The translations under genes and the position numbers were made by a program. A DNA stretch of 49,823 nt from positions 1 to 49,823 of the forward strand of contig MEDY01000409.1 of NCBI GenBank assembly GCA_001724265.1, read 5' to 3'. Source of the DNA: Rhizaria sp. SCN 62-66 (Eukaryota). Positions 1 through 49,823 of this stretch are shown one piece after another. Within the stretch, counting starts at the first letter, position 1, and each line of letters opens with the position of its first letter. Under the pieces are notes generated by a model, which ran no database searches, was not told the origin of the DNA, and saw only the letters and a program-made list of their open reading frames with translations.

Positions 1-1
1 G

Positions 2-37
2 TCCGGCCCCACCATCGTCCACCGCAAGTGCTTCTAA
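2..37 (+). CDS. ACT: Actin, extreme 3' end (gene starts before the window)
   Basis: Bases 2-37 read TCC GGC CCC ACC ATC GTC CAC CGC AAG TGC TTC TAA = SGPTIVHRKCF*, matching the actin C-terminus (SGPSIVHRKCF). Stop is TAA. Confidence 0.9.
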   Translation, partial: SGPTIVHRKCF

Positions 38-759
38 GCACTTTTCGGTCACGCGCGATGAAGCCAGCTCTGACTGCTGCTGCTCTTTTGTTCTGTTCTC
101 TCCACTTTGTTCCACTCCGCTGGCGGTTAACGGCTCGTGAGGCCTGCCCCGGCTTGTAAAGATTTTCTCACACAACACTCAATACAATGTTGCTTTTTCA
201 ACTCTTGAGAAAACTCCAAATTTGTCCGTAATCATATTTTGTGATGCTTGTTCCGTTCGGAGCAACATAGACTCTCTCAGCAATACAAGTTAGAACCATG
301 CTAGAAAGAATTCGACTTAAATAGGATTATAAAGACTATAACTAGACGGCATAGTTTTCGTCATACAATTTCATAGACATTCATTTCGAATTGCGTTTGT
401 TAAGTACATAATGTACATTTAATGCCTACCGTCTTGCATGCTCCACAAGCTGACATCCGTTAGTGGTGAAATGAGGAGCAAACGTCAAATCTTAAGCTGA
501 AATGCGATCGGTAAATTAATTGTTAATAACAATAATGCAAACAGTTTCACAAACCCTAAAACACGTAATTTATTCTTTTACATTAATAATTCAAGTACAC
601 ATCATTTTATAGCTGAAAAGCTCATCCGAAGCTTCCAGTGCCGTCATACTCTCACCAGTCTTCACCTTATCATGCTTGTTTCTGATGCCTCTACTTTGGT
701 TTTAGGCCATCATTGCGATATAAGGCTGGAGGATTATTGGGCCATTGGACTGCTGTAAA

Positions 760-3135
760 ATGCCGTTTGATTTGCGCCCTTTACATTAGGCTCTGGCCGA
801 CCTGAGCTCTGCATCAACTGCCTGCACTGGCGTCATCGCTGTCCGAGACATGGTTTGTTCCGTCTCCCACGAGCATGCATTGTCAGACTGCATCGATGTT
901 TGCGCTCAACACGACGTTTACCGTATTCTTACTTGCTCATTAAGCTATTCCGCTGATACTTTGGCTCCTGAGCGTCTTCATTACGTCGCTGAGGTGCTCA
1001 CAGTCCTCTCGCGTTCTACTCTCGGCTGTGTTGAGCTCATCAAAAGTGGAGTCTGTGAGCAGTTATGCAGCATTCTCTGCGTGAAGAATCCACGCCCGCT
1101 TGTGGAGTGCGTGCTTGAAATCTTGGGCAATATGTTTGAGCACAACGCCTTCAGTCGCGATCCAGCCGTCGCACACGCCATACTGATGCGTCTGTCAGCG
1201 TTTGCAGTCGACCTCCACGAACAGCCTGACGATGCGCAAGTTGTTGTGCCAGCAACACACAAGCGACTTGCAAGGGTCGTAGCCGCCGCAGCCAACTCTA
1301 ACCCATCACTGCCTTTCACGGTTGCGGCGCCTCTTGCGCCGCTGCTGCAGCTCGCACTAGCGCGCTATTCCGGTTCACAACAGTTTGACACTGCGCTTAA
1401 CAGCACGGTGCTTGCGCTCGCCGGACTCTTCCGCCTTGATGGTGGCGTTAACGCTGAAGCTATGCTACTTAATTTTGCATGTGGTGACGCGTTTGACTGT
1501 GTGCTGGATTTGCTTTCGCGTACGAGCATCTCACGCACGCCACTGCTGTCGCTGCTCGAAAAGGCAGCATCGCTGGATGCTGAGAGTTGTGCACTTGTCT
1601 TCACCACAACGCGACTTGTTACTACGCGTGCCGCGGTAGCAAGCGGATGGAGTAGTCTTTCGCGTTTGGCCCAACTGCAACTAGTCCGTGTGTTTGTGCG
1701 GCTCGCCAGTGCTTCGCCAGTGCTTGCCGCTCGCGTCACTGCTTCCGGCATTGTCGTGGCGTTGCTGCCGCTTGCACCGCCACCTCATGGCCGGACTGTT
1801 GCCGCCGAGGTGCGCGCGACATGCCGGGCAACTGTGGAGCTCCTTGCAGCTGTGATGACTGCGGCTGCAGTCGGAGATGACGCAGTTGCCACAGCGCGCG
1901 TTCTTCTCGAATGCGGTGCGGTACAGTACTGCACCCGCTCGTTATTGATAGAGGCGCTATGGAGTGCGGAGACTGATACCACGTTGCGACTATTAACATT
2001 GCTGCAATTTTTTGTGACAGCAGGCGACACGACCCCTGATCCCGCTGTGCTAGCTGAAGGTGTTGTGCCTCAAAATCCATTTGTCGCCGCTTTTTTAGAT
2101 GCTCGTGGAAAGCACGTGCTGGATCTGTTGCGTTACGCAACGGGCATGAACGCGAGTAACAAAGCATTCCTTGCCCAGCTGTGCGCGGTGCTCGAGAACA
2201 TGCAGGTCATCGCCGTGAGGGACGCCTACGACGAGGTGACTGATCAGGCGGCAGGTGATGAATTGCACGCTTTTGTTTCGCAGTTTTCGGATTGGCAAAC
2301 TGCACTTGACGCTCACGTAGCACGTACCTTGGAGCAGGCTGGATATCCAAGGCGTGCAGCGCGCAGAATGCGAGCAGGTATGGCAGCACCAGTGACACTG
2401 TTTGCGACACCGTCGCGAGCTGCGCTGAGACTGTTACAGGCACGTGCCCGTGAGCTTGCTCTAGCGCATTCGCACGCATCGCGCTTTCTGGCTGTTGATG
2501 CCACAATGCAATTAGGTTTGTTTGATCATGAGAGGGGCGAGCGGTGTGAGTATACACTCACGGTGGCGCTCGATGACGCGCGACTACCCAGTCACGCAGC
2601 GCATTTCCGCGCTGCAGCGTGGGCGGGCGCGCTGGGGGACCACGCACATCAGTGCTTTCGGCATCAATCCAGTACGGCTGTAAAGTGTGATGTGCAACCA
2701 TATGTGGCGCTCTATCACGGGGATGCGTTGTGTTCTGACACACCACTTTTGCTGCCAGATGAAGACATTGTCTTTGGCGAGTACGTGTCACCTGGGCATG
2801 ATGTAACGTATCCCGGAGGCACGGTGCTTATCTGTCCTCGATCTGTTCTTCCACCAAGCCAGTTTTGCTTGCGCGACACGTTTGTGTTTGTGGTTCATGA
2901 GACGTGCGCAGCGAGCGCGCTCCCAGGCGCCGTGCCTGTTGGTCGCATTGTCCGGTGCATCCGCGCAGCAGCCGCGACGGTGTCACCTTCTCGTGCACAA
3001 TCAACTGACGGCACAGCAGTTTCTGAGCAGCTATTTAACACAATTGTTTTGAAGAGCTTCCAGGCGCAAAGCATGGGAGGTCAATGTGGGAATGCAGGAT
3101 GTACGAGCGCACTCAACATTGTTCCGTCTTTGTAA
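760..3135 (+). CDS. Importin-alpha-like armadillo-repeat protein with a degenerate cyclophilin-like C-terminal region (about 791 aa if TAG 787-789 is read as sense)
   Basis: The 761-aa ORF 850-3135 extends in frame to ATG 760 through one TAG (MPFDLRPLH*ALADLSS...). Leu/Ala helical repeats are present, and LLQFFVTAGD...NPFVAAFLDARGKHVLDLL resembles the importin-alpha C-terminal ARM repeat. Stop is TAA. The product call is tentative. Confidence 0.6.
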
Positions 3136-4065
3136 TATCACAGGACAAAAAGGACAGTGGTAATTGAAGCTAGCAGTATTTAAATGCTGCATTCACTGTT
3201 TTAATGCTATTTAGTCAAGATTTAGAAAATATATACATAGTTTACCTTGTAATTTAACTTGATATTTGCTTCGCATATGCCGGAACATGGGGGTATAGGT
3301 AAGAACCGTATTGCTATGGTATCACGATAGTCGTCAAAATGACTCGTATAGTCCAGTATAGAATACGGTGTTATGCCTGTAGTACTTAAATTTCAAATCT
3401 TTCAAGAACGTACGTGTTTGAGCATACTAATTCGATGTGCAACGCTAGATTGGAATCAACAAATACCGCATACATATACGTAGTACGTACTATGTGTCAT
3501 GTTGGAAATAGAGATGTAAAGGAGCATATGTACAAGATATACTGAGTTGGATTCACATTTCCGCACGACATAACATGTATGAACGTTAAAGAGTGAGATT
3601 TATCTCTGGATTTATCGTATTGGACTTTTTTTCAAGATGTTACAAGTTAAGTAGATGTTGTGACCATTAACCGTTTTTAACAGCGCCACTTTCGTGTGCG
3701 TGCGTTGCTCCATGAATTGGGCTAAAATGCCGTAATATCATCGTGCACGGCCGTATATTTAAGGTATCATGATTTAAATTGGTATTTATGTATTATGCTA
3801 TTTGATTCACATGTAGTATTCACTCTGGGCTGCTTAAAAGCTCATATTATCTCGTACCATTACGGATGACGTCGCTTGTCTCCGTCTCTATTTATATTGT
3901 ACCAACGCGTTTGATTAAGGACTCAGATACGTGTTTTCTGCTAAGCATGCATTAGCACAGGGCAACTATTTCCACCACCTCTGTGTTTGTTTGCAAATGC
4001 CTCTGAAGTATAGCGTATGCTCATTTTTCTTCTATAACGCTCACACAGAAACCATCTTCTTTTGA

Positions 4066-4470
4066 ATGCGCCTGGTTTTTGCTGTGTGCTTTTTCGCGCT
4101 CCTCATTCTGCAGATGTCCACGGTTCGCGCCATCGAAGGCTATACAACGTTTACGCACATTGCGCACCGCGAGGAGTGGGAGGCTCAAAAGGACAGCAAG
4201 TTCTACGCGCCCTCGGCCTACAACCCCAAGGACCCTGACTCGTTCGTGCACTGCACGCAGGCGGACAAGAAGCAACTTTCTGGTGTCCTTGAGCGTTTTT
4301 TCCCCAACAAAACGGCCGAGCTGGTGCTGCTTTTTATCGACCACGACAGCGTGCAGGCCAAGGTTGTTGAGGAGAAGACGCCCGACGGTTGGTTTCCCCA
4401 CGTCTATGGTGCGATTAACAAGGACGCCATCTACGGCGTTGCGCCCCTTGACCGTTCCCTCATGGGCTAA
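4066..4470 (+). CDS. DUF952-family protein with a predicted signal peptide
   Basis: Motifs HIAHREEWEA, FVHC, RFF, LVLLFID and FPHVYGAI match the DUF952 pattern (FIHCS...FPHLYGPL). Strong C/G third-position bias. Hydrophobic N-terminus ending VRA. Stop is TAA. Confidence 0.8.
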   Translation: MRLVFAVCFFALLILQMSTVRAIEGYTTFTHIAHREEWEAQKDSKFYAPSAYNPKDPDSFVHCTQADKKQLSGVLERFFPNKTAELVLLFIDHDSVQAKVVEEKTPDGWFPHVYGAINKDAIYGVAPLDRSLMG

Positions 4471-4505
4471 GTTTGCCACCGTGGTCAATGACTTAACTAT
4501 GTGAA

Positions 4506-4535
4506 CACTGCACTATAATAGCACTGCACTATAAT
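4506..4535. repeat. Short tandem duplication CACTGCACTATAAT x2 (16-bp period)
   Basis: Directly visible at 4506-4519 and 4522-4535, between two convergent 3' ends. Confidence 0.85.
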
Positions 4536-4747
4536 CGTGTCAGCGCGTTGCCATATCAACGTATCTTACGACGACTTCAATGCGAACCCGTCTGGTGTGC
4601 AATGACGTACAACAACTTGAATCCTTCTAGATACTACAACTGTATTTAAGTTTATCTTGAAGAGTTGACTGAATAATAAAATGACGCCTTAAATAAAACA
4701 TTCTGAATAGAATCAGCCTTCAGGCTGGCGTACGTGACAGCATAAGC

Positions 4748-7700
4748 TTAAAGATTGTCATCAGTCGTGATTGAACTCGCAGCAAACAGAGTCACACTCT
4801 CTTCCCGCAAGAACGGTAACAGTCCGCGCACCCACGCTAGCTCTTGCGGAACGGTGTCTGTAAAAGAACTGCGCGTTGCAGTTGCACTAGCAACGGGCGG
4901 TAGTTGCACCGTAGCACCCCCCACTTGGACATCATCCGTCATAGCGCCGGCGACGCGTGCACGTTTCACTTGATGAGATTCAGCAACAGAAAGTTGTTGC
5001 TCAATTCGCGACGCCGCCGCAGATGCCGCAGCGACTGCGGCAGCGTGCTTTGCTTGTTTATAGACGGCCTTGCCCCTTTTTGTAGAGCTCATGATAGTCT
5101 CGCGCGCCAAAGCATCCGTCCTGACCTTGCCAGCAGGTCCGAGTGCGCTCGTGTCAGTGGGGAGAGAGGAATTATTCGAAACAAAAGCCTCCGAGGACTC
5201 CGGACTAAAGCCGCCAGTGAGGACTGAAGAGCGGGAAGCAAGCACCATGAGTCCCCTCCACAGTTGTGCGGCGCCGGGCGAATGAGTGCCAGTTGCGGCG
5301 AGACGTGTCGGGGGCACACGGCGGTCGCGAACGCTGCCGCTGTCGGCACCAACGCATCCGACTGCGTCAGGGCAGACGAGAGTGTCAGCAAAGGCCTGTA
5401 AACCAAGCCATCGTAATTGGCAGCGGGTAAGAGGAAATGCGGCGACAGAGCCGCACGCCGCGCGCTCGCGCGAAAGCTTGTTCGAGACCATGATCACAAA
5501 CGCGTCTAAGGCGCCCATTGCGCTTGCCAACACGAACTGCGGCGAATGCGGACTCATCAAGTCGTCATCGTGCGTTGGCGCAACTTGCAGCGTGGTGCGA
5601 TGCGAGCGCGCTGCGCAGCGCGACGGCGTCCGCGCAGCAGCATGTTCACGTGATAATGCAGCCACCATGGCCCATAGCCGCAATGCGAGGACAGCGCAGG
5701 CCTGGTAGGCGTTAAGTGCAACGACTGCCGGTGGATTGACGCGGGCATCCCACAGGACAAGCTGGGCTGCAAGTGGTGGTACTGAGCGCTGCAGAGCGCC
5801 GCGCATCCACTCGCCGGCGGGGGCGTCACCACGCAACAATAAAAGCGATCGCGCCGACTGCTGCATCATCCGCGTGTAGTCGCCGCGCACTTCAAATCCG
5901 TAGTGATGCATCGCGACTGCGTCCCGTGCAGGCAACAAACACGGCAAGACCGGACCGCGGCGGGCCATGGAGCGGAACATCAGACTGTTCCATGGAACCC
6001 AGTCAGTGCGCTTCCAGAGCGCATCGGGGCCAACGTTAGGGTCACTGCTGCGTGCAACATCACCTCCTCCAACGTCACAGGTGCTGCGCAGAGTAAAGTT
6101 AGCGGTGGACTTCGAGGCCTTGATAGAGACAGCGGCTACTGTGTTGAGCTTCTGCGCCAGCGTCGAGGCGGCCGCGGTGGCAGCAAGCTCACTGGTCGTA
6201 CAGACAAGATAGTCATCGACCTGGCGCATCACCAACTGGGCTGGCGCAGAGGGACCACTCGGCACGGGCCCCGAAGAAGCAGCGAGTTCGTTGGCGCGCG
6301 CAATTGCTGGCAGCAATACGGTGTTGTCAACGGTGCCCATGTACAGACATGCAAGCAATGTCGAGATTACCGAGCCTTGTGGCACGCCGCAGCGCTGGCG
6401 CAATAGCTGTGGCCCCGACTGAAGAACAGTATTGTAGACCACGCACCGCACAGCAGCAAGCAAGGCGCCACGAGTTAAACGCGTTGCAGCGGTCAAGCCA
6501 TCGCGCACGTTGGCGTTGGGGTCGCGCACGGCAGCCAGCTGCGGCACCATCACGCGAGCTGGCGTGGCGGGGCCAGACAGCGTGCGTGCCATTACCGCAG
6601 TCGCTGTGAGTGCGGCAGTGGCGCCTGCGGTTGACAGCGGCGGCGGCTCGGCGGCAAGGGGCAGGAAGCCCAACATGCCGCGCGCCCACAGCGACCCCGC
6701 GCCGACGCCGCTGTAGACTGGGGGCATGTTGCCCGAGTCGTCGGAGGCAATGACATGCGGCTGCTGGCGCAACACTGCGCGTGCGCTCGAGGTCGCCATG
6801 ACTGGAACACGTACATGCCAATAGACAGGGGAGGCAAGCACACGTTCAACTTGGCGCAGCACGGGCGCGCGCGGTAACGAATCGAAGCAGCGCTCCACGT
6901 CTGCCGCAAACAACCACATCTGTGGCAGGGAGTCAGATGGTTCAATGGACGGACTTCGAGTAACAAACCATGGCAACAGCGCCGCGTTACCCGCCGGATC
7001 AGCAATTCGGGCGAGACGCCGCCACTGGCGCGCAAGTCCTAGGATGCGTTCGTGGACATGTGCGTGACCGGACACCGTGGCACCGAGCGCGGGTAGCGAG
7101 CCAACACGTGGCGTCGTCACGTAGCGGAGTACATCAAGCACGGGCCGCAACGCGTCGTTGAGTGACTGAGAGAACACAGGAAAGTGCTTAAGCTGAAGCG
7201 AATGTGGCTTAAATGTGGAAGGGCGTGACATGTTTACAATCGGACGAAGACTGCTTGGGCGCGGCTGTGGCATGGGACGCAGAAAAAAGAAAGCGGATAC
7301 AGATATGTGAGTGGATTAATGATGGGATACATAATGTCAGTAAGTTAAGCAGCCAAGCCAATAGTTGGGCAAGTGTTTCACATTCTCAATGAAACATTTG
7401 CATACCCGAAGTGCGAGGTTTGCAATTCCGATGCCAGGAATCCCCTCATCGTTGCAGACGGCGGTGCATACGCGCGCCCCGGCGCATCCGTTGCCACAGC
7501 CACAGACGCCCTTGTCGGGCACCACACGTGGGCCGCCCGCTGCGCCAACCACAGGATCTGCGAGCAAGTCAGTCGCAACGAGTCGACGACCAAGTGCGTG
7601 CAGCTGCGCCACCGACAGCGCACCAGCGTTGACCTGATGTACTAGGGCTACAGACCTTCGCAAGCCCGGTGCGCGGCACGACAGCAGTGCGAATGCGGCC

Positions 7701-10700
7701 ATCGGTGTCAGCTGCTCGTACATCCGCACCGTACCCGCCAAGACGGGCTCTGTCGACACGCGCAAGTCAAGCTGCGTATCAGACGGATCAGGTTCGTTGG
7801 ACCCCAAGTCGCTCATGGATGCGCCTGGTTGAAGTCGCGGAAAAGGAGACGGTTCGACAACGCGGCGAAGCACCGCAAGCCACACGGTGCGGTGTAGAAA
7901 CACGACTGCAGAGCCCGTAGTAGCGCTGTCGGAGTCAGCCACATAGAAGTGTTGTCGGAGCAGCGGGATCACCACTTCGCGGAGCAGAAACGTTTGAAGC
8001 AGACACAGTATCTGTTGTGAGGCACGAGCTAGGCCTGACCACTTCTCATTGCCCTTCTTTGGCGCATTCTTACCTGCGTCTGGCCTGATACAACCAGCAG
8101 ACACCATTTTGCGCGCATCGCCACGAGCAACAGCTTTGCACGCGCCGTGGACCCTGGCCCTCTGAGCTGCAGACAGCCAGGAGACGTCCTGAATGGGGAT
8201 GCCGGCAACCAAGTCCGTCGCCGTGACCGACTCAAAGCGCCCGCGCAGCGCGGCCCACACAAGCCGGCCCTGGGCCGCCGCAGCGGCGCGGTGCGAGCCC
8301 CAGAAGGCGACGCCAAACACTTCGTCCAGCGCGGCGCTGACGAAGGCGGCCACGGCGGCGCGCGGGGTCGCCAGGGACAGCAGCGAGTGCAACACAGCCG
8401 TGTCAGTTTTCTCTCCGAGAGAGTTCTTAACGGCAAAGCACAGTAGATCAGACCGCGTGTGCTTGCGGAGGAGTTGCGCATAAGAGCAACTGCGATGGCG
8501 CTCTAGAGATGCAGCAAGGCGTGATTGCAATGCCTTTAGCGGTGGTGGGATGCGCACACATACGCGCGGCAAGAGCGGCGTCTGAGCAGGCTTTATAGCG
8601 GCAGCAGTCGCTGCTGTGGAAGACTCTGACACTGACGGCATGATCTTTGTGGAGTTGACAAGCACTGTGTATGGCGTTTTGTGCGCTGAAGGGTCAGGTT
8701 GCTTCGGCACCTCAAGTGGTGAAACTCGTCGCCCTGCGTTCGGCTGCTTCGGGCGGACCTGCAAAGAAAATGCAATGGCGAGCACCCCGCACGCCGCGCG
8801 GCGCGCCCAACTCGCGGTGGGCGTGCGGAGGGAAGCGTGTCCCACACTGGCGGCGTTCGCATCGTTGCTATCGGACATGGGCTAATGAACAGACTTCCTC
8901 CACGCTTTGGCCGCCGAGATTTCGGCTGCGGAGAGCGGGGGCAAGACTGCGCAGAGCCAGTGCGCGGCAGGATATCCATGTGCGCCAGGGGGACGTAGCG
9001 GTGCGTCACCTTGCCCATCAAGCCGCGCAAGCGTTGCAGCGCGCGAAGAGATGCGGCCAGCCATGTCGCGCGCGGTGCGCACAAGCGGCGTGACGCGGCT
9101 GTAGAAGAGAGCCTTGCGCGAGATAAACGTTCGACGTGTGCGCACAATGCCTGCGCTCGCCGCTGTGCTTTGTGTGCGAGTCGGCACAAACGAGAGGCGA
9201 CCAAGGGGGCCGAGACAAACGCGAAACCCAGCAGCAGGTGAACACAGTGCAAACGGAAGCGTGTATGCAGCACGGCGCTTAGCAGCAGTCACCAGCTCGG
9301 ACATCGCTGTAGTAGCAAGTGCGCAGGTACGGGGAAGCGCAAGAGCGCGCATGCTAAAGGCGCAAGGTGAAGGTGCTGATGTGGATCCTATCGTCACAGA
9401 GGCAATAGTTGCGGATGTGCTTGTCGATGACGCCACTGGTGATACTAGAGACGACGACGATGACGACGACGACGATGACGCTGATGCAGCTTCCATGAAA
9501 ATGCGGGTGGGGGCCTTGTACTCATAGTGCGAGGCAAGAAAAGCAAGCCAGCTCGCAACGGCGCGCGCACTGGCTGCGACTTCACTGTCGCTCACGCTCA
9601 TGTTGTCTGCACCGACAGCGATCACAGCCTTGTTTTTGATCTTCGCCTTTGCCCTGGCTGCAGCGGTATTCGCCGCGCGGGCGCGGGCCTCAAAGGCGGC
9701 AAGAGCAGCGGCACGCGCACTGGCTACAGCAGGCGCGGGCGCGGGCAGCCGCGGCGCAGGCTTCCGTGTGACAAACGACAGCGGCGGACCACACACCTGC
9801 AGATAGATCAGCCGGTCCTGGCGCAGCGCGGGGACGCCCGACAGCTGCACAGGCCGCGCAAGCGCGAAGAGCGTGGTGCGCAGCAGCAGCGCGGCGACGA
9901 TGTCCGCACCGACGCGCGCCAGCAGCAAACACCAGGGTGAGCCACACTGCGCACGCCAGGAGTCGCTGAGCGTGGCCGCGCAGCCGGAGCGCGGGCACCA
10001 CAGCGCGCGCACCGCGGGGGCGCTCAGCGGCGGCGGTGCGCCCGCAAGCAGCTTCGCCTGAGACACCGCTGCGGCCGCGAGCGCGCCTCCACACAGGACA
10101 GAGGGCGGCAGGGACGCGGTCGCGAGCGCGGAGTCGGCGTCGGCGGCAGCAGCGACGGTCGCCTCCTCCGCCGCCGCCGCGGACGCGGCGGGTGCAGCTG
10201 CTGCAAAGAGCGTGGCGGCGGTCGAGTGGGTCGAGACCGTCGCGGGGTCAGTGGTGGCGCTGGCCTCGTCGAGCACCGGCAGTCGCAGCGCGCCGATGGC
10301 CCCACTGGCCCGCGCGCCGTCGGCGGCGATCGTGACGGCCAGCACCTGCGCCATGCTGGGCAGCTGCCGCTCGGCGCCCGCAGCGCGACCGGGGCCAACG
10401 TTGCAGCGCGCACCAACGCCAGTGTAAGTAGCGCCAGTGTAGGTAGCGCCGTTGTCAGTGCCAGTGTAAGCGCCAGCGTCGGGGCGGGGCCCAGAGGCGG
10501 CAGCAGCGCCGGCAGCCATCGCAACGGCGCCCGGCGCGGCCCCGGTCCCGGGCGCTGCGGCTGCGCTGGGCTTGGGGAGCGAGCCGGGCACAACGGCGAT
10601 GGGCAGGTTGCGCACGCAGGGCCAGTCGCGGGCGGCGGCGGCGGCGCGCTCTTGGTCGGCCGCGCGCTCGAGCAGCGCTAGCGTGGTCCCGGCACCGATT

Positions 10701-11236
10701 AGTGCCTCCAGCGACGCAGGCAGCAGCGGCAGCAATGGCGGCGGCGGCGGCGCGGTGGTCGGCACCTACGCTGTGATTGAGGCGGCGTCCTCTGCGGCGG
10801 CAGCGGCTGCCGCAGCGGCGGCTGAGAGCTCTGCTGCAGCGCGTGCGGCGACGGCGACCTCGACGGCGGTGGCTACGCGCGGCGGGAGATCTTCGTCGGC
10901 GAGGAAGGTGGCGGAGCACGGCGGACAGAACGGGTGCAGGTAGTCGTGGCCGAGGCGGCGCCAGTCGAGCGCGCCGCTTCCGGCGCAAATGCGCGTGTCT
11001 TCGCACACGAGCGTGGTGCGCAGCAGTGCGCGGTACGACGCGGGGTCGTCGGGCCGCAGCAGATCGCGCGGCGACAGCGCCAGACCGCACCCGTTCAATC
11101 CGGGCGCAGCGCTGGATGCGGTTAAAAACACGTACAGTGACGGGTACGCGCGACTAAAACACTTCAAGAATGCCTTGGTCTTCTGCGAGAGGGGCAGCGG
11201 ACTCCCCAGCTCTTGGAGCAATGACCTCGGGGGCAT
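4748..11236 (-). CDS. TERT: Telomerase reverse transcriptase; exons 11236-7406 and 7264-4748, two in-frame TAGs (10766-10768, 8882-8884), about 2115 aa
   Basis: TERT motifs occur in the expected order across four ORF pieces: N-terminal LLRPDDPASYRALL; GQ/TEN WCLLLARVGADIVAALL...YLQVCGPPL; CP-like CSYAQLLRKH; QFP-like VAAFVSAALDEVFGVAFWGS; T motif LLRQHFYVADS...FLHRTVW; motifs 1/2 rebuilt by splicing (NLALR|PRPSSLRPIVNM); A AADVERCFDSLP; B' GVPQGSVISTLLACLYMG; C MRQVDDYLV; E WVPWNSL. Stop is TAA. Confidence 0.93.
7265..7405 (-). other. Spliceosomal intron in TERT (141 bp)
   Basis: GTATGC donor at 7405, AT-rich body with a pyrimidine tract, CCACAG acceptor ending at 7265. Removal joins RT motif 1 to motif 2 in frame. 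Confidence 0.85.
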
Positions 11237-11579
11237 TGTTTCAACACTATATAACTGATATAAGACCTAAGCTAAATAATATGGAATGGAAATGCGTATT
11301 TCTTGCGTGTTAGTGCGATTATTATCTGAAAAAATGTTCGAGTTATGCTGGGATCGATGAATGTTCAAGTCTTGGAGCTTCGACTGATTTGGCGGGCAGA
11401 CATAGGCAAGCAGATTTCCAGATGACTGATTGCGTTGTACAATCCGTTGTCACGAATTTGGTAAATGATTTAAAATAGGTCTGTGCATTTCACATATGAT
11501 TTCTTTAATTTACATTTACAGTCTTTTTTTCAGGCTAGATACAGGATAATTCACATCCCCACCAAACGACGACGATTAG

Positions 11580-12645
11580 ATGGAGCCTCCCCATACTCCA
11601 GAGAAGGGCGCGCGGCCCTCCCCAGCTGATGCATCTTCTGCTTCTGGCGCTATGAGTGGCGCCAACATGTGCCCATTGACCCCTGATGGTGCGCTGCGCT
11701 CGTCATGTCATGCTGCGCAGATGCTGACCCCGGTGTAGCAGATGCTACGCACGAGGGCGCCGACCGGGCTGGAGCCGTTGCTCGAGGTCCGCGAGAAGAA
11801 CATCGTCTACTCTCGCCGGGTCAATGAGCTTCACTCGGACATGTACGTTGCGGCAATTCCTCTTCTATCTCTTCATCACTCTTATACCTCTCTGCTATCA
11901 ACCTCATCGCGCTTGCTTTCAGTATCTTCTTGTCCCTCTCATCTTCCCTTCTTCATGTTCACCTCGCACACATTGGCATTGCCATTTTTGCCCACGCGCA
12001 CTACCTGCGCCGCGCAGCATGACGAGCATGCACTCCGCGCGCGAGGCGCTATCGTTATTTTCCGCGACCTCTGAGGCGGAGCTCGTGGCCGTGCTGGCCC
12101 GGCTACAAGCGCAGACACCGCGCGTGCAGCGCCTGCAGGCCGCGCTGCAGCGCGTCTTCCAGCGCCTCCGCGCTATGCGCGCGCGCCTGCTCGCTGCGGG
12201 TGTGGACGTGCCGGGCGAGGAGGACCCGCTGCTGGCGCTGGAGCGCGCCGCCACGGAGGAGCTCGAGCGCCGCAAGGAGGCGCGCTGGCAGGAGCGCCTC
12301 GTGCGCCAGAAGGCGGAGCATGAGCGCCGCGCTGCGCTTGACGGCGCCGCCGCGCTTGAAGGCGCTGCTACGCTCGAAGGCGGTGCTGCAATTGACAGTG
12401 CTGACACCGCGAACGCTGGTGATGACGCTGCAACTGCAGGTGGTGACGGTGCTGCACAGGCCGCTGACGCAAAGGGCGGCACAGCAGTCAAGGGCGGTGA
12501 TGCAAAAGGCGAAAAGCTGAGACCGGTCGCTGAGACCGACGAACGCGCTGGGAAGATGGGCGATAAGGGTGATACAGCGGCAGAGTCGAGTGCTGAAGCT
12601 CTTACGAGCACGGGCGACGATGTGGATGGGAAGCCAGAACGCTGA
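11580..12645 (+). CDS. KXD1/BORCS4-like coiled-coil protein; exons 11580-11842 and 12018-12645, in-frame TAG at 11736-11738 if ATG 11580 is the start
   Basis: The spliced product HSDIMTSMHSAREALSLFSATSEAELVAVLARLQAQTPRVQRLQAALQRVFQRLRAMRARL resembles the KXD1 core (...FNNLS...HT...L..IF.RIR.LK.KL). Intron has a GTACGT donor and CGCAG acceptor. Start is uncertain (11580, 11652 or 11742). Stop is TGA. Confidence 0.55.
11843..12017 (+). other. Spliceosomal intron (175 bp)
   Basis: GTACGT donor, pyrimidine-rich body, CAG acceptor. Removal joins two GC-rich coding segments in frame (AT|C = Ile). Confidence 0.75.
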
Positions 12646-12915
12646 TGCGTGCCTGATGTGCAGACATTGAAAACAACAGCAGCGAGATTATCGATTCGTA
12701 TGGCGTCCAGCACGAAGGTCGAGAGCGGCCTGATCAATTGGTATTCGTGGTGACCGATCAAAGGCTGCGATATTAGATGGAGAGAACCAATACAATTGCA
12801 CAAGATTAAGTCTAGGGGTATCTTTATTAAGTTATAAGCATTGTATTATACAGTGCAGTACAATAAATTAACCTCTCCACAACCCTCTTAACTGTTGATA
12901 AGTGACAAGTCAATC

Positions 12916-12945
12916 ACCTGTAGTATTATTACCTGTAGTATTATT
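12916..12945. repeat. Short tandem duplication ACCTGTAGTATTATT x2
   Basis: Directly visible at 12916-12930 and 12931-12945 in a convergent intergenic spacer. Confidence 0.85.
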
Positions 12946-13364
12946 ATACTTTTTTGATCAGAGAACTTCAGATTAAGATAAATTCGCATTGTGGGACGTG
13001 TCATTATGCGAGTAGAAATATCCGAAATACCCGCTTGTTTTGCAGTAGTACGTTGAAATAGCTTGGATGTGCAGCAGACGTACTGTATTTCAATCAGAAT
13101 ATGATGTTTCAAGAAGAAAAAAAGAATATCATTTAATGAGTTCTGTATTGAGTTTTAGATAACGCGAACACTCTCGCGCCTCCGCCAAAGTCATTCGTGT
13201 ATACTCCGGCACGGCCTGACGCGGCCCGGCGACATTAAAAACCAAGAATTTGGAACCGATCACGTGTTATGCTGCCATATTGCTGGGAAATTAAAGCGCA
13301 ACACCGTCCAGTTCACGTGTGCATACACGGCGCACAGCATGCGTTCTCTTTTACTGCCGAGTGT

Positions 13365-14414
13365 TCAGTCCTCCGCGCCCTCGCCGTTCTCATCAGCGCC
13401 GCCACCGTCATCATCCCCGTTAGAGTAGTTATCCCCCTTTGTTTCCGCATCAGCCGCGGCCCCTGTCTCGGCCGCATTTCCCGCGGGCGCCGCCGCAGGT
13501 GGAGCCCCACCGTCTCCGCCCTCGTCCTCGCCGTCATTGGCACCAGCGCCCGCAGCACCGGCGTGACCAGGGTCAGCGTCAGCGTCGGCGGCGGCATTGT
13601 CGTTAGCAGATGCACCGCCGTTGCTGGCGGCGGCAGTGCTTGCGCTGACAGAGGCGGAAGCTGTGCTAGAAGCGGTGGCACGCTTTTGTTCAAGCTGCTC
13701 GCGGCGCTGCTGCTGCTGATGGCTCTGTTGTTTCTTGTCCGCGCGCGGCGGCGGCGCCCAGACAGTCGCAGGCACTTTCTCACGCTTGTGGTGCGCGTTA
13801 GGCACGGCTAGTGCGGCCCAGCGTACCGCCTCGGCCGCAGACGGCGGGTCCGCGTCGCGCGCAGTGAACCGCTGGCCGGGCACGGGGCCGTTGCCATAGA
13901 CGGGCTTCTCGGCGGCCGTCACGCGCTCGCGGCGGCGGTGCGGCGGCGGCGCGGCGAGGCGTTCGATGCGAGCCAGAGCTTCCCCAGTCAGCGGCGGCGG
14001 AGGCGCGGGCGCGGGCGCGGGGTCGGCGTCGCGGCGCGCGAAGTGGCTGCGCGGCGCGGGTGGCGCGTGGCGCGGCTCGGCAAGCTTGGTCAGGCGCGCC
14101 AGGTTCGCGGGCGGCGCGCTGGGCACGTGCGCGCGCTCGCGTGTGTAACGCGCCCACGTGCACGCTACCTGGGGGTTCGGGTGTACGTACGAGAAGCGGT
14201 CCAGCGCCTTCGGGTCACCAGTGCCCACCAGCGCCAGGCGTCGGCGGCGCTCCTCCGCCGCGTCATGCGGCTGCTGCTGAGAACCCGCGTCGCCGTCGCC
14301 GTTGTCGGGGTGCGTCTGGGCATAGTTCGCGTGGGCGTTGTTGTCGCGCTGCTGGTTGAGGCCGGAGTCGTGAGGCGTGTCGTTGTCATGATCGGCAGTC
14401 TCGTCGTAGTCCAT
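13365..14414 (-). CDS. Hypothetical 349-aa hydrophilic protein with three R-x-x-x-L-A-x-P repeats (possibly microtubule or cilium associated)
   Basis: ATG-started ORF spanning a GC-rich block between AT-rich spacers. Repeats RLTKLAEPR, RIERLAAPP and RWAALAVPN. Stop is TGA. Confidence 0.65.
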   Translation of the reverse strand: MDYDETADHDNDTPHDSGLNQQRDNNAHANYAQTHPDNGDGDAGSQQQPHDAAEERRRRLALVGTGDPKALDRFSYVHPNPQVACTWARYTRERAHVPSAPPANLARLTKLAEPRHAPPAPRSHFARRDADPAPAPAPPPPLTGEALARIERLAAPPPHRRRERVTAAEKPVYGNGPVPGQRFTARDADPPSAAEAVRWAALAVPNAHHKREKVPATVWAPPPRADKKQQSHQQQQRREQLEQKRATASSTASASVSASTAAASNGGASANDNAAADADADPGHAGAAGAGANDGEDEGGDGGAPPAAAPAGNAAETGAAADAETKGDNYSNGDDDGGGADENGEGAED

Positions 14415-14888
14415 GTGGCAAGTGCAATAGACGCGCGCGCAGTTTTTGTTAATGTGCAGACAAGAAAGTGAGAAGGAAACGCGTATGGCGGCCGCAGAGG
14501 AGTGGGTCGTTACTTGTTCAAGTAAGGCGTTCTGACAAAAGATTTCACAAGCCCACAGAAATCAAATGAAGAGTATGAATAATACAATTAACAGATAATA
14601 TGTACACCGCAGTCTAAATTGCGAACATGTTTCTTACAGTCGAAATGACGATGAAAAGTGCTCAATAGCTCTTGGTTTCATTCTCGACCACATATCCACC
14701 ATGCGCTGTGTCCTGCTTCGCTCAGACTTCAAAGCTTTCGAGCTGCGTTGCGGAAAACATTTATCACGCCTTGTTCACTCTGTGTAACTGACTGATAGCA
14801 CGAAATCCCAACTTTATTCTTGATATATTAGTTGTTGCTTTTATTAACTCACTCACAACAACGTCTTATTTAATCTCTGTATTTGCAG

Positions 14889-15613
14889 ATGGCCGACCAC
14901 TTCGCCAAGTTTGCCGCAATCTCTGCTCCGAGCAGGGGAAAGCGCGCCAACGACGGCAAGACCGACGACGACGGCATTTTCGACAAGAACTCGAAGCGTG
15001 CACGCAAGATTCAGGAGAAGCGCCTTGCACGCGCGGCTGCGGCTGAGGAGGAGGCGCGCAAGTACGAGAACGAGGAGGAGGACGAGGACGAAGAGGAGGA
15101 GGACGAGGTGCCGCTGCCCGAGGTGGACCCCGAGGAGCACTCGAACCCTCTGCTCGAGGTGCACCGCCTCTGGACCGAGTCCGCGCCTAAGGACATGGCG
15201 CGCGTGTTTGACCCGCGTCTGTCAACGGCGCGCCGCATCGAACTGCTGGGACTGCTGCCGACGCTGGCGCAGCGCAAGTACGCCTGGGCCATTCCCGACG
15301 CGCGCGCACTGGGACTGCTTTACACGCACGGCCCCATTGTTGAGGTTGCCGCGGGCAAGGGTTACTGGGGCTACGCGCTGCAGCGCTTCGCCGTCGAGGC
15401 CAAGCAGGCAGGCATCGGACACTGGAAGCCCGACGACCTGTACAAGGGTTTCGACGCCGCGCCCTACATCGTAGAGGGCGAGAACCTCGCTGAGCGCAAC
15501 AAGCGCGCCTTCGAGCACGAGCTGCGCCGCCTGGGGCTTGACCCTGAGGTTGAGGCGCGCCGCCTTGCCGCCATGGCCGACGGCAACGGCTCCGATGACG
15601 GCGAGGAAGGCGA

Positions 15614-15644
<31 letters not shown>

Positions 15645-17231
15645 ACCGCGTCCCAGACCGGCCCGCAGCACCCCAGTCAGCTCAAGGAGGGCGAGGTATT
15701 TGACTACCGCAAGTGGCGCAACAAGAAGCGCGGCGGGCGCAAGCGTCGCCAGCGCGAGCAGCGCGAGCAAGCGCGGCAGCGCGCGCTGGCCAAGGCGAGC
15801 GCGGCGGCGTCGTTCCAGGAGGACCGCGAGTGCCCGCCGTGGCTGCGCGTGAACCGCGCTGGTCCCGACGTTGCGGCCGAGTTCCCCGAGCACACGCTTT
15901 TTTTGTGCTACCCCGACGAGGGCGAGGCCGGCTACGTCCCCGCGGGCGGCGAGGAGGGCGAGGAAGACGACGAGGACGGCGCTTCTGGCGCTGGTGATGA
16001 CGACTCAAGCGCGGCGGCGGCAGCGGGCTACCGCGGCAAGTCCGTCGGGCTGCGCGCGCTGCTGGCGTACCGTGGCAACACTGTCATCGTTGTCGGCGAG
16101 TCGTTCGCGCAGACTGCGCAGGGCGGGAACCCGTGGGGCCGGTCTGCGATGAGCGAGTTCCAGCAAGAGCTCGCGTCGCAGTTCCACTGTGTGGTCCAGG
16201 TGCCGCTGCCCACGTGGCCCGGCACCGTCGACACGCTGTCGGTGTGGCGCCGCACGACGCTGTGCAGCGTCGTCGACTCGGTCGAGGCCGAGGAGGCGAT
16301 GCGCGTGGCAGCAGAGGAGCGCCGTCGCCGCGCCGCCAAGAAGCGCCGCGCACGCGCCGCCAAGAAGGCTGCCAAGGCGCTTGCACGCGACAACAGCGAC
16401 GACGAGGATGGCGCAGGCGCGGGCACCAAGGGCAAGCGCAAGGGCGGCAAGGGCGACGACAGCGACGACAGCGACAGCGACGAGGAGGATGACGAGGACG
16501 ACGAGGACGAGAGCGACGAAGACGACACGATGAAGTTCAATTTCATCCCTGCCCCCGAACAGATTCCGCTGCTGCGCGCGGCGCCCGTTGCGGCGCACTG
16601 GGCCGACGTGCCGCTCGGCGCCAGCGGGCTTGAGGCCGTGCGCGCTGCCCTGCGCAACCCGATCGCGTATTCGTCCGGCGCCACGGTCGGCGGCCGCAAT
16701 GCTGGCAAGGCGCGCGAGCCCAAGGCGGCGGGCAAGGACGGCAAGGACAGAGCGGCGGGTAAGACGGCGGCGGCGGGCGGCGACGACGACGGCGATCTGT
16801 CTGAAAACGACGACTTCGGGCTGGGCGTGGGCGATGCCGTGGCCGTGGCTGCCGCTAAGACGGGGCTCAAGACGGGCGTGCCCGTGGTGAGTCAGAAGAC
16901 GGCCAAGACGCGCGTCGTCATGAAGGCCAAGTCGGAAGAGGACGCAGAGGCCGAGTTCGCGCGCGCTGCCGCTGCGGCCGCCGCCAAGAAGGCTGATGCC
17001 GCCGACAAGAGCAAGGACAAGAAGAAGGACAAGAAGAAGGCCGATGGGGCTGAGACTGTGGAGCCTGTGGTGCGCCTGGCGGCCGTGCCCACTGTGGTCA
17101 GCGGCGATAAAGATGGCAAGAAGAAGAAGGAGACGCTTAAGGACCTCGGCGCTGAGTCGCTGCGCCTTATTATGGACGATGACGCGCCCAAGAAGTCCAA
17201 GAAGGAGAAGAAGGCTAAGAAGGACGAGTAA
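14889..17231 (+). CDS. Uncharacterised class I SAM-dependent methyltransferase-like protein with long acidic and Lys-rich low-complexity regions (about 780 aa)
   Basis: YAWAIP...IVEVAAGKGYW (SAM-binding motif I-like), LFLCYP, YRGNTVIVVGE and VPLPTWPGTVDTLSVWRR blocks. Strong codon bias. Stop is TAA. Confidence 0.7.
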
Positions 17232-17766
17232 GTGCAGCTACTAACAATGTCAACGCAGTACATATCGTGTATGCAATCCGTTTCGAACAAACATCAACTT
17301 GATCACAAATATCGTATGTCGTTTCATAAGTGCAATTAGTATTAATACATAGAATCTTGTTTTAACCTCATTAACATCCTTTGAAAGTTTGTATCGCCTT
17401 AGGTTACGTCACAATCAAATGATTTTGGTGCGTCTAATATATATCGACAGTTTAAAGTGTAGGTGTTCAATGATTAAATATGTATCAGGCTAAATTACCC
17501 TTCCTTTTGCTTTTTTGTAATTATTCTGCTTTGTTTTTGTTTGTTTGGTTGTTGTGATGTGTTAGGTCGTCTAGCGAAAAACAACAGACTTCAAAAGGAA
17601 GCGTGATTTACACCAAAAACAAATACAGAAAAAAAATTTATAATAATGTGTTCTCGATAACAAATAATTATCATCGATCTCGACAACACTGTGATGTGCA
17701 TAGGTATCCTCTTCTTCTTTGATCGCGCGCGAAAGCTCAACGACTCATATTGCTGTTGCTGCCTCT

Positions 17767-20700
17767 TCATGAGCGCTCGGCAAAGTCGTCCTCGGCAATC
17801 TCCTCGAGCTCGGACATCATGTTGAGCTCCTCCTCTCCTAGCAAGGCGAGCTGCTGCTCAGCATGCTCAGCGTCGATGGCCTCGACCTTCGTGTCACCAC
17901 GGAGCGTGGCGCGCATGGACGCGATGCGTGCGGCCGAGGCGGCGGCACTGACCATCTGCGTCTCGGGCAGCACGGTCGAGGCCATGCCGTCGAGCAGGTC
18001 GCCCGAGGAGCGCAGGAGCTGGCGCTCGGTGAGGCCGAGGGAAGTAAGCGTGTCCTTGCGGCGGTAGATGTTGGCGCGCGACATCGTGGGGGGCTCGATG
18101 GTGACCACGGACGCGTCCTCGGCGTCGTCGCCGAAGACACGGTCGATGTTTTCCTCGCCGTTGTAGCCCGTGTCCAGACGGAAGTAGCGGCCGTGGAAGG
18201 GGTCCACAGCGAGGCGGTCAAGCGCGACGTCGAAGCGGTCCAGCAGCGACTGCGTGCTCGCGTCGGCGGGGAAGTACTTGTACTCGTGGTCTAGCGCTTC
18301 GAGCTCGGCCATCTTGCTCGTCACCTCGGACAGCGTGGTGGCATTGAGGACGGCCGACACGCGCTGCGCGAGCGTGCGCGGCAGCTCGACGAGCTCGTGG
18401 TTGACGAGCTTCTCGATGTCGCGCGGCGACGCGGCGGCGATGAACTTCGTCGAGGCGATGATGGTGTCGCTAAGAAGGTCGTCGTCGAGCGGCATCGTCA
18501 TGTCCGACAGCGACGCGCCCGCGGGCACGGGCTCCGTCGCCACGCCGTTGGGCGGCGTCGTCTTGGGCGCGGCGCGGAGGACGTTAATGAGACGGCCCGA
18601 GAAGAGCGTGACGAGGCGCTCAACGCGCTCGTTGATGGCCGACTCGGCGACGCCCTCGTTGACGTGGACTTCGATGTTGTAGCCGTAGTCAGCCAGGACG
18701 TCGCGGTCCGCCTCGGGGCCCATCGGGTCGTGCTTGGACACCGTCTTGAAGCCACGCTGTCCCACGGGGCGGGACTCTTCGTCGGACGACACTTCGGCCA
18801 GCGGACGCGAGTGCGTCTTGTGCGCGCCAGAGATGGTGCTCTGCACCGTGAGCCACTGGCGCAGCGCGTCGTGGTCGTCGGGCGTCATCGACGACAGCAC
18901 GTCGTCCTCGGCCGCCGCAGCGGCGCTGTCAGACGCGGGGTTCGAGAGGCGCTGCGCCTGCAGCACCTGCTCACCCTCACTGACGATGGCACCACGGAGG
19001 ATCTCGAGGTTGGACACGGGGCGAGTGGAGATGTCGACGGCGCGCTCGAAGGCGTCGGTGGCGGCCAGCTTCGTCGCAGTCTCGCGGCCCGCGGCGGACA
19101 TGACGTCGAGGAACTGGGTGAAGGGCGGGTAGAAGCGCATCGACTCGGGCACCTGCTTGGCGTCGAAGATCTTGTCCATGGTGGACGCGAACTCGGCCTT
19201 CTTCTCGAAGTACGGCTGCAGCTGCGTGTACGCGGGGGTCACCAGCAGGTCGCGGTTGCGCACCACATCCTGGATCGCTTCAGAGAAAGCCGTGGCGGCG
19301 TCTTTCTCCAGGTCGCGCATCTCGGCCGCCGTCGGCGCGGGGGGATTCTTGAAGAACGGGTTCATCATAATCTGGAAGTGCGCACCACGGGCGAGAGCGA
19401 GCTCACGGAACGAGCGCTGCATGCGCATCGCCTCCATGAAGGCGCGGACACCGTTCCAGATGTTGTTGGCACCGATACGGCGCACGGTGGCGTCCTCGAA
19501 GCCCACCGCCTCGAGCAGAGTGTAGTACGCAGGCGAGGCGTGGAGGCCGAAACCACGGCCCTGGGGCTTGACGAGCACGCGCGTGCACTTCCACTTGGCC
19601 ATGACGTTCTGGAACGGGGTGCGGTGCTCGTGCATCGGGACGAAGAGCACGTTACGACGGCACTTGTAGATGGCGCGGCGCGTGGCCATAGCAGCGTTGG
19701 GACCCTTGCCACGGCCGAAGGTGATGACACCATTTTTGTTGCCCATGATGACAAGCGAGCAGTGCGACATGACACGGCCCGTGGACACGGTGCAGCGCAC
19801 AATCTGGTCGTACATTGCGTCGGTGAAGCGCATCATGCCAGCGAACTTGGTCCAGAACTCGGCGCGGCGCTGTTGCGCGGTGAGGAAGACGCGCATCTGC
19901 TCAGCGTTCTGGGCGTCGGGAGCGTTGTCCGACGTCGTCTGGGTCACCGCGACGGGGTCGTTGGGGTACAGCGTCTGCGACGCGTCAAACGCCTCGTACT
20001 TCTTCATCTCGCGGTCAAAGGCGTCGCGCAGGCGCGCGACCTTGCTGACCTCCTCGTTCGAGTCGGAAGACTTGAAGAAGCCGTCAACGGCCGTGTCGGT
20101 GGGTTGCTCGAAAGGCATAAACGTCTGCAGACGGGGGTGCACGTTGTTGGCGAAGAAGTAGTGGTCGGCCTTCTCCATGAACTTGCTGAAGCGTTCAAGG
20201 TCGATGTCCTTGAACCTGTTGGTGGTGTGAAGAAGGGAGATGCGAAAAGAGAGCGGTGCCCAGTGTGTGAGGGCGGGCGAAGAAAGAGGGTGGGAGTATA
20301 AAGGAAAAGTAGAAATGGCAAGGTAAGGTGTGAGAGAATAGGGATGGGATTTGGGCACAGTACTGGCAATAAGATGAAATATACGAACAAATAGCTTAAT
20401 GAATTAAACACAAGGGGAACAAAGCAAGGAAGGAGTGAAATGAACGTACCGGGTGGGCAGGGTAGCCTCACCGCTCTCATCACGGAAATACTGGCGATTC
20501 CAGAGGTTGGGGGTCGTGGGGCGCTCGGGGTTGTCAAGAACCTCAAGGTTGATGAAGTCGTTAAAGCCCGTGATCTGCTTGTAGGCGTTGTAGTTCGGGT
20601 CGTCGTCGTAGAGCTGCGCGACAGGGCTGGGACCGGGGGTGCCGGGAGCAGTGAGCGGCTTGGCCTTGTAGTTCTCAGGAACCTTCTGAAGCCACTCGAC

Positions 20701-20925
20701 GTCCAGCGGAGTGCGCATAAAGGCCGCCTGGTTGTTCTGGCGAGCGGAGCCCGCCTCATCCTCACCGGCGATGTCGGTCTCGTTGGCAGCGGCCGCGAAC
20801 GGGCGGACCGGCACAGCGGTCACAGTCGACTGGGTCGCGAGGGCACTCCGCAGGGGCACCAGAGCCGCATGACGTGCCACCCCGGCCAAAGCCTTCTGGC
20901 GAACACGTTGGCTAACCGAAAACAT
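17767..20925 (-). CDS. MRPS5: Mitochondrial ribosomal protein uS5m; exons 20925-20450 and 20215-17767, about 974 aa
   Basis: S5 domains: GRVMSHCSLVIMGNKNGVITFGRGKG, AIYKCRRN, AKWKCTRVLVKPQGRGFGL, LLEAVGFEDATVRRIGANNIWNGVRAF. Arg/Ala/Ser-rich N-terminus with no acidic residues, as in a mitochondrial presequence. Stop is TGA. Confidence 0.85.
20216..20449 (-). other. Spliceosomal intron (234 bp)
   Basis: GTACGT donor at 20449, pyrimidine-rich body, AACAG acceptor ending at 20216. CG|G = Arg keeps the frame. Confidence 0.85.
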
Positions 20926-21649
20926 GCCAAGCGTTTTTGTGTTGCGATTCACAAGCCTTCACAACGACGAATAATAATCTCCCAACCGCGCTCCCGGCCC
21001 CGCCCACCGACCCAGCCCCAGCCCAGCCGCTGCACAAAAACGACCGTGGGCAGTGTCCCGCTCTGCCTAAGGGCCTCTCCCCCTTACACTTGGGGCGATG
21101 CATATTGAGACACCTCTCGGGTTACTGACTTACTCCTTTAAAAGATATTCTCTTATTTTTAATCTATAGTAGGGCTTTTGTATACTAATCAAGAATTTAT
21201 TATCTCTTTTAATCGTTTTATGGTCTTATATCGACAGAATCCTGGAGAGATAGAGAGCCGTTGGGGGAAGATGTTACTATATTTTCTGCAATATCAAGCC
21301 CAATATAACTGTCAATCGAGATTATTACATGGTATCGTATACGTGTCTAGTTATGATATCGTGTGGTCAAAGTAGATCTTTATTTAATGCTTGCTATTGC
21401 TGACAAATTTACTGAGATAAGCAATCTTTGTTATGTTATGAACTAGTGGTCGCAACCCTACTTGCAGCGTTTAGCCATACAAGAAGATGCTGGATCAAAA
21501 TCTAAACAACGGTACCTGAGTCATAAATGAATGAGGGTTTTATTAAGTATCAGTGATGTTCTATACAGTCAAACAGTCTGCCGTGGCAGCCCCAAAGAGG
21601 CGCTCTGACCAGCGTCATGTTACGATTTTGCACAGCTAGCATGCGGCAT

Positions 21650-24600
21650 TTACGGGCGAGCCAGTTGCGCCTGCTGCTGCTGTGTCTGAAAAAGCGCGAG
21701 TGAGGTAAGGCGGACGCCGTCTTGGCCGATCTGCGTGCGCAGACACTCGAAACCCAGCCCCATCATCGCGCTCTCAAGCGCATGCACCGGGTCGCCGCTG
21801 CCGCTCACCAGCGCGCAGTCAGCGCTCGAGCCAGCGCCCACAGTCGCAGGCACTGTCACAGTCGCGGCCGCAGTCCCAGGCACCGCCACGTCAGCAGCGC
21901 CGCTACAAGCGGAGACCACTTGCGCGCTGCGACCACCCGCCGCAGCAGTCGCGTTCGCGGGCACGGTCACGGCTTCGTGGTCGTGGCAGTCATCGCCGCC
22001 ACAGTCGCTGTTGCTGGTGCTGTGGCTTGGACTGGGCGTGGCTGCGGGCGCGCCGGCGAGGCGGCCCGCAGCGGGGTGGTGCGGCGGCAGCGGCGCAGAC
22101 GCGGGCGCGATGAGAGACGGGGCGCCCATGAGCGCCACAGCAGCCCGCGTCGCACTCCCGCTGCCTGTGCCGGGCGCCCCGGCGGCCGCCGAGGCCGAGG
22201 CCGACGAGGCTGAGGTGGAGAGAGCGGGCAGCGAGGCCGTGGAAGGCAGCGACGGCAGCGTCAGCGCGATGGTGCTCAGCGCGCTCCGCTTCATCGGAGG
22301 CTTCGCAGTCGCACTCGCGCTGTCGCCCGCAGCCGGTGCAGCACCAGTTGAATCACGACCACTGGCAACATGACTCGCGGTTGTGGCAGCACCAGCGGAC
22401 ACCGTCGACGCGGACGCCGCTGAAACGGGGGTCGAGTCGAGCACGGGCACGACCTGCCCTGCGGCCGAAGCGAGCGCGCTCTTCTTGTTGACGAGCGGGG
22501 GCAGTAGCGTGATTGCGCAGCCGCCGCCGCCGGCGCCGGTGAGTTTGGTGGGCATGCTCATGGCCTCCGCGCAACGCGCGACGCGGTCCAGCGCGGGGTG
22601 CCCCACGCCCAGCAGCGTCAGCAGCTCGTGGTTCTTGCTCAGCAGCGGGCCTACGCACTTAAAGAAGCCCTGCGCCAGCGCGACCAGCGGTTGGCCGTCA
22701 GCATCAACGACCGGCATCGCAGTGCCCTCGACATCAGCGTCGACATCAGCGTCGGCGTCGGAGTTGTCGCTGTCGCCGTCGAACGTGTCAAAGTCGAAAT
22801 CATTATCGTCATCATCGTCATCGGTATTATCACTTGCGTTGTTTTTGGCCTCCGCGGCCTCTGCGGCGGCGAGCTGCTTGCGCGCGCGCACGATGGCGCC
22901 GTCTGCGTCCCCGGCGACGCGCTGGAAGGCGGCGGCAAACTCGCGGTCCGCGTCGGGCGATGACGGCACCGCGGCTGCGGCGGCGTCCGAGTCGAGTCCG
23001 GCCACCCCTGCGAGCCTGCAGTAGGCCTTGATGGCCGAGACGACGCGCGTGGCGATGCCGTCAATGGCCATGAAGACGGGCGTCGCCACCTCGGGCATCG
23101 CGGCCTTAAGCGCGGCCACGCGCGCCACGAGTTGCCGCGTGTCCTTGGGCACGCGCGTATTCGTGATCACGAGTTCCACAGATGGGGGGATGCAGCCGGA
23201 CGGTAGGAAATGCATCACAGGCTGCACTGGTGCGACGACCGACATGGCGGGAGAGGGCGGTGCGGCGGCCATGGTCGGAGTAGCCGTCGCTGGCACAGGC
23301 GCGGAGCCTAAGACAGTTGTGGAGGACACAGGGGCTGGTAAAGAGTCAGGCGCGGACACAGAAGGCTTCTTAGATGTGGAACAAGCGGGTTTGGCCTCGG
23401 CGTCGGCACGCGAGGCTGCGCGGGAGAGCTCTTTCTGCTCCAGTGGCTCCATCACAGGCGCTGCCGTCGCCGCCACAGGTGCCGTCGCAGTCAGAGGCGC
23501 CATCGCAGTCAGAGTCGCAGTCGCCGGCGCCCCGGCAGGGACAGCAACAGCGGGATCGTTCACAGAAGACGTTACAGGGGCCGTCGCAGTGGCAGAGGGG
23601 GGCTTGGCGTCGCTAGCGTGTGCGACGGCGACGACGGGGCCAAACAGGCGCGCAGCTGCGTCCGCCGGGTGCTCCATGCGGCGGCGGAAGACGACGACGC
23701 CGCCGTAGACGCAGACGGTGTTGTCGAGTCCCGAGCACACGCCGTGCACGAGGCGCTCGCCCTCGTACGCCCACGCGTTGATCAGCGCGCGGTCCAGCGC
23801 CACGCCAATGTCACCACTGCAGTCACCGCCATCACCGTCGCGATGAGGGCGACCACCGCCGCTGTGACCAACACCGGCATTGTGAGCATCGTTAGTGCTC
23901 GACATCAACGCTGACGCAGACGCGGACGCTGACGCAAACGCAAAGGGCGTGGATGCGGACGTGTTCGCTGGGGGAAATGGGTACGCTGTGGAGGCGACTG
24001 CAGACTCGATCGAAGGACCAAAGGAGCATGACGAAGCGGGCGAGTGCGAGTACGCGTGCGAAAGGGATGAGGGCACGGAGAGCGAACCCGCGGAGGCAGC
24101 GCCGGCACCGAGACGGCAGAGAGCGAAGAAGCCCGTTGCGAGCGCGGAGCAGAACGACGCCGAGGAGCCCAGACCGGAGCCGATGGGGAGGTCCGAGGTG
24201 ATGGAGACTGACACGGCGTGGGCGGCGCGCGACATGAGCAGGCAGAACATGAGGAAGATCTGCGCAGGCGCGGCGTCGTGCAGCCGGCCGCCGTTGGCGC
24301 GGATCTGCTCCATGCGCGCAGCCACTTGCGCGGGTGGCGCGGCGGGCAGCGGCGTCAGCGTCAACGCACTAGGGACCGCATCGAACGTGTCACGCACGTA
24401 GTCCACGGCCGCCGCAGTCTCCGCGGGCGAGGAGAAAACCGAGTCAATGTCCCAGGCGGAAGGGAAGAGCCCGTCGAGCTGCAGACGCGCGTGCTCCAAG
24501 TCAACGAAGCGCCAGGTGCGGGAGATCTGCAGCTCCTTGTCGCTGTGGGAAAACGAAACCGTCGTCGGGTCGGTACTGGGGGCAAAGCACGCAAATGTGC

Positions 24601-24706
24601 GGCGGTCGACAACAGTAGCAATAGCGTGAGAGCCGTGCACGACGCTATGCTCGCCGGATAGGATGATCTTGCCGGGCGCAGAGGCCACGAAAGGCTAGAA
24701 GTACAT
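21650..24706 (-). CDS. MVK: Mevalonate kinase with large Ala-rich insertions; in-frame TAG at codon 4 (24695-24697), about 1018 aa
   Basis: GHMP kinase motifs SAPGKIILSGEHSVVHG, LPIGSGLGSSA, GERLVHGVCSGLDN, ITNT, NHELLTLLGVGH and KLTGAGGGGC. The nearest upstream ATG gives ATG TAC TTC TAG CCT TTC GTG GCC TCT GCG CCC GGC AAG. Stop is TAA. Confidence 0.9.
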
Positions 24707-25173
24707 GAAGGCTGGACAACTGTTTGGACCCCGAGAATCGCCCGACGTCAACCTAAACTGCCTACTAGAATACGACATGAAAAAATTTACAACGTAAGTA
24801 CTAACGTTAGCATATGAAACCAGAATTGCCAACCAACGAACGTGTATAGCACAACAGATCAAGTGTAAATCAACTCTGGGAGCGATGTGGCACGATGGGC
24901 ACCGGTCAAAAATCTGCCCACAGTCAGCGGAGAGCAATTCGTGGTAAGAACGATGAAATGAGAAAATGTGAAGAAATGTATGGTATCTGTTGGTTAAAAA
25001 TATATTATCCCTAAACGAGAGGATGTAGAAATACAAAAAATAACTGAAAATACTTTGCTATAAGCTTTATACTAGGTTCTACAGACACGATTCGGAACTG
25101 TGTAACAACAAAACATCAACTATTAGACACAAACAAAGCAACCTGTCAGTTTTGCTTACAAACTGCATTTGCT

Positions 25174-27297
25174 TTAGTAGTCAGTGGAGAAGTTGTAGTT
25201 GTCGCCGTCGTCGTCATCGTCCATGCCGGCGCCGCCCGCGGCAGCCATACGGCGCTGGTCCTTCTTGGCCTTCTTAAGCGCAGCCTTATTGTTTTTGGCC
25301 ACGTTGACGGGCGACTCATCGTACGCCTCGTCGTTAAGGATCTTGTAGATCTTGGAGCGGCCCGTGCGCGCCGAGTGCTGCATCACCTTGGACATGGCCT
25401 CAGTGACGGGCTTGGCGGCGCGCGCCACGGAAAACGCCTTCTCCGCCTTGCCAGCGCCCTTGCCAACGCGCGAGAAAGCGTTAGGAGCGATCTGCTTGAG
25501 GATGTCCTCTTCCTCGGCCTCGTCCTCGTCGTCCATGCCGCTCGCGCCCGCCATGCCGCGCTTGGCGGCCGACACGGCCGAGGCGAGGTGGCCCTCGTCC
25601 TCGTCACCAGCCTCCTCGTCAGACTCCTCGACGATGAGGCTCGAGGCCGAGATGGCGGTGGAGCCGCGCTGCACGATGGGCTTGACGGCGCCCAGCATCG
25701 CCTTGAGCGAGCTCACAGCCTCGTCATCCTCCTCGTCCGCCTCGAACTCCTCGTCACTCTCGCCACCCATCGCGCCGCCCTCGTTAGCGCCGGTCATGGA
25801 GCGCTGGCGCTCGACGGTGGCGAGCGTGTCCTTGTTGGCCTCATCGAGCAGCGCAGCGATGTCGAACGACTCGGCGAAGCCCGACACGATGGACGACTCG
25901 GCCACGTCGTCGACCTGCGGCGGTAGCGTGTAAAACGGGATCTTGCCTGAGTTCCAGTCCTTGAGCACCACGCGCGCGGCGTCGTCGAGGTTCGGGATGC
26001 CGCCCTTGCCGATCTTGCCAAGACGGTGCGCGAGGAAAAAGAGGAACTCGCGGCCCGAGGTGAACTCGGCGACCTGGTAGATAGACATGAGCTGCTCGCG
26101 CGAGCACCGGGCAAGGATGCCCTCGACCGCCACCGTGGGGTCCTCGATCTGGTCCGCGCGGAGCACGTTGCGTAGCAGCAGAGACTGGGTCTTGGCGCGG
26201 GTCTCCTCGTCCGCCAGCGCGTCGCCGGAGGCCGAGGACGCGACGCCCTCGTCGTCGGCGGCGAAGAGCACGCCGGGCGAGTCGACGAGCATGATGTTGG
26301 CGTCGAGGCGCACCTGCTGCAGCGTCTTGGTGCAGCCGGCGGCGGCGGAGACCTGGACAGCGCGGGACATCTTGAGCGAGTTGATGATCGACGACTTGCC
26401 GACGTTGGGGTAGCCGATAACGCCGACGGTGATGCCCTTCTTGGCGCCGAGTGAGCGCGAGTAGTTCTTGAGCAGCTGCAGCAACGCCTGCCCGCCGACA
26501 GAGGCGCGGGACTCGAGCGCCTTGGAGCCGGCCTTGGTGGCTTTGACGTCGAGCGACTGCAGGAAACCCTTGCCGTTGTGCGTCGACGACTTGAAGGCGA
26601 TGGTGGGGAACTCACGACGCAGGTAGCGCGTCCACGCCTCGACAACCTCGGGCGGCACCATGTCGATCTTGTTAAGCACCAGCACGAGCTTCTTCGACGG
26701 GGAGCCGTCGGCGTTCTGCTGAGCGAGCACGCGGCGCTCGATGTCCAGCGCGCGGCAGCCCACGGGGTCGCGCGCGTCCAGAACCTCAAGGATCACGTCG
26801 GCCGTCTCAACGACCTTGAGCAGCTCGCGGAAGTACCACTTGCGCTTGCCTTCGGGCGTGTTCAGGTTCTTGTACTCGTTCTCCACAGCGCGCGTCTGCT
26901 CCTCGTAGCGAAGCTTGTTCTTCTCGTAGCGCTCCGTGCGCGTCGCGCGCTCCGCCGCGCGCGCCTGCTCGGCGGCAGAGAGCTCGTTCTGCGCGTCGCG
27001 CAGCATCGACTCCTTGTGCGGCCACAGGTTCGGGATTCCAGGGTCCTGCTTCTTGGCGCGGCGCATCACGTGCGGGTTTGCCTTGGCGAGGCGGCGCATC
27101 TTGCGAGCGTGGTCCTTCACGTTGCGCTGGACACGGAACTTATCGGCGAGCGAAACACGCTTACTCACTGCAGGGGGAACAGAAGCAAACACGAAAAAGA
27201 CAAACTCAGGGTGAGAGCGATTCTGATTGGTGAGGGAGGACGGGAAAGAAATCAAAGATGGGAGAACAAAAGCTATAGACGTACCGTACTTGCCCAT
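25174..27297 (-). CDS. GNL3: Nucleostemin/GNL3-family circularly permuted GTPase (Nug1/Grn1-like); exons 27297-27285 and 27167-25174, about 668 aa
   Basis: Basic N-terminus (SKRVS...KKQDPGIPNLWP), DVILEVLDARDP, G4 NKID placed before G1 GYPNVGKSS and G3 DSPG, then GGIPNLDDAAR...DWNSGKIPFYT. Stop is TAA. Confidence 0.92.
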   Translation of the reverse strand: MGKYGTSIAFVLPSLISFPSSLTNQNRSHPEFVFFVFASVPPAVSKRVSLADKFRVQRNVKDHARKMRRLAKANPHVMRRAKKQDPGIPNLWPHKESMLRDAQNELSAAEQARAAERATRTERYEKNKLRYEEQTRAVENEYKNLNTPEGKRKWYFRELLKVVETADVILEVLDARDPVGCRALDIERRVLAQQNADGSPSKKLVLVLNKIDMVPPEVVEAWTRYLRREFPTIAFKSSTHNGKGFLQSLDVKATKAGSKALESRASVGGQALLQLLKNYSRSLGAKKGITVGVIGYPNVGKSSIINSLKMSRAVQVSAAAGCTKTLQQVRLDANIMLVDSPGVLFAADDEGVASSASGDALADEETRAKTQSLLLRNVLRADQIEDPTVAVEGILARCSREQLMSIYQVAEFTSGREFLFFLAHRLGKIGKGGIPNLDDAARVVLKDWNSGKIPFYTLPPQVDDVAESSIVSGFAESFDIAALLDEANKDTLATVERQRSMTGANEGGAMGGESDEEFEADEEDDEAVSSLKAMLGAVKPIVQRGSTAISASSLIVEESDEEAGDEDEGHLASAVSAAKRGMAGASGMDDEDEAEEEDILKQIAPNAFSRVGKGAGKAEKAFSVARAAKPVTEAMSKVMQHSARTGRSKIYKILNDEAYDESPVNVAKNNKAALKKAKKDQRRMAAAGGAGMDDDDDGDNYNFSTDY
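27168..27284 (-). other. Spliceosomal intron (117 bp, in frame and stop-free)
   Basis: GTACGT donor after MGKY-G, T-rich body, CTGCAG acceptor. Removal gives MGKYVSKRVS. Confidence 0.8.
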
Positions 27298-27698
27298 ACT
27301 AACTTAGATGAGTATGAACTGTGACAAAACAAAGGTCCTGGAAAGCGAAAGAACGACTATGGCGAGAAAAATAACAAAAGGAGCAGAGTGAGCGAGAATC
27401 GTGGTGCGCCACGCACAAAGGCGGACTTAGTCGGAAAAGAGACAAATTCGGCCCTCGGATCGCAAATAAAATAAAGAACATAGCATAACCCAAAATCGAT
27501 ATAACCATATCGAAAATACACCTCACTTTGACGCTGGAAACTCAATAAGCGACGTCTCTTTTGCCGGTCAGTACAGCTCTTCGCTCTTGCCTCGCTCGCT
27601 TCGCCCGCGCTGCTCGTCTGACTTTTTAGGTCCAAGCCTCGCAAACAAGATCATCGACGGAACGATATGTGTATTTTAGGCATCTGATGTGACATAGG

Positions 27699-28965
27699 AT
27701 GACTGTCAAGAACGCTCTAGACTCTTTGCTACGTAGTGACGTATGGTTTTGTCTTATTATCTCTTTTACGCACTCTTAAATTTTTACCACTGTTGCTGTA
27801 GGTTCTGTCCCTGCGCCTTGCGCTCGACTTGATGGAAACAGACTCTGCACAGCTCCTTGCCGAGGCGCAGCGCCGACTAGGCGTGCTCCCGGCGTCGTTC
27901 CTCGCCAAGTACATCACAGACACACACCCGGCCCTTGCGTCCTCTGCGGCGTACGCCGGTGTGTGTGGCTTTCACACGGCTGCGACGGACGAGGCCCGCA
28001 CGGCAGCGCTGCGCTCGCTGGTGCCCGTCGCCTGGGACGAGGCCGAGGACGCGGCGGCCGACCCCACGACCGCCGCCGCCGTTGCCGCGCTACACACAGA
28101 CATCTTTCTCTGCGCTTTGTACATGGCTCACCCAGCCCTCGAGGCTTATCTCGTGCCTACAGCGTCCGCGCACGCCGCCGCGATCATGACCGCTGCGCGT
28201 GCTGAGCTGCCTGTGCCGCCCGCCGCAAAGACCACCGCTGCCGCTGCCACTGCGCCCACGACCAAGCTGCTGCCCGTGTTCCGCAAGATTTTTGCGCAGG
28301 TGCTCGACGCCTTTGTGACGCGCGCTGCTTCGGCATCGAACGCTGGACTCGTGCGGCCGGCCGCTCTGTACCGCGGCGCCGTCCTGCTCGCGCTCGCCCC
28401 GCTTCTGCCCGGCGGGGTCGCGTCTGGGGACGTGCCCATCGCGGTGCAGGCGGCGCGGCTGACCGCGGCGGCCGCCCTCCTGCGTGGCGCCGGCCGCGCC
28501 GCAACGGCGCTGCTGTACGCGCCCGCCTCCGCCGCCGCGCTCGATGCTGATGAGCCCTTCTGGACCGCCGTGCTCGCCGCCGCCGCGCAGGCACTGCGCG
28601 CCAGTCTGCCCGCCGCGCAGCCCGCGCGCACCGCCGCCGCCGCCGAGGCTCTGCAGGCGCCCGCGGTAACGCTCCTGTCCGAGCTTGCGGGTGGGCTGGC
28701 CGCCGCGCTGCGCCGCTGCGACTCCGACGCTGCCGCCGCTAACAGCAGTGCGCCGGCGCTGCCCTCATGGCTGCTGTCCGCGTGCGGGCGCACGGGCGCC
28801 GCAGCCGACGCGCTGACCGTCTCCGCGGCGACGCTGGCGCTCAACGGGCGCGACCTCGTCTCGCGTGACTCAGCCACCAAGGCCGGGTATGTCATCGCGC
28901 ATCTCTTCGCGGCCGCCGAGCGCAACGCCACTGCTGCGGACGCCGCCGCGCGCGCCACCGCGCTG

Positions 28966-28996
<31 letters not shown>

Positions 28997-31900
28997 ATAG
29001 CGCGCGCGCGAACCCCGTCGCCGCCGCGCTGGCCGCGTCCGCGCCTGAGGGCTCCGCGGCAGCTGCTGCGGGCTCCGCTGCTGCGGGCGGCGCGCTGGCG
29101 CTGCTGGGCGCGCGCGCGGCGCTGTGCCTTGGCCGCCACCTGCTGAGCGTACTCCCCGCCGCTGCGCTGACAGCGACACTTGCGCCCGCGTCCGCGACTG
29201 CGGAGAGCTGGCAGATGCAGGTTGCGACGCTGGCCTCCGCCTCTGCTGCAACGACCGCGAATACTGTGTCTGTCGCGGACGACAACGCTGCCGCTGGTGT
29301 TGCGCAGGACGAGGGCGCCGCCGGCGTGGCTGCGCGCGCGTTCCTGTGCGAAGCGTTCCCGGCGACTGTGCGCGCGGGGGGCGCGGCGCTGCTGGTGCAC
29401 GTGGTGCCCGCGCTCGTCGTGGCCACGCTGCCGGGCGGCGACATGCACGCGTACGTCACCGCCGAGCTCTGGCTCAAGTCGCTCACGCGCCTCTCCGCGC
29501 CCGCTACGACCGCTGCGGTCGACTGCGCCGTCGCGAACACGCTGAACGCGGCGCTGCGCGCGCCCGCGGGCGCTGCGGCGCTGTCGGCACTGGTGGCGCA
29601 TCTGCTGGATCAGGTGCAGTGGGGCGCCAAGAGCACCTCCACGCTCTGCCGCGGGCTGCTCGAGCAGTGGACCGCGCTGCCCTGCGCCGCGGGCGCGCTG
29701 CATGCGCTCACGGCGCGCGCGCTGGCCGCCCCGCTCGCGCGCGCGGGACTTCTGCTCGCCGTGACGCTCGCGCCGGTCGTCGGCGTGCCCGCACTGCTGG
29801 CCGAGCGTCCGCGTCTGCTCGAGAACCTCTTCGCTGAGCTGTCCGCGCCCGCGACGGGGCCCGTTGCCGCGCGCCTCATCAACACCGTGCTCGCCGCCGC
29901 ACGCCCCGCGACGGCTGCCGCCACTGGCGCTGCCGGAAAGCAGCCGGCGCGCGCACAGGTGGCGAAGCTGGTGCTCTCGCAGGCCAGGGGAGCGGCCGCC
30001 GAGTGGGCGGCGTTGTGGCGCGCGCCGCTCGTGCGGGTGCTGCGCGGCACCGACGCGGGCGCGCGCGCGGGACTTGTGACCTCCGGCGGCGTGCTGGCGC
30101 ACCTGGCGGGCGACCTCGCAGTGGATTGCTTCGAGACTCTGCTCGAGGACCTTGTCGCCGTTGATGACAACGCTGGCGCCGCGGCCACGCTGGTCAACAC
30201 CCTCTGCGGTGTCTTTGCCGTTGTCCGTTGCGCGCGTCTTGTGCCTGGTCTCCGCGTCGCCGGCGGCGGTGCTGCGCTGCTCACCCGCGCCGCCGCCCTC
30301 ATTTCCGCGCGCCCCGCGCTTGCGCACGCGCTGCACGCGGGCGCCGGCAACACTACGACGCTTTCCGCCGCTGCTGAGGCTGACACCGACGCCGAGGCTG
30401 CGCGCGTGTTCACGAGCGCGCTGCTGCACGCTAACACAGAGCTCCGCGAGCTCGCCTGGGCCGCTGTCGCAGGTCCCGCGCTGTCGGCCGAGCTGCCCAC
30501 CCGCGCTGAGAGCGCCGCGCTTGCTTTGGGTGCCGTGCACGCTGCTGCCGCAGCGCCGCTGCAGTCCGCCGCTGTGGGCCACGCCGTCGAGCGCGCGCTC
30601 ACGCGCTTTGCGGTCTCGGCTCTTCACGCACGCGCCGCCGCTGCGAGCGCCGTCACGACAGCCACCGCTGCGGCCGACGCGGCTGCTGCAGAGGGCGCTC
30701 CGGTGGCCGCCGCCGCGACTGCTGCGGAGGCCTCTGCCGCTGTGGCTGTCACCGCTGCTGCGGCCCGTGAGGGTGACGAAACCCTGCGCGCGCTGTGGAC
30801 CATTGTGGCAGCGACGCTGCGTGGCGCGTTGGGCGCTGATGTGCCTGTTAAGACGACGCACTTCGCGCTGTGCCAGCTGCGTCGCCTGCTCGATTGCGCG
30901 CAGATGCTGCCCGCCCTCGCCGCGGCGGCAAAGCTCATTGCTTCCGACACTGCAGCGCAGCGCTTAAAGGTGGACTGGCTCGCTAGCATGAGTGCACTGG
31001 GCGAACTGCTGCGTCCTGAGCCGCTGAGCGCGCGCCTTGTCGCCGCGGGTCTGGTAGCTGCGCTGGAGAACCGCTGGGAGGGCGTTGGTGTGGCTGTGTT
31101 TGCGCTCGTTGCTCACCCGGCTTTCCCGGCCTTGCTGGCCGCGCTGCTCGGCGGCGCTCGCGACTGTGAGGGCGCTGACGCCGTGCAGCTGCTGCTCGCG
31201 GGACTCGCTCCTGTCAACACACCCGCAGACGCTGTGCCCGCCGCCGCACTATCTGCGCTGGTGGCGCGCGCGGCAGAGATCCTGCGTGGTGGCAACCTGC
31301 ATTTTGTGCCTGTGGCCGCTGCACTTGTGCGCTTCACGCTTGCACTGAGTCTTCGCGCGGGTTCCGGCGCCCCGGCCTTCGCAACGCTGCTGACGCCGCT
31401 TATGCCTGAGGGCGCGACTTTCGCACCCGGGCTTGCGCTCACGCTGCCGACGAGCGACGGTGCTGTTGCAGTGCTTGCCGATCCCGTCGCGCGCACAGTG
31501 CGCCTCGCCGCGGCCGCGCAGACGCCCGCTGAGCGCGCGCTCGAGGCGCAGTTGTCGAATTCTACGTTCGACGCTCTGGTTCCGCCCGCGCTCTGTGCCG
31601 TTGCCGCAGCGCAACAGCTCCTTGCCGCGCACGCTGGCGCCGTCGCTGGCGCGTTGCGCGCCGGTGCCGCTGCTGGCGCTGCCGCAGCCGTCACGCGCGC
31701 CTTCCAGGGCCTTCACGCCGCGCTGGCTGTGGCTCGTGCGGTGGCGCAAGAGGCCGACTGGATTGGCTGGGCTAATCCTGCTTCGAGCAAGGGCGACAGC
31801 AACGCGCTTGCTGGTGTGGCGCTGGCCGGTGCGCGCGCCGTCGGCGCCGCAGTGCTCTCGTCGCTGTTCGGCGTTGCAAAGCAGCTGCTGGCGATGCACT

Positions 31901-34900
31901 CGCAGACCGACGCGTCGCTTACCACCCTTGCGCTGAACACCGTCACCGCCACCGGTGCCGGTGCGCAGCTGCTGGCGACGGGACAGGCGTCGTTGTTTGA
32001 CGCGCTGCGCTGGCTGACCTCGGCTGAGGAGGCTGCACAGACCGGCTTTGGCGTTGATTGTCGCGGCCACGTCTACCTTGTCTGTGCCGGTGCGCCTGCA
32101 ACCGACGCCGCCGCTGGCGACGAGACCGAGAACGAAGGCGTCGGAGGCCGCACGCTCGCCGCGCTGGCGTGGCTGTCGCTGCGCGAGCTGCTGTTGAGCT
32201 TGGGCCAGATCTTTGCCTCTCCTCTCGTCCTCTGCCCTGACGCGCCCTCCGTTGCGGTGACTGTGTCTGTGACCGCAGTGGCGGAGGCGCGCGGCCCGGC
32301 GGGTATTTTCCCTGTGTCGGCTGCGCGCATGGCGGGCTCAATGCTGTTGACGACGCTGCTGGCGACAAAGCACATGGGCGTGCACGAGGTTGCGCAGACC
32401 GCGCTTGAGACCCTTGTCGGAGCACTTGCCGCGCCCGCCGCGCCGCCCGCTGCGCGCGCCGCGGCCCGCGACTGGCTGGTTCAGACGCTCGAGTACGTTG
32501 CTGCGTCGGCGCGCGCTGAGGACAAGTCCTGGATTCGCCGCGGCGCCGGTCTGCCTTTCTGCGTGCTCGCACTCATGCGCGGCATTAAGGCCGGCTCCAA
32601 GTCCACTCTTGCTGCCGCCGCGGGCTCCGTCGACACTGCTGTGGCTACGCTTGCTAGCACGGCCGCTGTGGGCAGCGTTGCTTGGGGCTTGTCGCTGCGC
32701 ACCAGTGCTCTCCCAGCTGAGGCTTTTGGCGGCGCAGCTTTTGCCGTGCTGCTGGCGCTGCACGGCGACGCGATGGCGCTCTCTGGTGCTGCAGCAAGCA
32801 ATGCTGTTATGGAGGCGAGCTTTCCCCGACTCATTGCGGCCGAGGCGAGTAGCGCGTGGAAGCCGCGCGTTCATGTGCTCAACTTGATCCGGGCTGTCTG
32901 CCGTGACCGCGCGCTGTCTGCGTCGCTGCCTGCCGGTGTCCTTAATGGCGCCATGGCCGCTGCGCTTGAGGGCTTTGCGTGCAGCAACTGGAACGTGCGC
33001 AATGCTGCGCTGCTCGCTTTCTCTGCCGTCTCGGCCCGTATGTTGTGTCTGCAGCTGCCCGAGCACACGCAGGCTCACGACCCACTGCTGTCCATGCCTA
33101 TGTTTTACCTCCCCGCTCCCGCACGTCTCGCTGCATGTAGCCCTGCCACCGCGAACGCTCTTGCTCTCGCGCGCTCGCCGCAGCCCCACGGCTCCGAATA
33201 CGCATCGGCCGGTCCCTCTGCCTTTGCTTTTGCGCCCGCTGCGTCTTTTTCGTCATCGGCGACTGGCACTGCGGCTGCCTCAGCGCTCGACATGACGCGC
33301 TTTGCTGCTAGCTTCCCCGGTGTGCTGTCGGCCTTCGCGCGCAGTCTGCGTGGCGCCCTTGCCGCGCCTGTTGACGCCGCTGCCGTTTTTTCTGCGTCGA
33401 GCCTCGCGCCCATTCTTCTTGTGCTGAGCTCTTTGGCCCGCCCCAGCGCCGACGCTTCCGCTGCGGGCGAGGCTGCTGCCGCTGGTGAGCTGCGCGCTCT
33501 CGTTGCCGGCGCGCTCTCGCATAGCTCGCACCACATCCGCCTGCTCGCCGCCAAGGCCGAGCTTGCGCTCACGCCTGTGGCCGCCGCGCCCGCGCTTGCG
33601 CGCGCCACAACTCTTGTCGCCATGGCCGCTGCCTCTGACTGCTCCGCCAACGCCGCGCATGGCAACCTGTTGGCGGCGCACGCGCTGTTGTGCGCAATCC
33701 CCGCCGGTGACGCCGATGCTGCCGCGCTGCAAGCTCTGTGCACCGCTTTGACTGCACTTTCGTGCGCCTGGCTGTGCTCGGCGGATGCTGCTTCCTCCAC
33801 TGCAACTGCCCGCATGCCGTTCCAGTGCCTGCTTGCGCTGTGCCGCACCGCTGACGCCGCTGCGCTCCTGCAGCGCAACGCTGCGCTCTGCACTACAGTC
33901 GACGCCGCTGTGTTGGCTGAGGCGAGCGCGAACCACTGGGCGCTGACCCTGGCGGTGCTGCGCGCCACGACTCCGTGCGGCCCTCGCCCCGTCGCGAGCG
34001 CGGCGGAGCTCGGTCGCCAGCAGCTGCGCGTGTGGGCCGCGTCGCGCGCCATGGCGCTTCTGGTCGAGACCGTCACGGCAGCGCCCGGCGCTGTCGACGC
34101 TAGCCGCGGCACTGTTGCGGTGGCTGTTGCCGCTTCTGGGCCCCGTGCTGCCGCGACCCGTGCGCTGTTCCAGGCTGCGGCTGCGGCACCCTCTGCTGCT
34201 GCTGAAGGGACCGTGTCAGTGCGCGTGCGCGCGCTTTTCTGGGCGCTTGTGGCTGACGCTGACGCCGCTGTGCGCACGGCTGCCACCGAGGCGCTCGCGC
34301 AGGCCTTGCCCTCCGCTGACCCCGCTCCCGCCGCCGCGCTCGCTGCTGCCACTGCACTGAGTGGCGCAGAGGCCGCGACAGAGACGGGACTCGTGGCGGG
34401 TGCGTGGTTCACCGTTGTGGCTGACTGCACGCGTCAGTTCCCTCCTGCGCGCACGTCTGAGCTTGCCGCTGCGCTCGTCGGACCTGTTATTGAGTTCGGC
34501 AACGCAACCATTGTCTCCGACACCGCGCCCCTCGCGCCCGCGCTCGAGCTGGCCCCCGCAGCGGCCGACGCGAGCTCACTCTCCGCGCCCTTCTTGCTGC
34601 TCGCGCTGCGCTACACCAGCTCTGTGACGGCAGCCGTGACCGCTGAGGCCGCTGCTGCCGAGGCCGCTGTCTCGCTCGCCGACCCCGCTGCGGCCGCCGC
34701 ACTGCCCGCGCTGCCGCTCGCGGCAGTCTCGCCCGTGCCGGCCGCGCTGGTCACCGAGGCGCTGCGCGCGTCCACGCCCAGCGGGGCCGTTGTCGACAAC
34801 TCGCGTCAGGCGCACCTGGGCCTGCTGCTGGGCGCGGAGACCCTCCGCTGCGCCGCGCAGGCCGCCGCGCTCACCCGCGCCCGCGCCTGTCAGGCCACGC

Positions 34901-36153
34901 GCAGCGACGCGTCGGCCGACGACGCCGCTGCTGTCAAGCGCGCGCGCGGCGCTGCCACCGTCGGGAGCGCCGCCGCTTGCAGCGGGAGCGCCGCCGCGCT
35001 GGTGCCTGCGCTGCTGCGGCGCGTGCACGCGTGTGTGCTGCAGGCGCACCACCAGCACTTGCGCCACACGGCCGTGCGCGCGCTGCGCCGCTCTACACTG
35101 CTCACGCACACCGACGGCGCGGCGGTCGGGCGCGCGCATGCTGTCGCGCTGCTCCTGGCGGTGCGCTTGGCCGGCGACGGGAACGAGTCAGTGCGCACGT
35201 GCGCGCTCGCTGCGCTGCAGGAGGCTGCCGCGCACCGCGCTGCTGCGCACAGCGTCACCGCTCCCCAAGTTGCCGCCCACAGTGTCACCGTGCCTTGTCT
35301 CGACGCGGTTGGCGAGTGCGCGCGTCTGCTCGCGGCGACCTCCACGCGCGACGCCAGTGCGGGTGGCGCTGCTGCGGGCGCTGGCTCTGCTGCTGCTGCG
35401 GCTGCGGCTGCGTCGCAGCTCGCACTTAGCGCGTTCGCGACCGTGATCAGTGGGCCCGTGTACCACGCCACTGCTGCGGCGTTCGCTGCCACCGCCTTTG
35501 TCTCCCCCTCCGCGACCGCGACTACGACTGCAGTGACCGAGAGCGATGTGGAGATCGAGGCGCTGGCTCGCGAGCTGCAGCGGCCCGCGGGCAGCGCTGC
35601 ACAGGCAGTGATCGCGGCCAACTACCTCGACAACGACGACGGGCTCTACGCGCCCGAGAGCGCGGCCGTCAACGACGTGCTGTCCGAGCTGCTCGCGGCC
35701 GAGGCCGCCGCCGTGCCCGCCGCCGCCGCCTCCGCCGCTGCCGTGCCTGCTGCGACTGGTAGCGGTGCGGCCGCCGCCGCGGCGCGCGTGCTCGTTTGGG
35801 CACGCAACGCGCTTGAGGGCAATGCGGCCGCCGCGCGGGGACTTGCGCTGAGTGCGGCCGTGCCCGAGCTGTGCGTGGGCGCTGCGGAGGCTGACGCGGA
35901 GTCTGAGGCGGGCTCGCGGCTACAGAAGCGCACTATTGTCATGGCGCTTGTATGCGTTGGCGCCCGGGCCGCAGCAGCAGTGCGCGGCGCCGGCGCCGCC
36001 GCGAGTGCCGAGTGGCAAGCGGTGGTCAAGGCGGCGGAGAGCCGTGCGAACGAGCTTATTATGCGTGCTGAACAAAGCGGCGATGACTCGCTCTCGCTGG
36101 CGTTCTGGCGTGAGCGCGCCCGCGCGAGCGTCGCTGAGCTGCTTCGTGTTTAA
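27699..36153 (+). CDS. THADA: THADA/Trm732-like HEAT/ARM protein (DUF2428); exons 27699-27740 and 27802-36153, about 2797 aa
   Basis: DUF2428-type motifs LLATKHMGV, RRGAGLPF, RVHVLNLIRAV and GFACSNWNVRNAALLAFSA. A short first exon joins in frame across a GTATGG...TGTAG intron. Stop is TAA. Confidence 0.82.
27741..27801 (+). other. Spliceosomal intron (61 bp)
   Basis: GTATGG donor, T-rich body, CTGTAG acceptor. Links a 14-codon ATG-started exon in frame to the long ORF. Confidence 0.7.
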
Positions 36154-36552
36154 GTTAGAAACATCATAACTAAGTTATGGCGACTATCTAAGTACTTATT
36201 TAAACCTATACAGAATTGTTTTGCTCATGGACAAACTTGAAAAACCGCTCTCCCTTAAACATCTTGACGCATCCGCGCAAAATGCACTTTGGGTGCAAAG
36301 GAAGCTTGCGTCACCACTGGTGGCCATCCGGCCGGCTCTCTCCCACAGTCAGTTGGCTCCCTTACAGATATTATTCCCACCCCTCAAACAAGATGACACC
36401 GACGCGAATATTGCTGGAAGTCTTGTGTTTAGACTTCATACGCAACTGCATTGCTATTTGTTTATTTAGACGTCTAGAGCTGCTTGCAATCATGCTCACT
36501 TGGGTCTCCTTTCTCCATACGTTTTCTCCTTGTCCTCGACAGAGTGGTGAGG

Positions 36553-39500
36553 ATGGGCCATCTCTTCCGCAGTGAGGAGATGTGCTACGTCCAAATTAAA
36601 TGTGTCGACGACGCCAAAGAGCTTACGACCATTGAGCTTGGCGCGTTTGCCAAGTTCCAACCAACAGACGTACGTCGCTCTCCCTTCTTCATATCCCCTC
36701 GTCCTCTCCAGACTCGTTTCATCTCTCACTCATCATTCTGTCGTCATCCATGCTCACTGCTCCGGCATCATCGTTTCGCCTTGTGTTTTGCATGTCGCCG
36801 TACAGCTATCGACCGACGCCGGTCCCAACGAGGGTCCGCGCTACATCGGCCTCCGCCGCCACGCACAGGAAGTCTCGGCGGTAGAGAACCGTCTGTCGAA
36901 TCTCGTTGCGCTGTGCGAGCGGTACAAGGTCGCAATCCCGCGCTCCACGCGCTCCGGCTTTGACCGCCTGCTGCGCGCCAACTTTACGCAGATGCTGCCC
37001 GTACTCGCGCAGGCCGAGGCCGAGCTGGGCGGCCACCGCACGACGCTGACGTCGCTGCGGCGCACGTTGCTGACCGCGTCCGAAGACAAAGCAGTGCTCA
37101 CGCTCGCGCGCACGTTTCACGACGAGTCCGGCGGCGACCGCGCGCTGATGGCGCGTCTGGCCACCTCCTCCGAGGCTGGACTGCGGCGGCGGCGCGGCAC
37201 GGGCGCTGCGGCGCGCGAGATCGAGATGGCGCCCGTGACTCCGGTCGGCAGCGGCTTTGAGTCGGACCTCGACCCTGAGCTTGGCGCGCTTTCACGGCTC
37301 AACGCCGTGGCGTGCGGGGTGGTCGACGCCGTGCAGACGCCCCTGCTGGAGCGCGTTGTGCAGCGGCTGTCGCGCGGGACCACGTTCGCGCGGTTTATCG
37401 ACATCCCGGAGCCTTTTTACGATGCCGAGGCTGGTCGCTTCGTGCGCAAGGCCTTCTTCTACCTCGTCCTGCTCGGCCGCGGGCTCGAAACCAAGGTCGC
37501 GCGCCTCTGCTCCTCGCTTGGCGGCCGCCTGGTCCCGCTGCCCGACTCCTCCCAGGGGTACGACGACCTGCTCGAGGCCGCCGAGACGGCCGCTGCCGAC
37601 ACGCGCACGGCGATTCAAGCCACCGAGCGCATGATCGTGCAAATCCTCACCGATCTCGCAGGCGCCAACGCCGACGGGCCCGGCGCCGCTGCGCTCCCCG
37701 GCGCGACACCTTCCTCTGCCGCCGCGGGCGCCAGCAGCAGCAGCAGTAGCAGTCTCGCGGGACTGTCCCTCAGCGGTGGCGCCAACGCGGGCGGCGCGGG
37801 CGCCAACGGCGCGTCGCCGCTGCGCATGCTCGAGGCCGCCGTCACACGCGAGCGGCACGTCGTCGAGGCGCTAAGCCGCGCGGCGTTCACGGAGCGCTAC
37901 GTCATCTTCGAGGGTTGGATCCCGCGGTTCGCGCGGCGCGAGTTAGTCCAGCGCATGCGGCGCATCCAGCGGCACGACTCATCACTATCTGCGCCCGCGG
38001 TTGTGTTTATCCCGGGCGCCGTGGCGCGCGCCGCACAGCGCGGGCCGCCACCGACGCTTATCCGCACCGACTCCTTCTCGGGGTTGTTCCAGTCGATCGT
38101 GGACACGTACGGCGTGCCGCGGTACCGCGAAGTGAACCCCGGTCTGTTCACCATCGTGACGTTCCCGTTCTTGTTCGCGGTCATGTTCGGCGACATCGGC
38201 CACGGCGCCGCGCTGCTTGTCGTGGGGCTCTACTTTGTGCTCACGCGCGCGACGTGGGAGCGCCGTATTCGTCTGCACCGCGCTGGGGAGCTCGCCGCGG
38301 GGCTGTTTGCCGCGCGCTGGATGCTGCTGCTGATGGGCATTTTCTCGCTCTATATGGGGCTTATTTACAACGATCTCTTCTCACTGCCCGTGAGTCTTTT
38401 CGGCAGCGCCAACTACGTCAAGCCCGTCGTCCCCGTGGGCATGCGTGCCGGTAACCACAAGCTGTGGAACGGACAGGTGTACCCGTTTGGCATGGATCCC
38501 GGATGGGGTCACGCCAAGAACGAGCTCCAGTACCGCAACTCGTTCAAGATGAAGATGGCCGTTGTGTTGGGTGTGCTGCACATGACGCTCGGTATCATCC
38601 TCTCGGTGTTTAACCACGTGCACTTCGGCGACACGATCTCGCTGGTGACCGAGTTTATTCCGCGCCTTCTCTTTCTGACCTGCACGTTTGGCTACATGAT
38701 CTTCATGATCTTTTACAAGTGGTGCGTCAATTGGTTCGCCATCTCAAAGCAGCCGCCGAATCTGATCCAGAGCATGATCTCCATGTTCCTCAAGCTCGGC
38801 GACCCCGGCGCAGACCCGCTCTACGCGGGCCAGCTCTCGGCACAGCGCGTCCTGCTCTTCATCTCAGTCGCCACGCTGCCAGTCATGTTCCTCGCCAAGC
38901 CGCTGCTGCTCTACCGCAAGCAGCAGGCGCGCCACGCCCGCTACCAGCGTCTCAACGACGACCACGGTGGTGGCGACGGCGGCCGCAGCAGCAGCGGCGG
39001 GCCGATCGCGAGCGACGGAATGCCACAGGGGCTTGATGGCGCGGCCTCCCCCGCGGTCTCGGTCGGCAACGACGTCGTTGGCAGCGGCAACGGCAGCGGC
39101 GGCAGCAACGGCGAGAGCGGCAGCGACCACCACAGCCTGTCCGATCTTATGATCCACCAGGCGATCCACACCATTGAGTTTGTGCTCGGCGCCGTCTCTA
39201 ACACGGCGTCGTATCTCCGTCTCTGGGCGCTCTCTTTGGCCCACGCGCAGCTGAGTTCGGTGTTTTGGGACAAGATCCTGATGGAGTACGGCATCAACAA
39301 GGGCCCGTTCTTTGCCTTTATCGCGTGGGCCGGCTGGGCGGGCGCCACGGGCGGCGTGCTCCTCGGTATGGACGCGCTCGAGTGCTTCCTCCACGCCCTG
39401 CGCCTGCACTGGGTCGAGTTCCAGAACAAGTTCTACTACGCAGACGGCCGCGCGTGGGCGCCCATGTCTCTCGCCGCCAGCGCCGTGTCTCTGGGCGACA

Positions 39501-40027
39501 TGGCGCGCGAGGCTCAGGCGGAGCAGCGCAAGCGGTCCGTCACTGTCGCGGCCGCGGCTGCGGCTGCGGCTGCGGGCGGCGAGACTGCCGCCGCGGCCGG
39601 ACTGGGCGCGGGCGGCGTGTCGAGCGACGCGGGGTATTATGGCGAGCTCGACGGGTTCGACGGCAGCGTCGCGGGCGCGGGCGACGACGACGACGACTTC
39701 TCCGACGATGACGGCGACGACGATGACGACGGCGGCGGCCACGGAGGCGGGCGGCGCCGCGGCGGCGCAGGCGACGGCGACCTCAGCGACGGGCTGGGGC
39801 TCGGCGACGAGGAGACGCTCTTCGCGGCGCCGCTGGGCGGGGACGCGTACGACAGCAGCGGACGCCGAGTGCGCGCCGGAGGGCTGCTCGACGGTAGCGC
39901 CGACGATGGCAGCGACACTGACGAGGACGACGGGTACTTCCGCGAGGTTGACGACGAGGGCGCTGCAGCGGCCGAGGCCCGCAACAGGCTCATGTCGCGC
40001 GTTCAGTTCGACCAGGCCTCGCCTTGA
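36553..40027 (+). CDS. V-type H+-ATPase V0 subunit a; exons 36553-36669 and 36806-40027, about 1112 aa
   Basis: MGHLFRSEEM N-terminus, FQSIVDTYGVPRYREVNPG, TFPFLFAVMFGDIGHG, NSFKMKMAV, IHTIEFVLGAVSNTASYLRLWALSLAH (essential Arg present) and LHALRLHWVEFQNKFY. Stop is TGA. Confidence 0.95.
36670..36805 (+). other. Spliceosomal intron (136 bp)
   Basis: GTACGT donor after FQPTD, pyrimidine-rich body, TACAG acceptor. Removal restores the frame. Confidence 0.88.
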
Positions 40028-40405
40028 TCGGCGCAGTGAACGCAGCCGTGATGTCGTCGTGTGACTTCTGACAGTGACGAGGACAGTGACAGGAGCAGTT
40101 GTCATCAATTGTAGAAATTGGGCGAGCATGTTTCTCTGTCCAGCTGTTTGTCAATGTGTGGTCTATTTAATGTTAAGCTTATGATACAATCGTATGTCGA
40201 TTCATGGGTGCGTTATAATTAGGGTGTGTAAAATCAAGACTTATGTATCAGAGTGGCCATTTTGTTGTTGCTTGTGGAAGGGCCAACAGAAAGAAAAATA
40301 TCTATCGCAAAGCAAAGAAAAAGAAAAATACATGAATAAAATGACAAATACTATTATTACGTGTTATACTGTAGAGACCTCGCCTTACTTCTCTTCGCGT
40401 ATTTT

Positions 40406-42016
40406 TTACGCCGAGGGCGTGAAGACGCGGAGCGTGCGGTCCTTGCCCGCGCCCGCCGTGACCACTGAGCCGAGCTTGGGGCCGAAGGCTGCGGCGATGC
40501 ACGCGGAGGCGAGCTCGGCGGACTCGGCGTCGACAGGCAGCGCAGACTTCACCACACTCCAGTCCTTCGCCTTGTAGACCACAAACCCGCTGCCAGTGGC
40601 TACGACGAGCGCGGTACCCGACGCGCCGTCGAAGCGGACGCCGCGCACGGGGACGCCCGCGGCGGGCTCCAGCCGCTGCACGCACGTCTGCGAGCGGAGA
40701 TCCCACACGCAGACGCGGCCCACGGCGTCGCCCGAGGCCATGATGTACCCGTTGGGCGAGCACGCGACCGCGGTGACGGCGGCGGTGTGGTCGTGCATTA
40801 CGCACGCGACGGCGCGCGACAGCAGCTCGACGAGCAGGAGACGGCCCGTGGCATCGCCCGCAACGACCATGAGCCCGTCGGGGTGGAAGCACAGCGCGGA
40901 CACAGCGCCCATGTCGGCGTGCGAGAACACGCCAGCCGCCGCGCCGGTTGACGCATCCCAGAGACGCCACGTCTTGTCGGCGCCGCCGGTAGCGACGAGG
41001 CGGCCGGTGGGGTGCACGTCAACGGCGGCGACGGCGCCCGCGTGGCCGACCAGCGGCGTCACGGCGAGCCCCGACGCCGCGGCCGAGGACAGCACGGGCG
41101 CGGTCACCAGCGCGGCGGACCCGTCACTGGCGCCAGAAACAGCGACGAGCGGGCCGTCGGCGGCGTCGGCCCATGCCGCGAGAGCCGCGACGGGGTACGC
41201 ATGAACCTTCTCGGCCACGGCGACGAGCGCGCCCGCTGCCGAGTCGAACAGGGCCACCGCGCCGTCCGCGCCGCCCGTGGCGAGCAACGGGGTCGCGCCC
41301 GTGGCGGCCACGGCGCCGGAGAGCTGGGCGAGCGCAGTGACGCCGGGGACTGTGGTGGCGTGGGCCGCGACGGCCCTCGCGGGCGCTGCGGGCAGCGATG
41401 CCAGCGCAGCGAGGTTCGCCGCCGTTGCGGCAGTCGCGGCCTTGACCTGCGCGCGGCGCGAGGCGGTCAGCTCGCCGGCGCGCGCGGTCACGGCGGCGGC
41501 GACAGTGGCGGGGAGCGACACTGCGGCAGCGGAGGCGTCGTCGGTCATCGCGGCGGGTGCGGCGGAAGCGGAGGCGGCAGAGACAGCGGAGACGGCCTGG
41601 CGCACGGTGGCGTCAACCTGGCCCAGCGCGGCCTGTGCGTCGTCGCGCTCCTTGATCAGGCGCGCGATGACGCGGTTGGCGGCGTCGACCTGGTACAGAG
41701 CGTGTGCAAGCTCCTGACGCAGCAGGTCCGCGTTGCGCTTGAGGTTAAAGGCCTCGAGCACGCTGGCGTCCCACTCGGCCTGCAGCATCTGCAGCAGCGC
41801 CGGGAACGATGCCGCCGTGGGCGGGCGCGGGCGCACGAAGGGCGAGGTGGTCTTGATCGTGATGAGGTCGTCCACGCTCAACGGCTCGCGCGTGATGGGG
41901 CACTGGTGCGTCGCCTCGATGTGCCGAAGGATGAGACGCTTCTCAAACACGTGGCCCGTCTTGACAGACACCACTGGCTCCTCAGGCAGCACGCCCGACA
42001 GTGCACAGGTCGCCAT
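40406..42016 (-). CDS. PRP19: Pre-mRNA processing factor 19 (U-box, coiled coil, WD40), 536 aa
   Basis: CALSGVLPEEPVVSVKTGHVFEKRLI (U-box), RPRPPTAASFPALLQMLQAEWD, LRQELAHALYQVDAANRVIARL, then WD40 repeats. Stop is TAA. Confidence 0.95.
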   Translation of the reverse strand: MATCALSGVLPEEPVVSVKTGHVFEKRLILRHIEATHQCPITREPLSVDDLITIKTTSPFVRPRPPTAASFPALLQMLQAEWDASVLEAFNLKRNADLLRQELAHALYQVDAANRVIARLIKERDDAQAALGQVDATVRQAVSAVSAASASAAPAAMTDDASAAAVSLPATVAAAVTARAGELTASRRAQVKAATAATAANLAALASLPAAPARAVAAHATTVPGVTALAQLSGAVAATGATPLLATGGADGAVALFDSAAGALVAVAEKVHAYPVAALAAWADAADGPLVAVSGASDGSAALVTAPVLSSAAASGLAVTPLVGHAGAVAAVDVHPTGRLVATGGADKTWRLWDASTGAAAGVFSHADMGAVSALCFHPDGLMVVAGDATGRLLLVELLSRAVACVMHDHTAAVTAVACSPNGYIMASGDAVGRVCVWDLRSQTCVQRLEPAAGVPVRGVRFDGASGTALVVATGSGFVVYKAKDWSVVKSALPVDAESAELASACIAAAFGPKLGSVVTAGAGKDRTLRVFTPSA

Positions 42017-42586
42017 GTCTTACTTCGGTCTTGATAGCGGGCAAGCGTTCGGATCGCGGCAGCATCAAACAAGGAAGGTATCAGAGGAGAAGAAAGAGTA
42101 GATGTGAATGGAAATTAAAAACTTAGAATTATGGGCCATGTGCAGTTACCACCATCACGCCTATAGCCGCATAAATCCTGACCGAGACCTCTATCATGAG
42201 AAAAGCGCTTGGGTGTGCGAGACAACCTCAACTACATCGAAGAGCGCGAAAATGAGATCAGAGAGGACCATCCGGATCAACTGCTGAAAATTTACAGTGT
42301 GCTCATATAAGATGCGCCATATTTAACCCTTAAAATTTTATCAGGGATTTAAACAACGTTATGTTCACCGAGGATGAGAACTGAGAACATTCGCGGCGGT
42401 CGAGCCGTTTGTTTCCACTCACTGCTGTGGACCCGGGCAGGTTCGCAAAAAAAGCTGGCGAGACGAAGAACAGACAGAGTTAACTAGAGCGGGCAAAAAC
42501 TACCTCTGAAACTTGGCTAATTCTCCGTCAACCGCTCTGCTGATCCTTCACAGTTCTTTTACAGACGGGTTTTACTGTGCCCGCAA

Positions 42587-45500
42587 ATGTTTCAAGTCAG
42601 TTCTTTAAACGTGGCCGTCCGCCGCGCTAGTGAGGGACTGACTCGGGGCTTGCTGGCTTCGACAGCTTCCTCTCACTCACTTCCCGCTGGCAGCGTGGTC
42701 TCTGCGACTTTTTCCCGCAACGGCCATCCTTGTCGCTATGCTTGGGCGCGCCCTTCTGCTGCCGCGCGCCCATCGACCTCGTCGGCGCGCCTCTTCAGCT
42801 CCAGCGCTCCCGCCACGCCGGATCCTTCGGCGCCTCCGTCGGCCGCGACCGCAGCCGCGACCGCAGTGGACGTATCCGAGCCCATCCTGCTCTACAACAG
42901 CCTCTCGGGCCGCCTTGAGCCCCTGCGGCGCACAGACTCGTCATTGACGGCCTCGGGCGCGCCGCGGCCCCTGCGCTGGTACCTGTGCGGCCCCACCGTG
43001 TACGACGCGGCGCATCTCGGCCACGCCCGCACGTACGTCAGCTTCGACCTGCTCCATCGTGCGCTCACAGACGTGCTTGGCGCGCCCGTAGACCTGGCCA
43101 TGGGCGTTACTGATATTGATGACAAAATCCTTGCCCGCGCGCGCACCGCCGGTGTCCCGTGGCGGCTGCTCGCGCGACATTTCGAGTACCAATTCCGCTC
43201 TGATCTGTTAACGCTCAATGTCCGGCCCCCAGCGGTATTCCTGCGCGTATCCTAGCACGTGCCCGACGTTGTGGCCTTTGTCGCCGCCATCGCCGCGCGC
43301 GGGCTTGCGTATGAGGCCGCCGACGGCGTGTATTTTGACACCACGGCCTTCCGCGCGCATGGTCACGCGTACGGCAAGCTTCGCCTCGCGCCAGAAGCCG
43401 TGGAGCGGCAATACGCAGCGTTCGCGGCCGCACGCGCGCGCGCGCGCGCCACGGCGGCGACCGCGGATGCGAGTGAGGTTGACGCGGCCGGACTGGTGTC
43501 GCTCGACGCTGAACTGGGCGTTTCAGGCGTTGACGTCGACACCGGTTCCGCCCGCGACACCAACACCAACGCAAACTCCGCGGGCACACGGGCACAGCAG
43601 GATTTGGCTGCGCTGGGCGGGATGGGCGGCTCGACCGGTCGATTTGTCTCCGCCTCGGCAGCCGCACGGTCGTTCAAGAGCGCAGAGGCCGACTTCGCTC
43701 TCTGGAAGAAAGTCACAGTCACCGACACCGGCGCAGCCACTTGCTCTGGCTCCGGCGCTAGTGCCAGTGCAGCAACTGATGCGGACGAGGCGTGGTGGGC
43801 GTCCCCGTGGGGACCCGGCCGCCCTGGCTGGCACATCGAATGCTCCGCGATGACGGCCGCGCTCTGGGGCCCGCGGCTTGACTTGCACGGCGGCGGCGTC
43901 GACCTCCGCTTCCCGCACCACTGCAACGAAATTGCGCAGGGCGAGGCGCGCTTTGGCTGGGCGCAGGTCCTCTCCGACGAGGCTGGCTGCGTTGCCGCCG
44001 CGAATGGCAGCGGCACTGGCGGCTGTGGCGACAGCCACGCCCGCGATGATGACGCGTGTGTCGTCGTGCGCCTTGACGATGGCTCGGACTCGGGCTCTGG
44101 CTCTGGCTCTGACCCGGGTACGCGCGTGCACTCGCGCCGCGGCGAGTGGTGCCCACAGTGGGCACACACCGGTCACTTGCATATCACAGGCCGCAAAATG
44201 TCTAAATCGCTTAAGAACTTCGTCACGGTCCGCGAGCTCCTCGCCGCGGGCACCTCTGCCGACGAGTTCCGCATGCTCTGCCTCCAGGCGCACTACCGCG
44301 CCGGGCTCGACTACGCGCCTGAGCGCCTCCGCGCCGCGCGCGCCGCCATCACCGCCGTCAGGGACTTCTGGGAACTCGTGGCGCGCACGGTTGCTGCGTC
44401 GCCGTCTGCCGTGCCGCAGGGCGCCGCGCCCCGCGCTGCCGCTGCCGCCTATGGCGCCGCGCTCACAGCTACTAATGCTAATACAACCGCTCGCTCTTCT
44501 GCCGAGCGCGTGTGGGACGCGCCGCTGCGGCCGCGGCCGGCGGACCTCGCGCTCGCCGCTGCAGTCTCGGCCTGTCGCGCTGACGTGCTCGCCGCGTGTC
44601 GCAACGACTTCGACGGGCCGCGCGTGCTCGCCGCGCTGCAGGATCTCTGCGCGGCCGGCCGCAGGCACGCGTTGGAGCCCGCGCCGGCGCCGCACCTGCT
44701 CCAGTTGGCGGCCGCTGAGACTGCGCGCGTGCTCCGCCTGCTGGGCTTCCGCTTTGCCGGCGCACCCGACGAGGCCGCCGCGTCCCCCTTTGCCGCCTCT
44801 GCCTCCGCTGCTGCTGCTGCTGGAGCGCTCGACGCTGACTCTAGCGCGGGCGCGGTGTGGCGTGCCGACGTGACCGCGGCTGACGTGGCGATGGCCCACC
44901 CAGACGCGGCACCCGCGGCGGTGCGCGAGGCGCTTTGGCCGCGGCTTGCAGGGCTCAAGGGTGCAGACGCCGCCGCAGCGCTCGCCGCCGCAGAGGTGGA
45001 GGCGCGCGCTGCTGCGGCCGCCACTGCTGGAAGTGGGAGCCCGACTGCAGCTGCGCAGTTGCGGTGGCCGGCGGAGGCGGTGGCGCCCGCGGCGGCCATC
45101 GCGGACGCGTTGGCATCCTTCCGTGGTCAAGTCCGCGCCGCTGCACTGCGAACTACGCAGCCGCAGTCGACACAGTCGCATCCTACACAGCTACAGTCTG
45201 AGTCTGATGCACAGTCGCAGTCAACGTCGGCGGCGGCGGCGTTGAAGCTGAGCGGCAAGAATGGCGCTGCAGCGCAGGCGGCCGCGGCGCTGGCGTCCGC
45301 CGAGGCCGCTGGCTCCGCGACGGCGGCCGTGCCTGTGGAGGTGCTGCGCGCTCTCTCCACTGGCGCGGCCGCGGGCGGGGCTCTGGCAGCGCGCGTACTT
45401 GCACTGTGCGACGAGGAACGCGACGTGACGCTGCCCGCGCTGGGGTTTGCGCTCAAGGACGTCGCCACCGCGAGCGACGTCGCGCAGCAACAACAGCTGC

Positions 45501-45745
45501 AGCAGCAGCAGCAGGGCGAGCATGAGAGTGCAAATAAAGGGTATTTCTTGCGGGCGCTGCATGCGGGCGAGGCGGCTGAGATGCAGCGCGCGCTGCTCGA
45601 GGCCGCACAGGCGCGCGTCGCCAAGGCTGGCGGCTCCGCCAAGCCTGCCGCGGGCGCCAAGGCCAGCAAGGTATTGGGGGCTGCGGCTGCGGCTGCGAGC
45701 GCGACGGCGAGTGCTGACAAGGACAAGAGCAAGGGCAAGAAGTGA
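42587..45745 (+). CDS. CARS2: Cysteinyl-tRNA synthetase, mitochondrial type, one in-frame TAG at 43253-43255, about 1052 aa
   Basis: [18 protein letters not shown] (HIGH) and TDIDDKI lie before the [42 protein letters not shown] and KMSKSLKN lie after it in the same frame. Arg/Ser-rich presequence-like N-terminus. Stop is TGA. Confidence 0.93.
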
Positions 45746-46139
45746 ACTGTGTTGTGTTGGCTCTGGGAAACGAAATAGCAACATGTGTATTTAATATTTA
45801 TTGATCTTGATTATAAAAAATTAGAGATAACCTGAAACACTGATAAAATTATTGCGACCCCTAAACCTGCAAATATATCACATCAAATGCGTCGGTCTCA
45901 ACATCGAGTGACTCGGTTGCTCACAGTCACTTGCGAGGCTGCGTGGGTTACAGCGAAACGAGAGCTGGACGGGAAACTTGGGGAGGTCAGAAAACTGGAA
46001 AATAGGCGATAGCTGCTGGTTAAACATGTGAAAGCGCATTTTATATGTGCCTGCTGGTCTAATTTTAAATTTGTTTTGATGCCGTAGCGCTGTCCTGCGT
46101 GTTTAATCGGGCCTTGCCGTAAACCTTCCTCCGCACTGA

Positions 46140-47258
<1,119 letters not shown>

Positions 47259-49823
47259 ATAAGAAGACACGACTGTCTCTCTCTTCGTCCGTCCGTCTGT
47301 ATTATCGTTTTATCTTGTCTAACATATGTCCAGCTGCACGCCACACGCACGCAAGTACTGGTGCTGCAGGCTAACTGCTGGCCGAATGCGTCAGTGTGGC
47401 AACGCAGCGCCGCAGTCTGTTGGATCGTGAATGCCGTTTTATCCGTGTGTTTGAATGCATGACTCTGCGCGCGAGTGAGTGGGCGAGTTATGTGAGCTGG
47501 CGTCTGTCAAGGGACTGTGTTCTTACGCGTTATGATCTTATGATCTTGATCTATTTTCTTTTGAGTTTTTTTTTGTTGTTGTTGTTTTGTTTTTCACACT
47601 GTAAATTGCGGGAATACCGAAGGTTACATTACGTAGTGCTAATTATCTATTGTCTATTGCTTGAGTTCACTTTCCAGACGGCACTCTTCTCGCCGTCTGT
47701 GATGGCAGTATAGTTCACTCAACATGCGTTCCATACAAGTCTAGATAGGTATTATTCTTAAAGTAATCAACCAGTGACACTCCATTATGCATATACTTCC
47801 CGGTTACCATGCCATGCTGATGAGCATATTATAGCTGTAAGGCATAACATATTTAATATAGTATGCGTGTTTCTGCGAATTTCTTCTAAGGATCTTTCGA
47901 TGTCCGTCCACGCCACCGGGAAGTTACAGTTATTTGTTTCATAACTAGGAAGTCTGCTGACTCTTCACCATCTGCAACAGGCTCCAACTGGAATCCAACT
48001 GACGCACTGTAAGCGAACTCTTACTCTGACCCTTCCCGGCTTGTAATTTGCAAAACACGGAAGAAACCGGAATAGGACCGAATTGAGAGAGGCGAGCACG
48101 CAACATCTCGAACGCAACTTGACTAGTCCATTTAAGGCCAGAGTCAATGTGGTACAGGCTGGAAAATTGCAGATCTTTCGTGATCAACTGGCAGACAGTT
48201 GCCACAGCGCGGAGAGCTGCTTTTGCTGGAGCATTGGTGTACGAGAGCTGCGCAAACGCGGAACAGGTCGGAGTGGACTGGGGCGATCCGTTTACAAGGC
48301 CAAAAACGGAGAGGAGAAGGCGCCTACTTTGGTTCGGGACAAGTTTACGCCAACAAAACACAAAAAAAGATAGGATTCACGACAAAACACGACTGCTTCT
48401 GGCGCAACGCTCAACTGGTAAGAGGGAATAGAAGAGTGTCGGACTTGAGAGTCGAGTCGAGAAACCTGCGGGAACAGCGGGGGAGATTGCGAAGAAGTAT
48501 CGCAGCGGTGCGGCGTTAGACTATATTAAAACAATGAAATTAAATCAAACTAAACACATAAAAGTAATGATTCTTTGGTGGCACATCGTCTAAGACCACT
48601 AATACACCATTTTCCCGGTCGGGCCAGAGGTCTTCTCTCGCTCGTGCGTGCTACGGAGGTTACGAAAAAAACATTAATAAACGGGTCACAGCACCACAAA
48701 ACCATTTCTGATGCAAATAAATTGCTTTAGTTTCGTATGCGCCAATATGAAATTTGCAATTTCTTAATGTCCTCTTGGTTTTTTTCGTTTGCGAAGCAAC
48801 GTACTTTTGTTCATCTCGAAGAAGTGGCGCTTTAGCCCACTATGAGTTCGGTAACACAGCAGTCGTTGATGCTGAACGCCAATCGCAATCCCCTTTGGAA
48901 GCTCGTGAAGCTGTTTTGAAAGCGGGCGCGTTGAGCCTCACGCAGCTCGCGAGCAGCTTGTGTCGAGTCACAACTACGTTTTACGAATGATTACACACGT
49001 TTAGCGACCATGACTGTACATTGTCATCGCTAATTGTTGTTAGTGAGCAACTGAGCAACAGTGATTGCACCTTCATTTGTTGCAAGAGAACAAATGCGCT
49101 GGGAAAGCAGCCTTGAGATTGTGACTCGTATTATTTTCGTGTTAAGTAAGTCGCGGTTAGGACTGAGGAGCGAAGTCAACAAAGACAAGGCACGATACAG
49201 CGATAAACAGGACTGGACAGTGATGTCAACGCTGCAAATGCAAGTCAACCGCCTGATGCAAACAAGTGCACCTTCAAGGACATCCCCACGACGCCCGCAA
49301 AGGCGGAAGAGATCTCGCGCATGCGACTGTTCCTTCAGAATCATATGGGGGAAATCAGAGAGGTGAGAAAGCGTGCAAAAACATGTTTCTAAGAAGAAGA
49401 ATTAAAGTGAAAAGGAGGATCAATAAGAAAATACTCGTGAGCGAGAGAACAGCTTTACTTACGATGAAACCATGCCTTTACACGGTGTTGAGCGAGACAG
49501 GATATTCTTCAACCTGTTGACGGGCAGATCATACACTTTTTCTTCTTCTCACGCCTGCCTGCTGCTCACAGTCAGTTTCGTGCAGCGACATGGCAGACAC
49601 ATGTCGGCCAACGTGGCGAGCCGCCCAGTGGCGATCTGTCGGGGCCCGATTTTTCTGGGGGCACCAAAAGGGGGCGAAAGTCATGAACGTATTACTTTCA
49701 TGTTCTGGTAGATTCAACACATTTGATGCACTGAAAACAAAGAAAAGGATGGGATCAGAGTATGATTAAGCCGTTCTTTATTTGTTATTCTTCTACAAAT
49801 ATGTATATGTGCCAAAGTCGGCG

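Follow-up and report, generated by a model that had tools for sequence, protein, structure and literature searches.

Is UAG still a stop codon in the organism that carries this locus? The question arises from one codon, a TAG in the middle of a gene for cysteinyl-tRNA synthetase (CysRS), which an earlier note on the same DNA had taken to mean glutamate or glutamine. Throughout, the window denotes the whole stretch of DNA analysed, 49.8 kb from an uncultured, GC-rich, intron-poor wastewater protist. The window holds three genuine, fixed TAGs that interrupt coding frames, one within the CysRS gene and two probably within a gene for telomerase reverse transcriptase (TERT; Table 1). Because TAG occurs inside intact essential genes and never at a gene end, it is probably read as an amino acid. 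We assign a probability of about 0.55 to the reading that UAG is a rare sense codon, most probably for glutamate, with UAA and UGA still serving as stops; this is what we infer about translation from the DNA.

Table 1. Coordinates in the window of the CysRS and TERT genes and of their in-frame TAGs
Feature	Position	Strand	Remarks
CysRS gene, organellar-type	42587..45745	+	PF01406 and PDB matches; stop TGA
CysRS in-frame TAG, codon 223	43253..43255	+	column E/D only
TERT gene	4748..11236	-	PF12009 and weak RVT_1
TERT exon 1	11236-7406	-	
TERT intron	7405-7265	-	141 nt, GTATGC...CAG
TERT exon 2	7264-4751	-	
TERT stop TAA	4750-4748	-	
TERT in-frame TAG no. 1, codon 157	10766..10768	-	exon 1, Ala/Pro-rich stretch, unalignable to relatives
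TERT in-frame TAG no. 2, codon 785	8882..8884	-	exon 1, 176 codons upstream of telomerase RNA-binding domain

The CysRS gene and its TAG

The catalytic-domain profile PF01406 matches the predicted product at 271.2 bits (cut-off 27; E 1.6e-80, Pfam). By this match the protein is classified as a class I cysteinyl-tRNA synthetase, and the TAG falls inside the catalytic domain, as the earlier note had it. The match is broken into three stretches by insertions; some insertions in the gene are Ala-rich, the protein is extended far at its C-terminus, and no intron was seen. The PDB CysRS entries 8qhp and 9yru match at E about 1e-66, and mitochondrial CysRS are among the named relatives. Both of the motifs that we take to be the CysRS signatures, labelled HIGH and KMSKS, are present, as HLGH and KMSKS, and align with the family. 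The peptide that the note quoted, [22 protein letters not shown], is the exact product of the frame, and its TAG does lie between the HIGH and KMSKS halves, placed between [10 protein letters not shown] and [10 protein letters not shown].

Could the gene simply be dead? Under the standard code the three TAGs would be fixed nonsense mutations, and the CysRS and TERT copies would be young pseudogenes or dispensable genes for which other genes take over. Against this, CysRS retains 100 of its 101 highly conserved columns (those at least 90% conserved among 119 homologues), 29/29 ahead of the TAG and 71/72 beyond it. A near-C-terminal motif, some 750 residues further on than the TAG, is common to the window and its relatives. 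As judged from its sequence, the gene is free of decay, past the TAG as well as ahead of it. Over its span the coding frame holds one stop in 1,052 codons and the other five frames hold 7-36, so the TAG stands alone in a frame that is clearly coding and does not mark a chance junction of open reading frames (ORFs).

The earlier note had said that reads lacking the TAG would refute its reading; DNA assembled elsewhere carries the TAG. It is present, with 0 differences from the window, in contigs of two other studies (X3 record 5, covering 42170-43783, and X4 record 14, covering 42849-43447). A metagenome scan returned a single 1,614-nt contig (L001), identical to the window from 42170 to 43783. 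ORF pieces bounded by each of the three TAGs occur on six contigs each, and the 828-aa piece on three (contig sources JGI, Logan and ENA). Since the TAG recurs in contigs of two other studies, with its ORF pieces on three to six contigs, it is not a sequencing error; we conclude that the CysRS TAG is confirmed as real and as fixed in the organism. Three studies, dated 2015-2025, yielded assemblies with identical TAGs, which also speaks against the pseudogene interpretation. Also in favour of a sense reading, contigs from a polyA-RNA library (X7), which may contain DNA too, match with 0 differences upstream of the TAG (42642-42890) and downstream of it (43333-43653, 43812-44143 and 44821-45099). 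None among the X7 matches listed, which are the longest pieces, crosses 43253, which has no bearing either way on whether RNA covers the codon.

What residue would the TAG encode? The note had given a sequence pattern for this region with Glu in the slot, and an alignment of homologues, the check it proposed, agrees. Among the 119 best homologues the TAG column holds E in 108, D in 11 and nothing else. Upstream, R at -3 and V at -2 are invariant (119/119 each) and -1 is S in 83 and T in 36; downstream, +1 is H in 79, Y in 33, F in 6 and N in 1, and P occupies +3 in 84. In the four closest relatives the sequence is LRV[ST]E[HF]. The alignment is colinear and the TAG fills exactly one column. 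Because that column is strictly acidic, Glu is the best fit. An acidic residue is not mechanistically obligatory, since E. coli CysRS has His there. The assignment to Glu, which we consider most probable, depends on this one informative column.

All the tests run agree with the note's interpretation. Of its two options, Glu or a conservative Gln, the alignment favours Glu: Gln, Leu, Tyr and Trp are each found in 0/119 homologues, and the note had already judged Trp and Leu poor fits. Might UAG nevertheless have been reassigned to Gln, or to Leu, Tyr or some other residue? In eukaryotes, reassigned UAG most often means Gln (PMC11687900), and the UAG-only codes described so far mean Gln or Leu (PMC5304391, PMC11687900). 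The His of E. coli likewise indicates tolerance at this column. Under a Gln code, however, a position that is acidic without exception would have had to accept a non-conservative change, whereas a Glu code would make the change silent. With no such residue in any of the 119 homologues, we regard reassignment to Gln, Leu or Tyr as quite unlikely.

Perhaps the TAG never reaches the ribosome? It might be an error of sequencing or assembly, or be taken out as a tiny intron, by RNA editing or by ribosomal hopping, and two GT...AG strings, of 9 nt (43247-43255) and 21 nt (43235-43255), do end exactly at the TAG. Excision of the 21-nt string, however, would cut VFLRVS, including the invariant R and V, and excision of the 9-nt string would cut the invariant V, the S and the acidic column. 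The real introns of the window are 136, 141 and 234 nt long, AT-rich, and start GTAYG. The note had seen nothing intron-like near the TAG, and base composition bears this out: GC within 150 nt on either side is 0.64, whereas two introns have 0.40 and 0.45 and the 12 spacers range over 0.35-0.47. Removal also sits badly with a colinear alignment in which the TAG fills one column, and error with independent assemblies that show the same base. We know of no case of nuclear U-to-G editing. A micro-intron of 9 or 21 nt, hopping and a split protein were accordingly rejected: invariant residues would be lost, or a restart would be needed at the next in-frame Met, about 120 codons downstream. Artefact or removal is largely refuted, and we give it very little weight.

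The TERT gene and codon usage across the window

The telomerase RNA-binding domain profile (Telomerase_RBD, PF12009) matches the second gene at 60.1 bits (cut-off 25; E 3.2e-16). RVT_1 matches weakly, at 23.8 bits, below its cut-off of 29.6, and PDB TERT RNA-binding domains match at E 0.009-0.22. The predicted order, an RNA-binding domain followed by a reverse-transcriptase domain (the latter below cut-off), identifies the gene as TERT. In exon 1 the coding frame is interrupted twice, each time by TAG and never by TAA or TGA; the other five frames contain 18-31 stops. By codon score the TERT frame is best on both sides of each TAG, with no frame switch; an unbroken frame of this kind is not what a pseudogene leads one to expect.

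Does the part that contains both TAGs belong to TERT? An N-terminal (TEN) domain ahead of the RNA-binding domain would put both TAGs within the coding sequence. A weak PDB match to human TERT residues 135-177 (E 0.68) points that way, and the frame statistics support coding. For residues 1-120 the PDB holds nothing relevant. Searches with the N-terminal part gave no Pfam match at E up to 10, no usable match in Atlas and, when phmmer was run on 1.84 billion representatives, nothing beyond the two pieces of the window itself. TAG no. 2, like TAG no. 1, sits in a stretch that does not align to relatives. Across the organism's 49.8 kb, one TAG therefore stands on a conserved column, that of CysRS, and the two of TERT stand in unalignable stretches. 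GC is 0.75 around TERT TAG no. 1 and 0.63-0.66 around no. 2; it is 0.63-0.76 around the three TAGs together, against 0.35-0.47 in the 12 spacers and two introns.

The terminators of 13 gene models, a small sample, are TAA in eight, TGA in five and TAG in none; in the nine models with Pfam support they are TAA in six and TGA in three, again with no TAG. Supposing that TAG normally ends 20% of genes, the probability of 0/13 is 0.055. In 12 gene models comprising 12,508 codons there are 0 in-frame TAA or TGA. TAG at sense positions amounts to 3 in about 12,500 codons, or 0.24 per thousand, against 466 GAG, so that the window does not show widespread sense use of UAG. This is far below the "widespread usage" described for established UAG reassignments (PMC11687900); so low a frequency might be expected of a stage that is early or inefficient, but it differs from the established pattern.

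These counts bear on the pseudogene interpretation from both sides. GAG-to-TAG is one step, and TAG is the commonest nonsense outcome, with 64.5% of the one-step nonsense target under the codon usage of the window. In-frame TAGs are very rare, and GC-rich DNA keeps long ORFs open by chance (antisense ORFs reach 697 aa in the window). Yet two essential, single-copy-type genes of 13 would have to be dead, by three nonsense codons and with no other damage, in a window where TAG ends none of the genes. We consider this explanation unlikely. That all three in-frame stops are TAG was dropped as an argument; under random nonsense mutation P(3/3) is 0.27, which makes the observation uninformative alone. 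A plain nonsense mutation would also give GAG-to-TAG.

Could UAG instead be a merely leaky stop? On this account there is no dedicated tRNA, near-cognate tRNAs suffice for low-abundance proteins, and the codon is an ambiguous intermediate. The rarity of in-frame TAG, its confinement to two low-abundance housekeeping genes and its avoidance at gene ends (0/13) would all agree with this. A C at +4 is a leaky stop context, and C follows two of the three in-frame TAGs as against 0/13 terminators. Near-cognate tRNAs at UAG, however, insert Gln, Tyr or Lys, which would put a residue other than Glu or Asp on a column where 0/119 homologues have one. Nor is there a known readthrough motif or downstream structure. 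We know of no precedent for a full-length yield of a few per cent in an aminoacyl-tRNA synthetase whose catalytic domain is interrupted. We think a leaky stop improbable.

Site-specific programmed readthrough finds no support either. The contexts differ (TAG CAC GTG, TAG GTG CCG and TAG CCC ATG), no downstream motif is common to the three TAGs, and the 100 nt that follow each TAG fold no more stably than shuffled sequence does (z 0.21, 1.47 and 0.22). The lack of a common motif and of unusual downstream structure argues for general decoding and against a site-specific signal.

Decoding of UAG and comparison with known codes

How might UAG come to be read as a sense codon? We propose that UAG is translated on cytoplasmic ribosomes, most probably as glutamate, and that UAA and UGA stay terminators. 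The decoder would be a tRNA whose CUA anticodon differs by one base from that of tRNA-Glu(CUC), the reader of GAG, and weaker recognition of UAG by eRF1 may assist it. GAG-to-TAG changes would then become near-neutral; a few would have been fixed in low-abundance housekeeping genes, the organellar CysRS and telomerase, and TAG would have been lost from gene ends. The 49.8-kb window contains no tRNA gene, no Rfam match and no eRF1 gene.

Reassignment of UAG alone, with UAA as the preferred stop, has precedent in the reports cited (PMC5304391, PMC11687900). UAG-only nuclear codes are described for Iotanema spirale, with UAG=Gln, and for the rhizarian exLh, with UAG=Leu (Panek et al. 2017, PMC5304391). 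The code proposed here would resemble these in having a sense UAG, a dominant UAA and UGA as stops, and a non-ciliate protist as host; the predicted decoder there is also a tRNA with anticodon CUA. It would differ in that Glu is the most probable meaning and TAG is very rare, and in that the organism is GC-rich and known from metagenome contigs alone. Phyllopharyngean ciliates have UAG=Leu or UAG=Gln (McGowan et al. 2024, PMC11687900). They too reassign UAG alone, prefer UAA as stop and were found by metagenome mining. In contrast to the window, where TAG is far rarer, they are reported to make widespread use of UAG as a sense codon and to have suppressor tRNA(CUA) genes. The genome here is also not ciliate-like, with a GC of 0.6-0.7 and a CysRS that groups with sequences near stramenopiles.

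A meaning of glutamate for UAG is known from Oligohymenophorea sp. PL0344, in which UAG=Glu, UAA=Lys and UGA is the sole stop (McGowan et al. 2023, PMC10553269). The likeness lies in a UAG proposed to mean glutamic acid and to differ in meaning from UAA; unlike in PL0344, TAA here ends 8/13 genes and is never in frame. Peritrich ciliates and Blastocrithidia have UAR=Glu (PMC11687900, PMC12153298). They share with the present proposal a stop codon of the UAR pair that is read as glutamate, but in them UAA goes with UAG, and in Blastocrithidia UGA is reassigned as well, whereas UAA and UGA appear here as ordinary stops. With TAA as the commonest terminator and 0 in-frame TAA in 12,508 codons, a UAR=Glu code of this type does not fit the window.

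Would this be a new code? We found no description, in the literature searched, of UAG=Glu together with UAA and UGA as stops. In the sources cited, UAG-only reassignment is to Gln or Leu (PMC5304391, PMC11687900), and UAG=Glu occurs only where UAA is also reassigned (PMC10553269, PMC11687900, PMC12153298). We suggest tentatively, at somewhat less than even odds, that an uncultured, GC-rich, non-ciliate lineage of wastewater-reactor protists uses a new nuclear code with UAG=Glu and with UAA and UGA as stops, maybe at an early stage. Nuclear code changes outside ciliates are few, and those that give UAG and UAA different meanings are rarer still. If true, this combination would constitute a new code table and a further independent example of eRF1 and tRNA(CUA) separating UAG from UAA. 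The very low usage of UAG would then show, in nature, a reassignment at its outset, and would bear on the debate between ambiguous-intermediate and codon-capture models.

Lineage and annotation

Where does the organism belong? In a quick CysRS tree (28 of 121 sequences, picked as named or top matches; quick search) the window falls in a 99%-supported clade with four other sequences (P0003, P0004, P0005 and P0007). This clade adjoins stramenopile sequences in the tree, which does not resolve whether it groups with them. The PRMT1 of the window has metagenome relatives at 84, 77 and 74% identity (P0132-P0134), and named relatives at about 62-65% at most (Spongospora and Aphanomyces). A protein search with the V-ATPase, swamped by low-complexity words, gave two matches, the window's own protein and P0123 (62%).

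In the database the CysRS is broken up into entries of 222 and 828 aa, and the TERT into four. Since standard gene callers split genes at TAG, genome bins from this lineage would carry wrong annotations and be scored as fragmented.

A conserved acidic column of CysRS occupied by TAG

The earlier note had placed an in-frame TAG between the HIGH and KMSKS halves of an organellar-type cysteinyl-tRNA synthetase (CysRS), in a slot normally held by Glu, and all of this was borne out. The TAG is codon 223 of a single frame ending in TGA, it follows the HLGH signature and precedes KMSKS, and it is the only stop in 1,052 codons, versus 7-36 stops in the other five frames. The enzyme is identified as class I (PF01406, 271 bits) and matches solved CysRS structures at E ~1e-66. 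A homologue search gave 5,008 significant matches among 8,000 scored; we aligned the best 119 (the best 120 listed minus the window's own fragment). Only acidic residues fill the TAG column among these (108 Glu, 11 Asp), and every sequence has R at position -3 and V at -2. The nearest four relatives read LRV[ST]E[HF] here. In solved structures the residue is Asp (8qhp), Glu (9yru) or, in E. coli, His (1li5). Hence, as judged from homologues and structures, an acidic residue is the rule in this branch and not chemically obligatory.

Could the TAG be an artefact, or be removed before translation? We consider this very improbable. Contigs from two other studies (run X3, record 5, 42170-43783; run X4, record 14, 42849-43447) show 0 differences at the site, and the JGI metagenome contig L001, which may be the same data, is identical to the window over the span of the X3 record. 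ORF fragments cut at each TAG by a standard-code gene caller are present in the protein collection (JGI, Logan, ENA): the 222-aa CysRS fragment and four TERT (telomerase reverse transcriptase) fragments in 6 contigs each, the 828-aa CysRS fragment in 3. We conclude that the CysRS TAG is neither an error nor a transient mutant. As for removal, two GT...AG strings, 9 and 21 nt long, do terminate at the TAG. We rejected both as micro-introns: each deletes the invariant V of RVS[ED], the longer also the invariant R, and both fall far below real intron lengths (136, 141 and 234 nt). PolyA-RNA contigs of run X7, a library that may include DNA, show 0 differences from the gene on either side of the TAG, and none of those listed crosses the codon. 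A split CysRS was also rejected; restart would need the next in-frame Met, ~120 codons downstream, with part of the catalytic fold lost.

Two CysRS variants seen in other runs, each in one contig at depth <5, are a synonymous A>G at 43126 (+) (AAA-to-AAG; run X5) and an A>C at 43679 (+) (Ser to Arg within an insertion; run X4), a sample too small for judging selection.

Stop codon usage and the meaning of UAG

Terminators are TAA (8) and TGA (5) in the 13 gene models, and TAA (6) and TGA (3) in the nine Pfam-supported genes; TAG ends none. By arithmetic, 0 of 13 has a probability of 0.25, 0.055 or 0.01 if TAG ends 10, 20 or 30% of genes. Neither TAA nor TGA occurs in frame among the 12,508 codons of 12 gene models. 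That the three in-frame stops are all TAG proves nothing (P 0.27 under random nonsense mutation), because TAG makes up 64.5% of one-step nonsense outcomes given the window's codon usage. Amino acid information comes from just one of the three sites, that in CysRS. No tRNA gene or Rfam family was found in the window.

TAG is very rare in sense frames, 3 in ~12,500 codons versus 466 GAG. Such scarcity would suit dead or dispensable genes with plain nonsense mutations, and GAG-to-TAG is exactly how one looks at a Glu codon. Yet of the CysRS columns with conservation of 90% or more, 29/29 upstream of the TAG and 71/72 downstream are kept, and we regard this explanation as unlikely. A C-terminal motif ~750 residues past the TAG is common to CysRS and its relatives. 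To judge by its sequence, CysRS is without decay.

Leaky readthrough of UAG, likewise improbable, would fit both the rarity of TAG and its confinement to low-abundance proteins. The following base is a small hint compatible with it: C follows 2 of the 3 in-frame TAGs but none of the 13 terminators, where the next base is A, G or T. Site-specific programmed readthrough is not supported; the three contexts have no common motif, and shuffled sequences fold as well as the 100 nt downstream of each TAG (z 0.21, 1.47 and 0.22).

We favor the reading that UAG is generally decoded as a sense codon, most probably with Glu inserted, while UAA and UGA still stop. This agrees with what the earlier note favored and, given the acidic column and the intact CysRS, is the best reading, not proven (probability about 0.55). 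Decoding would be by a tRNA with anticodon CUA, presumably one base away from CUC, the reader of GAG; CUA has been argued to be the sole anticodon reading UAG while ignoring UAA (Panek et al., PMC5304391). Recognition of UAG by eRF1 would probably be weakened. A different amino acid is doubtful. Gln is the commonest reassignment, but Gln, Leu, Tyr and Trp are all absent from the column in the 119 homologues, whereas with Glu the CysRS change would be silent. Of the note's "Glu or a conservative Gln", Glu is the better fit and Gln the less likely; its view that Trp and Leu fit poorly held. The rarity of TAG and its restriction to low-abundance proteins suggest that the reassignment is young or inefficient, which grades into a leaky stop.

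Among the nearest described codes, UAA and UGA remain stops in Iotanema (UAG=Gln) and the rhizarian exLh (UAG=Leu), as reported in PMC5304391. Phyllopharyngean ciliates read UAG as Leu or Gln (PMC11687900), one ciliate has UAG=Glu together with UAA=Lys (PMC10553269), and peritrichs and Blastocrithidia have UAR=Glu (PMC11687900; PMC12153298). A full-text search of a limited collection brought up neither a code combining UAG=Glu with both UAA and UGA as stops nor any variant nuclear code described from a stramenopile-like or wastewater protist. Despite a gene GC of 0.6-0.75, TAA is favored as terminator here (8/13), resembling UAG-reassigned ciliates, whose preferred stop is given as UAA (PMC11687900).

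Two TAGs in the TERT exon-1 frame

The TERT exon-1 frame (7406-11236) has 2 stops in 1,277 codons, both TAG, and other frames have 18-31. On either side of each TAG, the best codon score belongs to the frame running through them. Around the two TAGs GC is 0.75 and 0.63-0.66, values that no spacer or intron of the window has; hence the second TAG is most probably no gene boundary, despite an ATG 4 nt downstream. The telomerase RNA-binding domain begins 176 codons past it. The part upstream may be the TERT N-terminal domain, which it may also resemble in a motif; it matches human TERT residues 135-177 weakly (E 0.68) and has no match in Pfam, phmmer (1.84 billion representatives) or Atlas. This presumed domain carries a ~320-aa insertion.

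Gene content and lineage

The 49.8-kb window is eukaryotic, with spacers AT-richer (GC 0.35-0.47) than genes. Pfam names nine genes. Introns are few and short (5' GTAYG, 3' CAG).

Genes and in-frame TAGs of the window
Feature	Position	Strand	Remark
TERT	11236-4748	-	Pfam-identified; one 141-nt intron, 7265-7405
TERT TAG no. 1	10768-10766	-	codon 157
TERT TAG no. 2	8884-8882	-	codon 785
Mitochondrial-type ribosomal protein S5	17770-20958	-	Pfam-identified
GHMP kinase	21653-24694	-	Pfam-identified
GNL3/Grn1-like GTPase			Pfam-identified
THADA/Trm732			Pfam-identified
V-ATPase subunit a	first exon 36553-36669	+	Pfam-identified
PRP19			Pfam-identified
CysRS	42587-45745	+	Pfam-identified (PF01406)
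CysRS TAG	43253-43255	+	codon 223
PRMT1			Pfam-identified
ORF	790-3132	+	coding-like codon usage; no Pfam family
ORF	11728-12642	+	codon usage only marginally coding; no Pfam family
ORF	13368-14561	-	coding-like codon usage; no Pfam family
ORF	14874-17228	+	coding-like codon usage; no Pfam family

The stretch, whole or partial, is present in 10 of the 12 listed runs (6 studies; run years 2015-2025), from bioreactor or wastewater metagenomes. PRMT1 has metagenomic relatives at 84, 77 and 74% identity and, among the matches listed, named ones at ~62-65%. In a quick CysRS tree the window groups with unnamed sequences, with good support, and this clade adjoins stramenopile sequences without resolution.

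The long V-ATPase ORF by itself has no start codon ahead of its Pfam match; a probable intron of 136 nt (GTACGT...CAG, 3' end 36805) comes after the short exon 1 (MGHLFRSEEM...KFQPTD). The S5 intron (~234 nt, 20216-20449, -) has predicted boundaries read by eye. It and the TERT intron are pyrimidine-/AT-rich, with donors GTACGT and GTATGC; their lengths are multiples of 3 and in frame, so the exons look like adjoining same-frame ORFs.

Low-complexity insertions and extensions rich in Ala, Ser and Gly make the housekeeping proteins much larger: CysRS has 1,052 aa versus ~460-830 in relatives, GHMP kinase 1,014 aa, and the S5-type protein a ~540-residue C-terminal extension past its S5 domains. 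The last 2.5 kb (47300-49823) is AT-richer (GC 0.37-0.55), and has no ORF >143 aa in any frame; no longer non-coding stretch occurs in the contig, which is otherwise dense in genes.
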